Source of the DNA: Candidatus Geothermincola secundus
GTDB lineage: Bacteria; Actinomycetota; Geothermincolia; Geothermincolales; Geothermincolaceae
DNA length: 50,882 nt
Direction: 5' to 3'
NCBI GenBank assembly: GCA_015711755.1
Contig: JACVIY010000001.1
Span: 1-50,882, forward strand
In this document: positions 1 through 50,882 of the stretch, one piece after another
Numbering within the stretch: position 1 is the first letter of the stretch
How the letters are laid out: each line of letters opens with the position of its first letter
Position numbers and translations under genes: made by a program
The notes under the pieces: generated by a model
Databases searched by the model: none
What the model was told of the DNA's origin: nothing
What the model saw: the letters and a program-made list of their open reading frames with translations, nothing else

Positions 1-436
1 CTTCAACCTGAACGAGCTGGTCACGGACTGGAACGTCTCCACCAAGGTGGTCTCGGAGGGAGGGGACGTCATCTGCGAGCGGGCCATGTACGGGAACGGC
101 GACGCCTGGGCCCACGACTCCATCGGGGTAACCGATCCCTCCTCCGTCTGGTACCTCGCCGAGGGCTGCACCGAGGGCGGCATGAGGACATGGGTGCTGG
201 TGCAGAACCCCAACGACGACCCGGTCAGGGTGGACCTCACCTTCATGACCACCGGGGGCAAGGTGGACGGGCCTCAGGACTTCGAGATAGCCGGCAATTC
301 CCGCTACTCCTTCAACCTGAACGAGCTGGTCACGGACTGGAACGTCTCCACCAAGGTGGTCTCGGAGGGAGGGGACGTCATCTGCGAGCGGGCCATGTAC
401 GGGAACGGCGACGCCTGGGCCCACGACTCCATCGGG
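1..436 (+). repeat. Exact 127-nt direct repeat (1-127 = 310-436) with a 309-nt period, equal to one 103-codon protein module.
   Basis: Base-by-base comparison shows identity from 1/310 through 127/436. The first mismatch is at 128 (g) versus 437 (c). Identity may extend upstream of the window. Confidence 0.95.
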
Positions 437-448
437 CGCAAGCCTTGA
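2..448 (+). CDS. 3' end of a secreted repeat-module protein (5'-truncated by the window edge). It holds one partial and one complete copy of the ~103-aa AEG...QNP...ER.MY...H module.
   Basis: The reading frame is open from the window edge (same frame as listed ORF 47..448) to TGA at 446-448. The translation ...FNLNELVTDWNVSTKVVSEGGDVICERAMYGNGDAWAHDSIG / VTDPSSVWYLAEGCTEGGMRTWVLVQNPNDDPVRVDLTF... is a diverged version of the module seen in the three large secreted proteins at 12072, 26411 and 32697. Confidence 0.7.
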   Translation, partial: FNLNELVTDWNVSTKVVSEGGDVICERAMYGNGDAWAHDSIGVTDPSSVWYLAEGCTEGGMRTWVLVQNPNDDPVRVDLTFMTTGGKVDGPQDFEIAGNSRYSFNLNELVTDWNVSTKVVSEGGDVICERAMYGNGDAWAHDSIGRKP

Positions 449-454
449 AGCGCG

Positions 455-493
455 ACCTTCAATTTGGGGCCAGGCCCAAACCTTCAACTTTTC
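455..493 (+). repeat. Copy a of a 39-nt dispersed intergenic motif: ACCTTCAA-TTTGGGGCCAGGCCCAAA-CCTTCAA-CTTTTC.
   Basis: Near-identical copies lie at 50677-50713 and 50830-50866, and a diverged copy at 20775-20813. The motif has a palindromic GGGCC/GGCCC core flanked by two direct CCTTCAA half-sites about 25 nt apart, followed by a T-run. This copy lies 7 nt after the stop at 446-448. Confidence 0.8.
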
Positions 494-695
494 GGCGCGT
501 CCCCGCAGTCATGCTTGTTCAAAGATGCGAGGGTACCTCGGACATCGAACGAGGCCTGAACCATGCCTGATCCCCATATCTCTGCTGGATACGTCCTTGC
601 CTGCTCCCTACCCATAAGTTAGGATAACCAACGAATATGGCGGGCAGGGTGGCCGGAAAGCCGAGGGCTGCTTCTCCCCAACAAGCGTTGTTGCT

Positions 696-1898
696 TTGGG
701 CGAGCATGAGCCGATCGGCGGTTTTCCGACCGGTGCTGACAGAGAAACGGGAGGAGCCTTGGCGAAAAAGGGAGACTGCCCTTCATGCGGCCTTCCCCGG
801 CGCCTCGCGGATGAGCTCGACTGGCGGGAGGGCGGAAATGTCTTCACCCGCTTCAAGCCGCGACGGCAGGTGGTCTTCATGGAGCATCTGGAGGTCCAGG
901 CGCTCATGCAGCAGGCGCTGGAGCAGGGAGAAGATGAGCTCATGCGGCGTCTTCTCAACGCCCGCCGCCGCTACCTGCGTCACCGTACTTTTCAGCAGGC
1001 CGAGGGGGCGGGTTCCCGCCTGCTGAGGAACAGGCGGCTGGGGAGGAGGGCCGTTCTCTACGCTTTGAGGGAAGCCGGGCTCTTCGGCCTGGGATGCCTG
1101 GAGGTGGGTGAGCTGGTTGCGGGGGAGCGCCTGGAGATGAAAATGGAACACCCCTATCACCCCCGGCTGCTGGCGGCGGACATCTGCGGTTTCTGGGAAG
1201 GCCTCTTCCGCGTGGAGGCGAAGGATTCCCTGGAACAGCGGGGGCCCCGATCGTGGTCCCTGCGCCTCGAGAGCGGCGGGAGTCTGCCCGTCCGGGCCAT
1301 GGAGTACCGAGACCTCCTGGAGAGGGAGGCGGGGAAACGGGAACGGGAGATCGAACGCTGCCCCGCCTGCGGGCTCCCGGCCCTGCTGTCCCGCCTGCGC
1401 TGGGACGCCTCGAAAGGCACCATCTACGACCCCGAAAGAAACCGCTATTTCGTCATCATGGAGGTGGCGGGCCTGAACTCTCTGTTGAAGGAGATCCGCT
1501 CCTTCCTGGGAAAGGGATACCCGGCCGCGGCGTACCGCGCCTTCGCCGCCTCTCTCGGCGACGGCGGCGGAGATGCGGCTGGCTCGGATCCCCGCGAGAT
1601 CATGGGGGAGTGGCCCTCCATGGGATGGGGAAAGGCGGTTTCCGTAAGCAGCAGGCCTTTCCTGGAGGAGGTGGAGATGCGCAACCCCGCCCTGCCCTCA
1701 CTCGCCGAGCAGAAGCTGGCGGCCGCCTATCGTCTGCTCTGGGGAGAGGAAGTGGACGCCGCCTCGGCCCGCGCGGAAGACGGCCGCTTCCTTATCAGGT
1801 TGGGGCCGCGGATCACCGATTACTCCATGAACCTGGAGACGCTGCGCGGCCGCTTCCCCCAACTCATACATCATCCCCTCTCTTTCTTTCCCTTCTGA
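696..1898 (+). CDS. Hypothetical protein with an internal two-half duplication. Each half opens with a CPxCGLP motif, and the fold may be V4R-like ligand-binding (weak).
   Basis: This is a 400-aa ORF. CPSCGLPRRLADELDW...RRQVVFMEHLEV occurs near the N-terminus, and CPACGLPALLSRLRWD...NRYFVIMEVAGL occurs mid-protein. HPRLLAADICGFWEGLF resembles a V4R C..G..G segment. The RBS is weak, so the start is uncertain. Confidence 0.5.
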   Translation: MGEHEPIGGFPTGADRETGGALAKKGDCPSCGLPRRLADELDWREGGNVFTRFKPRRQVVFMEHLEVQALMQQALEQGEDELMRRLLNARRRYLRHRTFQQAEGAGSRLLRNRRLGRRAVLYALREAGLFGLGCLEVGELVAGERLEMKMEHPYHPRLLAADICGFWEGLFRVEAKDSLEQRGPRSWSLRLESGGSLPVRAMEYRDLLEREAGKREREIERCPACGLPALLSRLRWDASKGTIYDPERNRYFVIMEVAGLNSLLKEIRSFLGKGYPAAAYRAFAASLGDGGGDAAGSDPREIMGEWPSMGWGKAVSVSSRPFLEEVEMRNPALPSLAEQKLAAAYRLLWGEEVDAASARAEDGRFLIRLGPRITDYSMNLETLRGRFPQLIHHPLSFFPF

Positions 1899-1973
1899 GG
1901 TCGTGCCGGGCTCGCATTCTATCGAACGGGAAGGATCCCGCGGACTCCCCCGCCCATATCCGATCCAGAGGAG

Positions 1974-2070
1974 TTGCGCCGAACCCGTGCCCGTTGGGAC
2001 GGCGGTGTGGCGAGCGCCGCAATCATGTGCGCGTTGCCCGCCGAACCCGTGCCCCTTGGGACGGCGGGTG
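1974..2070 (+). promoter_or_regulatory. Two direct copies of a ~32-nt hairpin-forming element directly upstream of larA.
   Basis: TTGCGCCGAACCCGTGCCCGTTGGGACGGCGGTG (1974-2007) is paired with TTGCCCGCCGAACCCGTGCCCCTTGGGACGGCGGGTG (2034-2070). Each contains a CCGTGCCC-NTT-GGGACGG stem. The second copy ends 14 nt before the larA ATG at 2084. Confidence 0.45.
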
Positions 2071-2083
2071 ATATGCTTTCATC

Positions 2084-3403
2084 ATGAGATTCGCATGGCC
2101 TTTCGGCGGGACCGAGCAGTCCTTCGAGGTGCCTGACCGCCTCCTGCTGGAAACGGTGACGGGAGAGCGGGTCCCGCCCCTGTCCGATCTGGGCGGGGCG
2201 CTGCGAGGCGCCCTGGAGAAGCCGGTGGCGTCCCCTCACTTCCGCCAACTCTTCCGCCCCGGGGATAAAGTCCTCGCCGTGGTCCCCGACTACCACCGCA
2301 TGTGGGTCAGGACCTCCGCCTGGCTGCCCCTTCTGCTTAACGAGCTCAATCGGGCTGGGGTGAGCGACCGGGACATAGAGCTTCTGGTGGCCACGGGGAC
2401 CCACCCCCGCCCCTCCTGGAAGGAGCTCCTCGAGATGCTGGGAGAGAGGGTTATGGGAAGGGTGAGGGTGAGCGTGCACGACGCCCGCGACCCCGCGGGG
2501 CTGGCGCGCATGGGAGAGAGCGCGGCGGGCACCCCCATCCACATCAACCGCTTGGCCCTATCGGGCCGCCGCGTCATCCTCACCGGGGGTGTGGTCCCCC
2601 ACGCCTTCGCGGGCTTCGGCGGGGGGAGGAAGGCGGTGGTGCCGGGGATTGCGGGGATGCGCACCATCCTCGCCAACCACCGCCTGGCCCTTCACCCCCA
2701 GAAAGGAGGCGGCATCCATCCCCTGGCGGCGCCGGGCGTGCTTGACGGCAACCCCGTGAGCGAGGACATGGAGGACATCGCCTCGCGGATCAACCCTTCT
2801 TTCATCGTCAACTTCGCCTTGAGCGAGGAAGGCGATTTCCTCGGCGTATTCGCAGGCCATTGGAAGGAGGCTCACCGAGCGGGATGCCGTTTCGTGGAAG
2901 AGGCCTTTCGCGTACCGGTGCGCGGCAAAGCGGATATAGTGGTGGCCTCGCGGGGAGGCCACCCCATGGACCTGACCTTTTATCAGGCCTTCCAGTCCCA
3001 TGCCAACGCGCAGGCTGTTTTAAAGCCCGGAGGCGTGCTCATAATGGTGGGCGAGTGCTCGGAGGGGGTGGGCGGCTACGATTTCGAGAGATGGTTCGAC
3101 CTCGGCGGCCCGGAGGCCATCGAGGAAGAGCTGAGGCGGGAGTTCACCGTGCCCGGCTTCGTGGTCTACCGTGCTGCCCTCCTGGCCCGCCGGGTCAGGC
3201 GGTTGATCCTGGTCTCCGGACTGCCCCCCGAGACCGTACGGCGCATCGGTATCACCCCCCATCCCACCATCGATTGCGCATTGCGGGAGGCTTGGTCGCT
3301 TCTCCCCGAGGGCAAGGTCACCCTGATGCCCCATGCCTCTCAGACCATCCCCAGTTTGCCGGAGGACCGCTTACGCTCCGCGTATCCCGAAGTGAACCGA
3401 TAA
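2084..3403 (+). CDS. larA: Nickel-dependent lactate racemase family protein (LarA, DUF2088 N-terminal domain).
   Basis: This is a 439-aa ORF. The LVATGTHPRP motif and FAGFGGGRKAVVPGIAG (the Lys-containing segment typical of the LarA cofactor-tethering region) are present. larC, larB and larE are adjacent. Confidence 0.85.
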   Translation: MRFAWPFGGTEQSFEVPDRLLLETVTGERVPPLSDLGGALRGALEKPVASPHFRQLFRPGDKVLAVVPDYHRMWVRTSAWLPLLLNELNRAGVSDRDIELLVATGTHPRPSWKELLEMLGERVMGRVRVSVHDARDPAGLARMGESAAGTPIHINRLALSGRRVILTGGVVPHAFAGFGGGRKAVVPGIAGMRTILANHRLALHPQKGGGIHPLAAPGVLDGNPVSEDMEDIASRINPSFIVNFALSEEGDFLGVFAGHWKEAHRAGCRFVEEAFRVPVRGKADIVVASRGGHPMDLTFYQAFQSHANAQAVLKPGGVLIMVGECSEGVGGYDFERWFDLGGPEAIEEELRREFTVPGFVVYRAALLARRVRRLILVSGLPPETVRRIGITPHPTIDCALREAWSLLPEGKVTLMPHASQTIPSLPEDRLRSAYPEVNR

Positions 3404-3491
3404 GAGGGAAGGCGAAGGCCGCATCGGCCCGTCGTGAACCGAGGCCTTCACGGAAGGCGGAACCCCGGGGCCGCCCGCTCGGAGCGGAAGA

Positions 3492-3953
3492 TCACCTCTC
3501 TTCCAGGGTCAGTCGCAGCGCTTCACCGGCGTCTTCAGCGTAGATGATGCGGTCGTCGAAGCGGCCCTCCCGCTGGATGCGCCAGCTGTTCAGGGCCACC
3601 ACCCGCTTGCCCATTTTCAGGGCCATGGCCATCTCGGTCAGGGTGCCGTATTCCCCTCCCACCGCGATGACCGAATCGGCCGTGCGCACGATGATGGCGT
3701 TGCGCGCCTGCCCCATGTCTGTGGCTATGGTCACGTCCACGTAGGGGTTGGCGTCCCCGCGGAAGGGGCCCGGCAGTATTCCGATGGTCAGCCCGCCGGC
3801 CTCCCTGGCGCCGCGGCAGGCCGCCTCCATCACGCCTCCCAGCCCCCCGCAGATAAGATAGGCGCCCGCTTCCGCCAGCCCCCGGCCCACCTCATAGGCC
3901 ATCCTCTCCTCTTCCTCGCTGGCCTGCTGGCCGCCGATGACCGCCACGTACAT
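3492..3953 (-). CDS. TIGR00725-like / SLOG (LOG-DprA-like Rossmann) family protein.
   Basis: This is a 153-aa ORF. MYVAVIGG...AYEVGRGLAEAGAYLICGGLGGVMEAACRGAREAGGLTIGILPG...VIAVGGEYGTLTEMAMA is the characteristic GGxGGVMEA / GGxGTLxE pattern of this family. Confidence 0.75.
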   Translation of the reverse strand: MYVAVIGGQQASEEEERMAYEVGRGLAEAGAYLICGGLGGVMEAACRGAREAGGLTIGILPGPFRGDANPYVDVTIATDMGQARNAIIVRTADSVIAVGGEYGTLTEMAMALKMGKRVVALNSWRIQREGRFDDRIIYAEDAGEALRLTLEER

Positions 3954-3984
3954 CCTCAGCCCTCCTCGGTCTCAAGACGCCTGA

Positions 3985-5166
3985 TCACCGTTGCTCCGAC
4001 TGGCGCCGCGCCTCGAACAGGGCCGCTTCGAAGACCCTTTTCAAGGGGACGCCCGCCCGCTTCGCCAGCTCCCTGCAGTCCTCGTATTCGGGAGAGAAGT
4101 TGACGATATCGCCGCCGCGCATCCCTATCTTCACCCGCACCCGGCCCCAGGGGGTATCCGCGGACAGGAAGTCGCGCTGCGCCTCTTCTTTGCTGACTTT
4201 CAGGACTCGCAGCCCCAGTGCGGAGGTCTCCCGGAAGACCACCTCCCTCGCTGCCTCAAGGTTTTCCGGGCCCACCAGGACCCTGAGGCAGACCGCGGGG
4301 CGGTTCTTCTTCATCTGGATGGGGGTGAGCCAGGCGTCGCTGGCGCCGGCTTCGAAGAGGAGGTCGAGGACATGGTCGTAGATCTCGGGGTTCATGTCGT
4401 CTATGTTCGTTTCCAAAAGGTAAGCGAGGCGATCGCGGGGCAGCGGATCCTCAGCCGCATCTCCCAGGAACATGCGCAGGAGATTGGGGACCCCCAGCTC
4501 CCGGGTGCCGGCCCCGTGGCCCACCTTCTCCACGACCATCTCCGGCATGTCTCCGAACTCTCCTGCGCATGCCTTGACGATGGCCGCCCCGGTGGGGGTC
4601 ACCGTCTCGGTGGCCGCGTCACCGCTGTAACAGGGCACCCCGATGAGTATTTCCGCCACCGCCGGGGGCGGGACCGGGTAGACCCCGTGTTCGGTGCGCA
4701 CCCAACCCCTGCCGGTGGGCAGGGCGGAGCAGCGCACCTTATCCACCCCCAGGTGGTGCAGCCCCAGGGCGCAGCCCACGATGTCCACTATCGAGTCCAC
4801 GGCTCCCAGTTCGTGAAAATGCACCTGATCGGGAGGACGGGAATGCACCTTGCCCTCCGCCTCCGCCAGCACCCCGAATATCTCCAGGCTCCGCCGCTTG
4901 ACTTCCTCCGCCAGCCCGCTCTCCTCGATGAGCGCGCGGATGTTGGCGTAGGTCCTGACCACCCCGCGCTGGCCGCCCCTCACCTCCACCCGCATGGCCC
5001 TGATGCCCTGCCTCTCAACGAGATGCGCGTGCACTTCCACCCCCTCCAGGCCCAGCCGGTCGGCGGCATCCTGTAACGCCTCCGGGGGGAGGCCCAGGTC
5101 CACCAGGGCCCCCAGGGTCATGTCGCCGCTTATCCCGGCGAAGGCGTCGATGTATAAGAGCCTCAA
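3985..5166 (-). CDS. larC: Nickel pincer cofactor biosynthesis protein LarC (nickel insertion, DUF111), encoded as a single unbroken frame.
   Basis: This is a 393-aa ORF. The N-terminus MRLLYIDAFAGISGDMTLGALVDLG is the DUF111 signature. The TTG start overlaps the larB stop (TTGA at 5166-5163). Confidence 0.85.
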   Translation of the reverse strand: MRLLYIDAFAGISGDMTLGALVDLGLPPEALQDAADRLGLEGVEVHAHLVERQGIRAMRVEVRGGQRGVVRTYANIRALIEESGLAEEVKRRSLEIFGVLAEAEGKVHSRPPDQVHFHELGAVDSIVDIVGCALGLHHLGVDKVRCSALPTGRGWVRTEHGVYPVPPPAVAEILIGVPCYSGDAATETVTPTGAAIVKACAGEFGDMPEMVVEKVGHGAGTRELGVPNLLRMFLGDAAEDPLPRDRLAYLLETNIDDMNPEIYDHVLDLLFEAGASDAWLTPIQMKKNRPAVCLRVLVGPENLEAAREVVFRETSALGLRVLKVSKEEAQRDFLSADTPWGRVRVKIGMRGGDIVNFSPEYEDCRELAKRAGVPLKRVFEAALFEARRQSEQR

Positions 5167-5930
5167 CCCTCTTCCCCTTCCCCCAGTCGGTTGATCAGGG
5201 CGGCCAGGAACCCGGCCCCGAAGCCGTTGTCAATGTTTACCACGGCCACCCCGGGGGCGCAGGAGTTGAGCATGGCCAGCAGCGCCGCCAGGCCTCCGAA
5301 GGATGCCCCGTAACCGGTGGAGGTGGGAACGGCGATGACCGGGCAGGAGGCCACCCCCGCCACCAGGCTGGCCAGAGCCCCCTCCATGCCCGCCACCACC
5401 ACCGCGGCCCGCGCTCCCTCCAGCGCTTCCCGGTGGGCGAAAAGGCGGTGCACTCCCGCCACCCCCACGTCGTAGAGGGGGGCCACCTTCGCTCCCATGA
5501 GCTCCGCGGTGACGCGGGCCTCCTCGGCAACGCCGTGGTCGGCGCTGCCTCCGCTGGCCACCACCACCAGCCCGATCCCCTCGCCTTCGGGCATCTCACC
5601 CACCACCATCAGGCGGGCCTGAGGATGGTAGCGGGATCCGGGGAACTCCGCCCGCAGCCTCTCCGCCATCTCCTCTCTCACCCTGGTCAGCAGAACGAAC
5701 CCGCTTCCCTCGCGCAGCAGCGAGCGCACGATAGGAGGGACGTGTTCGGGCAGCTTCCCCTCGCACAGCACCACTTCCGGCAAGCCGTGGCGCAGGCGGC
5801 GGTGATGGTCGGGCTTGGCGAAACCGAGGTCCTCGAAGGGGAAGCGGGCCAGCTCCCTCAAAGCTTCATCCACTCCCGCTTCACCCCGCGAGACCCGCTC
5901 CAGCACCTCCCTGACCCTGTCCTTATACAA
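5163..5930 (-). CDS. larB: Nickel pincer cofactor biosynthesis protein LarB (AIR-carboxylase-like).
   Basis: This is a 255-aa ORF. It shows ...FEDLGFAKPDHHRRLRHGLPEVVLCEGK... and a PurE-like GLVVVASGGSADHGVAEEA...VVVAGMEGALASLVAG. The TTG start overlaps the larE 3' end by 8 nt. Confidence 0.85.
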   Translation of the reverse strand: MYKDRVREVLERVSRGEAGVDEALRELARFPFEDLGFAKPDHHRRLRHGLPEVVLCEGKLPEHVPPIVRSLLREGSGFVLLTRVREEMAERLRAEFPGSRYHPQARLMVVGEMPEGEGIGLVVVASGGSADHGVAEEARVTAELMGAKVAPLYDVGVAGVHRLFAHREALEGARAAVVVAGMEGALASLVAGVASCPVIAVPTSTGYGASFGGLAALLAMLNSCAPGVAVVNIDNGFGAGFLAALINRLGEGEEG

Positions 5931-6762
5931 GCCCGCCCTCCACCCGCTCGGCCCTCTTCTCCAAACGCCTCTTCCCCATCGCCGCAGCTTTCCCGCGGCA
6001 GGGCGAGAACCCCAGTTCCAGCAGGGGAAGGCGAAGAAGCTCCCGCAGCTCTTCGCGCAAGCTCTCCCGGCCTCTGACGCCCAGCGCCTCCAGGCCGGCG
6101 CGGCTCGTCTCCAACAACAGTTCGCCCCGCCCCTTCCAGCGCAACCTGATATCGAGAAGGCCTTTTTCCCGCAGCAGGTCCTCGGCCTCGTCCACGAACC
6201 GCAACTCCTCCGGTGAAAGCCGGTGTCCCCCGGGAAACCGCGTGGCCAGGCAGCTGTTGGACGGGCGGATGAAATCTCGCAGGCCCAGGCGGCGAAGGGA
6301 TTCCTCCACCTCTTCCCGCCCCATGCCCGACTCTCTCAGAGGGCTGCGCGCTCCCAACTCCTTGACCGCCCGCATGCCGGGACGGCCGCTCTCGTCGTCG
6401 TCGGCGCGCGAGCCCTCCAGGATCCAGGCGAAGCCCTCTTGGTCGGCCAGGCCTCGCATCGCCTGCAGGCGCACGCGCTTGCAGTGATAACAGCGCGAGG
6501 CCAGGTTGTTCAGCACATCGGGGTGGCCCATCTCTCCCGCCTCCACCAGGCGGTGGGGGAACCCCAGCGCCGCGGCGATCTCTCGGGCCATAAGCAGGTC
6601 GCTGCGCGGAAGAAGGGGCGAGACCGCCGTGACCGCCAGTATGGGGACGCCCGCCTCGCGCGCCGCCGCCGCAAGGAGCGCGGAGTCGGTCCCTCCCGAG
6701 AAAGCCAACAGCCCGCCCCCGCAGCGGTCGAGGATCTCCAGCAGCAGCTCGTATCCTCCCAT
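5923..6762 (-). CDS. larE: ATP-dependent sacrificial sulfur transferase LarE (PP-loop ATPase).
   Basis: The PP-loop LAFSGGTDSALLA and the SNSCLATRF motif (the conserved LarE cysteine context) are present. I place the start at ATG 6762 (MGGYELLLEIL...), giving 279 aa. The listed 327-aa ORF adds a Pro/Gly-rich N-terminal extension with no support. Confidence 0.8.
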   Translation of the reverse strand: MGGYELLLEILDRCGGGLLAFSGGTDSALLAAAAREAGVPILAVTAVSPLLPRSDLLMAREIAAALGFPHRLVEAGEMGHPDVLNNLASRCYHCKRVRLQAMRGLADQEGFAWILEGSRADDDESGRPGMRAVKELGARSPLRESGMGREEVEESLRRLGLRDFIRPSNSCLATRFPGGHRLSPEELRFVDEAEDLLREKGLLDIRLRWKGRGELLLETSRAGLEALGVRGRESLREELRELLRLPLLELGFSPCRGKAAAMGKRRLEKRAERVEGGLV

Positions 6763-6774
6763 GGGTCGATTATA
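6762..6774 (-). promoter_or_regulatory. Candidate -10 box (TATAAT) placed for a leaderless larE transcript.
   Basis: The minus strand reads TGGGGGTATAAT-CGACCC-ATG. The TATAAT (6774-6769) ends 6 nt before the ATG at 6762, so a start site about 7 nt downstream coincides with the A of the start codon. No RBS lies in between. Confidence 0.45.
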
Positions 6775-6971
6775 CCCCCAAGCCGCGCCTTCCCGGTTTT
6801 TCCGCGCCTCAGCCCCGAAGCCCGATGAAGCCGAGCCAGGGAGCGGTTGTATCGGTATTCCCGTGAATAAAAGAGCATCGCGAGGCCCAGGGCCCGGCTG
6901 AGACAACGGGAGGGGGAGACGTTGGGTTTATAATCGGTTGGAGGGAAGGGAGGTTCGGGCGGGCCGGCCCG

Positions 6972-7691
6972 ATGCCGGGAAGAAACGTACGGAGGAACGG
7001 AGAGGCCGTGGAGCCCTTCAAGGTGGTGGAAGGGGTTTATCAGGTGGGCGGCGCGGAACTGAGCGCGCCGGAGGACTGCTCCGTGTATCTACTGGACCTG
7101 GGGGCCCCCGTGCTTATAGACGCCGGGGCGGGAGGGGATCCCGCCAAGCTGCTCCGCAATCTGGAGAAGCTGGGTTACGGCCCCGGCGACATCAAGGCCC
7201 TGGTCATCACCCACGCCCACATCGACCATGCCGGTGGCGCCGCTTTTCTCGCGGAGAAACTGGGTTTGCCCGTTTACGCCCACCGTTTCGAGGCGGAGGT
7301 GCTGGAACAGGGGGATGAGCGCCGTTCCGCCGCCGACCTCTACGGGATGCGGCTGCAGCCTTGCAAGGTGGCCCACCGCCTGGAGGGGGAGGGCGGCATC
7401 ATCCCCTGGGGGTTCTCCCCGCTGCACTGGCTGCACACCCCTGGGCACACCCCCGGCTCCATATCCCTATGGGCACAGGCGGGGATCAACAAGGTCCTCT
7501 TCGCGCAGGACGTGCACGGCCCCTTCCACCGGGCCTTCGGATCCGACCTGGACGAGTGGGAGAGGTCCATGCGCGGGCTGCTGGAGCTGGAGGCGGACGT
7601 TCTCTGCGAGGGCCACTTCGGGGTGTTCCGCCCGGCCTCCGAGGTCCGCTCCTACATCCAGTATTACCTGCGCAGCTACGGACGCCTGTAG
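6972..7691 (+). CDS. MBL-fold metallo-hydrolase.
   Basis: This is a 239-aa ORF with the HxHxDH motif ITHAHIDHAGGA and a later LHTPGHTPGS. An alternative start at GTG 7008 is preceded by GGAGGAACGGAGAGG. Confidence 0.8.
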   Translation: MPGRNVRRNGEAVEPFKVVEGVYQVGGAELSAPEDCSVYLLDLGAPVLIDAGAGGDPAKLLRNLEKLGYGPGDIKALVITHAHIDHAGGAAFLAEKLGLPVYAHRFEAEVLEQGDERRSAADLYGMRLQPCKVAHRLEGEGGIIPWGFSPLHWLHTPGHTPGSISLWAQAGINKVLFAQDVHGPFHRAFGSDLDEWERSMRGLLELEADVLCEGHFGVFRPASEVRSYIQYYLRSYGRL

Positions 7692-7831
7692 GGGGCTTGA
7701 CGGGGAAGCCGAGCCACAGCCCCGGAGGCGGCCGCCGGGATTTCGGGCCGAGGAATCAGCGATTCCGCGTCGCTCCGAGGAGAGAAGGCGCGCGGCGGCC
7801 CCTCAGCCTCCCGTCTCCGCATTGCGGAAGC

Positions 7832-7860
7832 TTGACTGCTGAAGACGCCGGGATTATGAT
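7832..7860 (+). promoter_or_regulatory. Sigma-70-type promoter TTGACT-N17-TATGAT upstream of padR.
   Basis: TTGACT lies at 7832-7837 and TATGAT at 7855-7860, with a spacer of exactly 17 nt. It sits in an AT-rich island within otherwise GC-rich DNA. Confidence 0.65.
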
Positions 7861-7861
7861 T

Positions 7862-7882
7862 TATATATCGAATCGATATATA
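7862..7882. promoter_or_regulatory. Perfect 10+1+10 palindrome TATATATCGA-A-TCGATATATA, a candidate PadR operator over the transcription start region.
   Basis: The left arm 7862-7871 is the exact reverse complement of the right arm 7873-7882. Extra half-site-like CGATATATA and GATATAT follow at 7887-7908. The palindrome lies immediately downstream of the -10 box and upstream of the padR-family gene. Confidence 0.6.
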
Positions 7883-7966
7883 ATTACGATATATAAAAAA
7901 GATATATCCGGAAAATCCGTGAAGCGGTAGCGAGAGCATGATAGCACGAGGGGGAAGGCCGGTAAA

Positions 7967-8605
7967 GTGATCGAATTGGCCATTCTGGGAGCCCTGAAGG
8001 AAAGGCCCATGCACGGATACGAGCTGAAAAAGCGCCTTTCCGGCACCCTGGGACATTTCTGGTCGCTCAGCTTCGGCTCGCTCTACCCCGCCCTCAAGCG
8101 CCTGGAGTCGGCCAGGGCCATCGAGAAGGCCTACGCCGTCAAGGAGAAGACCCGCAACCGCTACGTCTACCGCATAACCCCGGAGGGTGAGGAGCTCTTC
8201 AGCCGCCTTCTCTGCGAGCCGGGCTCCCGCGCGGACATCACCGACCCCGACCGCTTCAATCTGCGCATGGCCTTTTTCCGCTACATGGAGCCGGAGACCC
8301 GCCTGTGGCTGTTGGAGCGGAGGCGCGCTTATCTGCAGGAGAAGCTGGACGAGATGAAGCGCTCCGGCTGGACGGGCAGGGAAAAAGAGACCGATAAATA
8401 CCGGCTGGGGCTGACCCGCCACCGCATAGAGATAACCGAGTCGGATATCAGCTGGCTGACCGATCTCATCGAAGGGGAGAGGGGGCTGTTGGTTAGAAAA
8501 GGCAGGAAAAGCGGAGCGAGCCGAAAGGAGGGGGGGAAGGAGGAGGACGCTCTGGGACTGATGATGGACGGGCAGGAGGGAAAGATGATCCCCTCCAAGG
8601 CCTGA
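7967..8605 (+). CDS. PadR family transcriptional regulator.
   Basis: This is a 212-aa ORF. The N-terminal winged-helix signature is ILGALKERPMHGYELKKRLSGTLGHFWSLSFGSLYPALKRLE. The start is GTG. Confidence 0.85.
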   Translation: MIELAILGALKERPMHGYELKKRLSGTLGHFWSLSFGSLYPALKRLESARAIEKAYAVKEKTRNRYVYRITPEGEELFSRLLCEPGSRADITDPDRFNLRMAFFRYMEPETRLWLLERRRAYLQEKLDEMKRSGWTGREKETDKYRLGLTRHRIEITESDISWLTDLIEGERGLLVRKGRKSGASRKEGGKEEDALGLMMDGQEGKMIPSKA

Positions 8606-8720
8606 TCCCACCGGAAGAAGGACGCAACGCTGAAAGCGCGGATATAGAGGGAGTTGTCCGGAGCCGCCGCGGCGCGCGGCGGATGCGGACAAGCGCCGAT
8701 AGACGGTAGGGAGGTAAGAG

Positions 8721-9893
8721 ATGGGAAAGGTTAGAGTGGCCATAGTGGGAGTGGGCAACTGCGCCTGCTCGCTGGTGCAGGGCAGGGAATATTATCGGGA
8801 CGCCGAGGACGGCGAGCTGGTGCCCGGGCTCATGCACGTGAAGGTGGGCGACTACCACGTCGGCGACATCGAGTTCGCATGCGCCTTCGACGTGGATGCA
8901 TGCAAAGTGGGGAAGGACGTCTCCGAGGCCATATTCTGCGGCCACAACAACACCATCGACTTTCTCGGCAAGAAAGGGCGAAAGGTGCCCCACCTCGGCG
9001 CTCCGGTTTACCGCGGGCATACCCTGGACGGGTTGGGGAGGTATTACCGTGAGGAGATAACGGAATCCGCAGCCGCTCCGGTTGATGTGGCGGAGATGCT
9101 GCGCCGCCATCAGGTGGACGTGCTCATCAACTACCTGCCGGTGGGCAGCGAGAAGGCCACTCGCTTCTACATCGAGGAAGCGCTTAGGGCGGGATGCGGG
9201 GTGGTCAACTGCATCCCCGTTTTCATCGCCAAAGACAAAGCGTGGCAGGAGAGGTTCCGCAAGCGCGGCCTTCCCATCATCGGCGATGATATAAAGTCCC
9301 AGGTGGGGGCGACCATAGTCCACCGCGTGCTGGCCAAGCTGTTCAACGACCGCGGGGTGCAGCTCGAGCGCACCTCCCAGCTGAACGTGGGCGGCAACAT
9401 GGATTTCATGAACATGCTGGAACGGGAGAGGCTGGAATCCAAGAAGATATCAAAGACCGACTCGGTCAGATCCCAGTTAAACCACGACATCAACAACCGC
9501 GACATCTACATAGGCCCCAGCGACTATGTCCCTTGGCTGGATGACCGCAAGTGGGCTTACATCCGTCTGGAGGGCACGGAGTTCGGTGACGTGCCCATCA
9601 ATATCGAGTTCAAGCTGGAGGTGTGGGACTCGCCGAATTCCGCCGGTATAGTCATAGACGCGGTGCGCTGCTGTAAGCTGGCCATGGACCGCGGCCTCAG
9701 CGGGGCCCTTGTCTTCCCCTCGGCATACTTCATGAAGTCGCCCCCTTATCAGTTCGATGACAGCCTGGCGCGTGACCGGGTCGAGGACTTCATCGCGGGG
9801 CTTCCCGAGGGCCTTCTCACTTCCGCCGATATTGGGAACGGGAAGCTTCGGGAAGAGGGGAAAGAACTGGTGGAATCCCCCCTGGCCGAATAA
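8721..9893 (+). CDS. ino1: Inositol-3-phosphate synthase (myo-inositol-1-phosphate synthase, bacterial/archaeal short type).
   Basis: This is a 390-aa [24 protein letters not shown] is a Rossmann N-terminus, and the conserved core includes ...NYLPVGSE...[16 protein letters not shown]...NVGGNMDF...[10 protein letters not shown]. The RBS GGGAGG lies upstream. Confidence 0.85.
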
Positions 9894-9923
9894 AGGCAGA
9901 GGGTTGGGGGTGACGAGCTCTAT

Positions 9924-10253
9924 ATGAACCCGCGCGGAGTGATGGGGTTTGGAGCGTCGATGAGCATGGCAAGCGCGAACGGCTCGCATTACTCCCGCTT
10001 GGGAGACCCCGTCTGGGTGCGTTGTTATTCCGGTCACCGCCATGCGGAGAGGCCCCTCTCCTTCGTCCATCACGAACGGGAGTACCGGGTGATCGACTTG
10101 GAGAGCTCCTGGTTCGAGGAGGATGCGGAAGGCGGCGCCCTGACGCGCAAGGCCTGCTTTCGCGTGAGGGCGGATGACGGAAACCTCTACGTGCTCAGCC
10201 GCCGCGAGATGGACGACGCCTGGACGCTTGAGCGAGCGCTCTATCTCGCCTGA
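9924..10253 (+). CDS. Hypothetical small protein.
   Basis: This is a 109-aa ORF in an otherwise empty gap with no recognisable motif. The composition is less Arg/Pro/Gly-skewed than shadow ORFs. Confidence 0.35.
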   Translation: MNPRGVMGFGASMSMASANGSHYSRLGDPVWVRCYSGHRHAERPLSFVHHEREYRVIDLESSWFEEDAEGGALTRKACFRVRADDGNLYVLSRREMDDAWTLERALYLA

Positions 10254-10353
10254 GGGACGGAGAGATCAATGCCGAGCGGCGCGCGTCAGAGCCGCGTCTG
10301 TTCCATGACGTAGCCCAGACGGATGTAAGTCATCCTTTGGAGGATGAGAGGAC

Positions 10354-10815
10354 ATGGAGCGGACCATAGAGGGAGTCAGGATAAAGGGCCTCATCCGCCA
10401 CTGCGACGAGAGGGGCTTCTTCCTGGAGATTCTGCGCGATGATGACGGCTTGCTGAGCCGCTTCGGGCAGACCTCTTACACGCTCTCCTACCCGGGGGTC
10501 ATCAAGGCATTTCACTGGCACAGGCATCAGGATGACCTTTGGTTCGTGGCTCACGGCGACGCTTTGGTGGTGCTCTACGACCGCAGGGAGGGTTCCCCCA
10601 CGCGGGGCGCTTTGCTGGAGCTGGTGATGGGCGAGCAGAACCCCTCGCTCCTTCTTATCCCCGCGGGCGTTGCCCACGGCTACAAGGTCTTGGGAGAGCG
10701 ACCACTCGGCCTTTTCTACCATACCACCCGTTCCTACGACCGCGATGAACCCGATGAGATGCGCATACCCTATGATGACCCCGATATAGGATACGACTGG
10801 GCGAAACGGAGCTGA
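10354..10815 (+). CDS. dTDP-4-dehydrorhamnose 3,5-epimerase-like cupin (RmlC family).
   Basis: This is a 153-aa ORF. It shows DERGFFLEILR...IKAFHWHRHQDDLWFVAHGDALVVLYD...LLIPAGVAHGYKVLG. The RBS GGAGGATGAGAGG lies upstream. Confidence 0.75.
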   Translation: MERTIEGVRIKGLIRHCDERGFFLEILRDDDGLLSRFGQTSYTLSYPGVIKAFHWHRHQDDLWFVAHGDALVVLYDRREGSPTRGALLELVMGEQNPSLLLIPAGVAHGYKVLGERPLGLFYHTTRSYDRDEPDEMRIPYDDPDIGYDWAKRS

Positions 10816-10985
10816 CAAGTCGGCGAGATCGGCTCCTTGCGTCTCACTTCTTCCCATATCGGTGACGAAGACCGTAAAAATCCGGCCAGCGTCTTGTAAT
10901 GATCTGTGATATCGGCGTCAAACACGCTTGAAATGGATCCGCCGAGGACCGGCAGGGTCCCCGGCGGAGCATCCTCAGGGATTGA

Positions 10986-11249
10986 CTACTTCTTCGCGGC
11001 GGGCTTCTTGGCCGCAGGCTTCGCGGCGGGCTTCGCGGCGGGCTTCTTGGCCGCAGGCTTCGCGGCGGGCTTCGCGGCGGGCTTCTTGGCCGCGGGCTTC
11101 TTCGCGGCGGGCTTCTTGGCCGCAGGCTTCGCGGCGGGCTTCTTGGCCGCGGGCTTCTTCGCGGCGGGCTTCTTCGCCGCCGGCTTCGTTGCGGCGGGCT
11201 TCTTGGCCGCCGGCTTCTTCGCCGCGGGCTTTTTCGCTGTAGCCATCAC
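10986..11249 (-). CDS. Histone H1-like / HU-tail-like lysine-alanine-proline repeat protein made entirely of AAKKP/AAKP repeats.
   Basis: This is an 87-aa ORF: M(M)ATAKKPAAKKPAAKKPAATKPAAKK...PAAKK. The RBS AAGGAGAGG lies 4-7 nt upstream of GTG-ATG at 11249/11246. An AT-rich island at 11358-11398 lies further upstream. The DNA is a 12/15-nt tandem repeat array with a 39-nt higher-order unit. Confidence 0.75.
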   Translation of the reverse strand: MMATAKKPAAKKPAAKKPAATKPAAKKPAAKKPAAKKPAAKPAAKKPAAKKPAAKKPAAKPAAKPAAKKPAAKPAAKPAAKKPAAKK

Positions 11250-12071
11250 GCCTCTCCTTTCTCGCTACGGCTTTTACGATCAATATTTTCTACGATGCCG
11301 GCCTTTTCCCTTTTCCCCCGAGAACGGTTGCCGAGAACCCCATACCGTCTCCCGCTGTTAAATTAAACAAGTTATATAAAATAATATAAATAAAGACCCC
11401 GTGGCCAGGCGAAGAAAGCGTCTTTTGCAGTGGGGCGGCATCGTTGGGAGCAATAGCCCTTGCCAGCCGCGTAAGCAAGAACGCAGCTTCGACCGTCGAG
11501 GTGATGGCGGACGGGCCGACAGGGGTGATAACCGCCTCGCTGTCCTCGAGACGATACCTCCGGGGTTCTTGCGGGGCTGTTGCGCACGATGGCGGGTGTC
11601 GTTCGGGGCTCTCCCTGCGCTTTATCAGTCGATACCCTGCCTCTCCGTACTCTACTTGCAGTGAAAGAGTGCCCGGGAGCGGCTCACTGCCCCGCTCTCA
11701 TGGAGAAGCCCCGGCCCGACGCGGGCGCCGGGGTCCTTACTCACCTCGAAGCGAGAGCTCGCCTCGGTCAGGATGTTTTCCGTCGCCGGGGTAAGATGCA
11801 AGGGCCGATGGGAACGCCGCTCCTGTGAAGACGGCGGCTGCCGAAAAAAAGGAAAAGGGTATCGGACCGTGAGTGGCTCATAGGGCCTGCTGCACGGAAA
11901 AGGCGGTTCGGTATATAATCTATGCGGGAATGGCGTTCGAGAGAATGCGAGTTTTAGGGTTTGCGGCCGACCACTTCATAGTCGACCTCCGTCTTAAGTC
12001 GCAGAAGCATGGAGCTCGCAGAACTTGTTGCCATTTCCAGCAGGACGCGACGGTCGGGAGGAGGTCGAGCG

Positions 12072-14708
12072 ATGAAGAAAACCTTGGAAGTGAGCGCGAG
12101 GTCATGGTCGGCGTTCTTTCTTTGCGCGCTGACGGCGCTGGCCGCCCTGGCGGCCGCTCCCCGCCACAAGGCCAAAGCGGCTGTCGACACCGGGCCCGTC
12201 CTGCTGGTCTCCAGGAACGCGAGCGGCGCGGAAGGCAATGCTCTTTCGCTATACCCCAGCATCAGCGGAGGCGGCAGGTACGTGGCCTTCGAGTCCGAGG
12301 CGGACAACCTTATCCCGGGCGCCAGCGGCCTTCATATCTACCGTAAGGACGTCGCCTCGGGCGAGATATCGCTCTGCTCCGCGTCCGGCGAGGGGGTGGA
12401 AGGCAACAGTAGCAGCTATTTGCCCAGCATCAGCGCGGACGGCACCTACGTGGCTTTCCAATCGTACTCGAGCAACCTCATTCCCGGCCATCCCACCACC
12501 CATCTGCAGGTGTTCCGCAAGGACCTGGTGACGGGAGAGGTGATGCTCTGCTCCGCCAGGTCGGACGGGGTGCAGGGCAACAGCAACAGCTTTAACCCTT
12601 CCATCAGCGCCGACGGGCGCTACGTGGCCTTCTCCTCCATCTCCGACAACCTCATACCTTCAGCGGCGATCTCCGGGCAGCAAATCTACCGCAAGGATCT
12701 GGCCACGGGCGAGATCGTGCTGGTCTCCTCTTCGCTACAGGGGACCAAAGGGGACGGGGTTTCATCCTTCCCGTCCATCAATTCGGACGGCAGATACATC
12801 GCGTTCGAATCAGAGGCGGACAACCTGGTCCCCGGCGTCTCCAGCGCTTTCTCCCAAGTCTACCGCAAGGATGTGGTTTCCGGGAAGATCATGCTGGCCT
12901 CCTCCTCATCGGCGGGATCGCAGGGAAACGGTGAAAGCGCCCATCCCGACATATCCGCCGACGGCCGCTTCGTGGCTTTCAAATCTGAATCGGGGAACCT
13001 TACGCCCGGCGTTTCCGTCGGGCGGCAGCACGCTTACCGGAAGGACTTGCAGAGTGGGGCGGTCAACCTGTGTTCCTCCACGGTTGCGGGGGCGCAGGGC
13101 AACGATCATAGCTGCATCAATGACGGCCCCTCCATCTCCGCTGACGGTGCGTATGTCTCATTCGAGACAAAGGCCACCAACCTGAGCTCTTTCATAGTGA
13201 GCGGGAAAAATGCCATCGTACGCAAACACGTCATCGACGGCGAAGTCAGTTGCTGCTCAGTCTCCGCGTCGGGGCAGGCGGCGAACGGCAGCAGTTTTTC
13301 TTGCGACATCAGCTCCGACGGCAGGTTCGTCGCCTTCGACTCCAGGGCCACCAACCTCATCGACGGAGAGACCACCTCCGACCAACAGATCTTCCGAAAA
13401 GAACTGCCCCACGAGACCTCTTTCTACTTCGCGGAGGGCTACACCGGCGCCGGTTTCCAGGAGTACCTGTGCCTGGGCAACCCGGGAGGCGCGGATATAG
13501 ACGTATCCTATTCCTACATCTTCCCGGACGGCCCCGTGCAATACGGCACCCTGAGGGTGCCGGCCGGTTCCCGCGTCACCGTGGACGTGAACTCCACGGT
13601 GGGGGCGGGGCGCGAGGTCTCCATCGCCGTTTCCTCCGCTGACCCCTTCTCGGCCGAGCGCCCCATGTACTTCGACTACGGATCGGGGTGGACGGGCGGC
13701 CACGACGCGCTGGGTGCCCCCCGAACCAACACTTCCTTCTACTTCGCGGAGGGCTACACCGGCCCCGGCTTCGAGCAGTGGGTCTGCGTGCTCAATCCCG
13801 GCGGCGCCGATGCCTCCCTGGATTTCCGCTTCCAGACCCAGGAGGAAGGCGAGGTCCTCAAGACCGGCTACACGGTGCCGGCCAATTCCCGCCGCACCTT
13901 CAAGGTCAACGAGGTGCTGGGCGCGGGTTACCAGAACTCTCTGCAGCTGTCTTCCGACCAGCCCATCGTGGCGGAACGCCCCATCTACTTCGAATACGGT
14001 GGCACCGCCGGATATGACTGGACCGGCGGCCACTGCGTGATGGGCACCGACTATCTCAAGCGCGAGTACTACTTCGCCGAGGGCTATACCGGGCCCGGCT
14101 TCGAGGAGTGGCTGACCCTGCAGAACCCCAACCCCCTGGCCGTCCTGGTCACCGCCGTCTATCAGTTCGGCGACGGAGCCACCCCCCTGAAGATCGACTA
14201 CAGCATCCCCGCGGGCACCCGCAAGACCGTGTTCGTCCCCGACGAAGTGGGGTTGAACCGGGACGTGTCGGTCAAGCTCATCTGCGACTCCCCCTTCCTG
14301 GCGGAGCGGCCCATGTATTTCCGCTACTCGGGAACGGGCGGGTATGGCTGGACCGGCGGCCACTGCGTCATCGGCGCCTCCTTCCGCCGCAAAGACCTCT
14401 TCTTCGCGGAAGGGTACACGGGGCCGGGCTTCGAGGAGTGGCTGTGCATCCAGAACCCCGGCGCCGCCACCGCGCACCTGCGCATAACCTACTACACCCA
14501 AGAGGAGGGAAAGCTGGAGGAGCGCTACGTGGACGTCGCCTCCGCCTCGCGCATGACCCTGAACGTCAACGCCCACGCTGGGCCGGGATACCAGCTCTCC
14601 AGCCGCGTGGAGGTCACCTCGGGTTCGTGGATAATCGTGGAACGGCCGATGTATTTCAACTACAACGGATGGACCGGCGGCCACGACGTGGTGGGCTACG
14701 GCCTCTGA
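12072..14708 (+). CDS. Secreted protein: signal peptide, seven PD40-like beta-propeller blades, and a 4x AEGYTGPGF-module cassette.
   Basis: The start ATG 12072 (MKKTLEVSARSWSAFFLCALTALAALAAAPRHKA) is preceded by GGGAGGAGG. There are seven repeats of GN..S..PSIS.DGR[YF]VAF.S.A.NL.P......YRKD...GE. Four modules then each begin [FY]FAEGYTG.GF. Confidence 0.85.
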   Translation: MKKTLEVSARSWSAFFLCALTALAALAAAPRHKAKAAVDTGPVLLVSRNASGAEGNALSLYPSISGGGRYVAFESEADNLIPGASGLHIYRKDVASGEISLCSASGEGVEGNSSSYLPSISADGTYVAFQSYSSNLIPGHPTTHLQVFRKDLVTGEVMLCSARSDGVQGNSNSFNPSISADGRYVAFSSISDNLIPSAAISGQQIYRKDLATGEIVLVSSSLQGTKGDGVSSFPSINSDGRYIAFESEADNLVPGVSSAFSQVYRKDVVSGKIMLASSSSAGSQGNGESAHPDISADGRFVAFKSESGNLTPGVSVGRQHAYRKDLQSGAVNLCSSTVAGAQGNDHSCINDGPSISADGAYVSFETKATNLSSFIVSGKNAIVRKHVIDGEVSCCSVSASGQAANGSSFSCDISSDGRFVAFDSRATNLIDGETTSDQQIFRKELPHETSFYFAEGYTGAGFQEYLCLGNPGGADIDVSYSYIFPDGPVQYGTLRVPAGSRVTVDVNSTVGAGREVSIAVSSADPFSAERPMYFDYGSGWTGGHDALGAPRTNTSFYFAEGYTGPGFEQWVCVLNPGGADASLDFRFQTQEEGEVLKTGYTVPANSRRTFKVNEVLGAGYQNSLQLSSDQPIVAERPIYFEYGGTAGYDWTGGHCVMGTDYLKREYYFAEGYTGPGFEEWLTLQNPNPLAVLVTAVYQFGDGATPLKIDYSIPAGTRKTVFVPDEVGLNRDVSVKLICDSPFLAERPMYFRYSGTGGYGWTGGHCVIGASFRRKDLFFAEGYTGPGFEEWLCIQNPGAATAHLRITYYTQEEGKLEERYVDVASASRMTLNVNAHAGPGYQLSSRVEVTSGSWIIVERPMYFNYNGWTGGHDVVGYGL
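12198..13415 (+). other. Seven tandem PD40 (TolB-like WD40-like) propeller blades within the CDS.
   Basis: The seven blade cores are PSISGGGRYVAFESEADNLIPG, PSISADGTYVAFQSYSSNLIPG, PSISADGRYVAFSSISDNLIPS, PSINSDGRYIAFESEADNLVPG, PDISADGRFVAFKSESGNLTPG, PSISADGAYVSFETKATNLSS and CDISSDGRFVAFDSRATNLIDG. The period is about 47-52 aa. Confidence 0.75.
13416..14705 (+). repeat. Four-copy cassette of the ~105-aa AEGYTGPGF module, with units starting near 13416, 13731, 14064 and 14394.
   Basis: The units begin TSFYFAEGYTGAGFQEYLCLGNPGG, TSFYFAEGYTGPGFEQWVCVLNPGG, EYYFAEGYTGPGFEEWLTLQNPNP and DLFFAEGYTGPGFEEWLCIQNPGA. Each ends ...AERPMYF.Y....GGH...G. Confidence 0.9.
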
Positions 14709-14750
14709 ACGGTGTCGACCCCACACATTCCGCATCCCCATTAAGCGGCC

Positions 14751-14861
14751 ATGGAAGCGGCTCCCATTTGGGGAGCAGGCGATAAAGGGTTAACGCGAAC
14801 TCCCGCTTGCCGCAGGCAGGAAAATGGAAGCGGCTCCCATTTGGGGAGCAGGCGATAAAGG
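14751..14861. repeat. Two exact 38-bp direct repeats (14751-14788 and 14824-14861) separated by 35 bp, each carrying a GCTCCC-ATTTG-GGGAGC hairpin.
   Basis: ATGGAAGCGGCTCCCATTTGGGGAGCAGGCGATAAAGG occurs twice. The repeats lie in the convergent gap between the 12072-14708 gene (+) and uppS (-). Confidence 0.9.
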
Positions 14862-14881
14862 CCGGGGTTTTCAGGTAATCG

Positions 14882-15598
14882 CTAAGGGCCGGGCCTTATA
14901 GCTCCGAACCTCCGCTCGCGCCGGGCGTAATCGCGCAGGGCCTCCTCCAGGTGGGGGGCCCGGAAATCGGGCCAGAGCGCGTCGCAGAAGAAGAACTCCG
15001 CGTAGGCGCAGTGCCAGAGCATGAAATTGGAGAGACGCCTCTCCCCGCCGGTACGGATGAGCAGGTCTATGTCGGGCAGCTCCGGACGGTAGAAGCGGCT
15101 GCGCAGGGCGGCCTCGTCCAGATCGTCCTCGCGCAGCTTCCCGGATGCCATGTCCTCCGCGGCCCGCAGGGCCGCCTCGAATATCTCGCGCCTTCCGCCG
15201 TAGTTGAACGCTATGGTCAGGGTGAGCGCGGCGTTGCCGGCGGTGGCTTCCGCCGCCAGGTCGAACCAGGCGAGCACGTCGTCGGGTAGCCCTTCCCTCA
15301 GGCCCAGATGCAGCAGGCGCACTCCCAGGGAGTTGAACTCCTCCAACCGCCTCTGCAGCACGTCGCGGCTCATGTTCACCAGGAAATCCACTTCCTCGGG
15401 GGGGCGCCCCCAGTTCTCGGTGGAGAAGGCGAAGAGGGTCAGCCAGGGAATCCTCCGGCGCACGCACTCGCGCACCGTTTCCATGATGGAGGCCTCTCCG
15501 GCCCGGTGGCCTTCCACGCGGGGCAGCCCGCGGGCCTCGGCCCAGCGGCCGTTACCGTCCATGATTATCCCTATATGGCCGGGGACGTTCTCGTCCAA
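14882..15598 (-). CDS. uppS: Isoprenyl transferase / undecaprenyl-diphosphate synthase.
   Basis: This is a 238-aa ORF. It shows HIGIIMDGNGRWA, ...FAFSTENW.RP..EV..L and ...RTGGE.RLSNF.LW, the classical cis-prenyltransferase motifs. Confidence 0.9.
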   Translation of the reverse strand: MDENVPGHIGIIMDGNGRWAEARGLPRVEGHRAGEASIMETVRECVRRRIPWLTLFAFSTENWGRPPEEVDFLVNMSRDVLQRRLEEFNSLGVRLLHLGLREGLPDDVLAWFDLAAEATAGNAALTLTIAFNYGGRREIFEAALRAAEDMASGKLREDDLDEAALRSRFYRPELPDIDLLIRTGGERRLSNFMLWHCAYAEFFFCDALWPDFRAPHLEEALRDYARRERRFGAIRPGP

Positions 15599-15788
15599 AG
15601 CAACCCCACCTTCAAGCCGTGAGCAGCCTCTCCTGCCGACTGACAGAATGATAGCACAGCCCTGCAGCCAATGCTTTTCCCGGTGAAGCTCCCTTTAAGG
15701 GAAGGGCTTGGGGGCGGCCGAGGCGGGCTGCGGACGGTGGCGCTGCCGTTTATAATCGTCGTAAGACGGTCGGAGGAAGGGGGTATCC

Positions 15789-16460
15789 GTGAGCGATTCT
15801 CGTGAGCGGGAACTGCGGGAGGAGATATGCGCGGTAGGAAGGCGCTTGTGGGAAAGGGGCTTGGCCTCCGCCAATTCCGGGAACATCTCCGCGCGCTTGA
15901 GCCCGGATGAGGTGCTCATAACCCCCACCCTGGTCAGCAAGGGCTTCATGCACCCCCGCCAGATCCTGGCGGTGGACCTGGAGGGAAAAGTACTGCGAGG
16001 GGAGGGGCAACCCACCACCGAAACGCCCATGCATCTGGGCATATACAGGGAATCGGCAGAGGTCGGAGCCGTGGTGCACGCCCATCCCCCCACCGCCACC
16101 GCCTTCGCCGTGGCCGGCAGGCCGCTGGAACTCCACCTGGTGCCGGAGGCCGTGCTCTTCCTGGGAGAGGTTCCCCTGGTCCCCTTCCAGTTCCCCGGCT
16201 CCCCCCAGCTGGCGGAGTCGGTGCTGCCTTACCTGCGGGATCACGACGCGGTCCTTCTGGAGAACCACGGGGCGCTGGCCTGGGGCGGCGACCTCACTCA
16301 GGCCTGGCACCGTATGGAGACCCTGGAGTTCTGCGCCGAGGTGACCATGGTCGCCACCGTCCTGGGGGGCGCCAGGGAGCTGCCTCCCGATGCCCTCCAG
16401 GGGCTGCTGGCGCTGCGCCGCATGATGAAGAGCGGCCGCTCCGGCGATAATGTAAAATGA
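15789..16460 (+). CDS. Class II aldolase/adducin family protein.
   Basis: This is a 223-aa ORF. It shows SGNISARL, ..PTETPMHLGIY.. and AVVHAHPPTATAFA. The start is GTG after GGAGGAAGGGGG, and a TATAAT at 15751-15756 lies upstream. Confidence 0.8.
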   Translation: MSDSRERELREEICAVGRRLWERGLASANSGNISARLSPDEVLITPTLVSKGFMHPRQILAVDLEGKVLRGEGQPTTETPMHLGIYRESAEVGAVVHAHPPTATAFAVAGRPLELHLVPEAVLFLGEVPLVPFQFPGSPQLAESVLPYLRDHDAVLLENHGALAWGGDLTQAWHRMETLEFCAEVTMVATVLGGARELPPDALQGLLALRRMMKSGRSGDNVK

Positions 16461-17182
16461 TCCGGATGGACGAGCGGGACAAGAGGGAGGACGGGGAGCT
16501 CATAGAGGCCTTCCTGAAGGGCGACCAAGGGGCTTTCGAGGAGCTGGTCTGCCGCTACGAGTCCCAGGTCTACAACCTCTCTTACCGCTTGCTGGGCGAC
16601 CCCAATGATGCCTATGACGCATGTCAGGAAGTGTTCATCCTGCTCTTCCGCAAGCTGAACACCTTCCGCTCCGAGGCCCGCTTCTCTACCTGGCTCTATC
16701 GGGTGACCACCAACGCATGCCGCGACCTCCGGCGCAGGAAGCGGCATGCCCTGTCGCTTTCGGGCAGAGGAGAGGACGACCAGCTCGATTGGGAGGAGGT
16801 CCTGCCGGCCGAGCAGGCGTCACCCGACGACCTGCTGGTGAGCCTGGAGCAGAGAGAGAGGGTGCAATGGGGCATCCGGCGGCTTCCCGAGAGGTTCCGC
16901 GAGATCGTGGTTCTCCACGACATCGAGGGGTACAACTACGCGGAGGTCTCGGAGATACTGGGCATATCCCTGGGCACGGTGAAGTCGCGGCTGAACCGGG
17001 CCCGCAGGAGGCTGGCCGCCGAGCTGGCCGCCCTGAGGGAGCCGGAAGAGGCGCGAGCCGCGAAGGGAACGGAGGAGGGCGGCGGTCCATCTAATCCCTT
17101 GGATGGAGGGGAGCCGCCGCACCGACGGGCTTCCCTAAACGCCGTCGCGGAGAAGGAACCGGAAGAGAGGGAAGAGGCTTGA
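16457..17182 (+). CDS. ECF-type RNA polymerase sigma-70 factor.
   Basis: This is a 241-aa ORF. Region 2 reads FEELVCRYESQVYNLSYRLLGDPNDAYDACQEVFILLFRKLNTFRSEARFSTWLYRVTTNACRDLRRR, and region 4 reads VLHDIEGYNYAEVSEILGISLGTVKSRLNRARRRL. An ATGA overlap links it to the upstream aldolase stop. Confidence 0.9.
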   Translation: MIRMDERDKREDGELIEAFLKGDQGAFEELVCRYESQVYNLSYRLLGDPNDAYDACQEVFILLFRKLNTFRSEARFSTWLYRVTTNACRDLRRRKRHALSLSGRGEDDQLDWEEVLPAEQASPDDLLVSLEQRERVQWGIRRLPERFREIVVLHDIEGYNYAEVSEILGISLGTVKSRLNRARRRLAAELAALREPEEARAAKGTEEGGGPSNPLDGGEPPHRRASLNAVAEKEPEEREEA

Positions 17183-18453
17183 ACCATCCGCGCATCAAGC
17201 GGGATCTTTCCGCTTTCCTGGACGGGGAGCTCGGGGAGCGGCGCAGCCGTGAGATCTCGCTGCACCTCGAACGCTGCGCGGGGTGCAGGGAGGCGGTGGA
17301 GGAATTACGCCTCTTGCGGGAGGCCGTGTCCTCCCTTCCCCGCAGGGGCCTGAGCGAGGAGGGGCACCGCCGCCTGATGTCCGGCCTGTCCGAAGCGGCG
17401 AGGGAAAGGGAAGATGAGGAGCGCGTGAAGAGGGCGGCCGTCATCCCCAGGATGGCCACCGCCGCGGCGGTGCTGCTGGCCCTGCTGGTCGTGACCATAG
17501 CGGTCATGACCACCCCTGTCGGGAGGCAATCGGTCAGACAGGAGGGAGAACGAGGAGAGGAGGCCTCCCCTTCGGTCTCGGGGGCTGAAAGCGCTGAACG
17601 CAACGCGGCGGGTGGAGTCGATAAAGCTGGGCGGGAGGATGGCGGGGCTCCTGCCGCAGCGGTCTCCCAATACTCGGGGGAGCTGCTGACGGCGATCCCC
17701 GTGCCCCACTTTGAGCATGCAGGAAGGGATTACACGGAAGAGCAGGCGAACGAGTACTCGGCCGACCTCGGGACGCGGCTAGATTTCTACTCCGGCTTTT
17801 GGCATCCCTCCCCTCCATCCGATGAGCTGGTGGCGGAGGCGAGGCGGCGCTGCAGGGAGAGCCTTGAGGATCAGGCCCTGAGGAGCGGCCGGGACGCAAA
17901 GGGGCTTTTGAGGGCGCTGGATTCCATCGAAACAGCCATGGGCCCCAAGGCCTCGGAGGCGCTTCCCTGCTTCGTGGAGGAGGCGACTTACCGCGGGAAG
18001 AGGGTTTTCATCATCTCCTGCAGCAGGCCCGACGATTCCCTGCTCTTCACCGACAGCGACCTGGTCTCGCTGGTCAACCTCATCAGGCAGTCCACGCCTG
18101 ACGGGCTTATGCGCAGCAGCGATGCCCAGCTGGAGATAGCCGCTTCGCTGATGCCCTCTCCCCGTTTCAACGCGGCGCTGCCCCTGAGGGAAGCTGAGGC
18201 GCAGGATGTGAGCGCCGAGGCCTGCGCCCTGGGCGATTTCCAAGCGGTCCTGCACGCGCTGGCCTCAGAGAACAATCTGGTCTCTTACCTGAGGGAGGTC
18301 TCTCGGCTGGATTCGGGCCACCTGCTGGCAACGCTGTTCCGGGAGCTGGGCTCCCCCCTTCAGATCAGCAGCCGTCTTCTCGAACTGCTCACCATGCGGG
18401 TATGGATGGTGGATGCCGCAAGCGGCGAGGTGCTGTCGCGGCCCTCCCGCTGA
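17179..18453 (+). CDS. Anti-sigma factor (zf-HC2 N-terminus, one TM helix, ~300-aa extracytoplasmic domain of unknown type).
   Basis: FLDGELGERRSREISLHLERCAGCREAVEEL is the H-x3-C-x2-C anti-sigma motif. The TM segment is AAVIPRMATAAAVLLALLVVTIAVMTT. The TTG start overlaps the sigma stop (TTGA). Confidence 0.8.
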   Translation: MNHPRIKRDLSAFLDGELGERRSREISLHLERCAGCREAVEELRLLREAVSSLPRRGLSEEGHRRLMSGLSEAAREREDEERVKRAAVIPRMATAAAVLLALLVVTIAVMTTPVGRQSVRQEGERGEEASPSVSGAESAERNAAGGVDKAGREDGGAPAAAVSQYSGELLTAIPVPHFEHAGRDYTEEQANEYSADLGTRLDFYSGFWHPSPPSDELVAEARRRCRESLEDQALRSGRDAKGLLRALDSIETAMGPKASEALPCFVEEATYRGKRVFIISCSRPDDSLLFTDSDLVSLVNLIRQSTPDGLMRSSDAQLEIAASLMPSPRFNAALPLREAEAQDVSAEACALGDFQAVLHALASENNLVSYLREVSRLDSGHLLATLFRELGSPLQISSRLLELLTMRVWMVDAASGEVLSRPSR

Positions 18454-18601
18454 AAGCCCCGCTATCCCTGCCGCGCCTGAAAAGGGGATCGACTGACAAG
18501 CTGCGAGCCGTCGATGCAATCTGCGCCGCGGCCGACGGCGGGGACAGATGTCTTGATCCGGGCCCGCGCTCGGCGCTCTGGCGCCCGTCCCGCATGGTTG
18601 A

Positions 18602-18634
18602 TCAAAAGAAAGGGCCCCGCGAGAAGCGGGGCCT
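18602..18634 (-). terminator. Intrinsic terminator for the minus-strand CoA-transferase operon.
   Basis: The minus strand reads GGCCCCGC-TTCTC-GCGGGGCC followed by CTTTCTTTTGAT. That is an 8-9 bp GC stem, a 5-nt loop and a T-rich tail, about 20 nt downstream of the stop at 18653. Confidence 0.6.
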
Positions 18635-18652
18635 TGACGGCTCGAGCCCGGC

Positions 18653-19426
18653 TCAGAAACAGAACAGCTGGCAGGGATCGACCTCGTTTCGCAGGATGTA
18701 CAGCTCTTCCTCCGTGGGCTTCTCCGTCTCGTGCACGTCGTCGTCCACCAACAGCTCGAATCCGGTGAACTCCTGGATGACCTCCACGGTCACCCCCGGG
18801 TGATAGGAGAGCAGCTTCATGCGGCAGGTCTCCTCGTCGAAGCCCATAACCCCCAGGTGGGAGAGCACTCGCCAGGGGCCGCCCCCCACCAACCCGGCCC
18901 TCTCCCTGGCTCCGGGGCCGTCCAGGAAGCCGGGGGTGGTGATGTAGTCCACCCTTTCCGGGAAGCGCTGCGGCAGGTGCAGCCCCATGAAGATGACCCT
19001 CTGGCACAGGGAGGCGATGTCGTTGGCCCCCCCCGAACCGGTCAGGCGCACCGTGGGCTTGTCGTAGGGGCCTATGCAAGTGGCGTTGATGTTGCCGTAC
19101 ATGTCTATCTGCGCCCCGCCCAGGAACCCCACGTCGGCGTAGCCGGCGCGGGAATGGCCGAACACCGAGGACATGGAGAGGATCACCGGGGCCTTGTAGA
19201 GGGTCCAGGGGTCCGCCACCGACCAGGGCAGCTGACGGGGCTGGGGGTCCACGGCGCCGCACTCGTAGATGGCCATCATGTTGGGGGCGTGCAGCTTCTT
19301 GGCCAGCATCGCGCCCACCAGGGGCAGCCCCGTGCCCACGAAGACGCTCTCGCCGTCCTTGAGCAGACGGGCGGCCACGCAGGCCAGCAACTCGCGCGGG
19401 GTGTACTGTATGTCGCTCATCTTCAT
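18653..19426 (-). CDS. CoA-transferase subunit B (glutaconate/3-oxoacid CoA-transferase beta type).
   Basis: This is a 257-aa ORF: ...ACVAARLLKDGESVFVGTGLPLVGAMLAKKLHAPNMMAIYECG...LTGSGGANDIA. It lies adjacent to the subunit A gene. Confidence 0.8.
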   Translation of the reverse strand: MKMSDIQYTPRELLACVAARLLKDGESVFVGTGLPLVGAMLAKKLHAPNMMAIYECGAVDPQPRQLPWSVADPWTLYKAPVILSMSSVFGHSRAGYADVGFLGGAQIDMYGNINATCIGPYDKPTVRLTGSGGANDIASLCQRVIFMGLHLPQRFPERVDYITTPGFLDGPGARERAGLVGGGPWRVLSHLGVMGFDEETCRMKLLSYHPGVTVEVIQEFTGFELLVDDDVHETEKPTEEELYILRNEVDPCQLFCF

Positions 19427-19432
19427 CCCCCC

Positions 19433-20500
19433 CTATATGGCCCTCTTGGCCACTTCCTCATAGCGCCAGTCGCGCTCGCCGCCGATGCCCCAGGAGCCGA
19501 TGTTGTAAAAGGCGGCGTCGCAGGCCAGCTGCTCCAGGCGCTTCACGTAATCGAGGACGTTGAGGCCCTCCTCCTCCGCCGCCAGCTGTATCATCTCATA
19601 GACGTCCTTGGTGCCGTAGATGTACCTGTCTATCCAGTTCCTGGTGGCTTCGGGCGTCTTCCACTCTATGCGCACCACCCTTTCCTGCAGGCGCCGGTCG
19701 AAGTAGTACATGCCGGGCATGTCCCCCGGCCACGCCCCGAAGGGGACCTCGCAGACCGCGTCCACGCAGTAATGGGGGATGATCACCTGATAGGGGTTGG
19801 AGCGGATGTCCAGCGTGTCCACTATGCGCTCACAGGTGACCACCACCTTGCGGGCGGCCACGGCTATGGCGGTGTCGTTGACCGAGGCTCCCCATATGCG
19901 GGAGTTGCCGTATTTGTCCGCGTGGTGCACGTGGAATATGGCCACGTCGGGGTAGATGGCCGGCACCAGGCAGACCGGCTCGCCCGTCCAGGGGTCGCTC
20001 TCCACCTTGATGTAGGGATTGGTCTTGATTATGTCCGTGCCCAGCATGCTCTTGCAGGCGACGTAGTTGAGCCCCTGCTCCGCCGCCCGCAGGGCCAGGG
20101 CCAGCCCGCCGTGGCTCCATTCCGAATAGACCTTGAGGGTGCCCGCCTCCACCCCTCGGCGGAAGGTGGAGATGAGGCCGCGCATCTCCACGCCCACGTA
20201 GGCCACATGCGCCCCCTCCATGCCTCCGTACTCGTGCCAGACGTTGTTCAGCCCGCCCGGGGTGAAGATGCCCACCAGGTCCTTCTTCTTCTGGCGGCCG
20301 ATCTCCCAGTAGGCGCCCAGGGGGCCGCGCACGTAGGCGAAACCGGTCTCGATGATGGAGTCGCCGTCCTCCACGAACTGGGCGATGGCGTCCTTCAGCG
20401 GCATGCGCTTGTCCTTCTCCGCCCGGGATTTCTTGAGTTTCCATTCCCGCGCGTACTGGTGGTCAAAGAGTCGTTCGTTGGCATGGGGCATGCTCAACAC
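19433..20500 (-). CDS. CoA-transferase subunit A.
   Basis: This is a 355-aa ORF: ...MPLKDAIAQFVEDGDSIIETGFAYVRGPLGAYWEIGRQ...EWSHGGLALALRAAEQGL... The RBS GGGAGGTG lies upstream. Confidence 0.8.
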   Translation of the reverse strand: MLSMPHANERLFDHQYAREWKLKKSRAEKDKRMPLKDAIAQFVEDGDSIIETGFAYVRGPLGAYWEIGRQKKKDLVGIFTPGGLNNVWHEYGGMEGAHVAYVGVEMRGLISTFRRGVEAGTLKVYSEWSHGGLALALRAAEQGLNYVACKSMLGTDIIKTNPYIKVESDPWTGEPVCLVPAIYPDVAIFHVHHADKYGNSRIWGASVNDTAIAVAARKVVVTCERIVDTLDIRSNPYQVIIPHYCVDAVCEVPFGAWPGDMPGMYYFDRRLQERVVRIEWKTPEATRNWIDRYIYGTKDVYEMIQLAAEEEGLNVLDYVKRLEQLACDAAFYNIGSWGIGGERDWRYEEVAKRAI

Positions 20501-20558
20501 CTCCCGTTCTCATAGCGCGTCCCCTCCTTCACCGACGACTTTTCCCGAAGGAATCGAA

Positions 20559-20589
20559 GGCCCCGGCGGTGATGCGCATCGCCGGGGCC
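20559..20589. promoter_or_regulatory. Near-perfect 31-nt palindrome GGCCCCGGCG-GTG-ATGCGCAT-CGCCGGGGCC in the 5' leader region of the CoA-transferase operon.
   Basis: The 10-bp arms at 20559-20568 and 20580-20589 are exact complements. The inner ATGCGCAT is itself palindromic. The element lies 59-89 nt upstream of the ATG at 20500 (minus strand). Confidence 0.5.
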
Positions 20590-20774
20590 GAGCTGTCTTT
20601 CGCGATATCGATGTCGGACCGGCCTTTTTCGTGCCGGCCGGGCCTTTCACTTCGCGGCTCTTGGGCTGCGTATGCTGTTTCGAATGACGCCGCTCCATGC
20701 GATCTTCCATCCGTTCCGTCGCGCGTGACTCGTTCCGCGTGAAAATATGATATAGGCGGCTCCCGCGAAAGTCC

Positions 20775-20813
20775 ACCTTCAAAAGGGACCGGGCCCAGAC
20801 CTTCAATTTTTTT
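20775..20813 (+). repeat. Diverged copy d of the 39-nt intergenic motif: ACCTTCAA-AAGGGACCGGGCCCAGA-CCTTCAA-TTTTTTT.
   Basis: It shares both CCTTCAA half-sites, the GGnCC/GGCCC palindromic core and the T-run with the copies at 455-493 and 50677-50713. Confidence 0.6.
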
Positions 20814-21022
20814 CGCACCCACGCGGATATGCGCCGGGGGAAGTGCCGCGAGGCGCTGAGCGGGGATGACGCTTATCAAACGACCGCCGCATTTGAAGAT
20901 CCGTTAAATCGGCGTCCGACACCGGGAGTCAGGGCAGTCGCCGAGTGATGATGATGACGCTCATGCCCATGGGGGCGCCTTTTGTTATGATGAATGGGTG
21001 CCGCCGGATGGAAGGAGTCGCC

Positions 21023-21364
21023 GTGCATGAACTGTCGGTCACCGAGAACATCATCGACATCTGCCTGCGCCACGCCCGGAACCACGGGGCGCGGCGGATA
21101 GTACGGATAAACCTGGTGCTGGGGGAGCTGACCGGCATCGTGGACCAGTGCATCACCTTCTATTGGGATATGCTGGCCAAGGACACCATCGCCGCCCAGG
21201 CGGAGCTGGTCTTCCGCAAGGTGCCGGTGGTCGCAAGGTGCAGGGAATGCGGTGAGGAATATCGCCCCGAGAACCTGGAGCTGCGCTGCCCGAGATGCGG
21301 GGGCGAGCAGGCGGAGCTGGTGTCCGGCCGAGAGTTCAGGGTCGAATCCATAGAGGTGGATTAG
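21023..21364 (+). CDS. hypA: Hydrogenase/urease nickel incorporation protein HypA.
   Basis: GTG 21023 gives (M)HELSVTENIIDICL..., the canonical MHE N-terminus. The zinc site is CRECG...CPRCG. The RBS GGAAGGAG lies 5 nt upstream. The listed ORF start 20945 adds an unsupported Met-rich extension. Confidence 0.85.
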   Translation: MHELSVTENIIDICLRHARNHGARRIVRINLVLGELTGIVDQCITFYWDMLAKDTIAAQAELVFRKVPVVARCRECGEEYRPENLELRCPRCGGEQAELVSGREFRVESIEVD

Positions 21365-21378
21365 GGGGGTCGGGCAAC

Positions 21379-22029
21379 ATGGAGATCGAGGTGCTGGAAG
21401 GGGTCTTCGACGCCAACGAGGAGATCGCCCGCAAGAACCGGGAGAGGTTCCTCGAGGCGGGGGTTTTCGTGATGAACCTCATGGCCAGCCCCGGGGCCGG
21501 CAAGACCTCCTTGGTGATGCGCACGGTGGAGGGCCTGCGGGACCGCCTTTCCATAGGGGTCATCGAGGGGGACATCGCCTCGCGGGTGGATGCGGAGAAG
21601 CTGAAGGCCGCGGGCGTCCCCGTGGTGCAGATAAACACCGGAGGCGCCTGCCACCTCGACGCCAACATGGTCTCCATGGCCCTGCCCCATCTGGACCTGT
21701 CCCGACTGGACCTTCTGATAATCGAGAACGTCGGCAACCTGGTCTGCCCCGCCGAGTTCCAGTTGGGGGAGGACCTGAAGGTGATGATGCTCTCGGTGGC
21801 GGAGGGGGACGACAAGCCCCTGAAGTACCCCCTGATGTTCAGCCAGGCCCATGTTCTGGTCATAAACAAGACCGACCTGCTGGGCATGGGGGACTTCGAC
21901 CCTCAGGTGGTCAGAAAGACGGTCACCGGGATGAACCCGGACATCGTCATCTTCGAGCTGAGCTGCCGCACCGGGGACGGATTGGAGGCCTGGACCTCAT
22001 ACCTGCACGACAGGGTCAGGTGCCGCTGA
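21379..22029 (+). CDS. hypB: Hydrogenase nickel incorporation GTPase HypB (no His-rich N-terminal stretch).
   Basis: ATG 21379 gives MEIEVLEGVFDANEEIARKNRERF...LMASPGAGKTSLV (P-loop), followed by ...ENVGNLVCPAEF...VINKTDL. Confidence 0.85.
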   Translation: MEIEVLEGVFDANEEIARKNRERFLEAGVFVMNLMASPGAGKTSLVMRTVEGLRDRLSIGVIEGDIASRVDAEKLKAAGVPVVQINTGGACHLDANMVSMALPHLDLSRLDLLIIENVGNLVCPAEFQLGEDLKVMMLSVAEGDDKPLKYPLMFSQAHVLVINKTDLLGMGDFDPQVVRKTVTGMNPDIVIFELSCRTGDGLEAWTSYLHDRVRCR

Positions 22030-22097
22030 GGGGCCTGCGCCGTTCCGTTTTTTCGGATTTCCCGCACTTGCGGGAACTGGATGGGGAGGAGAGGCAC

Positions 22098-22430
22098 ATG
22101 AGCGGAGGGGAGTTGGGAGGGCTGCTCGGCGGGATCGTCGGCGGCGCGCTGGGCATAGCCGGGGGGGTCATCGGGACCTGGTTCTCGCTGCGCAACACCA
22201 AAACGGTGGAGGAACGACGTTTCATGGTGCGCATGTCCGCTGCCGTCTGGGCCGGCGGTCTGCTGCTTGCGGTGTTCCTGGTGCTGTGGCTGACGGGCGT
22301 CCTACCCCAGGCCGCTTTCCTGGCCGTCTGGATCGCATCGTTGATCGCGCTGGGTCCGGTCATAACCCTGAGCAACAAGAGGCTGGCCCGGCTGCGTGAG
22401 GAGGGGACGCCCCGCGATCCCGCATCCTGA
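22098..22430 (+). CDS. Small integral membrane protein (about 3 TM segments).
   Basis: ATG 22098 follows GGGGAGGAGAGG. The sequence is MSGGELGGLLGGIVGGALGIAGGVIGTWF...AAVWAGGLLLAVFLVLWLTGVL...AVWIASLIALGPVITL. Confidence 0.55.
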   Translation: MSGGELGGLLGGIVGGALGIAGGVIGTWFSLRNTKTVEERRFMVRMSAAVWAGGLLLAVFLVLWLTGVLPQAAFLAVWIASLIALGPVITLSNKRLARLREEGTPRDPAS

Positions 22431-22480
22431 GAGGACGCGAGGGCTCACGAGCGTTCAGGAGGGGGTTTGCCTTCGCACGC

Positions 22481-23680
22481 CTAGCCGCTCTTGCCCGAAC
22501 GCTTCTTCGCGGGCCCCGAGGGCTTTCCCGCGCCGCCCTTGTCCGCGGCGGTTTTCTTCGCGCCCCGCTGCGCGGGCGGCTTCGACGCGGCCTTCTTCCG
22601 ACCCGTCTTCCCGCCGCCGCAGCGCTCCTTCAGCCAGCCGGCCACTTTGGGGGCCAGCTCTTTCTGGGAATGGCCGCTCACGTAGATGCCGATGTGCCCG
22701 CCGGGGAAGGCGTAGAGGGTCTTGTCCTCCGATCCCACCAGGTCGTTCAGGGGGACCGAGGACGCTGGGGGTACCAGATGGTCCTCGGTGGCGTAGATGT
22801 TCAGCAGGGGCATGGTTATGCGCTTGAGGTCGACCTTGCGCCCGCCTATCTCCAGCTCCCCCTTAACCAGCTTGTTCTGCTGGTAGAGGTCCTTCAGGAA
22901 CTTGCGGTAGGTCTCGCCCGCCTGGGCGGGTGAATCGAATATCCAGTGCTCCATGCGCACGAAATTGGCCACGGTGGCCGGGTCGTCCAGGTTGTCCATC
23001 AGCCCCACGTATTTGTCCACCATCAGCTGGAAGGGCTTGAGCATGAGGAAGCCGATGTTCATGAACTCACCGGGGATGATGCCCATCACGTCGACCATGC
23101 GGTCTATGTTCATGTGGCGGCTCCATACGTTGAGCAGGCCGTCGGTGGTGTGGAAGTCGATGGGGGTCACCATGGTTATGAGATTGAGTATCTTCTCGGG
23201 ATAGAGGGCGGCGTAGATGGCGGAGAAGGTCCCTCCCTGGCACACACCCAGCAGGTTGATGCGGTCCTGCCCGGTGGCCGCGCGCACGTGGTCCACCGCG
23301 TCGTTCAGATACACGTCGATATAGTCCTCCAGCGTCAGGTAGCGGTCTCCGTGGTCCGGGTATCCCCAGTCGATGATGAAGATGTCCAGCCCCTGTCCCA
23401 CAAGGTTGCGGATGAGGCTGCGGTCGGACTGCAGGTCCATCATGTACTGGCGGTTGACCAGCGCGTAGCAGATGAGTATGGGGACGGGGCAGGAAAGCGG
23501 GCCCTCTTGCACGTAGCGGTACAGCTTCATCTTGTCCTCTTGGAAGACCAGCTCCTTGGGGGTGGGCTCCAGGTCCACCTGCGGGAGGGTCATCAGCACC
23601 TCCATGCCCTTCACCAGCTTGCGGCTGACCTCCTCCAGCTCCTGAAGAAAGAACTTGGGGTCGAGGAACTCGCGCAGCAT
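22481..23680 (-). CDS. phaC: Class III poly(R)-hydroxyalkanoate synthase subunit PhaC with a ~45-aa basic Lys/Ala/Pro/Gly C-terminal tail.
   Basis: ATG 23680 (MLREFLDPKFF...) lies 2 nt after the phaE stop and follows GGAGGAAGGGAGG. The lipase box is GVCQGG, and the alpha/beta-hydrolase core includes ...FIIDWGYP... The tail is GGGKTGRKKAASKPPAQRGAKKTAADKGGAGKPSGPAKKRSGKSG. The listed 606-aa ORF reads on through phaE in another frame. Confidence 0.85.
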   Translation of the reverse strand: MLREFLDPKFFLQELEEVSRKLVKGMEVLMTLPQVDLEPTPKELVFQEDKMKLYRYVQEGPLSCPVPILICYALVNRQYMMDLQSDRSLIRNLVGQGLDIFIIDWGYPDHGDRYLTLEDYIDVYLNDAVDHVRAATGQDRINLLGVCQGGTFSAIYAALYPEKILNLITMVTPIDFHTTDGLLNVWSRHMNIDRMVDVMGIIPGEFMNIGFLMLKPFQLMVDKYVGLMDNLDDPATVANFVRMEHWIFDSPAQAGETYRKFLKDLYQQNKLVKGELEIGGRKVDLKRITMPLLNIYATEDHLVPPASSVPLNDLVGSEDKTLYAFPGGHIGIYVSGHSQKELAPKVAGWLKERCGGGKTGRKKAASKPPAQRGAKKTAADKGGAGKPSGPAKKRSGKSG

Positions 23681-23682
23681 GT

Positions 23683-24855
23683 TCAACGCCTCCCTTCCTC
23701 CACGGGCTCCCTCGATCTTTCCTTGAGCCCGGCCAGCTCCCGTCGAAGCGAGCGCACCTCTTTTTTCAGTTCGTAGACGGTCCGGTAAAGATTGTCCATC
23801 TCGCTGCGGTTGGGGAAGGGAAGCTCCTTGGTGGCTTCCTCCAGGAATCTGCGGTAGCTCTCCCGGAAGTTCATCCCTCGTTCGACCAGACGACCCAATA
23901 GTCGGGAGAATTCCTCGGTGCGGAAAATCTCCACGTAGACCTCCTCGTTGGTCTGCCACCATATGCGGTAGAGCTCCCGGAAGCTGGATGGACCGTCGCC
24001 GCCCGAGCTCGCCGCTTCCGCCAGTTTGGCCTGCAGCTTTTCCATGCCCCGACGGCTCCCCTCCGCCAGCGCCGCGTAGAAATCGGCCAGAGCCATGTTG
24101 AACTCCACCATGTCGTCCATGGCCTTGCCGAACTTCTCCACCGCCTCCCGGTAGTAGCCCATGGCCGGCATGCGGAAGAGGCGGCCGAAGCTCTCCTCGT
24201 AGGCTCGCCGCCATTCCTCGTATGCCTCGGTGACCCCCTCCATGCCCTGCGCTTCGCCCCGCATCATCTTCCTGCCGCGGCTGAGCATGAGGTCTATCCA
24301 CGGGGACCAGAAGTGCACCGCCTCGTCCGCCGAGAGGCGAATCACGTCTCCGGAATAAAGATCAGCCACCCACTGCAGGGACTCGGGCATGGCCGCGGCG
24401 AAGATGCCCTTGACCATCTCCTCGTATCCCTGCGACCACTTGTGGAAGAGCTCATCGAAGGCCCGGGAGTCGAGCCCCTCCCCTCCCGCTTTTTTCTGCA
24501 GCTCTCGCAGGAAGTCGGACCACCAGGCGTAAAGGCGCGTGTAGGTGTCCGCGCTGGAGAGCATGCGGGCGAAGGTGCGGGGGCCGTCTCCCGCCTCCGC
24601 CGGAGGAAAACGGCGCATCATCTCCTGAAGATATTCGAACCACTGGCGATAGATCTGGGCGGCCGATTCAAAGCCCGTCCCTTCGCTTTTCTCGCTCTCC
24701 GACGAGCCGACGGTGTCCGGTGAAGCCGCCCGCGACCAGGCCTCCATCCAGCGCCGGAATATGTCTCCCTGCAAGGAGGGCCATCTTCCCATGAACTCCA
24801 CCCAGGGGTTACCAGTTCCTTCCATCACCCTCTCCCTTTCCTGCATCTTGCTCAT
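23683..24855 (-). CDS. phaE: Class III PHA synthase subunit PhaE-like protein.
   Basis: This is a 390-aa ORF immediately upstream of, and coupled to, phaC. The Trp/Glu/Arg-rich helical sequence (WVEFMGRW...RRWMEAWS...YRQWFEYLQEMMRRF) is typical of PhaE. The assignment rests on context plus general resemblance. Confidence 0.65.
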   Translation of the reverse strand: MSKMQERERVMEGTGNPWVEFMGRWPSLQGDIFRRWMEAWSRAASPDTVGSSESEKSEGTGFESAAQIYRQWFEYLQEMMRRFPPAEAGDGPRTFARMLSSADTYTRLYAWWSDFLRELQKKAGGEGLDSRAFDELFHKWSQGYEEMVKGIFAAAMPESLQWVADLYSGDVIRLSADEAVHFWSPWIDLMLSRGRKMMRGEAQGMEGVTEAYEEWRRAYEESFGRLFRMPAMGYYREAVEKFGKAMDDMVEFNMALADFYAALAEGSRRGMEKLQAKLAEAASSGGDGPSSFRELYRIWWQTNEEVYVEIFRTEEFSRLLGRLVERGMNFRESYRRFLEEATKELPFPNRSEMDNLYRTVYELKKEVRSLRRELAGLKERSREPVEEGRR

Positions 24856-24879
24856 CGCATGAACGCCGCTCGCAAGGGC

Positions 24880-25149
24880 TCAGGCGCCCTCGGCCATCAG
24901 TTCCCCCATCCGGCGCAGCCCGTCCTCAAGGGTGCGGCGCATCTCCTCCCTGCCCTTGCGCATGCTCTCCATCCACTCGAGGAAGACCTTCTCCCCCTCC
25001 TTCTGGATGCTGCCGCCCTGTTCCAGCAGCATCTTCCACATCCTCTCCAGCTGGTCCTGAAGGGAGTTCATGGCGTCGAAGGTCATGCGCATAACCGCGT
25101 GCATGCTCTCCAGCATGGCCTTCTGAAGCATCTTCGGGTCCATCCCCAC
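24880..25149 (-). CDS. Small helical phasin-like protein (putative PHA granule-associated).
   Basis: This is an 89-aa ORF 25 nt upstream of phaE on the same strand, with the RBS AAAGGAGTGGGG. The amphipathic Met/Glu/Leu-rich sequence has no enzyme motifs. The function is inferred from context. Confidence 0.45.
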   Translation of the reverse strand: MGMDPKMLQKAMLESMHAVMRMTFDAMNSLQDQLERMWKMLLEQGGSIQKEGEKVFLEWMESMRKGREEMRRTLEDGLRRMGELMAEGA

Positions 25150-25377
25150 TCCTTTCTCATCGGCAGCCGTCTTTCGGGAAGGATATTACCCCCCTGTCCT
25201 CGGCTCGAAACCAGGGAGAGGCCGGGCGGGGCATAGCCGCCGACCTTTTCCGTGATGGTGATGGCCGATACGGCGCTTTCGGGAGGAGCGCCCGCGGTGG
25301 CTGGAAGGGCCCGCGTTGCCCCCAAAAGGGATATAATCCCAGAAGAAGCGCGAATCCCTGGCGGAAAGGAGCGGAAG

Positions 25378-26172
25378 ATGGCCTTCTGTCCCGATTGCGG
25401 AGAGCAGCTCTCGCCGGATGCCTCGACCTGTCCCCGCTGCGGCGCCCAGATCCAGAGGACCCCGGCTGGGTCCGCCGGCGCCCGTCCCGCAGCGCCGTCC
25501 CCGCCCCCGCCGGGTACGGGGGCCTTCCTTCCCCCCGGCCCCGCCTACTCCCAGGGCCCGGCGATGCCCCCGCCCATTCCCCCGACGGGCTTCCCGCCCG
25601 TGGCGGCGGTGAAGAAGGGCACCAGCGGCATGGCCGTCGCCTCTCTGGTAATGGGCATCTGCAGCTTCCTGTGCCTGCCCGTCCTCGGCTCCATCCTGGC
25701 CATAATCCTCGGCCTGGTGGCCAGAGGCCAGATAAAGAGGGAGAGCGGCCGCCTGGAGGGTAAGGGCCTGGCCGCGGCGGGCATCACGCTGGGCACGCTC
25801 TCCCTGGTGCTGATACTGGCGGTGGGCATCCCCGTGGGCATCTGGGTATACAATTTCGTCAAGCAGCCCATCGACACCACCAACCGCTTCATGCAGCACA
25901 TAGCCGACGGTGAATATGATCAGGCTTACTCCATGCTGCACCCCGATTCGCCCATTCGCGATTATTCCGCCGCCGAGTTCAGGATGAGGATGAAGGAGGA
26001 GTTCAAGGACCTCTCCGGCTGGAACGCCAACGGTTTCGAGGCGAGGACGGTGGGAGGCCTGACTTATTACGTGGTCCACGTGGATGTGAAGCAGAGATCG
26101 GGCCTGAGCCGGCAGCGGGACTTCTCCCTTCGAAAAGACGAAGGTGAATGGCACATATACGACATCGACTGA
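25378..26172 (+). CDS. Zinc-ribbon membrane protein: N-terminal CxxC...CxxC ribbon, a Pro-rich linker, a DUF4190-like two-TM hairpin and a small C-terminal globular domain.
   Basis: ATG 25378 follows AAAGGAGCGGAAG. The sequence begins MAFCPDCGEQLSPDASTCPRCGAQIQ. The TM hairpin is GMAVASLVMGICSFLCLPVLGSILAIILGLVARGQIKRE...AAAGITLGTLSLVLILAVGI. A TATAAT lies at 25332-25337. Confidence 0.65.
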   Translation: MAFCPDCGEQLSPDASTCPRCGAQIQRTPAGSAGARPAAPSPPPPGTGAFLPPGPAYSQGPAMPPPIPPTGFPPVAAVKKGTSGMAVASLVMGICSFLCLPVLGSILAIILGLVARGQIKRESGRLEGKGLAAAGITLGTLSLVLILAVGIPVGIWVYNFVKQPIDTTNRFMQHIADGEYDQAYSMLHPDSPIRDYSAAEFRMRMKEEFKDLSGWNANGFEARTVGGLTYYVVHVDVKQRSGLSRQRDFSLRKDEGEWHIYDID

Positions 26173-26410
26173 GGCCCGCGCGCTGAACCCTTTGATAAGA
26201 GCGAGGGCTTTACTGCCTGAAAGCCGTCCGAGGGCCGATGGAAACGGCTGCGCCTACCCCCGGGGACCGCCCCGACCCTCCGTATTTTCCCGGAGCGCCA
26301 ATGATCGGGCCCCGCCGTTCAAGGTCAGCCCGCGGGCCGCCGATTGGATGTATGAAGGCGAGGATGCGGGCTCAAGAAAGAGTCAGTCCCCAGCGGACCG
26401 GGAGGGTCAC

Positions 26411-28966
26411 ATGAGAAGGGTAGGGAAGAGCGCCGGGCCCGTCATCCTCGCCTTTTCATCCCTCCTCATCATCCATCTTGCCCTCTTTCCCCTCCGGCCC
26501 GCGGCGGCAGCGGGGGAGGGCGGGCCCTCCTGGCACTCATTCGTGTTTTCCCTGGTGCATGAGGACCACGCTCTCCTCCAGAGGGTGGAGGGGGCCGTCA
26601 GGTCGCTGTTGCCGGCAGGCGCCTCCTGGGGCGGGGCGGAGCGGCTCTTCGACAGAGTCTTCCGGCTGCGGCTCCCGACCCCCCTCCCCGTCTCCGCCGT
26701 CCTCGCGCTGCTGCGGGGGTCCCCGGCGGTGGAATACGCCGAGGCGGACGAGCTCAGGAGTGCCCTGGAGATCCCCGACGATCCCTACTACGGGCAGCAG
26801 TGGCACTTCGCTTCCATAAGGGCGGAGGAGGGCTGGGAGGTCACCCGCGGATCCTCCTCGCTGACCATAGCGGTGATCGATACCGGGGTGGATTTGGCCC
26901 ATCCCGATCTGGCGGGCAGGCTGCTCCAAGGGTATGACTTCGTGGCGGCCGATGAGTATCCTTGGGACGAGAACGGCCACGGCACCCATGTGGCCGGATT
27001 GGCCGCGGCGGCCACCGACAACGGCGTGGGAGTGGCCGGGGTGGACTGGAACGCCCGGGTATTGCCGCTGCGGGTGCTGGACGCCTCGGGAAGCGGGTAC
27101 GATTCGGACATCGCCTCCGCCATCCGATACGCCGCCGACAACGGCGCTGACGTCATCAACCTGAGCCTGGGCTCTTCAACCCCCTCGTACACGCTGCAGA
27201 ACGCGGTCAGCTACGCCTACGGCAAGGGGGTGGTCATCGTGGCCGCGGCAGGCAACGACGGCTCGGGCAGCGTCTCCTATCCCGCCGCCTACAGCGGGGT
27301 CATCGCGGTGGGGGCGTTGGACAGCGGCGACCGCAAGGCCGACTTCTCCAATTACGGCAGCAAGCTGGACCTGATGGCGCCGGGCGTGGGGGTCTATTCC
27401 ACCTATGCGGGAGGGCGCTATCAGAGCATGAGCGGCACCTCCATGGCCTCGCCGCTGGTGGCCGGGGCGGCCTGCCTGGTGCTGGCGGCGTTTCCCTCGC
27501 TCGAGGGGAGGCCGGACGATGTGGCGGGGAAGCTGACCTCCTCCGCTCGCGACCTGGGCGCCGCCGGGTTCGACGAATATTACGGCTACGGGAAGCTGGA
27601 CCTGGCCTCAGCTCTGAAGGGAGGCGGACCTGAGCCCCCACCACCTCCTCCACCCCCTCCTCCGCCGGGAGACGAGCTCGATTCCATAAGCGGGGGCAGG
27701 ACCGCCTGGTACCTGGCGGAGGGGTATACCGGCCCCGGGTTCCAGACATGGCTGCTGCTGCAGAACCCCAACACCAGGGAGGCGCGGGTGACCGTGCAGG
27801 CGGCCACCTCGCGGGGGGAGAACGATGCGGCGGCCGTCACCATGCCCCCCCAGTCCCGCTGCACCATGAACCTCAACGCGCGCTGGCCGGACCGCGAACT
27901 CTCCGCTTACGTGGGCGTGAGCAACGGCGTGGGGATACTGGTGGAGAGGTCCATGTACTTCAACGACGGGGTGCGCGAAGGGGGGCACCGCGTGGCGGCC
28001 TCGCCCGAGGCCTCCACCTCCTGGTATTTCGCCGAGGGCTTCACCGGCCCCTCCTTCGACGAGTGGATACTGGTGTTCAACCCCCAGACCGCGGCGCAGA
28101 ACTGCCTGCTGCGCGTGCTCACCGGCACCGGCGCCATCCTCGAGTTCGAGTACCACCTCCCGGCGCGGTCCCGCGTCACCGTCCACATGAACGAACTGGT
28201 GCCGGGCCAGGAGTCCTCCATCCACCTCATCAGCGACCTTCCGGTGGTCGCGGAGCGCTCGATGTATTTCGACTACGGCGGGTCCGGAGACGGTCACGCC
28301 AGCATGGGGTGCCGGACGCTCTCATCGGACTGGTACTTCGCCGAGGGATATACCGGCCCCGGTTTCGACGAGTGGATACTGGTCCTTAACCCCTACTATT
28401 ACTACACGGTGAGCGCCCGCTTCGAGTTCTATTTCCCCGACGGCACCCGTACCTCCCGCACTTACGAACTACCGCCGGTCTCGCGCAACACCTTCAAGGT
28501 CAACGACATCGTCGGCTCGCGCGAGGTCTCGGTGCGCCTGACCACGCCGGCTGATTTCCCCGTGCTGGCGGAGAGGGCCATGTACTTCAAATACGCGGGC
28601 CGCTGGGGGGGCGGGCACGGCGCCCTCGGCGTTCCGGAGGCCGCCACGACCTGGGGGCTGCCCGAGGGCTACAAGGGACCGGGGTTCGACACCTGGGTCA
28701 TGGTGATGAACCTCGGGGACGCCGTTTCCTCCACCGCCTTCTACCTGCTCTACCCGGACGGGACCCACGATTACCTCGCTTTCAACATCGCCCCCCATTC
28801 CCGCTTCACCCTGCTGGCCGACGAGGTGGCCCGGCAGGACGAGTTCTCGGTGGTGGTGAGCTCGGCCAACGGCCAGCCGCTGGTGGTGGAGAGCTCGCTC
28901 TATTTCGGGACCGGCTCTTTTGACGGCGGCTCCTGCGAGTCGGCCCTTTCCCTTTTTCACGATTGA
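26411..28966 (+). CDS. Secreted subtilisin-like S8 serine peptidase with an 11-proline linker and a 4x AEGYTGPGF-module cassette.
   Basis: ATG 26411 (MRRVGKSAGPVILAFSSLLIIHLALFP) follows GGGAGGG. The catalytic triad contexts are AVIDTGVD, HGTHVAG and SGTSMASP, plus NLSLG. The linker PEPPPPPPPPPPPG has 11 consecutive Pro codons at 27635-27667. Four modules follow. Confidence 0.9.
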   Translation: MRRVGKSAGPVILAFSSLLIIHLALFPLRPAAAAGEGGPSWHSFVFSLVHEDHALLQRVEGAVRSLLPAGASWGGAERLFDRVFRLRLPTPLPVSAVLALLRGSPAVEYAEADELRSALEIPDDPYYGQQWHFASIRAEEGWEVTRGSSSLTIAVIDTGVDLAHPDLAGRLLQGYDFVAADEYPWDENGHGTHVAGLAAAATDNGVGVAGVDWNARVLPLRVLDASGSGYDSDIASAIRYAADNGADVINLSLGSSTPSYTLQNAVSYAYGKGVVIVAAAGNDGSGSVSYPAAYSGVIAVGALDSGDRKADFSNYGSKLDLMAPGVGVYSTYAGGRYQSMSGTSMASPLVAGAACLVLAAFPSLEGRPDDVAGKLTSSARDLGAAGFDEYYGYGKLDLASALKGGGPEPPPPPPPPPPPGDELDSISGGRTAWYLAEGYTGPGFQTWLLLQNPNTREARVTVQAATSRGENDAAAVTMPPQSRCTMNLNARWPDRELSAYVGVSNGVGILVERSMYFNDGVREGGHRVAASPEASTSWYFAEGFTGPSFDEWILVFNPQTAAQNCLLRVLTGTGAILEFEYHLPARSRVTVHMNELVPGQESSIHLISDLPVVAERSMYFDYGGSGDGHASMGCRTLSSDWYFAEGYTGPGFDEWILVLNPYYYYTVSARFEFYFPDGTRTSRTYELPPVSRNTFKVNDIVGSREVSVRLTTPADFPVLAERAMYFKYAGRWGGGHGALGVPEAATTWGLPEGYKGPGFDTWVMVMNLGDAVSSTAFYLLYPDGTHDYLAFNIAPHSRFTLLADEVARQDEFSVVVSSANGQPLVVESSLYFGTGSFDGGSCESALSLFHD
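27701..28963 (+). repeat. Four-copy cassette of the AEGYTGPGF module (diverged), with units starting near 27701, 28016, 28325 and 28646.
   Basis: The units begin TAWYLAEGYTGPGFQTWLLLQNPN, TSWYFAEGFTGPSFDEWILVFNPQ, SDWYFAEGYTGPGFDEWILVLNPY and TTWGLPEGYKGPGFDTWVMVMNLG. Each has ...SR.T...N... and [AV]ERSMYF / ERAMYF / ESSLYF. Confidence 0.85.
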
Positions 28967-29012
28967 GCCCCGGAGCCCCGGCCGCTGCCCGCCCGGACAG
29001 CCGGCGTTTCCC

Positions 29013-29759
29013 TCAGCTCGTCGGCGGTTTGCGGAAAAGGGCCGCCAGGGAAGAGCCCCACGGCAGGTCCCAGCGGCGCAAGACCCTCGCTTCAACCTCG
29101 CCCAGGAACGAAAGGGCGGCGTTGCTGCTCGGCAGTATGGTCTCCATCTGCTGACGGAACCTGCCTCTGCCCCGGATGAGATCCCCCCGCTTCATGTAGA
29201 GGAGAACGAAGGGGTGGGCCAGCGCGGCATAGCGGGTCATGCGGACCAGCCGCACCCCGGCGGCGGCCGCCAGTTCATTCACCTGGGAGCGGGAGTAGCG
29301 GCGCAGGTGGCCGCACAGGCAGTCGAAGGAGCTGTAGAGGCGGGCGGAGGCGGGCAGGGTCACCAGCAGATATCCCCCCGGTCGGGCCACCCGGGCCAGC
29401 TCGCTGAAGGCCAGGGCGTCCAGGCGCACGTGCTCCAGCACGTCCAGACAGGTGATCAGGTCGAAGGATCCGTCCTCATAGGGGAGGTCGCAGGCGTCCG
29501 CGAGCCTGGTCCGCTTGAATCCGCGGCGGGCGCAGTATTTGAGTGCCTCCGCCGCGCAGTCGCACCCCTCCGCCTCGCCGTAGGCGCTCAGGAAGTCCAG
29601 GTTGCCGCCCGTTCCGCACCCCACGTCGAGCATGCGGGGGGACGCGGGCAGCTCCGCCCGTGCGAGCATCTCCCGGAGCACGGCCCGTCGGGTGCGGAAC
29701 CACCAGTGCCCCTCCTCCTTCTCGAACAGGCTCCCGTAGGCCTCGCTGCGCAGCCTCAT
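29013..29759 (-). CDS. Class I SAM-dependent methyltransferase.
   Basis: The SAM motif I is MLDVGCGTGGNLDFL, and the N-terminal ...EEGHWWFRTRR is typical of this subgroup. The preferred start is ATG 29759, preceded by GAGGAGGAAG. The listed ORF extends to 29843. Confidence 0.75.
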   Translation of the reverse strand: MRLRSEAYGSLFEKEEGHWWFRTRRAVLREMLARAELPASPRMLDVGCGTGGNLDFLSAYGEAEGCDCAAEALKYCARRGFKRTRLADACDLPYEDGSFDLITCLDVLEHVRLDALAFSELARVARPGGYLLVTLPASARLYSSFDCLCGHLRRYSRSQVNELAAAAGVRLVRMTRYAALAHPFVLLYMKRGDLIRGRGRFRQQMETILPSSNAALSFLGEVEARVLRRWDLPWGSSLAALFRKPPTS

Positions 29760-29934
29760 CTTCTTCCTCCTCGCGGCCGGCGTTTCCTTTTCCCTGGTTG
29801 GCCGCCTGCCGGGTAAAGTATAATTCAACATATCCGGCAGCACACGGCAGCATCGGGGCAGGTACGCGGGAAAATCGGAGCAGGCCCGGAGGCAGGCCTA
29901 TCCGTTATCGGATCCGAGAAGGGGGTCGGAGAGC

Positions 29935-31668
29935 ATGGAGAAGAACTTCAAGTGCTGGCCGAAAGGCGTGCCCCGCAATCTGAACTACCCGGAGATACCG
30001 GTCTGCGAGATCATCCGTTCCTCGGCCCGGCGGTGGCCCTGGCGCAACGCCATCATCTTCGGGGGCATGGAGATGACCTACGCGGAGCTGGACCAGCTCT
30101 CCGACCGCTTTGCCCGCGCCCTGCAGGAGCTGGGAGTGGGCAAGGGCGACCGGGTGGCCATCCACCTGCCCAACTGCCCGCAGTTCGCCATCGCCTACTT
30201 CGGCCTGCTCAAGGCGGGGGCGGTTTTCGTCCCCCTGAGCCCCCTGCTGGCGGAGCGGGAGCTCTCCTTCCAGCTCAACGACTCCGGGGCGGAGACCTTC
30301 ATCGGGCTGGACATCCTCTACGGCGCTCCCCGCAATATCATGGCGGACACGGCGGTGAAACGGGTCATCCTCACCAGCCTGGCCGACGCCTACCCCGCGG
30401 TCACCGCGCCGGCGAAGCTGCTCTCGCGCCAGCCCTTCGAGGAGGGGGTTCTGGACTTCTGCGCCCTGCTGGCATCCCATCCGCCGGAGGCGCCTCAGGT
30501 CGAGTTCGACTTGAGGAAGGACTTGGCCCACATCGCCTATACCGGGGGAACCACCGGTACCCCCAAGGGGGTCATGCTCACCCACGCCAACGTCATCGCC
30601 AACTGCTGCCAGTTCGCCACCTGGTTCGGAGGCGGCGACATCCATTACGAGGAGGGGATCCTAAAGGTAAAGCGCCTGGAGGGGGACGACCCCCACGACC
30701 ACCCCGTGCGTCTGGCTTCGGAGATATCCCTGGTGGTGGTGCCATGGTTCCACGCCATGGGGGTGCTGGCCTATCTGGCCATGCAGCTTATGGCGGGGAT
30801 CACCCTGGTGGTCTTCCCCCGCTTCGATCCCGAGGAATACCTGCGGGCCATACCCAAGTTCCGGGCCACCGTGTTCGGCGGGGCGCCGCAGCTCTTCGTC
30901 CCCCTGACCGAGCATCCCCTCTTCCCTGAGACGGACATGTCCGAGATCCGCCTGGTGGCCTCGGGGGCGGCCCCCATCCCCCATCATCTCCTCAAGACCA
31001 TGCTGGACAAGATAGGCGGGGTGGTCTGCGAGGCCTACGGGCTCTCCGAGGTGACCATGGGATGCACTGCCAACCCCCCCAGCCGCGACGGCTTCCGATT
31101 GGGATCGGTGGGGCTGCCCATGCAGGACGTGGAGATAAAGATAGTCAACCCCGACAACTACGAGGAGGAGCTGCCGGCGGGGGAGACGGGGGAGATATGC
31201 GTGCGCGGCCCCCAGGTCATGCAGGGCTACCTGAACAAGCCGGAGGAGACGGCGGCGGTGCTCAAGCCGGACGGCTGGCTGCTCACCGGGGACATCGGCC
31301 GATTCGACGAGGACGGCTACCTCTACATCACCGACCGCAAGAAGGACATGCTCATCTACAAGGGCTACAACGTCTACCCGCGAGATCTCGAGGACGTCAT
31401 CAACGAGCATCCGGCGGTGGCGCAGAGCGCGGTGGTGGGAAAATACGACGAGCGCTACGGGGACATCCCCGTGGCTTTCGTGCAGCTCAAGCCGAGCCAG
31501 CAGGTGAGCGAGGAGGAGCTGCTGGAGTACGCCAATGCGCGCCTTGCGCGCTACAAGAAGATAAAGATGCTGAGGATAGTGGAAGCGCTGCCGGCCAGCG
31601 CCGCGGGCAAGGTGCTGCGGCGGGAGCTGCGCGAGGAAGCCCAGAAGCTGGACATAGCCGAGGGATGA
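29935..31668 (+). CDS. AMP-dependent acyl-CoA synthetase (long-chain-fatty-acid--CoA ligase-like).
   Basis: This is a 577-aa ORF. The AMP-binding motif is AYTGGTTGTPKGVMLTH, followed by ...GYGLSE..., TGDIGRFDEDGYLYITDRKKDMLI and a C-terminal ...GKVLRRELR. Confidence 0.85.
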   Translation: MEKNFKCWPKGVPRNLNYPEIPVCEIIRSSARRWPWRNAIIFGGMEMTYAELDQLSDRFARALQELGVGKGDRVAIHLPNCPQFAIAYFGLLKAGAVFVPLSPLLAERELSFQLNDSGAETFIGLDILYGAPRNIMADTAVKRVILTSLADAYPAVTAPAKLLSRQPFEEGVLDFCALLASHPPEAPQVEFDLRKDLAHIAYTGGTTGTPKGVMLTHANVIANCCQFATWFGGGDIHYEEGILKVKRLEGDDPHDHPVRLASEISLVVVPWFHAMGVLAYLAMQLMAGITLVVFPRFDPEEYLRAIPKFRATVFGGAPQLFVPLTEHPLFPETDMSEIRLVASGAAPIPHHLLKTMLDKIGGVVCEAYGLSEVTMGCTANPPSRDGFRLGSVGLPMQDVEIKIVNPDNYEEELPAGETGEICVRGPQVMQGYLNKPEETAAVLKPDGWLLTGDIGRFDEDGYLYITDRKKDMLIYKGYNVYPRDLEDVINEHPAVAQSAVVGKYDERYGDIPVAFVQLKPSQQVSEEELLEYANARLARYKKIKMLRIVEALPASAAGKVLRRELREEAQKLDIAEG

Positions 31669-31684
31669 GCGCAGGTCGCGACGC

Positions 31685-32233
31685 TCACTCCTCCAAATTC
31701 CCCTTCCCGCTCTGACGCTCCCGCCAGCGGCGCATCACCGGTCCGTCCTCCCTCCAGCAAACGCAGCTGTTGACCAGGCCCAACTGCATGGCGTGCTCGG
31801 CCAGCTGTTCCTGGGCCATGTCCTCGTCGAAGTGGCGGCGGACAAAAGCGGCTCGCCCCTGCACGCTGACGTGGCCCATGTTGATGACTAGGTTGGCCAG
31901 GTGGGTGCAGCCGCGAGATGAGCCCACCACACCCCGCACCATCTCCGAGAATCCGGGGAGGATGGCCTTTCCCGCCAGTTCGCCCACGACCGCCAGCGCC
32001 TCCCGGCATTCGGGCATGGGGGCTCCGGGCATGCGCGCTTCCGCCTTGAGGATGACGCCGTCGGCCACCCGCACCAGCAGCTCCGTCTCCAGGACGTGCA
32101 GGGGCTGCCCCTCGCGATGGTCATGCAGATGACCCCGCAGGAGGATGGTCCCTTCCTCCCCCTCCTCCACCTTCACCTCCATGGAGCGGCGGAAGAGCGG
32201 GCTCGGGCAGGCCTGTTCCTTGTCTCCGGCCAT
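31685..32233 (-). CDS. DUF2889-like protein.
   Basis: This is a 182-aa ORF. The segment ...GAPMPECREAL...VVGSSRGCTHLANLV... resembles the conserved Cys/His core I associate with DUF2889. The start overlaps the upstream gene stop (TGATG). Confidence 0.45.
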   Translation of the reverse strand: MAGDKEQACPSPLFRRSMEVKVEEGEEGTILLRGHLHDHREGQPLHVLETELLVRVADGVILKAEARMPGAPMPECREALAVVGELAGKAILPGFSEMVRGVVGSSRGCTHLANLVINMGHVSVQGRAAFVRRHFDEDMAQEQLAEHAMQLGLVNSCVCWREDGPVMRRWRERQSGKGNLEE

Positions 32234-32571
32234 CAGTAGGAATGGCCCTCCGAGCAGACGGCCTTGCCACCGCTGATGGAGTAACTGCCCCCCATGGGCT
32301 CCCGGGGTATGCTGCGCAAGTAAGTCGGCACCAGTTCCTGCAGGCCCCGGGGGTCCTTCCCGTTGGCCGCCCGGTACTGGGAAACGGCCGAGTCTATGGT
32401 CCTCAGGTTGGCGCGGCAGGAAGCCAGCTGGGCCGAGTCCCCCGTCTCCGTGCCAGTGGTTCCCGAAGGGGCTTCGCCCTTGTCACCGCCGCCGCAACCC
32501 GCCGCCAGAGCCAGGCAGGCAGCGATCATACAGATGACCGTGAACATCAGCAGCCCTTTTCTCACCGCCAT
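32233..32571 (-). CDS. Lipoprotein with a pseudopilin/ComGC-like globular domain.
   Basis: ATG 32571 follows AAGGAGG. The lipobox is LALAAGC. The C-terminal C..NLRTIDSAVSQYRAANGKDP..LQELVPTYLRSIP.EPMGGSY...GKAVC resembles the disulfide-bracketed head of type IV pilin-like proteins but lacks a prepilin G/F-T-L-I-E leader. Confidence 0.5.
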   Translation of the reverse strand: MAVRKGLLMFTVICMIAACLALAAGCGGGDKGEAPSGTTGTETGDSAQLASCRANLRTIDSAVSQYRAANGKDPRGLQELVPTYLRSIPREPMGGSYSISGGKAVCSEGHSY

Positions 32572-32696
32572 CCCGACCTCCTTTTCCAGTCGACCTCGCC
32601 GATCCCTCAATTATAGGGGGTGCGGGACCCATATAGTTATACGGGCGTAAGGCCGATGAGAAAAAAGAGGGAAAGGCGCGAGCCGGGGGGTTTCGC

Positions 32697-35600
32697 GTGA
32701 GGGTCCGGGTTCTCTGCGAACGGCTTATGACGGCCCTTTTCATGATGATGCCGTTGGTGATCCTTCCGCTGCCGGCCGGAGCCGCAACGGCTCATATGCG
32801 GGTCTGGGTGGTCTCCGACGGCGACAAGGTCCTGCGGGACGAGGTTCCCAGGGATTCTTCGGCCGTGTGGTCGCGGCAGGCCGGCAGGGTGGCCCTGCAT
32901 GCGGCCAGAGGCGAGAGCGTGGCCTTTCAGGTGATGGTCACGGCGGAGGGAGCGGACCTGCACGGGGTCAATGCGGTCCTGCAGGGACTGGCGGGACCGG
33001 GCGGCGGCTTGCCCGCTTCTTGCATAGAGATGTTCCGAGAGCATTACCTGCACGTCACCGAGCCCTCCACGGCCATGTACGGGGAGCAGTCCACCAGCGG
33101 ACCGGGATGGTATCCGGATCCACTGGTACCCGCGGGCGCTCCCGATGGGGGCCTCCCCTGCGACATATCCGCGGGACTCAACCAGGGGGTCTGGGTGGAC
33201 ATACGCGTGCCCGATGAAGCCCCGCCCGGCATCTACGCCGGCGATCTCAGGGTGATCGCCGCCGGGGAGGCGGAGGTGGTCATCCCCGTGTCGCTGGAGG
33301 TATGGGATTTCTCACTGCCCGACGAGACCCACCTCCCCAGCTTTTTCATCTATCAGCCGGATCAGCTCGCGGATGCGCACGGTGTGGCCAAATATTCGGA
33401 CGAATATCTGAGCATCGAGGCGGAATACGCCCGTATGGCCCGGTCCCATCGCATGAACTTTTCCACTTCCGTATATCCGGAGGTGCAGGGTTCGGGCAGC
33501 GGGACCACCATCATCTGGGACTCCTGGCACGACGGGTTCGCCTCCCGCCACCTGGACGGCACCGTTTTCCCCGACGGCAGGGGCAGCGCTCTCTACGCCC
33601 TGCCCATAGGACTGGACTTCCCCGACCCATCACAGCACGGGGGTCTCGGCAGCCCGGAGTTCGAGGCCACCTTCACCGCCATGCTCACCCAGTTCGGCGA
33701 CCACTTCAGGGAGAGGGGCTGGTTCGACCGCTCGTTCCTATATATCGTTGACGAGCCCAACAGCGCCGAGGAATACGATCTGGTGCGCTATTACGGGGAC
33801 CTCATCGACCGCAGCGGAGCGGGGTTCCCCTTCATGGTGACCGAGGGTCCGACGCCGCAGGACCCGTCCTGGGGGAGCCTCGCCGGCTACGTGGACATAT
33901 GGTGCTGCGGGGGAAGCGCCTGGCCCGGTCCCATGCAGGCGCGGCAGGCTCTGGGGGAGGGGGCCTGGACCTACAACGGAGGCGAGCCCTACGCCGGCAG
34001 CCAGATCATCGACACCCCGGGAGTGGCCATGCGTTCCTGGGGGTGGATAGCGCGTCGCTACGGGGTGGAATGCTGGCTCCTCTGGGACGTCTGTTATTTC
34101 CATGACCTCTACAACGGATGTGACTGGAACGACGTCTGGACCGATCCCCTGACCTTCGACCAGCGGCGCGGCGGGGGTTCCTGGCCTGACTGGGGAAACG
34201 GGGACGGTACCCTTTTCTACCCGGGCGCGCCGCGGGGCATCGGCGGGCCCGTTTCCTCCCTGCGCATGAAGAACTGGCGCAGGGGTGCGCAGGACTACGA
34301 ATACATGTGGCTGCTGGACCGGCGGGGGAAGGGCGACCTGGTGCGGGAGCTGTTGGATCAGGTGGTGCCCTATGCCTTCGGGGATGCGGAGGGCAGGCAG
34401 ACGGGATGGAGCGATGACCCCGCCGCGTGGGAGGCGGCGCGACTGGCCATGGGGGAAGAGCTGGACGGGCACCCCGCCTATCCGTTCAGGTTTTACTTCG
34501 CTGAAGGGTACACCGGGGCCGGTTTCCGGGAGTACCTGTGTCTGGGCAATCCGGGGCCCGACCCGGCCTCGGTCCTCATCGAGTATTTCTTCTCGGGCGG
34601 GGAGAGAGACTTCCAGACCCTGACCGTACCCCCGGGATCCCGGGCCACCGTGGACGTCAACTCCCGGGTGGGGCCGGGCCGCGAGGTCTCCGCGGTCGTC
34701 TACGCCGACCGGACGCTGGGAGCGGAGCGGCCGTCGTATTTCGCCTACGGACCGGGGTGGACCGGAGGGCACGACGTGGTGGGAGTTCACTCTCCCTCAG
34801 AGGAATGGTACTTCGCCGAGGGCTATACCGGGCCCGGCTTCGACCAATGGGTCTGCGTGCTGAATCCCGGGGGTGAAGACGCCGCGCTCACCTTCCGCTT
34901 CCAGACGGAGGAGGAGGGGGAGGTTATCAGGGAGGGATACCGGGTGGAGGCGGGATCCCGCGCCACCTTCATGGTCAACGAGGTGCTGGGGGAGGGCTAC
35001 CAGGCCTCCCTTCATCTGCAGTCGGATGAGCCGGTGGTGGCGGAGCGCCCCATGTACTTCTATTATGCGGGCACCGGGGGTTACGGCTGGGACGGCGGGC
35101 ACTGCGTAGCCGGGGCGGTTGGCCTGGCCCGCGAGTACTTCTTCGCCGAGGGCACCACCCGGGGCGGGTTCGAGGAATGGCTTACGCTGCAGAACCCGGG
35201 GGACTCCGGGATCGTGATCCGCGCGCAGTACCAGCTGGGGCCGGGACAGGGGGACCCCGTGCAGCGCGATTATACCGTGGGGGCGGGAAGGCGACTGACG
35301 GTGAGGGTGGAGGATGAGGTTGGGGCGGAGAATGACGTCTCGGTGCGCCTGAGCGCGGACGCGGATTTCCTGGCGGAGCGCCCCATGTATTTCCGATACC
35401 AGGGCTACGGGGCGGACTGGGACGGCGGGCACTGCGTCATCGGCGCGACCTCCCTCGCCTCCGACGCCTTCTTCGCCGAGGGCTACACCGGTGGGGGGTT
35501 CCATACCTGGCTGTGCCTGCAGAATCCAGGGGACGAAACGGCTGACGCGGAGGTGGTCTTCCTGACCCAGGAGGCGGGCGCGCTCTCGCCGGCGCTTATT

Positions 35601-36644
35601 TCCGTCCCGGCCCGCAGCAGGTTCACGGCAAGGGTGAACGATCTGGCGGGGACGGGTTATCAGCTGTCCATCCTGGTCCGGGTCACCTCGGGACCACCGC
35701 TGGCGGCCGAGCGCCCCGTTTACTTCGACCTCGACGGGCTGAACGGCGGCCACGACGCGGTGGGAAGATCCCTGATCCCCGAGACCCTGGCGACGGTGGA
35801 TGACTTCGCCTATCAGCTGCAGGAAGTGGACCTCACCGTTTTGGGAGACTCCGCCTTCGACCTCGTGGTGATGGATTATTCCTCCGACGGGAGCGAGGAG
35901 GGACGATGGTCGGCGGGGCAGGTCGCTTCGCTGAAGCACAGTCCCGGCGGAGACAAAACGCTGCTTTCATATATGAGCATAGGGGAGGCTGAGGACTATC
36001 GCTGGTACTGGCGGGACGAATGGGACGCCGACCGCGACGGGTCGCCGGACCCCGGCGCGCCGCCATGGCTGGGGCCGGGCAACCCGGAATGGCCGGGGAA
36101 CTACAAGGTGCGCTACTGGGATCCCGCATGGCAGGAGATCCTCAAAAGCTACCTGGACAGGATAATCGAAGCTGGCTTCGACGGGGTCTATCTGGACATA
36201 ATCGACGCCTATGAGTACTGGGGGCCGGGCGGGGAGAGCGGCCTGGAACGCGCTACGGCGGAGGAGGAGATGGTGGAGCTGGTAAGGTCGATAGCCCGGT
36301 ACTGCAGGGTGGAGAGGGGGCGCGCCGGATTCCTGGTCTTCCCCCAGAACGGTGAGGGGCTGGCGTCGCACCCCGATTACGTCGATGTCGTCTCGGGCAT
36401 AGGCAAGGAGGACCTCTGGTACATGGACGATGCCCCCCAGCCCGCCGACTACACCGAGAGGGCCCTGGCCTACCTGGACGTCTTCCTGCGGGCGGGGCGC
36501 AAGGTGCTGGTGACCGACTACGTGACCGCGCCGGCCCTCATCGATGATCTCTACGCCAGGGCCGAGGCGCGGGGCTATGTCCCCTACGCCACCGTGCGCG
36601 ACCTTGACTTCCTCACCGTCAACCCCGGCCACGAACCCGACTGA
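32697..36644 (+). CDS. Secreted multidomain glycoside-hydrolase-like protein: a DUF4091-like N-terminal domain, the 4x AEGYTGPGF cassette, and a GH114 / TM1410-family domain.
   Basis: This is a 1315-aa ORF. The signal-like N-terminus is MTALFMMMPLVILPLPAGAATA. The N-domain segment ...VIPVSLEVWDFSLPDETHLPSF... is DUF4091-like. The cassette spans 34485-35770. The C-terminal segment is ...LLSYMSIGEAEDYRWYWRDEW...NYKVRYWDPAWQEIL...IIEAGFDGVYLDIIDAYEYW, the pattern of endo-alpha-1,4-polygalactosaminidase/TM1410-type hydrolases. The start could be GTG 32697 or ATG 32727. Confidence 0.8.
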   Translation: MRVRVLCERLMTALFMMMPLVILPLPAGAATAHMRVWVVSDGDKVLRDEVPRDSSAVWSRQAGRVALHAARGESVAFQVMVTAEGADLHGVNAVLQGLAGPGGGLPASCIEMFREHYLHVTEPSTAMYGEQSTSGPGWYPDPLVPAGAPDGGLPCDISAGLNQGVWVDIRVPDEAPPGIYAGDLRVIAAGEAEVVIPVSLEVWDFSLPDETHLPSFFIYQPDQLADAHGVAKYSDEYLSIEAEYARMARSHRMNFSTSVYPEVQGSGSGTTIIWDSWHDGFASRHLDGTVFPDGRGSALYALPIGLDFPDPSQHGGLGSPEFEATFTAMLTQFGDHFRERGWFDRSFLYIVDEPNSAEEYDLVRYYGDLIDRSGAGFPFMVTEGPTPQDPSWGSLAGYVDIWCCGGSAWPGPMQARQALGEGAWTYNGGEPYAGSQIIDTPGVAMRSWGWIARRYGVECWLLWDVCYFHDLYNGCDWNDVWTDPLTFDQRRGGGSWPDWGNGDGTLFYPGAPRGIGGPVSSLRMKNWRRGAQDYEYMWLLDRRGKGDLVRELLDQVVPYAFGDAEGRQTGWSDDPAAWEAARLAMGEELDGHPAYPFRFYFAEGYTGAGFREYLCLGNPGPDPASVLIEYFFSGGERDFQTLTVPPGSRATVDVNSRVGPGREVSAVVYADRTLGAERPSYFAYGPGWTGGHDVVGVHSPSEEWYFAEGYTGPGFDQWVCVLNPGGEDAALTFRFQTEEEGEVIREGYRVEAGSRATFMVNEVLGEGYQASLHLQSDEPVVAERPMYFYYAGTGGYGWDGGHCVAGAVGLAREYFFAEGTTRGGFEEWLTLQNPGDSGIVIRAQYQLGPGQGDPVQRDYTVGAGRRLTVRVEDEVGAENDVSVRLSADADFLAERPMYFRYQGYGADWDGGHCVIGATSLASDAFFAEGYTGGGFHTWLCLQNPGDETADAEVVFLTQEAGALSPALISVPARSRFTARVNDLAGTGYQLSILVRVTSGPPLAAERPVYFDLDGLNGGHDAVGRSLIPETLATVDDFAYQLQEVDLTVLGDSAFDLVVMDYSSDGSEEGRWSAGQVASLKHSPGGDKTLLSYMSIGEAEDYRWYWRDEWDADRDGSPDPGAPPWLGPGNPEWPGNYKVRYWDPAWQEILKSYLDRIIEAGFDGVYLDIIDAYEYWGPGGESGLERATAEEEMVELVRSIARYCRVERGRAGFLVFPQNGEGLASHPDYVDVVSGIGKEDLWYMDDAPQPADYTERALAYLDVFLRAGRKVLVTDYVTAPALIDDLYARAEARGYVPYATVRDLDFLTVNPGHEPD
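34485..35770 (+). repeat. Four-copy cassette of the AEGYTGPGF module, internal to the protein, with units starting near 34485, 34797, 35130 and 35460.
   Basis: The units begin FRFYFAEGYTGAGFREYLCLGNPGP, EEWYFAEGYTGPGFDQWVCVLNPGG, REYFFAEGTTRGGFEEWLTLQNPGD and DAFFAEGYTGGGFHTWLCLQNPGD. The unit order is collinear with the cassette at 13416-14705. Confidence 0.9.
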
Positions 36645-36798
36645 ACCCCGCAAACGGGTCCGGTGAACGGCGTCACCGGGACGCGGCGACACGGAGGAAG
36701 GTAGCGGCCGCCCGCCGGATCGGACCCTTGGCATTTCCGCCCGTAGCCCGTGTACATGGATCGCTGAGCCCCGACCTCAACCCTTCGCCGGCCCACGG

Positions 36799-38055
36799 TC
36801 ACCTTCCCAGAAAAACGGGGAAGGGCAGAGCCAAATTCTTTTCATCGAGAGCAAGGGGCCTGGTGCCCGAGTAGAGCAACACCCCCAGGCGCCACCTTTT
36901 TCCCAGGGCTTCCCGACAGTGAAAGAGGCCGGCGAGATCGCGCCTTTCGATACGGGAACCGATTTTCACCTCAATCCCTACCACGTCTTCTCCTCGCTCC
37001 AGCAGGAAATCCACCTCGATCCCGTCACTGGTGCGGTAGAAGGAGAGGGAGGTGAGAACGGGGGAGAGGGACAGCGCCTTCCTCAGTTCACCGGCGATGA
37101 AGGTCTCCAGCAGGTCGCCTGCCCTCCCCTGCCGTTCTGCCGCTCCCCAATCGCTCAGGCCGGAGAGGTGCATGGCCATGCCCGTGTCGGCCATAAAGAC
37201 CTTTGGCGTCTTGACCAGACGCTTAGCCCTGCTGGAGTGGTAAGGATGCACGAGGAAAACCTGATAGGTCTGCTCCAGTATGCCGAAATATCTCCTCAAG
37301 GTGGCGTAAGGGATACCAGTGTCGCGCGAGAGATCCGAGTAGTTCAAAAGTCTTGCCGTGCGCGCGGCGAGGATGACCATGAGGCGGCCGAACTCGGGGA
37401 CGCGGGCGATATCGGCGATGTCCCGCAGGTCTCTTTCCACGTAAGTCGCTCTGTAGCTGTTGAACCAGACGGCCCGGGAGGCCGGGGATCCCATCAGGGC
37501 CGGCACCGGAAATCCTCCCGAGGTCATGAAATCCCTCATCTCCTCGAGGAGGCCGCGTGACGACGAGGCCGGTAACCGCTCGATGGCGTCACTGGGAGCG
37601 CTCGCTGTGAAAAGCGTGTCCAGAACCGAGGGTAGCGGCCTTCTCTTGAATTCCGCCCAGGAGAACGGATGGAGTTCGTGAACCGCGACCCTTCCCGCCA
37701 ACGTCTCGGAGACCCTGGCCAAGGTGAGCAGGTCCGCTGAGCCGGTCAGCAGGAACATGCCGGGTTCCCTGTTCTCGTCCACCACCAGCTTGACTGCCCT
37801 GAGGAGATCGGGCGCCCGTTGCACCTCGTCGATGATCAGAGGCGTTTTCGCCTGACTCAAAAAGCCATCGGGATCGAGAAGGGCGGCGTCCAGGACCGCT
37901 CGATCGTCCAGGGTAAGGTAGGCGGCCTTCCAGCCCTTCCTGGTTATCATGGAGGCGAGAGTGGATTTTCCCACCTGCCGGGCTCCGGTTAACAGGACCA
38001 CTGGGAAGCAGCGGAGTGAATCCAGCAGGATGTCCTGCAAATATCTCTTTATCAT
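36799..38055 (-). CDS. AAA+ ATP-binding protein with a DUF4143-type C-terminal region.
   Basis: This is a 418-aa ORF. MIKRYLQDILLDSLRCFPVVLLTGARQVGKSTLA carries the Walker A motif, LIIDEVQRAPDL carries Walker B, and a C-terminal ...EVDFLLERGEDVVGIEVK follows. Confidence 0.8.
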   Translation of the reverse strand: MIKRYLQDILLDSLRCFPVVLLTGARQVGKSTLASMITRKGWKAAYLTLDDRAVLDAALLDPDGFLSQAKTPLIIDEVQRAPDLLRAVKLVVDENREPGMFLLTGSADLLTLARVSETLAGRVAVHELHPFSWAEFKRRPLPSVLDTLFTASAPSDAIERLPASSSRGLLEEMRDFMTSGGFPVPALMGSPASRAVWFNSYRATYVERDLRDIADIARVPEFGRLMVILAARTARLLNYSDLSRDTGIPYATLRRYFGILEQTYQVFLVHPYHSSRAKRLVKTPKVFMADTGMAMHLSGLSDWGAAERQGRAGDLLETFIAGELRKALSLSPVLTSLSFYRTSDGIEVDFLLERGEDVVGIEVKIGSRIERRDLAGLFHCREALGKRWRLGVLLYSGTRPLALDEKNLALPFPVFLGR

Positions 38056-38062
38056 GGATAAT

Positions 38063-38091
38063 ATTTAATCGCTCAATGGATAATTTGTCAA
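38063..38091 (-). promoter_or_regulatory. Sigma-70-type promoter TTGACA-N17-TTAAAT positioned for a leaderless AAA-ATPase mRNA.
   Basis: The minus strand reads TTGACA (38091-38086), a 17-nt spacer, TTAAAT (38068-38063), 7 nt, then ATG at 38055. No RBS intervenes. Confidence 0.55.
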
Positions 38092-38099
38092 ATGAGGGC

Positions 38100-38128
38100 G
38101 GTAGAAGAGGCGGGCCCGCCGGCCCGCC
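38100..38128 (-). terminator. Possible terminator hairpin after the acyl-CoA dehydrogenase operon.
   Basis: The hairpin is GGCGGGCC-CGCC-GGCCCGCC (8-bp GC stem, 38109-38128). On the minus strand it is followed by TCTTCTACC, a weak T-tract. It lies about 30 nt after the stop at 38157. Confidence 0.35.
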
Positions 38129-38156
38129 CCGTGATCCCTGACCTTCGCCCGGCCGC

Positions 38157-39293
38157 TCAGCCCACCAGGTGGCGGGCGATGACCACCCGCTGCACCTGAT
38201 TGGTGCCCTCGTAGATCTGGGTTATCTTGGCGTCGCGCATCATCCGCTCCAGCGGGTACTCGGTCATGTACCCGTAGCCGCCGAGTACCTGTACGGCGTC
38301 AACGGTCACCTTCATGGCCACGTCGGAGGCGAAGCACTTGGCCATGGCGGAGACCGCCGAGGCCTCGCGGCCCGCCCGCTCCACCAGCGCCGCCGAGTAG
38401 TAGACCAGCTGCCGGGCCGCCTCCACCTGCATGGCCATGTCCGCCAGCATGAACTGTATGCCCTGCAGGCGGGCGATGGGCCCTCCGAACTGCACCCTCT
38501 CCTTGGCGTAGGCCACCGCGTGGTCCAGAGCTCCCTGGGCGATGCCCACCGCCTGGGCGCCGATGGAGGGGCGGGTGCGGTCCAGGGTCATCATGGCGAT
38601 CTTGAAGCCCTCGCCCTCCCTGCCCAGCAGGTTCTCCGCCGGCACCTCCATGTCCGTGAAGACCAGCTCGGAGGTCTGGGAGCCGCGGATTCCCATCTTG
38701 TGCTCTATCTTGCCCACCTCGAAACCGGGGAAATCCTTCTCCACGATGAAGGCGCTGATGCCCTTGACCCCCGCCGATTCATCGGTCTTGGCGAAAACGG
38801 AATAGGTATCGGCGATGCCCCCGTTGGTGATGAAGCACTTCTGGCCGTTGATGACATAGACGTCCCCTTTGCGCACCGCCCGGGTGGACATGGCGGCGGC
38901 ATCGGATCCGGCCCCCGGTTCGGTGAGCCCGAAGGCGCACTGCTTCTCCCCCCGGGCCAGCGGCGGTATGTACTTCTTCAGCTGCTGGTCGCTGCCAGCG
39001 AGCATGATGGGAGTGGAGCCCAGCTTGCACACTCCCAGGATGAGGCTGGTGTTGGTGCAAACGCGGGCCAGCTCCTCGATGGCGATGCAGATGGATAGCA
39101 GGTCCGCGCCCTCCCCGTCCAGCTCCTCGGGAAAGCACATGGCCAGCAGGCCGTTGTCCCGCAGCAGCTCGAACATGTCCCAAGGGTATTCGCCCGCCGC
39201 ATCGATCTCCGCCGCCCGCGGCTCCACCTTCTCCTTGGCCAGCTGCCTCACCGTCTGCTGGAGCAGTTTCTGCTCCTCGGTCAGCTCGTACAT
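38157..39293 (-). CDS. Acyl-CoA dehydrogenase (short/medium-chain, butyryl-CoA dehydrogenase-like).
   Basis: This is a 378-aa ORF: ...CAFGLTEPGAGSDAAAM...INGQKCFITNG...YEGTNQVQRVVIARHL. Confidence 0.9.
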   Translation of the reverse strand: MYELTEEQKLLQQTVRQLAKEKVEPRAAEIDAAGEYPWDMFELLRDNGLLAMCFPEELDGEGADLLSICIAIEELARVCTNTSLILGVCKLGSTPIMLAGSDQQLKKYIPPLARGEKQCAFGLTEPGAGSDAAAMSTRAVRKGDVYVINGQKCFITNGGIADTYSVFAKTDESAGVKGISAFIVEKDFPGFEVGKIEHKMGIRGSQTSELVFTDMEVPAENLLGREGEGFKIAMMTLDRTRPSIGAQAVGIAQGALDHAVAYAKERVQFGGPIARLQGIQFMLADMAMQVEAARQLVYYSAALVERAGREASAVSAMAKCFASDVAMKVTVDAVQVLGGYGYMTEYPLERMMRDAKITQIYEGTNQVQRVVIARHLVG

Positions 39294-39350
39294 GATCCCC
39301 TCCTGTTCCTCGTACGCCTCGAATGGTGGAGGCGAGGCCGTCCCGCGGCC

Positions 39351-40541
39351 TCAGCCCACCCTGATTATCATGGAATCGCCCTGGCCGCCGCCGCCGCAGA
39401 TGCCCGCTCCGCCGTAGCCCCCGCCCCGGCGCCTCAGCTCGTAGGCCAGGGTGGTGACGATGCGGGCTCCGCTCACCCCGATGGGATGCCCGAAGGCGAT
39501 GGCCCCGCCGTTGACGTTGATGTTCTCGGCCGTCTCGGGGTCAAGGCCCAGCATGCGGGTGGAATGCCAGCACACCGTGGCGAAGGCCTCGTTTATCTCC
39601 AGCAGCTTGAGGTCGGATACCTTCAGCCCCGCTTTGTCCAGGGCATGCCGCATGGAGTTGGCGGGGACCTCGCAGAGGTTGGTGTACTCCCCCGCCGTCC
39701 ACCCGTAGGAGACGATGGCGCACAGCGGCTCCAGCCCCAGCTCCTTGGCCTTATCCGCTGTCATGAGCACGGCGGCGCAGGCCCCGTCGTTTATCTGCGA
39801 GGCGTTTCCGGCGGTGATCATGCCCTCCTTGTCGAAGGCGGGCCGCAGGGCGGCGAGCTTCTCCACGGTGGTGTCGGGCCGGACCCCCTCGTCCTTGCTG
39901 AACAGGACCGGCTCGCCCTTCTTCTGGGGTATCTCCACGGGGACGATCTCCTCGTCCAGCAGCCCCTTCTCCTGCGCCGCCGCCGCCCGCTGATGGCTGC
40001 GGGCCGACCACAGGTCCATCTGCTCGCGGGTGACTCCCAGTTCGCGGGACCAGTTGTCGGTGCCCTTGCCCATGTGGATGTCCTCGAAAGCATCCCACAG
40101 TCCGTCCTTGATCATCGCGTCCACCAGCACCCCGTTCCCCATGCGGTAGCCGGAGCGGCCCTGAGGCACCATGTAGGGGGCGTTGGTCATGGACTCCATG
40201 CCTCCGGCCACGATGATCTCCGCCTGCTCCGTCTTTATCAGCATATCCGCCATCTCCAGGGCGCTCATGGAGGAGATGCAGACCTTGTTTACGTTGATGG
40301 CCCAGGTCTCCTTGGCGATCCCCGCCTTCACCGCCGCCTGTCTGGCCGGTATCTGTCCGCAGTTGGCGGTGAGCACCTGCCCCATGATCACGCAATCCAC
40401 GGAGGACGGTTCCACCTTCGCCCGCTTCAATGCCTCGGCGATGACGATCCCCCCCAGGTCCATGGCGGAGAATCCCGCCAGGGAACCCTGCATGCGCCCG
40501 AAGGGGGTACGGGCCGAGCTGACTATGACCGTTTCCTTCAT
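39351..40541 (-). CDS. Acetyl-CoA C-acetyltransferase (thiolase II).
   Basis: This is a 396-aa ORF: ...VNKVCISSMSAL (active-site Cys context), ...NVNGGAIAFGHPIGVSGARI and ...GAGICGGGGQGDSMII. Confidence 0.9.
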   Translation of the reverse strand: MKETVIVSSARTPFGRMQGSLAGFSAMDLGGIVIAEALKRAKVEPSSVDCVIMGQVLTANCGQIPARQAAVKAGIAKETWAINVNKVCISSMSALEMADMLIKTEQAEIIVAGGMESMTNAPYMVPQGRSGYRMGNGVLVDAMIKDGLWDAFEDIHMGKGTDNWSRELGVTREQMDLWSARSHQRAAAAQEKGLLDEEIVPVEIPQKKGEPVLFSKDEGVRPDTTVEKLAALRPAFDKEGMITAGNASQINDGACAAVLMTADKAKELGLEPLCAIVSYGWTAGEYTNLCEVPANSMRHALDKAGLKVSDLKLLEINEAFATVCWHSTRMLGLDPETAENINVNGGAIAFGHPIGVSGARIVTTLAYELRRRGGGYGGAGICGGGGQGDSMIIRVG

Positions 40542-40571
40542 CCTCTGATCCTCCTTCTCCTGCGGTTCTTC

Positions 40572-41720
40572 CTACAGCCCCAGCGCGCGGGAGATGACCA
40601 TGCGCTGGACCTCGCTGGTACCTTCACCTATCTCCAATATCTTGGCGTCCCGGAAGAAGCGGGAGACCGCGTATTCGTTCATGAAACCGTAGCCTCCGAA
40701 GATGTGCACCGCCTCGGTGGTGTTGCGCATGTTCGCCTCGGAGGCGAAGAGCTTGGCCATGGCCGCCTCCTTGCTGTGGGGCATTCCGGCGTCGCGCATG
40801 GCCGCCGCTTTATAGGTGAGGTTGCGGGCCAGCTCGATGTTGGTGGCCATGTCCGCCAGCTTGAAGGCGATGGCCTGGAAGCTGCCTATGGGCTTTCCGA
40901 ACTGCTTTCTTTCCTTGGCGTAGCGCAGCGCCTCCTCGAAGGCCCCCTGGGATTGGCCCACGGCCAGGGCGGCGATGGCGATGCGCCCTCCGTCCAGTAT
41001 GCTCAGGAACTGCTTGAAACCCTGGCCCCGCACGCCGACGAGGTTATCCTCCGGCACCCGGCAGTCGTCGAAGTGGAGCTCGCGGGTATCCGAGGCGTGC
41101 CAGCCCACCTTGTGGTATTTGGGGGCTATGGTGTATCCGGGAGTGCCGTTGGGCACGAAGATGGTGGAGATCTCCTTCTTCCCGCCCTCTTTGGTGCCGG
41201 TGACCGCGGTGACGGTGACGCCTCCGGTGATTTCAGTCCCCGCGTTGGTGATAAAGCACTTGGTCCCGTTGATCACCCACTGCCCGTTCTCCAGCCGGGC
41301 GGTGGTGCGGGTGGCTCCGGCGTCGGAGCCCGCTTCCGGTTCGGTCAGCCCGAAGGCACCGAGCATCTTGCCCTGGGCCATGGGCACCAGCCACTGCCTC
41401 TTCTGTTCCTCGGTGCCGAAATAATAAAAGCTGGACTCGCCCAGGGAGGTGTGCGCCTCCACGGTTATGGCGATGGCCCCGTCCAACCGCGCCAGCTCCT
41501 CCACGGCGATGCTGTAAGCCAGGTAGTCGCCCCCCGCTCCCCCGTATTCCTCGGGGTAAGGGATGCCCATCAGCCCCATCTCGCCCATCTGCCGCACGAT
41601 ATCGTAGGGGAACTCGCCCCCCTCCCACAACTCCTCCACCCGGGGGCGGATGACCTTCTCGGCGAAGTCGCGCACGGTGCTGCGGAACAGCCGCTTCTCC
41701 TCGTCCAGTTCGAACAACAA
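40572..41720 (-). CDS. Acyl-CoA dehydrogenase.
   Basis: This is a 382-aa ORF: ...GAFGLTEPEAGSDAGAT...INGTKCFITNAG...ILEIGEGTSEVQRMVISRAL. Confidence 0.9.
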   Translation of the reverse strand: MLFELDEEKRLFRSTVRDFAEKVIRPRVEELWEGGEFPYDIVRQMGEMGLMGIPYPEEYGGAGGDYLAYSIAVEELARLDGAIAITVEAHTSLGESSFYYFGTEEQKRQWLVPMAQGKMLGAFGLTEPEAGSDAGATRTTARLENGQWVINGTKCFITNAGTEITGGVTVTAVTGTKEGGKKEISTIFVPNGTPGYTIAPKYHKVGWHASDTRELHFDDCRVPEDNLVGVRGQGFKQFLSILDGGRIAIAALAVGQSQGAFEEALRYAKERKQFGKPIGSFQAIAFKLADMATNIELARNLTYKAAAMRDAGMPHSKEAAMAKLFASEANMRNTTEAVHIFGGYGFMNEYAVSRFFRDAKILEIGEGTSEVQRMVISRALGL

Positions 41721-41869
41721 GCTGCATCACCTGCCTTCATAAGCGCTGTGACCGCGACCGCTTCGCGGCCGTCAAAATAATGGGCCTCAGGGCCGAATGG
41801 ATTATATAGCATGGGGGTAAGCGAAAAAAGGGGAGGGGCCGCGGCCCCTCCCGACAGGATCGCTGTTGC

Positions 41870-42400
41870 CTAAGCCGGCTCGAACCACATCAGCAGCATG
41901 GGGTGCTCCACCGGCTCCGTGGCATAGGCCACCTTCACCGGCATGCCGGTCTTGATGTTGTCCACCGAGTCTCCCCAGTTGCGCAGCTGATGGGTGAAGT
42001 GGGTGTCGGCCCCGTCCATCTTCACCACCGCCAGCACGTAGGGGGTCTCCACCTTCATGAACGCGGGCACGAAGTTGGAGACCGAATAACTGGTGAGGGT
42101 GCCGGTGCCCGGGAGTTCCACCCAGGTGGTTATCCCCAGGCAGTCTGCGCACATCGGACGGGGTATGCCCCATACTTTGCCGCATTTCTTACATTTGGTG
42201 GTGACGAACTTCCCGTTGGCCAGTTCGATGAAGAACTTGGAGTACTTGCCCAGCACGTGCCTGTAGGTGAAGTCCATCTTCCACTCTATCCGCATGACCT
42301 CGCGGAACTCCTCCCAGGGGTCCCCGTCGGGATGCTGGAAGGCCATGGGGTCCTCCGCCTTGTAGACTTCCAGGAGGTTCTTGATAAGCTCGAGTCCCAT
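41870..42400 (-). CDS. Zn-ribbon OB-fold protein (DUF35 family).
   Basis: This is a 176-aa ORF with a rubredoxin-like CKKCGKVWGIPRPMCADC followed by an OB-fold segment LPGTGTLTSYSV. It lies 1 nt downstream of its usual thiolase-like partner. Confidence 0.8.
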   Translation of the reverse strand: MGLELIKNLLEVYKAEDPMAFQHPDGDPWEEFREVMRIEWKMDFTYRHVLGKYSKFFIELANGKFVTTKCKKCGKVWGIPRPMCADCLGITTWVELPGTGTLTSYSVSNFVPAFMKVETPYVLAVVKMDGADTHFTHQLRNWGDSVDNIKTGMPVKVAYATEPVEHPMLLMWFEPA

Positions 42401-42401
42401 A

Positions 42402-43625
42402 TTAATCCCTCCTCTCGAAGATGTTGATGACGCAGAAGGTCCCGGTCCCCCCGTGGGAGTCCATGCCCCCGCGCTTGGCGTTGAGCTCCACCTGCCGCTT
42501 GGGGTGGGCCTCCTGGCGCAGCTGGCGCAGCACCTCTACCCCCTGGGCGATTCCGGTGGCCCCCACCGGGTGGCCGAAACCGATGAGCCCGCCGGAGGTG
42601 TTGGTGGGCAGCTCGCCTCCCAGGTCGAAAACGCCCTGCTCCATGAGCTTGCCGCTCTCGCCCGGCTTGCAGAACCCGAGGTCCTCGTAGCTGACCAGCT
42701 CCACCCCGGAGTAGGCGTCGTGCACCTCGAAGCAGTCGAAGTCCTTGAGGGGATCCTTGACCCCGGCCATCTTGTAGGCCTGGGCAGAGGCCTCCCGCTT
42801 GCCGCGGAAGTGGGTGATGCCCGGGTAGGGGAAGGGGCGGTCGGCCATGCGCATGAAGTCCGTGCCGCATCCGGTGCCGGTGAGCTCGATGGTGGGCTTC
42901 TTCTCCCAGGTGGCGCTGTGCTTCTTGGCCCATTCCTCGGTGGCGAAGATCAGGCACGCCGCCCCGTCGGAGAGCAGGCAGTTGTCAAGCAGCTTGTAGG
43001 GGTAGGTGATCATCTTGGAGTTCATCACGTCTTCCACGGTGATGTCCATGGGATAGTGGGCCTTGGGGTTGTACATGGCGTTGCGGTGGTTCTTCACGCT
43101 GACCATAGCGAACTGCTCTTCCTTGGTCCCGTACTTCTCCATGTGGCTGACCATCATCATGGCGTAGTAGGCGATGTAGAACCCGGCCACCTGCACCTCC
43201 CAGTCGGTGTCGGAGGCCAGGGCGATGAACTGCTGGGCCACGTCGGAAGGGACCTGCCGCCCCATGTTCTCGGCCCCGAAGATTATCATCGAGTCGCAGA
43301 GGCCGGACATGATATAAGCGTAGGCGTTGCGGATGGCCAGCCCGCCGGTGCCGCCCCCTCCCTCAACGCGCACGTTGGGCTTGGGGCACATGCCGATGTT
43401 GTCGTGGAAGATGGCCCCCGCCTTCAGCTGCTTGTCGAAGTGGTCGCTGAAGTAGCTGGTGGTGGAATGTTCGATGTCCTCGATGCGCGTCCCCGAGTCC
43501 TCCAGCGCTTCCAGCACCGCTTCGTTGATCCAGTCGCGCATGTTGCCGTCGGTGCGCTCGGCGGCGAACTTGGATATCCCACCTCCCAACACGAATACCC
43601 TTCGCTTCTTTTCCAGGACTTCCAT
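42402..43625 (-). CDS. Thiolase-like (SCP-x type) protein, partner of the DUF35 protein.
   Basis: This is a 407-aa ORF: ...RVFVLGGGISKFA..., ...FEVHDAYSGVELVSYEDLGF... and ...NTSGGLIGFGHPVGATG. Confidence 0.8.
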   Translation of the reverse strand: MEVLEKKRRVFVLGGGISKFAAERTDGNMRDWINEAVLEALEDSGTRIEDIEHSTTSYFSDHFDKQLKAGAIFHDNIGMCPKPNVRVEGGGGTGGLAIRNAYAYIMSGLCDSMIIFGAENMGRQVPSDVAQQFIALASDTDWEVQVAGFYIAYYAMMMVSHMEKYGTKEEQFAMVSVKNHRNAMYNPKAHYPMDITVEDVMNSKMITYPYKLLDNCLLSDGAACLIFATEEWAKKHSATWEKKPTIELTGTGCGTDFMRMADRPFPYPGITHFRGKREASAQAYKMAGVKDPLKDFDCFEVHDAYSGVELVSYEDLGFCKPGESGKLMEQGVFDLGGELPTNTSGGLIGFGHPVGATGIAQGVEVLRQLRQEAHPKRQVELNAKRGGMDSHGGTGTFCVINIFERRD

Positions 43626-43658
43626 CGCTTTTCCTCCCTCTCTCCTCTATTGATTCGA

Positions 43659-44159
43659 CTACGACTCCTGTTCCAGATGAGGCTCGGCCAGGGCGAAATA
43701 GGACCGGGCGATCTCGCGCAGGGCCGCCTCTCTCTCCGGCGGGAGCTCCTTGACCACCTTCGCCGGGACCCCGGCCACCAGGGAATGCGGCGGGACCTCG
43801 GTCCTCTCGGTCACCACCGCCCCCGCCGCCACCACGCTGCCGTGGCCGATGCGGGCGTCGTCCAGAACCACCGAGTTCATGCCTATGATCGTGTTGTCCT
43901 CGATGACCGCTCCGTGCAGGATGGCCCCGTGGCCCACGGTGACGTGGCTTCCGACTCTCACCGGGCCGTGCAGGACGCAGCAGTCCTGCACGCTGGTCCA
44001 CTCCCCCACCTCGATGGGGCCGCGGTCCGCCCGCAGCACCGCGTTGAACCAGATGCTGGAGCGAGCGCCCACGGATACGTCCCCGATGAGCATGGCTCCG
44101 GGGGCAATGAAAGCTGCCTCGTCCACGCGGGGGCTCGCCTCGCGAAAGGGTATCTGCAC
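43659..44159 (-). CDS. Gamma-carbonic-anhydrase-family / hexapeptide-repeat protein.
   Basis: This is a 166-aa ORF: ...FIAPGAMLIGDVSVGARSSIWFNAVLRADRGPIEVGEWTSVQDCCVLHG...VGHGAILHGAVIEDNTIIGMNSVVLDDARIG. Confidence 0.85.
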   Translation of the reverse strand: MQIPFREASPRVDEAAFIAPGAMLIGDVSVGARSSIWFNAVLRADRGPIEVGEWTSVQDCCVLHGPVRVGSHVTVGHGAILHGAVIEDNTIIGMNSVVLDDARIGHGSVVAAGAVVTERTEVPPHSLVAGVPAKVVKELPPEREAALREIARSYFALAEPHLEQES

Positions 44160-44379
44160 GCTGTCCGGGCACCTCCCTCTTTCCTGGCGAGCGCCGGGCG
44201 GTCAGGTCCGCCGGGCCCGGCGCAAAATCGATGACATTATAACACCGCCTCCTTCGCGAAGGTAGGGATCATGGTCGTGATGAGCGGGCGCGTATGAGCC
44301 GACCGGCCCGGCGCAAAACCGATGAGGTTGACGGCATGTTTTTTATGCGAAAGCGGGGTTTATGGGCATGATAGGTGGA

Positions 44380-44387
44380 TGTATAAT
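44380..44387 (+). promoter_or_regulatory. Extended -10 box TGTATAAT upstream of the 44421 gene.
   Basis: TG lies at 44380-44381 and TATAAT at 44382-44387, 33 nt before the ATG at 44421 and followed by the RBS AAAGGGGAGAG. Confidence 0.45.
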
Positions 44388-44420
44388 ACTTTACAGTCAG
44401 TCGAAAAGAAAGGGGAGAGC

Positions 44421-45152
44421 ATGGCCCGCCTCTACTGCCAGAAGTGCGAGCGGGAGGACTCGAGCGGGGGCAAGTTCTGCCCCCAGTGCGGCAGCAAGCT
44501 CGTCCCTCACATGCGCGTGGTCATAATGCCCTTCGTGGAAAGCGGCCAGGAGACGGAAGTGGATCCCCGCTTCCGCGAGCTGGTGGAGCGGGAAGGGGAG
44601 CTGCCGCTCACCCACTGCATCGGTTGCCAGATGTACATAGCAAGTGACGTTGACAGCTTGAAGCTTTCCTCCACCCGGCGGGAGGAGTTCTTCCTGGCGA
44701 CGGGGAAGATGCTTCCGCAGCTGGTGAAGTCGGAGCTGGATAAAGTGGGTTTCTATGAAGTCCCGGAAACCGGCAGCGTGGAAGCCATCGCCGAGGCCGC
44801 CGGGGATATGCCCACCGAGCTATTCGTCCTCATCCAGGAGAAACTGGACCCCGACTTCCTTTTTCTGCCCGAGGTGAACTGTTTTCTCTTCCGCTATCCC
44901 CATCCCTACGGCAAGGACGAGGTGTCCTCATCGGGGTTCGCTTACGCGCAGCTGAGCGCCTTCCTGCTGGACAATCGGCAGAACCGCATCGTCAGCCGCG
45001 GCAGCGGGGCGGGGCTGAGCCGCTACCTCCCCCCTCCAGGCACCCAGATGACCGAGGAAACGGCCATCGATCTGGACCGCCAGATGCAGTGCCTGCTGCA
45101 AGCCAGTTCCGCCGCCGTCCGCGACCTGCTGACCCGCATGAGGATGATCTGA
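44421..45152 (+). CDS. Hypothetical protein with an N-terminal zinc ribbon.
   Basis: ATG 44421 gives MARLYCQKCEREDSSGGKFCPQCGSKLV. The remaining ~210 aa have no motif I recognise. Confidence 0.55.
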   Translation: MARLYCQKCEREDSSGGKFCPQCGSKLVPHMRVVIMPFVESGQETEVDPRFRELVEREGELPLTHCIGCQMYIASDVDSLKLSSTRREEFFLATGKMLPQLVKSELDKVGFYEVPETGSVEAIAEAAGDMPTELFVLIQEKLDPDFLFLPEVNCFLFRYPHPYGKDEVSSSGFAYAQLSAFLLDNRQNRIVSRGSGAGLSRYLPPPGTQMTEETAIDLDRQMQCLLQASSAAVRDLLTRMRMI

Positions 45153-45492
45153 CGGGGCCAGCCCTTCACCTTTCCCATTTTTTACCGACCTCAGGTTTGT
45201 GAATCGGTGTCTTGGATCGGTGTCTGACGCCATCTCAAAACGCGCCCAGGCCAGGGTGAGCACTGTCATCGCTAGCGGAAGCTGAAAGCCGGAGCGCGGC
45301 GATCTCCTGCCACTGCCCTTTTGGCCTCCTGCATCTCGCTGAGGTCGCCGCGCCGCGCCGCCTCTGCCCGCCATGCATGCAAATCAGGGTCAGGCTTCCA
45401 ATCCCCGATCTTTTCATGCGGCTTCCCGCGATGACAGGCGCCTTCAGGCCCGCGTTTTCGGAGTAGGGGCTGCGGGGGCGAGGCGGCTGCTG

Positions 45493-45501
45493 TGCTATAA
45501 T
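45493..45501 (+). promoter_or_regulatory. Extended -10 box TGCTATAAT upstream of iorA.
   Basis: TG lies at 45493-45494 and TATAAT at 45496-45501, followed by the RBS GGAGGAAGGAG and the TTG start at 45537. There is no convincing -35. Confidence 0.5.
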
Positions 45502-45536
45502 CACTTGCGCCGGCGAGGGGAGGAAGGAGACGGGTT

Positions 45537-47342
45537 TTGCGGCGACGCCTTCTTTCGGGCAACGAGGCCATAGCCCTGGGGGCCTATTCCGCGGGAGTGC
45601 GGGTGGGCACCGCCTATCCCGGGACCCCCTCCACCGAGATACTGGAAGAGCTGGCGCGTTTCCCCGAACCCTATGTGGAGTGGTCGCCCAACGAAAAGGT
45701 GGCCCTGGAAGTGGGCATGGGGGCGGCGCTGGGAGGGGCGCGTACGCTTGTGTGCATGAAGCACGTGGGCCTGAACGTGGCCGCCGATCCCTGGATGACT
45801 CTTTCCTACATCGGGGTGAACGCAGGACTGGTCCTGGTCAGCGCGGACGACCCCGGGATGCATTCCTCCCAGAACGAACAGGACAACCGCTATTACGCGG
45901 TGATGGCCAAGGTCCCCATGCTGGAGCCGTCCGACAGCCAAGAGGCCTACGAGATGGTCAGGGCGGCCTTCCGGCTCTCCGAGGAGCACGACGTCCCGGT
46001 GCTGCTGCGCACGGAGACCCGCGTATGCCATTCCCGATCCATGGTCGAATATCGCCAGGAGCGCGAGGAGGTGGACCTGCCCTACGAGAAGGACTATGTC
46101 AAGCGGGTGATGGTCCCCGGCCATGCGCGGCTGCGCCATCCCGTGCTCATCGCCAAGCTGGAGCGCCTCCGCGAAGAGGCGGAACGCTCGCCTTTCAATC
46201 GCGCGGAGATGCGTTCCAGCAGGGTGGGCATGGTCACCAGCGGCGTCTGTTATCAGTACGTACGCGAGGCCTTTCCGGAGGCCTCGGTCCTGAAGCTGGG
46301 ATTCACCCACCCCCTGCCGGAGAAGCTCATTCACGAGTTCGCCTCGCACTTCCACCGACTCTACGTGGTGGAGGAGCTGGAGCCCTACCTGGAGGAACGC
46401 ATCAAGGCCATGGGCATCGACGCGGTGGGCAAAGCCCGCGTGCCCCGGACAGGAGAACTCGACCCCGATTCCGTGGGACGCGCGCTGGCCGACATCGTGG
46501 AGATGGACACGGGGGTGAGGGGAGGGGGATGGAGCCCGCCTCTCCAAGAGGGCCTCCCGCCGATCCTGAACGAGCTTCCGGCCCGCCCCCCGGTGATGTG
46601 CCCGGGTTGCCCGCACAGAGGGGTCTTCCACGCGCTCTCGCGCATGAAAGCGGTGGTCTCCTCGGACATCGGCTGCTATACCCTGAGCGTGTTCAGCCCC
46701 ATCGAGGGCATCGACTGCCAGGTATGCATGGGGGCCAGCGTGGGTATGGCTCTGGGGTTGGAGAAGGCCTTTCTCAGCAGCGAGGCCAATCGGGGAAAAG
46801 AGAAGAAGGTGGTGGCGGTGCTGGGCGACTCCACCTTCATCCACGGCGGCATCACCGGCCTGATCGACATCGTGTACAACCGCGGGTTCTCCACGGTTAT
46901 AATCCTGGATAACCGCACCACCGCCATGACCGGGTTCCAACCCCATCCCGGAACCGGGCGGACCATCAGGGGGGAGGAGACCTTCGCCCTGGACCTGGCG
47001 GAGCTGGGGAGGGCGGTCGGTGTGGAGTCCGTTCGGGTGATCGACCCCTGGGACCTGGAGGAGACCGGGCGGGTGCTGGAGGAGGAAGTGGGAGCGGAGC
47101 GCTCCTCGCTGGTCATCGCCCGGCGGGGTTGCGTGCAGCGGGAGCGGGACCGCGAATACTCCCCCTACCGCGTGGACGCGGAGGCCTGCAATGACTGCGG
47201 GCTGTGCATGCGGCTGGGATGTCCCGCTCTCGTCAAGCGAGAGGGATCGGTGGCGGTGGACGAGACGCTCTGCGCCGGCTGTTCCCTCTGCGCTCAGCTC
47301 TGCCGCCGCGGGGCCATAGCGGAGGTGGGCGGGGATGGCTGA
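45537..47342 (+). CDS. iorA: Indolepyruvate:ferredoxin oxidoreductase subunit alpha.
   Basis: This is a 601-aa ORF. It begins LLSGNEAIALGAYSAGVRVGTAYPGTPSTEILE, has the TPP region GDSTFIHGGITGLI, and has two C-terminal 4Fe-4S motifs, CNDCGLCMRLGCPA and CAGCSLCAQLC. Confidence 0.85.
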   Translation: MRRRLLSGNEAIALGAYSAGVRVGTAYPGTPSTEILEELARFPEPYVEWSPNEKVALEVGMGAALGGARTLVCMKHVGLNVAADPWMTLSYIGVNAGLVLVSADDPGMHSSQNEQDNRYYAVMAKVPMLEPSDSQEAYEMVRAAFRLSEEHDVPVLLRTETRVCHSRSMVEYRQEREEVDLPYEKDYVKRVMVPGHARLRHPVLIAKLERLREEAERSPFNRAEMRSSRVGMVTSGVCYQYVREAFPEASVLKLGFTHPLPEKLIHEFASHFHRLYVVEELEPYLEERIKAMGIDAVGKARVPRTGELDPDSVGRALADIVEMDTGVRGGGWSPPLQEGLPPILNELPARPPVMCPGCPHRGVFHALSRMKAVVSSDIGCYTLSVFSPIEGIDCQVCMGASVGMALGLEKAFLSSEANRGKEKKVVAVLGDSTFIHGGITGLIDIVYNRGFSTVIILDNRTTAMTGFQPHPGTGRTIRGEETFALDLAELGRAVGVESVRVIDPWDLEETGRVLEEEVGAERSSLVIARRGCVQRERDREYSPYRVDAEACNDCGLCMRLGCPALVKREGSVAVDETLCAGCSLCAQLCRRGAIAEVGGDG

Positions 47343-47904
47343 CGTGGTCATGGCCGGCACCGGCGGCCAGGGCATCATCCTGGCCGCGCGCATCGTCGCC
47401 GAGGTTGCGGTGCGCATGGGCTACGACGTCAAGACCTCCGAGGTGCACGGCATGGCCCAGAGGGGCGGCAGCGTGGTCTCCATGGTGCGCTGGGGAGAGC
47501 GGGTGTTCTCCCCCCTCATACCCCGGGGTCATGCGGACTTCCTTCTGGCCTTCGAGGGGCTGGAGGGGTTGCGCTGCCTGCCGTTTTTAAAGCCGGGCGG
47601 CAGGGTGATAGTGAACCTCTACCGGCTGGATCCCCTGCCGGTGCTTCGGGGGGACGCGGACTATCCCCAGGACTACCTTGAGATCATCAGGGGGTTCGCG
47701 CCGGGGACCCTAGCAATCGACGCGGTGGAGATGGCGCGGGCTGCGGGCAATCCCCGCGTCGCCAGCGCGGTCATGGCGGGGGCCCTTTCATCACTCCTGG
47801 ACTTCCCCGCGGACATCTGGGAGGAGGCGATCCGCACCCTGGTGCCCGCCCGGGCGCTGGAGGCCAATCTCCGAGGCTTCGCGGCGGGAAGGAGGGCCGG
47901 CTGA
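47335..47904 (+). CDS. iorB: Indolepyruvate oxidoreductase subunit beta.
   Basis: This is a 189-aa ORF: VVMAGTGGQGIILAARIVAEVA...EVHGMAQRGGSVVS. It overlaps iorA by 8 nt. Confidence 0.85.
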   Translation: MADVVMAGTGGQGIILAARIVAEVAVRMGYDVKTSEVHGMAQRGGSVVSMVRWGERVFSPLIPRGHADFLLAFEGLEGLRCLPFLKPGGRVIVNLYRLDPLPVLRGDADYPQDYLEIIRGFAPGTLAIDAVEMARAAGNPRVASAVMAGALSSLLDFPADIWEEAIRTLVPARALEANLRGFAAGRRAG

Positions 47905-47905
47905 A

Positions 47906-48913
47906 ATGCCCCGCCGCATCGAGAAGTTCGACTGGTACAAGCAGCACACCTTCAAGCATCAGCAGTACAGGGACATACCCCGACTGATCAGATTGAAAGA
48001 GGAAAGAGGCCACACCATAAGCCTCTGCCTCCCCTCCCTGAACGAGGGTAGCACCATCGGCAACATCATCGAGGTGATAAAGAGGAAGCTGGTGGATGAG
48101 CACCGTCTGATCGACGAGATCTGCGTGATGGATGGGGGGAGCAGCGACGATACCGTGGAGGTGGCGGAGGCGGCGGGGGCCAAGGTATACCGGCAGGAGC
48201 GGGTGCTGCGCGGAGCCGGCAGGGGACAGGGCAAGGGAGACGCCCTCTGGAAGAGTCTGTACGTCATGAAGGGCGATATCATCGTCTGGCTGGATTCCGA
48301 CATACGCAACATCCATCCCCGCTTCGTCTACGGGCTGGTGGGACCCCTGCTGGAACACCCCCATATCCAACTGGTGAAGGGCTTCTATCAGCGGCCCATA
48401 CAGAGCGGTTTGAAACGGCGCCGCAAGACGGGCGGGGGGCGCGTGACCGAACTGGTGGCCCGTCCTCTCCTATCCCTGTTCTACCCGGAGCTATCCGCCC
48501 TCATCCAGCCGCTCTCCGGGGAGTACGCGGGCCGCCGTCAGGCTCTGGAGAGCATACCCTTTTTCACCGGCTACGGGGTGGAGATAGGGATGATCATCGA
48601 TATGCGCAACCGCTACGGCATGGAGGCGCTGGCCCAGGTGGACCTGGTGGAAAGGGTGCATTATAACCAGACCATAGCCGCTCTGGGGAGGATGAGTTTC
48701 GGGGTCATGCAGGCGGTGCTGCTGCGCCTGCAGGAGGACGGGAAGATAGAGCTGAAACAGGAATTCGGCCGTTATTTCACGCAGGTCGACTTCAAGGAGG
48801 GGGAATACCTCCTGGACAAACGGCGCATCGAGGTGATCGAGAGGCCTCCCATAAAGGAGCTGCGGGAGTACCGCAAGAAGTTCGGCCTGGAAGGCGAGAG
48901 CGCCGTGGGGTGA
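47906..48913 (+). CDS. gpgS: Glucosyl-3-phosphoglycerate synthase-like GT-A glycosyltransferase (GT81 type).
   Basis: This is a 335-aa ORF: ...ISLCLPSLNEGSTIGNII..., ...GKGDALWKS... and the DxD-type WLDSDI. It starts 1 nt after the iorB stop and is followed by a HAD phosphatase gene. Glucosyl versus mannosyl specificity cannot be read from the sequence. Confidence 0.65.
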   Translation: MPRRIEKFDWYKQHTFKHQQYRDIPRLIRLKEERGHTISLCLPSLNEGSTIGNIIEVIKRKLVDEHRLIDEICVMDGGSSDDTVEVAEAAGAKVYRQERVLRGAGRGQGKGDALWKSLYVMKGDIIVWLDSDIRNIHPRFVYGLVGPLLEHPHIQLVKGFYQRPIQSGLKRRRKTGGGRVTELVARPLLSLFYPELSALIQPLSGEYAGRRQALESIPFFTGYGVEIGMIIDMRNRYGMEALAQVDLVERVHYNQTIAALGRMSFGVMQAVLLRLQEDGKIELKQEFGRYFTQVDFKEGEYLLDKRRIEVIERPPIKELREYRKKFGLEGESAVG

Positions 48914-48985
48914 GACCGGGGGCGGGGGAGAGGCCGGGGATCCTCCCGCCGCCGCGGTCCGTTGGTGGGGCCGTCTGGAGGGATC

Positions 48986-49918
48986 ATGGAGGGAGCATCA
49001 GGTCCTCTGAAGAGGCGCGGGGATCCCGACCTTGAACGTATGGCGGAGATGCGCTCCGCCCGGAACAACCTCGAGGAGATAAGAAAGCGCCTCTCCCGCG
49101 TGAAAGTGGTATACACCGATGTTGACGGCACTCTCATGGGGCCTGGGGGATGTTTCTTCCTCAACGCGGAACGGAAGTATACCCTGAGGCCCGCCCTGAC
49201 CCTGGTGCGGGCGCTGGAGGCGGGGCTGGACGTCTTCCTGGTCTCCGGCCGCAGCCGCACAGGTCTCCTGGAGGCCGCTCGCATCCTGGGGCTACGCAAC
49301 TATGTGGCCGAGTTGGGCGCGGAGACGGTGTACGACCTGGGCGAAGAGGTGGTCAGGGATTACGGCGTCTTCGAGGGGAAGACCGATGACCTGCTGGCCC
49401 ACATCGAATCGCTGGGCGTCCTCGACTTCCTCTTCGACAGGTATCCCGGCAGGGTGGAGCCGCACGAACCCTGGTCCAGGCAGCGCGAGTGCGTCCCCCT
49501 GCTGCGCGGGCTGCTGGACCCGGAGGAGGTCAACCGCGAGTTCGACCGGCGCTTCCCCGGGCTGATGCTGGTGGATAACGGGATAATCCCGCGCTCCTAC
49601 CCCGGTCTGGAGGTAGAGGAGGTGCGGGCCTACCATGTGGTGCCTCGGGGGGTCAGCAAGGAGAACGCGGTGGCCGCGGACATGCGCAGACGCGGCCTGC
49701 GTCGGGAGGAAGCGGCGGCGGTCGGCGACGCCCAGGCCGACCTGCACTTCGCTCGCGAGGTGGGGGTCTTCTTCCTGATGCGCAACGGCCTCTATGCCAG
49801 CCCTCAGACGGCGGGCATGCTCGAGGAACACGAGAACGCTTTCGTCACCGAAGGGATGCTCAACGAGGGTTGGGCGGAGGCGGTGGAGATCTGCCTGACC
49901 ATCAAAAGGTCCGGCTGA
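48986..49918 (+). CDS. HAD-IIB family phosphatase (glucosyl/mannosyl-3-phosphoglycerate phosphatase-like).
   Basis: The HAD motif I is VVYTDVDGTLMG, followed by ...VSGRS... and a C-terminal ...VGDAQADLHFA. The start is uncertain: ATG 48986 follows GGAGGG, and the listed ORF starts at 48962. Confidence 0.6.
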   Translation: MEGASGPLKRRGDPDLERMAEMRSARNNLEEIRKRLSRVKVVYTDVDGTLMGPGGCFFLNAERKYTLRPALTLVRALEAGLDVFLVSGRSRTGLLEAARILGLRNYVAELGAETVYDLGEEVVRDYGVFEGKTDDLLAHIESLGVLDFLFDRYPGRVEPHEPWSRQRECVPLLRGLLDPEEVNREFDRRFPGLMLVDNGIIPRSYPGLEVEEVRAYHVVPRGVSKENAVAADMRRRGLRREEAAAVGDAQADLHFAREVGVFFLMRNGLYASPQTAGMLEEHENAFVTEGMLNEGWAEAVEICLTIKRSG

Positions 49919-49939
49919 GGGGACGGAGAGGAGGATCTC

Positions 49940-50677
49940 TTGGTCCTGCAGTGGGCGGAGGGGCTGATCTGCCTGGTGGCGGGGCTCATCTTCGCCGCGT
50001 GCGCCCTGCGCATACGCGGCCTCTCCGCGAGCAAGGCATTGAGGGTGAGGCGGGCAGCTTCCGCCAATGCCCTGCTGTGGGCGGCCGTGGCTGCCGGGAG
50101 CTTCCTGCTGACCCTGGCCGCCGCCCTCACCGTTTCCGGATGGGAGGAGGCGGGGGACGTGGCTCGCTCAGCATCCGCACTGTCCTGGGGGATCGTGGTG
50201 ATCCCCCTTTTCTACCTCTACGGCTACCTAATCCTCCGGGAGCCGTGGGAGGCCCATCTGGCGGGAGCGGTGGGAGCCGTCATCTTCGCCGCGGGTTCGC
50301 TGGCGCTGTTCCGGGCCCCCCGCGCCGTGGTGGAGGTGGCAGAGGGCTACCGCATACAGACGGTGGAAGATGCGCTCACCCGCTTCGCCATCCTCTCCGT
50401 CGTCCTTATCATCGGCGCGGTAGTCAGCGCTTTCCTGTGGCGCATCTCAAGAGATCTGGAGGGATTGGGACGCTGGCGGAGCGTGTTGGGCACCCTGGCC
50501 CTGAGCGTCTTCGTCCTCTCCATGCTGGTCCGCCTGGCCTGGCAGGTCCTGGCGGCCACCTTCGCCTCGCGCTTCCTCCTCCTCGCCTCCGCCCTCCTGC
50601 TGTATTGGGGGTATTTCCTGCCGCCCCGGCATTACCTTAAGGGGGAGCGCAAGGAAGACGGCCGGGTACAGCCATGA
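49940..50677 (+). CDS. Polytopic integral membrane protein, function unknown.
   Basis: This is a 245-aa ORF with about 6 hydrophobic segments, including LICLVAGLIFAACAL, ALLWAAVAAGSFLLTLAAAL, WGIVVIPLFYLYGYLIL, AVGAVIFAAGSLALF, AILSVVLIIGAVVSAFLW and LALSVFVLSMLVRLAW. The start is TTG. Confidence 0.6.
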   Translation: MVLQWAEGLICLVAGLIFAACALRIRGLSASKALRVRRAASANALLWAAVAAGSFLLTLAAALTVSGWEEAGDVARSASALSWGIVVIPLFYLYGYLILREPWEAHLAGAVGAVIFAAGSLALFRAPRAVVEVAEGYRIQTVEDALTRFAILSVVLIIGAVVSAFLWRISRDLEGLGRWRSVLGTLALSVFVLSMLVRLAWQVLAATFASRFLLLASALLLYWGYFLPPRHYLKGERKEDGRVQP

Positions 50678-50882
50678 CTTCAATTGGGGCCGAGCCCAAA
50701 CCTTCAACTTTTCTCAGCAAGACCCTGGATCTATATGAGCGCTTTTTGCCAGACATATTGGGGGTATTTCCTGCCGCCCCGGCATTACCTTAAGGGGGAG
50801 CGCAAGGAAGACGGCCGGGTACAGCCATGACTTCAATTGGGGCCGAGCCCAAACCTTCAACTTTTCTCAGCAAGACCCTGGA
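50603..50882 (+). repeat. Exact 127-nt direct repeat (50603-50729 = 50756-50882) with a 153-nt period, running to the window end.
   Basis: Base-by-base identity holds across the repeat, and the flanking bases differ (50602 g versus 50755 a). Each copy contains the last 25 codons plus the stop of the 49940 gene and one copy of the 39-nt motif (50677-50713 and 50830-50866). The spacer is 26 nt (50730-50755). Confidence 0.95.

What the first reader, a model, noticed from the sequence alone, without database searches (positions are those of the whole stretch)
13416..14705. An unassigned ~105-aa extracellular module occurs as a 4-copy cassette and recurs on four secreted proteins in this window
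**What the sequence shows.** The translation contains four tandem units of the same ~105-aa module. Each unit opens with [FWY][YF][FL]-A-E-G-Y-T-G-P/A-G-F-x-x-[WY]-[LV]-x-[LIV]-x-N-P. Each has a mid-unit P-A/x-x-S-R-x-T-x-x-V-N and closes with A-E-R-P-M-Y-F-x-Y ... G-G-H-x-x-x-G.

**Where else it occurs.** The same module appears 4x at 27701-28963, 4x at 34485-35770 and at least 2x at 2-448. That is at least 14 copies in 50 kb.

**Interpretation (inference).**
- All carriers have Sec-type N-termini.
- None shows LPXTG, SLH, LysM or choline-binding motifs.
- A constant 4-copy cassette on unrelated catalytic or propeller heads is how cell-wall or S-layer anchoring modules and stalk modules behave.
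- The invariant Glu, Asn and His suggest a metal- or glycan-binding site.

I cannot place the module in a named family from memory. It may correspond to an existing DUF, but its role appears undescribed.
Basis: partly seen in the sequence, partly recalled or inferred. Interest (0 to 1): 0.8.

Follow-up and report, generated by a model that had tools for sequence, protein, structure and literature searches.

The report
ASRAH (DUF5719) four-domain cassette on secreted proteins
The repeated ~105-residue module is real, but it already has a name: it is the ASRAH/DUF5719 beta-sandwich domain (the fold of the Anabaena sensory rhodopsin transducer), used here as a fixed four-domain block on many secreted proteins of an uncultured actinobacterium, and it probably holds them to a cell-surface sugar polymer, which nobody has tested.

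Summary
Observation confirmed. The window holds 13 full units and one partial unit of a ~105-aa module: 4+4+4 on three complete carriers, and 1 plus a fragment on a gene cut by the contig end.

The "unassigned" claim is refuted:
- Every carrier passes Pfam DUF5719.
- A profile of the 13 units finds ASRT (2II7) and TM1070 (1NC7) in the PDB.
- An AlphaFold2 model of the cassette (pLDDT 95.7, pTM 0.93) matches only those two folds with Foldseek probability 1.0.

This is the ASRAH domain of De Souza, Iyer and Aravind (2009). They described secreted tetrads fused to amidases and predicted sugar or peptidoglycan binding.

What goes beyond that paper:
- The tetrad is a fixed hetero-tetrad. Units 1-4 keep position-specific signatures in 94% of 342 units.
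- It is predicted to fold as one rigid body.
- It sits mostly at the extreme C-terminus of carriers whose other regions hit at least 39 Pfam families.
- It occurs in many copies per genome in uncultured Actinomycetota (Solincola/Geothermincola-like MAGs).

Best reading: a non-covalent glycan-binding retention module, analogous to SLH or CWB2 triplets. That function is inferred, not shown. I rate it a new member of a known kind, of moderate interest.

The parts
12072..14708 (+). Carrier A gene: signal peptide, PD40/TolB-like beta-propeller, then an ASRAH tetrad at the extreme C-terminus
   Evidence: The ORF is listed. The preferred start is ATG 12072, preceded by GGGAGGAGG, with leader MKKTLEVSARSWSAFFLCALTALAALAAAPRHKAKA. 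Pfam PD40 E=2.3e-11 and DUF5719 E=1.7e-13.
13422..14705 (+). Cassette A: four ASRAH units (13422-13736, 13737-14066, 14067-14396, 14397-14705)
   Evidence: Per-unit HMM scores are 136-150 bits. AF2 pLDDT 95.7, pTM 0.93. Foldseek hits 1nc7 and 2ii7/2ii8 with probability 1.0.
26411..28966 (+). Carrier B gene: signal peptide, S8 subtilase (about 26858-27592), poly-Pro linker, then an ASRAH tetrad at the C-terminus
   Evidence: Start ATG 26411 preceded by GGGAGGG, leader MRRVGKSAGPVILAFSSLLIIHLALFPLRPAAAA. Peptidase_S8 E=6.4e-63 and DUF5719 E=6.1e-7.
27707..28963 (+). Cassette B: four ASRAH units (27707-28021, 28022-28330, 28331-28651, 28652-28963); unit 4 is degenerate
   Evidence: HMM scores are 105-131 bits. 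Unit 4 lacks the A-E-G, N-P, E-R-P and G-G-H motifs. AF2 pLDDT 91.3, pTM 0.89, with the last 16 residues below pLDDT 50.
32697..36644 (+). Carrier C gene: signal peptide, GH123-like region (about 32880-34313), internal ASRAH tetrad, then a GH114/TM1410-family domain (about 35784-36623)
   Evidence: GH123_cat E=1.1e-21, Glyco_hydro_114 E=4.6e-21 and DUF5719 E=9.6e-17. TIGR01370 E=2.6e-76. GTG start with leader MRVRVLCERLMTALFMMMPLVILPLPAGA.
34491..35771 (+). Cassette C: four ASRAH units (34491-34805, 34806-35135, 35136-35465, 35466-35771)
   Evidence: HMM scores are 125-144 bits. Collinear with cassette A at 61% identity. Unit-by-unit identity to A is 59, 72, 59 and 53%.
2..448 (+). 3' end of carrier D: a fragment of one unit (2-136), a full divergent unit (149-445) and the stop codon
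   Evidence: HMM scores are 34 and 114 bits. DUF5719 E=3.7e-6. Bases 1-127 are an exact copy of 310-436, so the array length is unresolved.

Best explanation
What it is (shown). Each ~105-aa unit is an ASRAH domain, the eight-stranded beta-sandwich of the ASRT/TM1070 superfamily, which Pfam captures as the repeated core of DUF5719. Four units (u1-u4), non-equivalent and conserved by position, form one ~430-aa block. That block has been moved as a whole between genes.

How it most likely works (inferred). The four sandwiches pack into a single rigid pseudo-tetramer, the covalent counterpart of the TM1070/ASRT homotetramer. Its inter-domain clefts bind a carbohydrate of the cell envelope, either peptidoglycan or a secondary wall or exopolysaccharide polymer. 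The block would then retain otherwise unrelated Sec-exported enzymes, propellers and adhesin-like arrays non-covalently at the surface of these uncultured Actinomycetota. This is the job that SLH or CWB2 triplets do in Firmicutes.
For: Identity of the module:
- DUF5719 scores above the gathering threshold in all four carriers. ASRT (PF07100) scores 24.8 bits against a cut-off of 25.
- The unit profile hits 2ii7 (E=1.1e-3) and 1nc7 (E=2.4e-3), aligning the N-terminal aromatic residue and the invariant Asn.
- Foldseek on the AF2 model gives probability 1.0 only for 1nc7 (target TM 0.79, rmsd 2.0 A) and for 2ii7/2ii8.
- The domain and its secreted tetrads are described in PMC2739507.

Fixed tetrad:
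- 83 of 93 carrier ORFs in 80 related loci have exactly four units.
- 134 of the top 150 representatives have 4 matched stretches and 7 have 8.
- A unit's nearest neighbour in another protein sits at the same position in 323 of 342 cases.

Rigid body:
- pTM 0.93 and 0.89, with linkers of about 5 residues.

Exported, promiscuous and expanded:
- Sec-type leaders on A, B and C.
- Non-cassette regions hit 39 Pfam families, including S8, PD40, TIG, GH17, beta-helix, beta-lactamase, PGA_cap and Amidase_3.
- SpoIID and CHAP heads appear among the homologues.
- The cassette usually ends within 5 residues of the C-terminus.
- There are four carriers in this 51-kb contig and up to 10 loci in one MAG among the best 80 of at least 559 loci.

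Pocket strand:
- A Cys at the position of TM1070 C29, which contacts a ligand in that crystal structure (PMC2739507), is kept in u1, u2 and u4 family-wide.
- The cassette is 15% aromatic.
Against: - No binding experiment exists for any extracellular ASRAH protein in the literature I could search.
- Sugar binding is itself only an inference, even for the founding members. The reported biochemical activity of ASRT is DNA binding and looping (PMC8660804).
- I could not inspect model coordinates. The conserved E/R/E-R/H residues could therefore be inter-domain contacts rather than a ligand site, and the resemblance of the cassette to the TM1070 tetramer is untested.
- The cassettes are acidic (net -18 to -30). 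That is unlike the basic wall-binding modules that recognise anionic polymers.
- Stand-alone tetrads (P0045), N-terminal or internal cassettes (carrier C; about 10 loci) and double tetrads are not what a simple C-terminal anchor would predict.
- Only one IMG/VR locus carries the cassette, so phage endolysins give no independent support.
Confidence: 0.5

Rival explanations
1. Substrate-targeting carbohydrate-binding module. The tetrad binds an environmental polysaccharide and brings the attached enzyme to its substrate, as CBMs do on glycoside hydrolases.
For: Many carriers are glycosidases: GH17, GH39/10/5/42-like TIM barrels, and the GH123 plus GH114 domains of carrier C. The superfamily is predicted to bind sugars (PMC2739507).
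Against: The same u1-u4 cassette sits on subtilases, PD40 and BNR propellers, TIG arrays, ice-binding-like and beta-helix proteins, beta-lactamase-like proteins, a purple acid phosphatase and DUF362. These share no polysaccharide substrate. Position-specific signatures are conserved whatever the head.
Confidence: 0.15
2. A ligand-free structural or self-assembly platform. The pseudo-tetramer is a rigid protein-protein scaffold, for example a lattice or S-layer-like building block or an oligomerisation base, that displays heads without binding a glycan.
For: The predicted body is compact (pTM 0.93). ASRT and TM1070 are protein homotetramers. Secreted stand-alone tetrads and double tetrads exist. 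The highly conserved charged residues could be interface residues.
Against: Fusion to N-acetylmuramoyl-L-alanine amidase, SpoIID and CHAP is typical of wall-targeting modules. A pocket-strand Cys equivalent to the TM1070 ligand contact is retained. Nothing shown here argues for higher-order assembly.
Confidence: 0.2
3. Extended stalk or spacer that holds catalytic heads away from the cell.
For: Tandem beta-sandwich repeats often act as stalks, and the repeat number is constant.
Against: AF2 places all four domains confidently relative to each other (pTM 0.93 and 0.89), and linkers are about 5 residues. The cassette is usually the C-terminal end of the protein with nothing beyond it to attach. 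The u1-u4 units are non-equivalent.
Confidence: 0.05
4. C-terminal secretion or sorting signal recognised by a dedicated export or attachment machinery, in the manner of T9SS CTDs or sortase and exosortase signals.
For: The cassette lies at the extreme C-terminus in most carriers, and there are many carriers per genome.
Against: At 430 aa and four folded domains it is far larger than known sorting tags. Carriers already have Sec leaders. The cassette is N-terminal or internal in carrier C and in about 10 related loci. No conserved neighbouring machinery is seen in this window.
Confidence: 0.05

Closest known systems
ASRAH family 2: secreted tetrads fused to N-acetylmuramoyl-L-alanine amidase in Chloroflexi (De Souza, Iyer and Aravind 2009, PMC2739507)
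   Same: Same domain and same four-copy organisation. Both are secreted and lack a transmembrane anchor. Both are predicted to form a hetero-tetrameric sugar or peptidoglycan-binding body. Amidase_3-plus-tetrad proteins are among the homologues found here (P0067, P0091, L017).
   Different: The 2009 family was described as always fused to an amidase and mainly found in Roseiflexus, Chloroflexus and Herpetosiphon. Here the tetrad sits on a PD40 propeller, an S8 protease and a GH123/GH114 enzyme. In relatives the non-cassette regions hit at least 39 Pfam families, in uncultured Actinomycetota, with many paralogues per genome.
Pfam DUF5719 (PF18986). By inference this is the actinobacterial lipoprotein with two ASRAH domains (ASRAH family 3).
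   Same: All four carriers score above the gathering threshold. NCBI already names close homologues "DUF5719 family protein".
   Different: Matches cover only profile positions of about 50-240 of 319, the repeated core. The N- and C-terminal extensions are not matched. There are four units rather than two. No lipobox is present, and no WhiB, glycosyltransferase or inactive-zincin neighbourhood is seen in this window.
ASRT / TM1070 (PF07100; PDB 2II7, 1NC7): solo cytoplasmic ASRAH proteins
   Same: Same fold (target TM 0.79, rmsd about 2 A). The strand-1 aromatic residue, the strand-2 Asn turn and a Cys at the C29 position are conserved.
   Different: Those proteins are single-domain, cytoplasmic homotetramers. 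They are linked to sugar-metabolism operons or to a rhodopsin, and ASRT is reported to bind and loop DNA (PMC8660804). The window's units are extracellular and covalently joined as four distinct paralogous domains. They carry family-specific motifs of their own: A-E-G, S-R-x-T, A-E-R-P-M-Y-F and G-G-H.
SLH triplets and CWB2 triplets of Firmicutes (functional analogues only; this comparison rests on my own knowledge of those families)
   Same: A fixed small number of tandem repeats forms one pseudo-symmetric body. It is placed at one end of many unrelated exoproteins, with many paralogues per genome, and there is no covalent anchor.
   Different: The folds are unrelated (SLH is helical, CWB2 is alpha/beta). 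Those are three repeats rather than four. Their ligands are known (pyruvylated SCWP for SLH, PSII for CWB2), whereas no ligand is known here.

Membership tests
ASRAH / ASRT superfamily | Eight-stranded beta-sandwich with the TM1070/ASRT topology | tested here: met
   In the Foldseek search of the AF2 model against the PDB, the only probability-1.0 hits are 1nc7 (target TM 0.79, rmsd 2.0 A, 112 columns) and 2ii7/2ii8/2ii9/2iia (target TM 0.65-0.81). DSSP shows all-beta units.
ASRAH / ASRT superfamily | Significant sequence-profile relationship to ASRT/TM1070 | tested here: met
   The profile of 13 units against PDB sequences gives 2ii7 E=1.1e-3 and 1nc7 E=2.4e-3 as the top hits. Pfam ASRT scores 24.8 and 23.6 bits, just under the cut-off of 25. 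Precomputed PF07100 hits are listed for most homologues.
ASRAH / ASRT superfamily | Conserved aromatic residue (Trp) at the start of strand 1 after a polar residue, and a near-invariant Asn ending strand 2 (PMC2739507) | tested here: met
   Units start with [ST]-[FWY]-Y-F-A-E-G. N20 is invariant in all 13 units and aligns to N32 of TM1070 (chain residue 54).
ASRAH / ASRT superfamily | Binds a small molecule or sugar in a cleft lined by strand 2 at a dimer interface | not testable with these tools
The only observation is that a Cys at the TM1070 C29 position is retained in u1, u2 and u4.
ASRAH family 2 (amidase-associated tetrads) | Four tandem ASRAH domains in a secreted protein | tested here: met
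   Carriers A, B and C each have 4 units and a Sec-type leader.
ASRAH family 2 (amidase-associated tetrads) | Always fused to an N-acetylmuramoyl-L-alanine amidase domain | tested here: not met
   None of the window's carriers hits Amidase_3. Their heads are PD40, Peptidase_S8 and GH123 plus GH114. Amidase fusions exist only among homologues from elsewhere.
Pfam DUF5719 (PF18986) | Whole-protein score at or above the gathering threshold (26.2 bits) | tested here: met
   Scores are 50.8, 29.3, 61.5 and 26.7 bits for carriers A, B, C and D.
Pfam DUF5719 (PF18986) | Full-length match to the 319-position profile, that is, two core domains plus family-specific N- and C-terminal extensions | tested here: not met
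   The best stretches cover profile positions 50-128, 57-240, 50-200 and 49-132 only.
Pfam DUF5719 / ASRAH family 3 | Lipobox Cys after the signal peptide, and a WhiB, glycosyltransferase and inactive-zincin gene neighbourhood (PMC2739507) | tested here: not met
   The leaders end in AKA|A, AAA|A and AGA|A without a lipobox. Neighbours are UppS, an aldolase, an ECF sigma factor, PHA synthase, an acyl-CoA ligase and an AAA ATPase.
SLH / CWB2 / LysM / choline-binding / LPXTG anchors | Sequence match to the respective Pfam models, or a C-terminal sortase signal | tested here: not met
   No such Pfam hit at E <= 1. There is no LPXTG followed by a hydrophobic tail, and carriers A and B end inside the last unit.

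The most novel reading that the evidence does not exclude
The ASRAH tetrad is the main, lineage-wide, non-covalent surface-display system of a deep-branching group of uncultured Actinomycetota (Geothermincolia, Solincola, Anoxymicrobiaceae and some Acidimicrobiales MAGs). It would be a pseudo-tetrameric lectin that recognises a still unidentified envelope polymer, and so a further class of multi-repeat wall anchor alongside SLH, CWB2 and choline-binding repeats. Two weak leads, the acidic cassette and its fusion to GH114/GH123 enzymes, suggest the polymer could be a cationic, GalN/GalNAc-rich one.
Probability: 0.35. Interest if true: 0.6.

Novelty: new member of a known kind. Interest (0 to 1): 0.33.

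Why it matters
If the tetrad is a wall or polymer anchor, it defines the surface proteome of a whole group of uncultured, deep-branching Actinomycetota. One HMM would then list their displayed enzymes, which number dozens per genome. It would also give an experimentally tractable ~45-kDa probe for an unknown envelope polymer in organisms that cannot be grown.

It would be the first functional test of the extracellular branch of the ASRT superfamily. That branch's sugar-binding role has stood as a prediction since 2009.

As it stands, the finding is a correct observation of a domain that already has a name. The new element is how widely it is deployed and that it forms a fixed hetero-tetrad, not a new kind of module.

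Tried and rejected
- NCBIfam has no model for the cassette. Only the heads were hit.
- Papers containing DUF5719, PF18986, DUF1362 or PF07100: none beyond De Souza 2009. "ASRAH" appears in biology only in that paper.
- Phage support for a wall-binding role: a scan of IMG/VR found a single locus (L081). It is a signal peptide, tetrad, poly-Pro linker and two unknown domains, and is not an endolysin. This gives no independent support.
- Exact look-up of a window protein (the thiolase) to identify the sample: not on record. Cluster-member look-up of distant homologues gave no organism names.
- Whole-cassette Foldseek hits such as alpha-2-macroglobulin, CD109, fibronectin and contactin have query TM <= 0.13 and rmsd > 20 A. 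I rejected them as generic matches to tandem beta-sandwiches.
- Weak PDB sequence hits to streptococcal cell-envelope proteinases (E 0.05-0.16) and to Pfam PLipase_C_C are below significance and were not used.
- Rfam and tRNA scans of the window were empty.
- I could not compare the predicted four-domain arrangement with the 1NC7 homotetramer, or map conserved residues in 3D, because model coordinates are not exposed.
- I considered testing whether tetrads cluster by head type or by genome. I dropped the idea because orthology confounds it.
Full report

Yes. Translating the four ORFs and aligning the units shows a ~105-aa module with these motifs:
- It opens with [FWY]-[YF]-[FL]-A-E-G-Y-T-G-x-G-F-x-x-W-[LVI]-x-[LVI]-x-N-P.
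- Mid-unit it has S-R-x-T-x-x-V-N.
- It closes with A-E-R-P-M-Y-F-x-Y ... G-G-H.

An HMM of the units, searched over all six frames of the window, finds exactly 4 units at 13422-14705, 4 at 27707-28963 and 4 at 34491-35771. It also finds one full unit at 149-445 and a 45-aa fragment at 2-136, and nothing else.

The similarity is far beyond chance:
- The two most divergent pairs still give pairwise BLASTP E = 3e-12 and 1e-9.
- Cassettes A and C are collinear at 61% identity over 426 residues.
- Their unit-by-unit identities are 59, 72, 59 and 53%, against 40-50% between positions. The four-unit block was therefore duplicated as a block.

One caveat concerns the first carrier. Window bases 1-127 are an exact copy of 310-436, and the last 127 bases of the window exactly repeat a stretch 153 nt upstream. 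The window is a whole 50,882-nt contig (longest contig of the window's own protein). The two 127-nt terminal repeats look like assembler loops. The fragment at 2-136 and the number of units in that gene are therefore unresolved.

**2. What the module is**

It is not unassigned. Three lines of evidence agree.

- Pfam. All four carriers pass the gathering threshold of DUF5719 (PF18986; 50.8, 29.3, 61.5 and 26.7 bits against 26.2). Two of them score 24.8 and 23.6 bits against ASRT (PF07100; cut-off 25).
- Sequence profile. A profile of the 13 units searched against all PDB sequences gives as its two best hits the Anabaena sensory rhodopsin transducer (2II7, E=1.1e-3) and Thermotoga TM1070 (1NC7, E=2.4e-3). 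The alignment puts the unit's opening aromatic residue on TM1070 W7 and the invariant Asn on N32.
- Fold. An AlphaFold2 model of cassette A, built on 30 sequences, has mean pLDDT 95.7 and pTM 0.93. In a Foldseek search of the PDB, the only hits with probability 1.0 are 1NC7 (target TM 0.79, rmsd 2.0 A) and the ASRT entries (target TM 0.65-0.81). The higher-ranked long hits have query TM <= 0.13 and rmsd > 20 A and are generic tandem-sandwich noise.

This is the "ASRAH" domain defined by De Souza, Iyer and Aravind in 2009 (PMC2739507). They split the superfamily into three families:
- solo cytoplasmic ASRT-like proteins;
- secreted actinobacterial lipoproteins with dyads flanked by family-specific extensions.

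They noted that TM1070 is a homotetramer whose ligand cleft is partly formed at a dimer interface. From this they proposed that dyads and tetrads form pseudo-tetrameric bodies. They inferred sugar binding, and for the amidase fusions binding to "elements of peptidoglycan".

In the window's carriers, DUF5719 matches only profile positions of about 50-240 of 319. That fits DUF5719 being the dyad family, with the window's units hitting only its repeated core. This link is my inference.

**3. Anatomy and distribution**

The carriers in the window. All three complete carriers have a start codon with a Shine-Dalgarno-like site, followed by a Sec-type leader. None has a lipobox, and none has a sortase signal.

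| Carrier | Start | Head and layout |
|---|---|---|
| A | 12072 | PD40/TolB-like propeller, then tetrad at the C-terminus |
| B | 26411 | S8 subtilase, poly-Pro linker, then tetrad at the C-terminus |
| C | 32697 | GH123-like region, tetrad, then GH114/TM1410-family domain |

Homologues elsewhere:
- A search with cassette A returned more than 1,600 homologues at E <= 1e-5 among the 8,000 candidates scored. Several are already named "DUF5719 family protein" by NCBI.
- An exhaustive profile search of 1.84 billion cluster representatives gave 8,440 hits at E <= 1e-3 and 3,547 at E <= 1e-30.
- In species-representative genomes, at least 559 loci encode a relative. The best 80 come from 32 genomes, nearly all labelled as uncultured Actinomycetota (a few only as "uncultured bacterium"): Candidatus Solincola, Candidatus Geothermincola, Anoxymicrobiaceae and some Acidimicrobiales MAGs. 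Up to 10 loci come from one MAG.
- The window's own inositol-phosphate synthase is closest (69-84% identity) to proteins from the same kind of MAGs.
- The window carries four carriers in 51 kb.

Copy number per protein:
- In the 80 loci, 83 of 93 carrier ORFs have exactly four units. The exceptions are mostly cut by locus ends.
- Among the top 150 representatives, 134 have 4 matched stretches and 7 have 8.
- Both samples are biased against proteins with fewer than 4 units, but not against proteins with more.

Position in the protein and partner domains:
- The cassette usually ends within 5 residues of the C-terminus.
- About 10 loci have it directly after the leader, followed by a 200-310-aa GH17, PGA_cap or Amidase_3 domain.
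- The non-cassette parts hit 39 Pfam families. These include TIG, PD40, BNR/Ycf48-like, subtilase, ice-binding-like, beta-helix/NosD, InlB-B-repeat-like, DUF362, beta-lactamase, DUF11, FG-GAP and purple acid phosphatase, plus several GH clan-A families.
- SpoIID, CHAP and M28 peptidase heads appear.

Position-specific units:
- The nearest neighbour of a unit in any other protein occupies the same position (u1, u2, u3 or u4) in 323 of 342 cases.
- Mean identity is 52.5% for the same position and 40.7% for different positions.
- Unit 3, for example, carries A-E-G-T-T-R and a Thr where u1, u2 and u4 carry a Cys.

Cassette B:
- It is a divergent version whose fourth unit has lost most motifs.
- It is still predicted as a compact four-domain body (pLDDT 91.3, pTM 0.89). 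Only its last 16 residues are disordered.

**4. How it most likely works**

Shown: the fold, the fixed hetero-tetrad, the confident mutual placement of the four domains, export, and promiscuous fusion.

Inferred: the block is a pseudo-tetrameric carbohydrate-binding body that keeps exoproteins on a polymer of the cell's own envelope.

Arguments for:
- The same cassette sits on heads that share no substrate.
- It is fused to peptidoglycan-active enzymes: Amidase_3, SpoIID, CHAP and beta-lactamase-like proteins.
- There are many paralogues per genome.
- The carriers have no other anchor.
- The cassette has high aromatic content (15%).
- A Cys is retained at the position of TM1070 C29, one of the two residues that contact the ligand in that crystal (PMC2739507).

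Arguments against, or gaps:
- There are no binding data for any extracellular ASRAH protein.
- The founding member's reported activity is DNA looping (PMC8660804).
- The cassettes are acidic (net -18 to -30).
- Stand-alone and double tetrads exist.
- Phages give no support.
- I could not see coordinates, so the conserved E/R/E-R/H residues may be interface rather than ligand residues.

Rivals:
- A substrate-targeting CBM. The non-glycosidase heads weaken this.
- A ligand-free scaffold or lattice unit. This is not excluded.
- An extended stalk. The pTM values and 5-residue linkers argue against it.
- A sorting signal. The cassette is too large, and it is sometimes N-terminal or internal.

**5. 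Comparison and novelty**

The closest described entity is ASRAH family 2. It has the same domain, the same tetrad and the same secreted location, but its defining "always fused to an amidase" feature is not met here. Pfam DUF5719 is met by score but not by full-length architecture, lipobox or gene neighbourhood. SLH and CWB2 triplets are functional analogues only, and that comparison rests on my own knowledge of those families.

The module, its superfamily, its tetrad organisation and a predicted sugar-binding role are therefore all in the literature and databases. This analysis adds four things:
- the positional hetero-tetrad conservation;
- the AF2 support for a rigid four-domain body;
- the breadth of partner domains;
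- the expansion in one group of uncultured Actinomycetota.

I rate it a new member of a known kind, of moderate interest (0.33). The most novel reading still open is that this is the general surface-display anchor of these lineages, binding an unidentified envelope polymer. I give that a probability of about 0.35.

**6. Context of the window**

Neighbouring genes are ordinary metabolism and regulation. No conserved partner of the carriers is visible.
- LarA/B/C/E
- inositol-phosphate synthase
- UppS
- an ECF sigma and anti-sigma pair
- class III PHA synthase
- beta-oxidation enzymes
- a 2-oxoacid:ferredoxin oxidoreductase
- a GT2 glycosyltransferase

No tRNA or Rfam family was found.

Noticed in passing
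window 1-127 vs 310-436; window 50756-50882 vs 50603-50729: Both ends of the window carry an exact 127-nt repeat of nearby sequence (offsets 309 and 153). The window is a whole 50,882-nt contig. This looks like de Bruijn-graph (k=127) end loops, so the first partial ASRAH unit and the 153-nt "tandem repeat" at the 3' end may be assembly artefacts or collapsed arrays.
   Followed up: partly
window 10986-11249 (-), tandem repeat 10989-11237: An 87-aa ORF made almost entirely of P-A-A-K-K repeats (MMATAKKPAAKKPAAKK...). It is encoded by a 15/30-nt tandem repeat of about 17 copies. It resembles the Lys/Ala/Pro-rich tails of actinobacterial histone-like proteins, but here it has no attached globular domain.
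   Followed up: no
window 32697-36644: Carrier C puts two catalytic regions on either side of the tetrad: a GH123-like region, and a GH114/TM1410-family domain (TIGR01370, E=2.6e-76). From my own knowledge, characterised members of both families act on GalNAc or GalN-containing glycans. This hints at a galactosamine-rich polymer in this organism's surroundings or envelope.
   Followed up: partly
window 28652-28963: The fourth unit of cassette B has lost the A-E-G, N-P, E-R-P and G-G-H motifs, and its last 16 residues are predicted disordered. The cassette is nevertheless still modelled as a compact four-domain body (pTM 0.89).
   Followed up: yes
window 2084-6906: A complete-looking lactate-racemase-type nickel-pincer cofactor set: LarA (2084-3403, +), LarC (3985-5166, -), a LarB-like AIR carboxylase (5163-5930, -) and a LarE-like ATP-pyrophosphatase (5923-6906, -).
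   Followed up: no
window 22481-24855 (-): A class III PHA synthase pair: PhaC-like alpha/beta hydrolase and PhaE (PHA_synth_III_E, E=1.5e-42). This is unusual-looking for Actinomycetota, but I did not examine it.
   Followed up: no
P0121-P0127, P0129, P0205; P0001: Some relatives carry 8 or 9 units (double tetrads). P0001 is a run of at least 6 nearly identical units of the "A-E-G-T-T-R" type. This array form is different from the fixed u1-u4 tetrad.
   Followed up: no
L081 5860-7890 (IMG/VR UViG_3300027896_000010, 193 kb): This is the only viral-collection hit. It is a protein whose composition looks low-GC: leader, ASRAH tetrad, poly-Pro linker and two ~100-aa repeats of unknown family. It suggests the tetrad also occurs outside high-GC Actinomycetota. 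Whether the contig is truly viral was not checked.
   Followed up: partly
window 10354-10815 (+): A 153-aa ORF with cupin-like motifs reminiscent of dTDP-4-dehydrorhamnose 3,5-epimerase (RmlC). It overlaps a longer, hit-less ORF on the opposite strand. It lies upstream of carrier A and was not scanned against Pfam.
   Followed up: no

What the first reader, a model, noticed from the sequence alone, without database searches (positions are those of the whole stretch)
34485..35770. The cassette moves as a unit: repeat n of one gene matches repeat n of another better than its own neighbours
**Unit-by-unit correspondence with the cassette at 13416-14705.**
- Unit 1: FYFAEGYTGAGFREYLCLGNPG versus FYFAEGYTGAGFQEYLCLGNPG.
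- Unit 2: by hand count, 76 of 103 ungapped positions are identical (WYFAEGYTGPGFDQWVCVLNPGGEDAALTFRFQTEEEGEV... versus FYFAEGYTGPGFEQWVCVLNPGGADASLDFRFQTQEEGEV...).
- Unit 3: both share ...EEWLTLQNP...DVSV[KR]L...FLAERPMYFRY.G.G..W.GGHCVIG.
- Unit 4: both share ...WLC[IL]QNPG...GYQLS..V.VTSG...ERP.YF...GGHD.VG.

**Interpretation.** Within a single protein, the unit interiors are far more diverged from each other. This implies that an ancestral 4-unit cassette was duplicated or shuffled whole between genes, rather than each gene expanding its own repeats. In this gene the cassette is internal, between two hydrolase-like domains, so it is not simply a C-terminal tail. A 35-nt identical DNA stretch (14070-14104 = 34809-34843) could support recombination between paralogues.
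Basis: seen in the sequence. Interest (0 to 1): 0.7.

Follow-up and report, generated by a model that had tools for sequence, protein, structure and literature searches.

The report
Shared four-unit ASRT-like protein module
A block of four related ~100-residue beta-sandwich units is one ready-made protein module that this uncultured actinobacterium and its relatives attach to many different secreted enzymes, which is why unit n of one gene matches unit n of another; it is a large, unstudied branch of a known domain family, not a new kind of element.

Summary
Gene B (32697-36644) and gene A (12009-14708) each carry four ~100-aa units. A-B identity is 63/74/61/54 % at the same position and 42-53 % at different positions. 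Neighbour-joining bootstrap for the An+Bn pairs is 95/97/99.8/75 %; for clades by gene it is 0 %.

The units are ASRT/TM1070-like (ASRAH) beta-sandwiches, which Pfam labels DUF5719. Tandem tetrads of this domain were described in 2009. AlphaFold2 predicts each of two tetrads as one rigid body (pTM 0.94 and 0.92). In public data the copy number is four, or eight as two tetrads. The same differentiated order 1-2-3-4 recurs in 113 of 206 test proteins, placed N-terminally, C-terminally or internally on many unrelated, mostly secreted domains. The tetrad is therefore the unit of folding, inheritance and domain shuffling.

Synonymous sites between A and B are saturated. The 35-nt identity is improbable by chance (P about 0.001) but out of register: A unit 3 matches B unit 2.

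The window holds two more tetrad genes. C is divergent and shows no positional match. D is cut by the window edge and has perfectly identical internal repeats.

The likely role is glycan binding that retains or targets secreted proteins; this is inferred, not shown.

The parts
32697..36644 (+). Gene B, 1315 aa: signal-peptide-like N-terminus, GH123-like domain, four-unit tetrad, GH114/TIGR01370 domain
   Evidence: ORF. Pfam GH123_cat 78 bits, Glyco_hydro_114 75.6 bits, DUF5719 61.5 bits. TIGR01370 256.7 bits. N-terminal hydrophobic stretch.
32880..34313 (+). GH123-like N-terminal and catalytic domains of B (aa 62-539)
   Evidence: Pfam PF22680 and PF13320. The closest homologues (65-71 % identity) carry one, two or four units at the same junction.
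34491..34784 (+). B unit 1 (type 1; 98 aa; GGHD tail, short loop)
   Evidence: (margin 36 bits).
34806..35114 (+). B unit 2 (type 2; 103 aa; GGHC tail, long loop)
   Evidence: (margin 60 bits). 76/103 identical to A unit 2.
35136..35444 (+). B unit 3 (type 3; 103 aa; GGHC tail; Thr at the position of TM1070 Cys29)
   Evidence: (margin 72 bits).
35466..35765 (+). B unit 4 (type 4; 100 aa; GGHD tail)
   Evidence: (margin 43 bits).
35784..36623 (+). GH114 / TIGR01370 (MJ1477/TM1410-type) putative glycoside hydrolase domain of B (aa 1030-1309)
12009..14708 (+). Gene A, 899 aa as the longest ORF (likely start at MKKT, aa 22): PD40/TolB-like propeller repeats followed by a C-terminal tetrad
13422..14696 (+). 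A tetrad: units at 13422-13715, 13737-14045, 14067-14375, 14397-14696, of types 1-2-3-4
   Evidence: (margins 44/63/36/49 bits).
26411..28966 (+). Gene C: subtilisin S8 protease, poly-Pro linker, then a divergent C-terminal tetrad with units at 27707-28000, 28022-28306, 28331-28630, 28652-28945
   Evidence: Peptidase_S8 213 bits. No positional type (margins 4-6 bits). AF2 pLDDT 94.7, pTM 0.92.
1..445 (+). Gene D, 3' end only (cut by the window edge): the last ~1.4 units of a homogenised array; nt 1-127 and 310-436 are 100 % identical
   Evidence: Homologues are mostly contig-end fragments.
34809..34843 (+). 35-nt stretch identical to 14070-14104; encodes YFAEGYTGPGF(D/E) at the start of B unit 2, matching the start of A unit 3
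   Evidence: P about 0.001 under resampled synonymous codons.
14070..14104 (+). Partner of the 35-nt identity, at the start of A unit 3

Best explanation
The segment encodes a tetrad of ASRAH (ASRT/TM1070-like) eight-stranded beta-sandwich units joined by constant 7-residue linkers.

The four units fold together into one rigid body. I infer that this body is a single-chain, differentiated version of the homotetramer formed by the stand-alone relatives TM1070 and ASRT. Each position has acquired its own signature. Positions 1 and 4 have a GGHD tail and a short loop. Positions 2 and 3 have a GGHC tail and a long loop. The Cys equivalent to the predicted ligand residue of TM1070 is kept in positions 1, 2 and 4 and is Thr in position 3.

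Because only the complete set is a functional domain, the tetrad is the unit that is inherited, duplicated and shuffled between genes. That is why unit n of A matches unit n of B. A and B are old paralogous copies of this module, fused to unrelated domains. They are not products of recent exchange.

Functionally the tetrad is most likely a non-catalytic glycan-binding module on exported proteins. I favour retention on the cell's own envelope polysaccharide (about 55 %) over targeting to an external polysaccharide substrate (about 45 %).

Shown: homology and fold of the units; copy number of four or eight among high-copy proteins (one- and two-unit forms also exist); position-specific orthology; confident compact prediction; promiscuous fusions; export signals.

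Inferred: the tetramer-like geometry, sugar binding and the anchoring role.
For: Fold and family.
- The unit profile hits TM1070 (1NC7, E=7.5e-4) and ASRT (2II7, E=9e-3) as the best PDB sequences.
- In Foldseek the only credible structural matches are 1NC7 (TMt 0.79, prob 1.0) and 2II7/2II8/2IIA (TMt 0.69-0.81).
- Pfam ASRT scores above its cut-off in homologues (30-52 bits) and DUF5719 scores above its cut-off in A and B.

Rigid body.
- AF2 of the B tetrad gives pLDDT 96.9 and pTM 0.94.
- AF2 of the divergent C tetrad gives pLDDT 94.7 and pTM 0.92.

Copy number.
- All complete proteins among the top 120 hits have exactly 4 units.
- In a single-unit profile search of 1.84 billion representatives, whose ranking favours high copy number, 123 of 137 new top proteins have 4 units and 8 have 8 as two tetrads. 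The rest are mostly fragments.
- Even P0133, with three 100 % identical units, has exactly 4 units on a 486-kb contig.
- One-, two- and four-unit forms occur on the same GH123-like scaffold.

Block inheritance.

Promiscuous fusion, with the tetrad N-terminal, C-terminal or internal. Partners include TIG, GH17, Beta-lactamase2, SpoIID, Amidase_3, CHAP, Beta_helix, SNase, Esterase_PHB, NHL, PD40, S8 and GH123/GH114.

Many paralogues per genome: at least 10 of the 80 retained loci come from one MAG, and this 51-kb window holds four.

Export: 150 of 201 complete proteins have a basic-then-hydrophobic N-terminus, against 2 in an internal control region. A, B and C all have one.

Literature: PMC2739507 reports that solo ASRAH proteins are tetramers, that other family members occur as dyads or tetrads, and that sugar binding is predicted.
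Against: - I could not inspect model coordinates, so the ring or tetramer-like arrangement and its match to the 1NC7 tetramer are untested. pTM shows only a fixed arrangement.
- The MSA used for the C model consisted mostly of canonical tetrads.
- No ligand, binding or localisation data exist.
- The His of the ASRT 'SHE..C..N' pocket motif is not conserved.
- The top-150 list cannot show how common 1-3-unit proteins are.
- Arrays of near-identical units break or collapse in short-read assemblies, so their true copy numbers are uncertain.
- A few proteins show 5 or 7 unit matches (P0139, P0230, P0124).
- Variants 4-2-3-4 and 2-3-4-x show that single units are occasionally replaced.
- Strict monophyly of each position class has only 30-82 % bootstrap in a 30-protein set.
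Confidence: 0.72

Rival explanations
1. Recent recombination or gene conversion between paralogues A and B in this genome copied the cassette from one gene to the other.
For: - The 35-nt exact match is unlikely if synonymous sites are random (P about 0.001).
- A and B are mutual best matches in units 1+2 (69 %) but only average in units 3+4 (58 %). The difference has z=2.0, and 2.3 % of protein pairs are as extreme.
Against: - The 35-nt match is out of register (A unit 3 versus B unit 2) and covers the most conserved peptide motif.
- Same-codon identity across positional pairs (0.43-0.61) is at the saturation expectation (about 0.5) and no higher than for non-positional pairs.
- Nucleotide identity is only 60-75 % for units 1, 2 and 4 (unit 3 needs a one-residue indel).
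- Overall A-B identity (64 %) barely exceeds that to proteins from other genomes (63-65 %).
Confidence: 0.05
2. Each gene expanded its own repeats independently, and units at the same position became similar through convergent structural constraint.
For: In-gene duplication or homogenisation does occur in this family.
- Gene D has DNA-identical units.
- P0133 has three 100 % identical units and P0284 has two.
- In 68 undifferentiated tetrads, within-protein identity (54-56 %) exceeds between-protein same-position identity (46-50 %).
Against: For A and B the gene-wise clades have 0 % bootstrap, while positional pairs have 75-99.8 %. Interior residues, including variable loops and position-specific indels, are shared. 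The same 1-2-3-4 types occur in more than 100 other proteins. Identity of 68 % over unit interiors is not plausibly convergent.
Confidence: 0.02
3. The units are generic Ig-like 'beads on a string' that act as a spacer or stalk, with no obligatory four-unit assembly. On this view the count of four reflects shared ancestry only.
For: Foldseek also lists many multi-Ig-domain chains (alpha-2-macroglobulin, fibronectin) with low E-values. The tetrads sit next to TIG and CarboxypepD_reg arrays in large surface proteins.
Against: - Those Foldseek matches have rmsd above 20 A and TM-scores at or below 0.21.
- pTM of 0.92-0.94 indicates fixed inter-unit geometry.
- Linkers are a constant 7 residues.
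- Four units are kept in lineages where the units were re-duplicated or homogenised.
- Eight-unit proteins consist of two tetrads.
- Solo relatives are tetramers.
Confidence: 0.08
4. Functional rival with the same structure: the tetrad is a carbohydrate-binding module that targets each enzyme to an external polysaccharide substrate, and does not hold proteins on the producer's own envelope.
For: Many partners are glycoside hydrolases (GH17, GH123-like, GH114). The ASRAH superfamily is predicted to bind sugars.
Against: The same tetrad type is attached to proteases, beta-lactamase-like proteins, nuclease, esterase, PD40 and NHL propellers and Ig-like arrays, which share no substrate. It is also attached to peptidoglycan enzymes (Amidase_3, CHAP, SpoIID) that act on the cell's own wall. 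There are many paralogues per genome. This pattern resembles wall-anchoring modules such as SLH or CWB2 (my knowledge; analogy only).
Confidence: 0.3

Closest known systems
ASRAH superfamily: Anabaena sensory rhodopsin transducer (ASRT, PDB 2II7) and Thermotoga TM1070 (PDB 1NC7); De Souza, Iyer & Aravind 2009, PMC2739507
   Same: - The fold matches (TMt 0.7-0.8, prob 1.0) and there is profile-level sequence similarity.
- The aromatic residue at the start of strand 1 and the invariant Asn ending strand 2 are conserved, as is the E..C..N spacing of the pocket strand.
- The solo proteins are homotetramers. Here four units are fused in one chain.
   Different: ASRT and TM1070 are single-domain, intracellular proteins. 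Here the units are fused fourfold, differentiated by position, carried on exported proteins, and lack the pocket His.
Amidase-associated ASRAH tetrads of Chloroflexi (family 2 of PMC2739507)
   Same: Four tandem ASRAH units in a secreted protein. The paper already proposed that they form a hetero-tetramer-like structure and bind wall glycans. Amidase_3 + tetrad proteins also appear among the homologues found here (P0094, P0112).
   Different: That family was described as always fused to an amidase and as found mainly in photosynthetic Chloroflexi. Here the host is Actinomycetota of the Geothermincolia type. There are many kinds of partner domain, the tetrad can be N-terminal, C-terminal or internal, and the order 1-2-3-4 is fixed.
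Pfam DUF5719 (PF18986), corresponding to the actinobacterial lipoprotein family with an ASRAH dyad (family 3 of PMC2739507)
   Same: This is the best Pfam match (50.8-61.5 bits, cut-off 26.2). It belongs to the same phylum.
   Different: The matches cover only the unit part of the 319-position model, about positions 47-240. The window has four units where that family has two, shows no lipobox architecture, and fuses the units to catalytic domains.
SLH triplets and CWB2 triplets, the multi-repeat cell-wall-anchoring modules of Firmicutes and other bacteria (my own knowledge; analogy only)
   Same: A fixed number of tandem repeats forms one pseudo-symmetric binding module. The module is attached to many unrelated secreted proteins in a genome, and repeats correspond by position between paralogues.
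   Different: There is no sequence or fold relationship. Those modules have three helical or Rossmann-like repeats; this one has four beta-sandwiches. Wall binding is not demonstrated here.

Membership tests
ASRAH / ASRT superfamily | Significant profile similarity to ASRT/TM1070 | tested here: met
   The 12-unit profile finds 1NC7 at E=7.5e-4 and 2II7 at E=9e-3 as the top PDB sequences. Pfam ASRT scores 30-52 bits in homologues (cut-off 25). In the window proteins it is borderline, at 23.6 and 24.8 bits.
ASRAH / ASRT superfamily | Eight-stranded beta-sandwich superposable on TM1070 | tested here: met
   Foldseek: 1NC7 TMt 0.79, rmsd 2.6 A over 118 columns, prob 1.0; 2II8/2IIA TMt 0.69-0.81. 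The query is an AF2 model (pLDDT 96.9), not an experimental structure.
ASRAH / ASRT superfamily | Conserved aromatic residue at the start of strand 1 and near-invariant Asn at the end of strand 2 | tested here: met
   W/F/Y precedes YFAEG, and the Asn of the 'NP' motif is invariant in all four units across 40 sequences.
ASRAH / ASRT superfamily | Ligand pocket residues (His and Cys of SHEshChhN) | tested here: inconclusive
   The Cys equivalent is kept in positions 1, 2 and 4 and is Thr in position 3. The His equivalent is E/Q/D/R. The paper notes that other ASRAH families use their own residues at these positions.
ASRAH / ASRT superfamily | Tetrameric assembly (four units per particle) | not testable with these tools
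   Indirect evidence only: pTM 0.94 and 0.92, and 1-, 2-, 4- and 8-unit forms.
Amidase-associated ASRAH tetrads (Chloroflexi) | Four tandem ASRAH units | tested here: met
Amidase-associated ASRAH tetrads (Chloroflexi) | Always fused to an N-acetylmuramoyl-L-alanine amidase | tested here: not met
   The window genes carry GH123-like + GH114, PD40 and S8 domains. Only a minority of homologues have Amidase_3.
Pfam DUF5719 (actinobacterial dyad lipoprotein) | Score above the Pfam gathering threshold | tested here: met
   61.5 and 50.8 bits against a cut-off of 26.2.
Pfam DUF5719 (actinobacterial dyad lipoprotein) | Full-length architecture: lipobox signal, N- and C-terminal extensions, two units | tested here: not met
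   Matches cover profile positions of about 47-240 of 319 only. There are four units, not two, and they sit in multidomain enzymes.
Pfam DUF5719 (actinobacterial dyad lipoprotein) | Conserved neighbourhood with whiB, a glycosyltransferase and an inactive zincin | not tested
   The neighbours I scanned are AMP-binding, DUF4143 ATPase, sigma/anti-sigma and others. None of the expected genes was seen, but I made no systematic search.
Cell-wall-anchoring repeat modules (SLH, CWB2): functional class only | Binds the producer's own wall polymer and retains proteins at the surface | not testable with these tools
   Circumstantial only: export signals, many paralogues per genome, diverse cargo including wall enzymes.

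The most novel reading that the evidence does not exclude
The differentiated 1-2-3-4 ASRAH tetrad is the general surface-display anchor of Geothermincolia-type Actinomycetota. On this reading it is a single-chain hetero-pseudo-tetramer that evolved from a homotetrameric sugar sensor. It would bind a lineage-specific envelope glycan and tether dozens of exoenzymes, propeller proteins and Ig-array proteins per cell, making it a functional analogue of SLH or CWB2 with an unrelated fold. The conserved YFAEGYTG-coding DNA at unit starts would serve as microhomology for module swaps between solo, dyad and tetrad forms.
Probability: 0.3. Interest if true: 0.6.

Novelty: new member of a known kind. 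Interest (0 to 1): 0.4.

Why it matters
It explains a puzzling repeat pattern by a simple principle: the four units form one domain. It also turns an uncharacterised label (DUF5719, for which a full-text search found no paper) into a testable hypothesis.

The family is large. A single-unit profile finds 7912 representative proteins at E<=1e-3, and some MAGs carry at least ten paralogues.

If the tetrad is a wall or glycan anchor, it would define the exoproteome display system of an uncultured actinobacterial class. It would also provide a compact, modular glycan-binding tag.

The family is a clean natural series in which oligomer subunits become fused and differentiated: solo, dyad, homogeneous tetrad and differentiated tetrad forms all occur.

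Practically, near-identical versions of these arrays break metagenome contigs, as at the start of this window.

Tried and rejected
- Full-text search for 'DUF5719' found 0 papers. 'ASRAH' found only the 2009 paper. The 'Geothermincolia' papers do not concern this module.
- NCBIfam has no model for the tetrad.
- The BFVD viral fold search gave only spurious multi-Ig matches (TM below 0.2, rmsd above 19 A).
- The IMG/VR scan found 2 loci and none fused to a lysin. One tetrad ORF lies about 670 nt upstream of an Amidase_2 endolysin, which is too weak to use.
- The listing of cluster members gave no organism names for the undifferentiated tetrads, so their taxonomy stays unknown.
- The window's own proteins are not in the protein database and no GTDB locus is near-identical. 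The source genome is therefore known only as a relative of Ca. Solincola/Geothermincola.
- I considered a dyad-duplication origin, which predicts 1~3 and 2~4. The cross-position identities (39-44 %) give no such signal.
- I considered that the 35-nt match is pure codon bias. This was rejected at P about 0.001, but the match still does not support cassette-level exchange.
- I considered intra-cassette mosaicism between A and B. There is only a weak hint (z=2.0).
- I could not obtain model coordinates to test ring closure or superpose on the 1NC7 tetramer.

Full report
**1. What is at the coordinates**

Positions 34485-35770 lie inside a 1315-aa ORF, gene B (32697-36644, + strand). Pfam and NCBIfam assign its parts as follows:
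- an N-terminal GH123-like region (aa 62-539);
- a C-terminal GH114 / TIGR01370 putative glycoside hydrolase (aa 1030-1309);
- between them, matches to DUF5719 and, just below threshold, to ASRT.

The middle part consists of four units of 98, 103, 103 and 100 aa joined by 7-residue linkers. Each unit starts with [FWY][YF]FAEGYTGxGF..W.C..NP and ends with AERPMYF...GGHxxxG.

Gene A (12009-14708) has PD40/TolB-like propeller repeats and the same four-unit block at its C-terminus.

**2. Check of the observation**

Every quoted string is present, and unit 2 is exactly 76/103 identical without gaps.
- Same-position identity between A and B is 63/74/61/54 %. Different-position A-B pairs are 42-53 % identical, and units within one gene 43-54 %.
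- In unit interiors the values are 45/68/46/43 %, against a mean of 28 % and a maximum of 37.5 % for other pairs.
- The 1-2-3-4 pairing is the best of the 24 permutations.
In 1000 NJ bootstraps of the 12 window units, A1+B1, A2+B2, A3+B3 and A4+B4 are recovered in 95, 97, 99.8 and 75 %. Clades 'all units of A' and 'all units of B' are never recovered.
- BLASTP similarity between A and B starts and stops at the cassette borders: A472-899 = B599-1026, 60.6 % identity.

**3.

A six-frame scan with a unit HMM finds two more cassette genes.
- Gene C (26411-28966) is a subtilisin S8 protease with a poly-Pro linker and four C-terminal units. Its units are divergent (28-52 % identity to A and B units) and carry no positional signature.
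- Gene D is the 3' end of an ORF cut by the left window edge (1-445). Its last two units share 127 nt that are 100 % identical at a 309-nt spacing.
- Homologues of D in the protein database are almost all 110-260-aa fragments, many labelled 'partial' and several on long contigs, as expected for genes cut at contig ends. Such homogenised arrays evidently break short-read assemblies, and probably ended this contig.

**4. The 35-nt identity**

The stretch 14070-14104 = 34809-34843 is real.
- It joins the start of A unit 3 to the start of B unit 2 and encodes YFAEGYTGPGF, the most conserved motif.
- I resampled synonymous codons from the genes' own usage. The longest A-B match then averages 20 nt (95th percentile 27) and reaches 35 nt in 0.1 % of 1000 trials. 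The match is therefore unlikely to be chance.
- It is nevertheless out of register and isolated.
- Same-codon identity at identical residues between positional pairs is 0.57/0.61/0.58/0.43. The saturation expectation is 0.49-0.52, and out-of-register pairs give 0.42-0.67.

There is no sign of recent cassette-wide exchange between A and B. At most there is a short ectopic conversion tract or selection on these codons.

**5. What the units are**

- A profile of the 12 units finds Thermotoga TM1070 (1NC7, E=7.5e-4) and the Anabaena sensory rhodopsin transducer (2II7, E=9e-3) as the best PDB sequences.
- AlphaFold2 on a 40-sequence alignment predicts the B cassette with mean pLDDT 96.9 and pTM 0.94.
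- In Foldseek against the PDB the only credible matches are 1NC7 (TMt 0.79, rmsd 2.6 A, prob 1.0) and ASRT chains (TMt 0.69-0.81). Each covers one unit. The multi-Ig chains ranked by E-value have rmsd above 20 A and TM-scores at or below 0.21.
- No solved structure contains a single-chain tetrad.

De Souza, Iyer and Aravind (PMC2739507) defined this superfamily as ASRAH. They noted that the solo proteins are tetramers whose predicted sugar-binding cleft is partly formed at a dimer interface. [quoted passage not shown]

The diagnostic residues are present: an aromatic residue at the start of strand 1, an invariant Asn ending strand 2, and the E..C..N spacing. The cassette is therefore an ASRAH tetrad, which is a known kind of arrangement.

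**6. Four is a structural number**

- Searching 5.8 billion proteins with the B cassette returns 931 hits. All complete proteins among the best 120 have exactly four units with 7-residue linkers.
- A single-unit profile search of 1.84 billion representatives finds 7912 proteins at E<=1e-3. Its ranking favours proteins with many units. Of 137 new top proteins, 123 have four units and 8 have eight, arranged as two tetrads that are adjacent or separated by other domains. The remainder are mostly truncated.
- Four units are kept even where the units were recently duplicated or homogenised. P0133 has three 100 % identical units plus one at 90 %, followed by a stop, on a 486-kb contig.
- The divergent C tetrad is also predicted as one rigid body, with pLDDT 94.7 and pTM 0.92. 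Its MSA was dominated by canonical tetrads.
- On the GH123-like scaffold of gene B, relatives carry one unit (15 or more proteins), two identical units (P0284) or four (P0193, P0276, P0292). These are numbers that could complete a tetramer as 4x1, 2x2 or 1x4.

I infer a single-chain pseudo-tetramer. I could not inspect coordinates, so the geometry is not shown.

**7. Position-specific orthology is general, with exceptions**

- Across 482 units from 123 proteins, the nearest neighbour has the same position in 96 % and lies in the same protein in 1.5 %.
- Position-specific HMMs trained on half of the canonical proteins classify 113 of 206 other proteins as 1-2-3-4, with margins of about 35-70 bits. 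A and B are both 1-2-3-4.
- The positions have fixed signatures. Positions 1 and 4 have GGHD and a 6-7-residue loop. Positions 2 and 3 have GGHC and a 10-11-residue loop. The TM1070-Cys29 equivalent is Cys in positions 1, 2 and 4 and Thr in position 3. This pattern suggests a pseudo-twofold relation between positions 1/4 and 2/3.

Exceptions:
- the order 4-2-3-4 in Beta-lactamase2 fusions;
- the order 2-3-4-x in CHAP/amidase fusions;
- about 68 undifferentiated tetrads in which within-protein identity (54-56 %) exceeds between-protein same-position identity (46-50 %). This comparison is biased by the 50 % clustering of the library.

Both modes of evolution therefore exist. Block inheritance of a differentiated tetrad applies to A and B. 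In-gene duplication or homogenisation applies to D, P0133 and P0284.

**8. The cassette moves as a block**

- The same 1-2-3-4 tetrad is found C-terminal (most proteins), N-terminal (GH17, SNase) or internal (B).
- Its partner domains include TIG, GH17, Beta-lactamase2, SpoIID, Amidase_3, CHAP, Beta_helix/NosD, SNase, Esterase_PHB, NHL propellers, PD40, S8 and GH123/GH114. It also sits at the ends of large TIG or CarboxypepD_reg arrays.
- The nearest relatives of B's GH123-like domain (65-71 % identity) have a solo unit at the very junction where B has the tetrad. That solo unit is only 43-51 % identical to B unit 1. The appended module was therefore swapped rather than grown in place.
- P0292 is B's orthologue: 71 % identity over 936 aa with the same GH123-tetrad-GH114 order.
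- A and B are about as close to each other (64 %) as to proteins of other genomes (63-65 %). They are mutual best matches in units 1+2 but average in units 3+4, a weak hint of mosaic ancestry (z=2.0).

**9. Host and likely function**

- Named homologues and 565 loci in GTDB species genomes come from Actinomycetota MAGs: Ca. Solincola, Ca. Geothermincola, Ca. Anoxymicrobiaceae and some Acidimicrobiales. There are many copies per genome, with at least 10 of the 80 retained loci coming from one MAG.
- 150 of 201 complete proteins have a signal-peptide-like N-terminus, against 2 in an internal control. A, B and C all have one.
- The cargo is very diverse and includes enzymes that act on the cell's own wall. 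The fold family is predicted to bind sugars.

The most likely role is a glycan-binding module that retains or targets exported proteins. I slightly favour retention on the producer's envelope. No binding evidence exists, and viral data gave no useful support.

**10. Verdict**

The suggested recombination between the two paralogues is not supported.

The underlying cause is ordinary in kind: a multi-unit domain of the ASRAH superfamily, whose tetrads were noted in 2009. It is nevertheless a very large, uncharacterised and differentiated branch with an unusually wide range of fusion partners. No paper in the library mentions DUF5719 and NCBIfam has no model for the tetrad.

I rate it a new member of a known kind, of moderate interest.

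Noticed in passing
window 1-445 (+): The 3' end of a fourth cassette gene (D) is cut by the window edge. Positions 1-127 and 310-436 are 100 % identical DNA at a 309-nt spacing. Its database homologues are almost all short fragments, many labelled partial, so near-identical unit arrays appear to break assemblies and their copy number is unknown.
   Followed up: partly
window 50603-50882: A tandem repeat with a 153-nt period, 1.8 copies and 100 % identity runs into the right window edge. Both window ends therefore stop in perfect repeats.
   Followed up: no
window 10989-11237: A tandem repeat with a 15/30-nt period (about 17 copies, 76-80 % matches; unit CTTCTTCGCGGCGGG) lies in a region of overlapping low-complexity ORFs. 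The gene and its frame were not determined.
   Followed up: no
window 26411-28966 (+): Gene C is a subtilisin S8 protease with an 11-residue poly-Pro linker and a divergent four-unit tetrad that lacks the 1-2-3-4 signatures. Its fourth unit has lost the FAEG and GGH motifs (WGLPEGYK, GGSC). AlphaFold2 still predicts it as one rigid body (pTM 0.92).
   Followed up: yes
proteins P0258-P0272, P0284, P0193, P0276, P0292 (homologues of window 32697-34484): The GH123-like domain of gene B occurs in relatives with one C-terminal unit (89 aa, lacking the GGH tail), two 100 % identical units, or the full tetrad. Only P0292 also has the GH114 domain.
   Followed up: yes
proteins P0017, P0031, P0053, P0084; P0095, P0112: Unit-order variants exist. 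Beta-lactamase2 fusions have the order 4-2-3-4, with 41-51 bits margin for the first unit. CHAP/Amidase_3 fusions have 2-3-4-x, where x is a different unit type (AEGTCR...). Single units can therefore be replaced, or the order permuted.
   Followed up: partly
window 32697-36644 (+): Gene B combines a GH123-like domain with a GH114/TIGR01370 domain. From my own knowledge, these families are tied to beta-N-acetylgalactosaminidase and endo-alpha-1,4-polygalactosaminidase activities. This suggests a bifunctional enzyme acting on a GalN/GalNAc polymer.
   Followed up: no
window 13422-13448 / 13737-13763: A 27-nt exact match links the starts of A unit 1 and A unit 2. Further 17-21-nt matches occur at the GGHC and ERPMYF motifs within and between cassettes. 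Nucleotide identity at the conserved motifs is somewhat elevated in general.
   Followed up: partly
L082:3887-5353 and L082:6019-6873 (IMG/VR contig IMGVR_UViG_3300044692_000080): One of only two viral-contig loci has a 488-aa ORF with a distant tetrad (27 % identity). It lies about 670 nt upstream of an Amidase_2 endolysin gene. It could be a receptor-binding protein, but no PHROG match was found.
   Followed up: partly
window 16457-18453 (+): About 1.7 kb downstream of gene A lie an ORF that reads like an ECF-type sigma factor (judged from the sequence by eye) and then an ORF with a zf-HC2 anti-sigma-type zinc finger. Their relation to the cassette genes was not examined.
   Followed up: no
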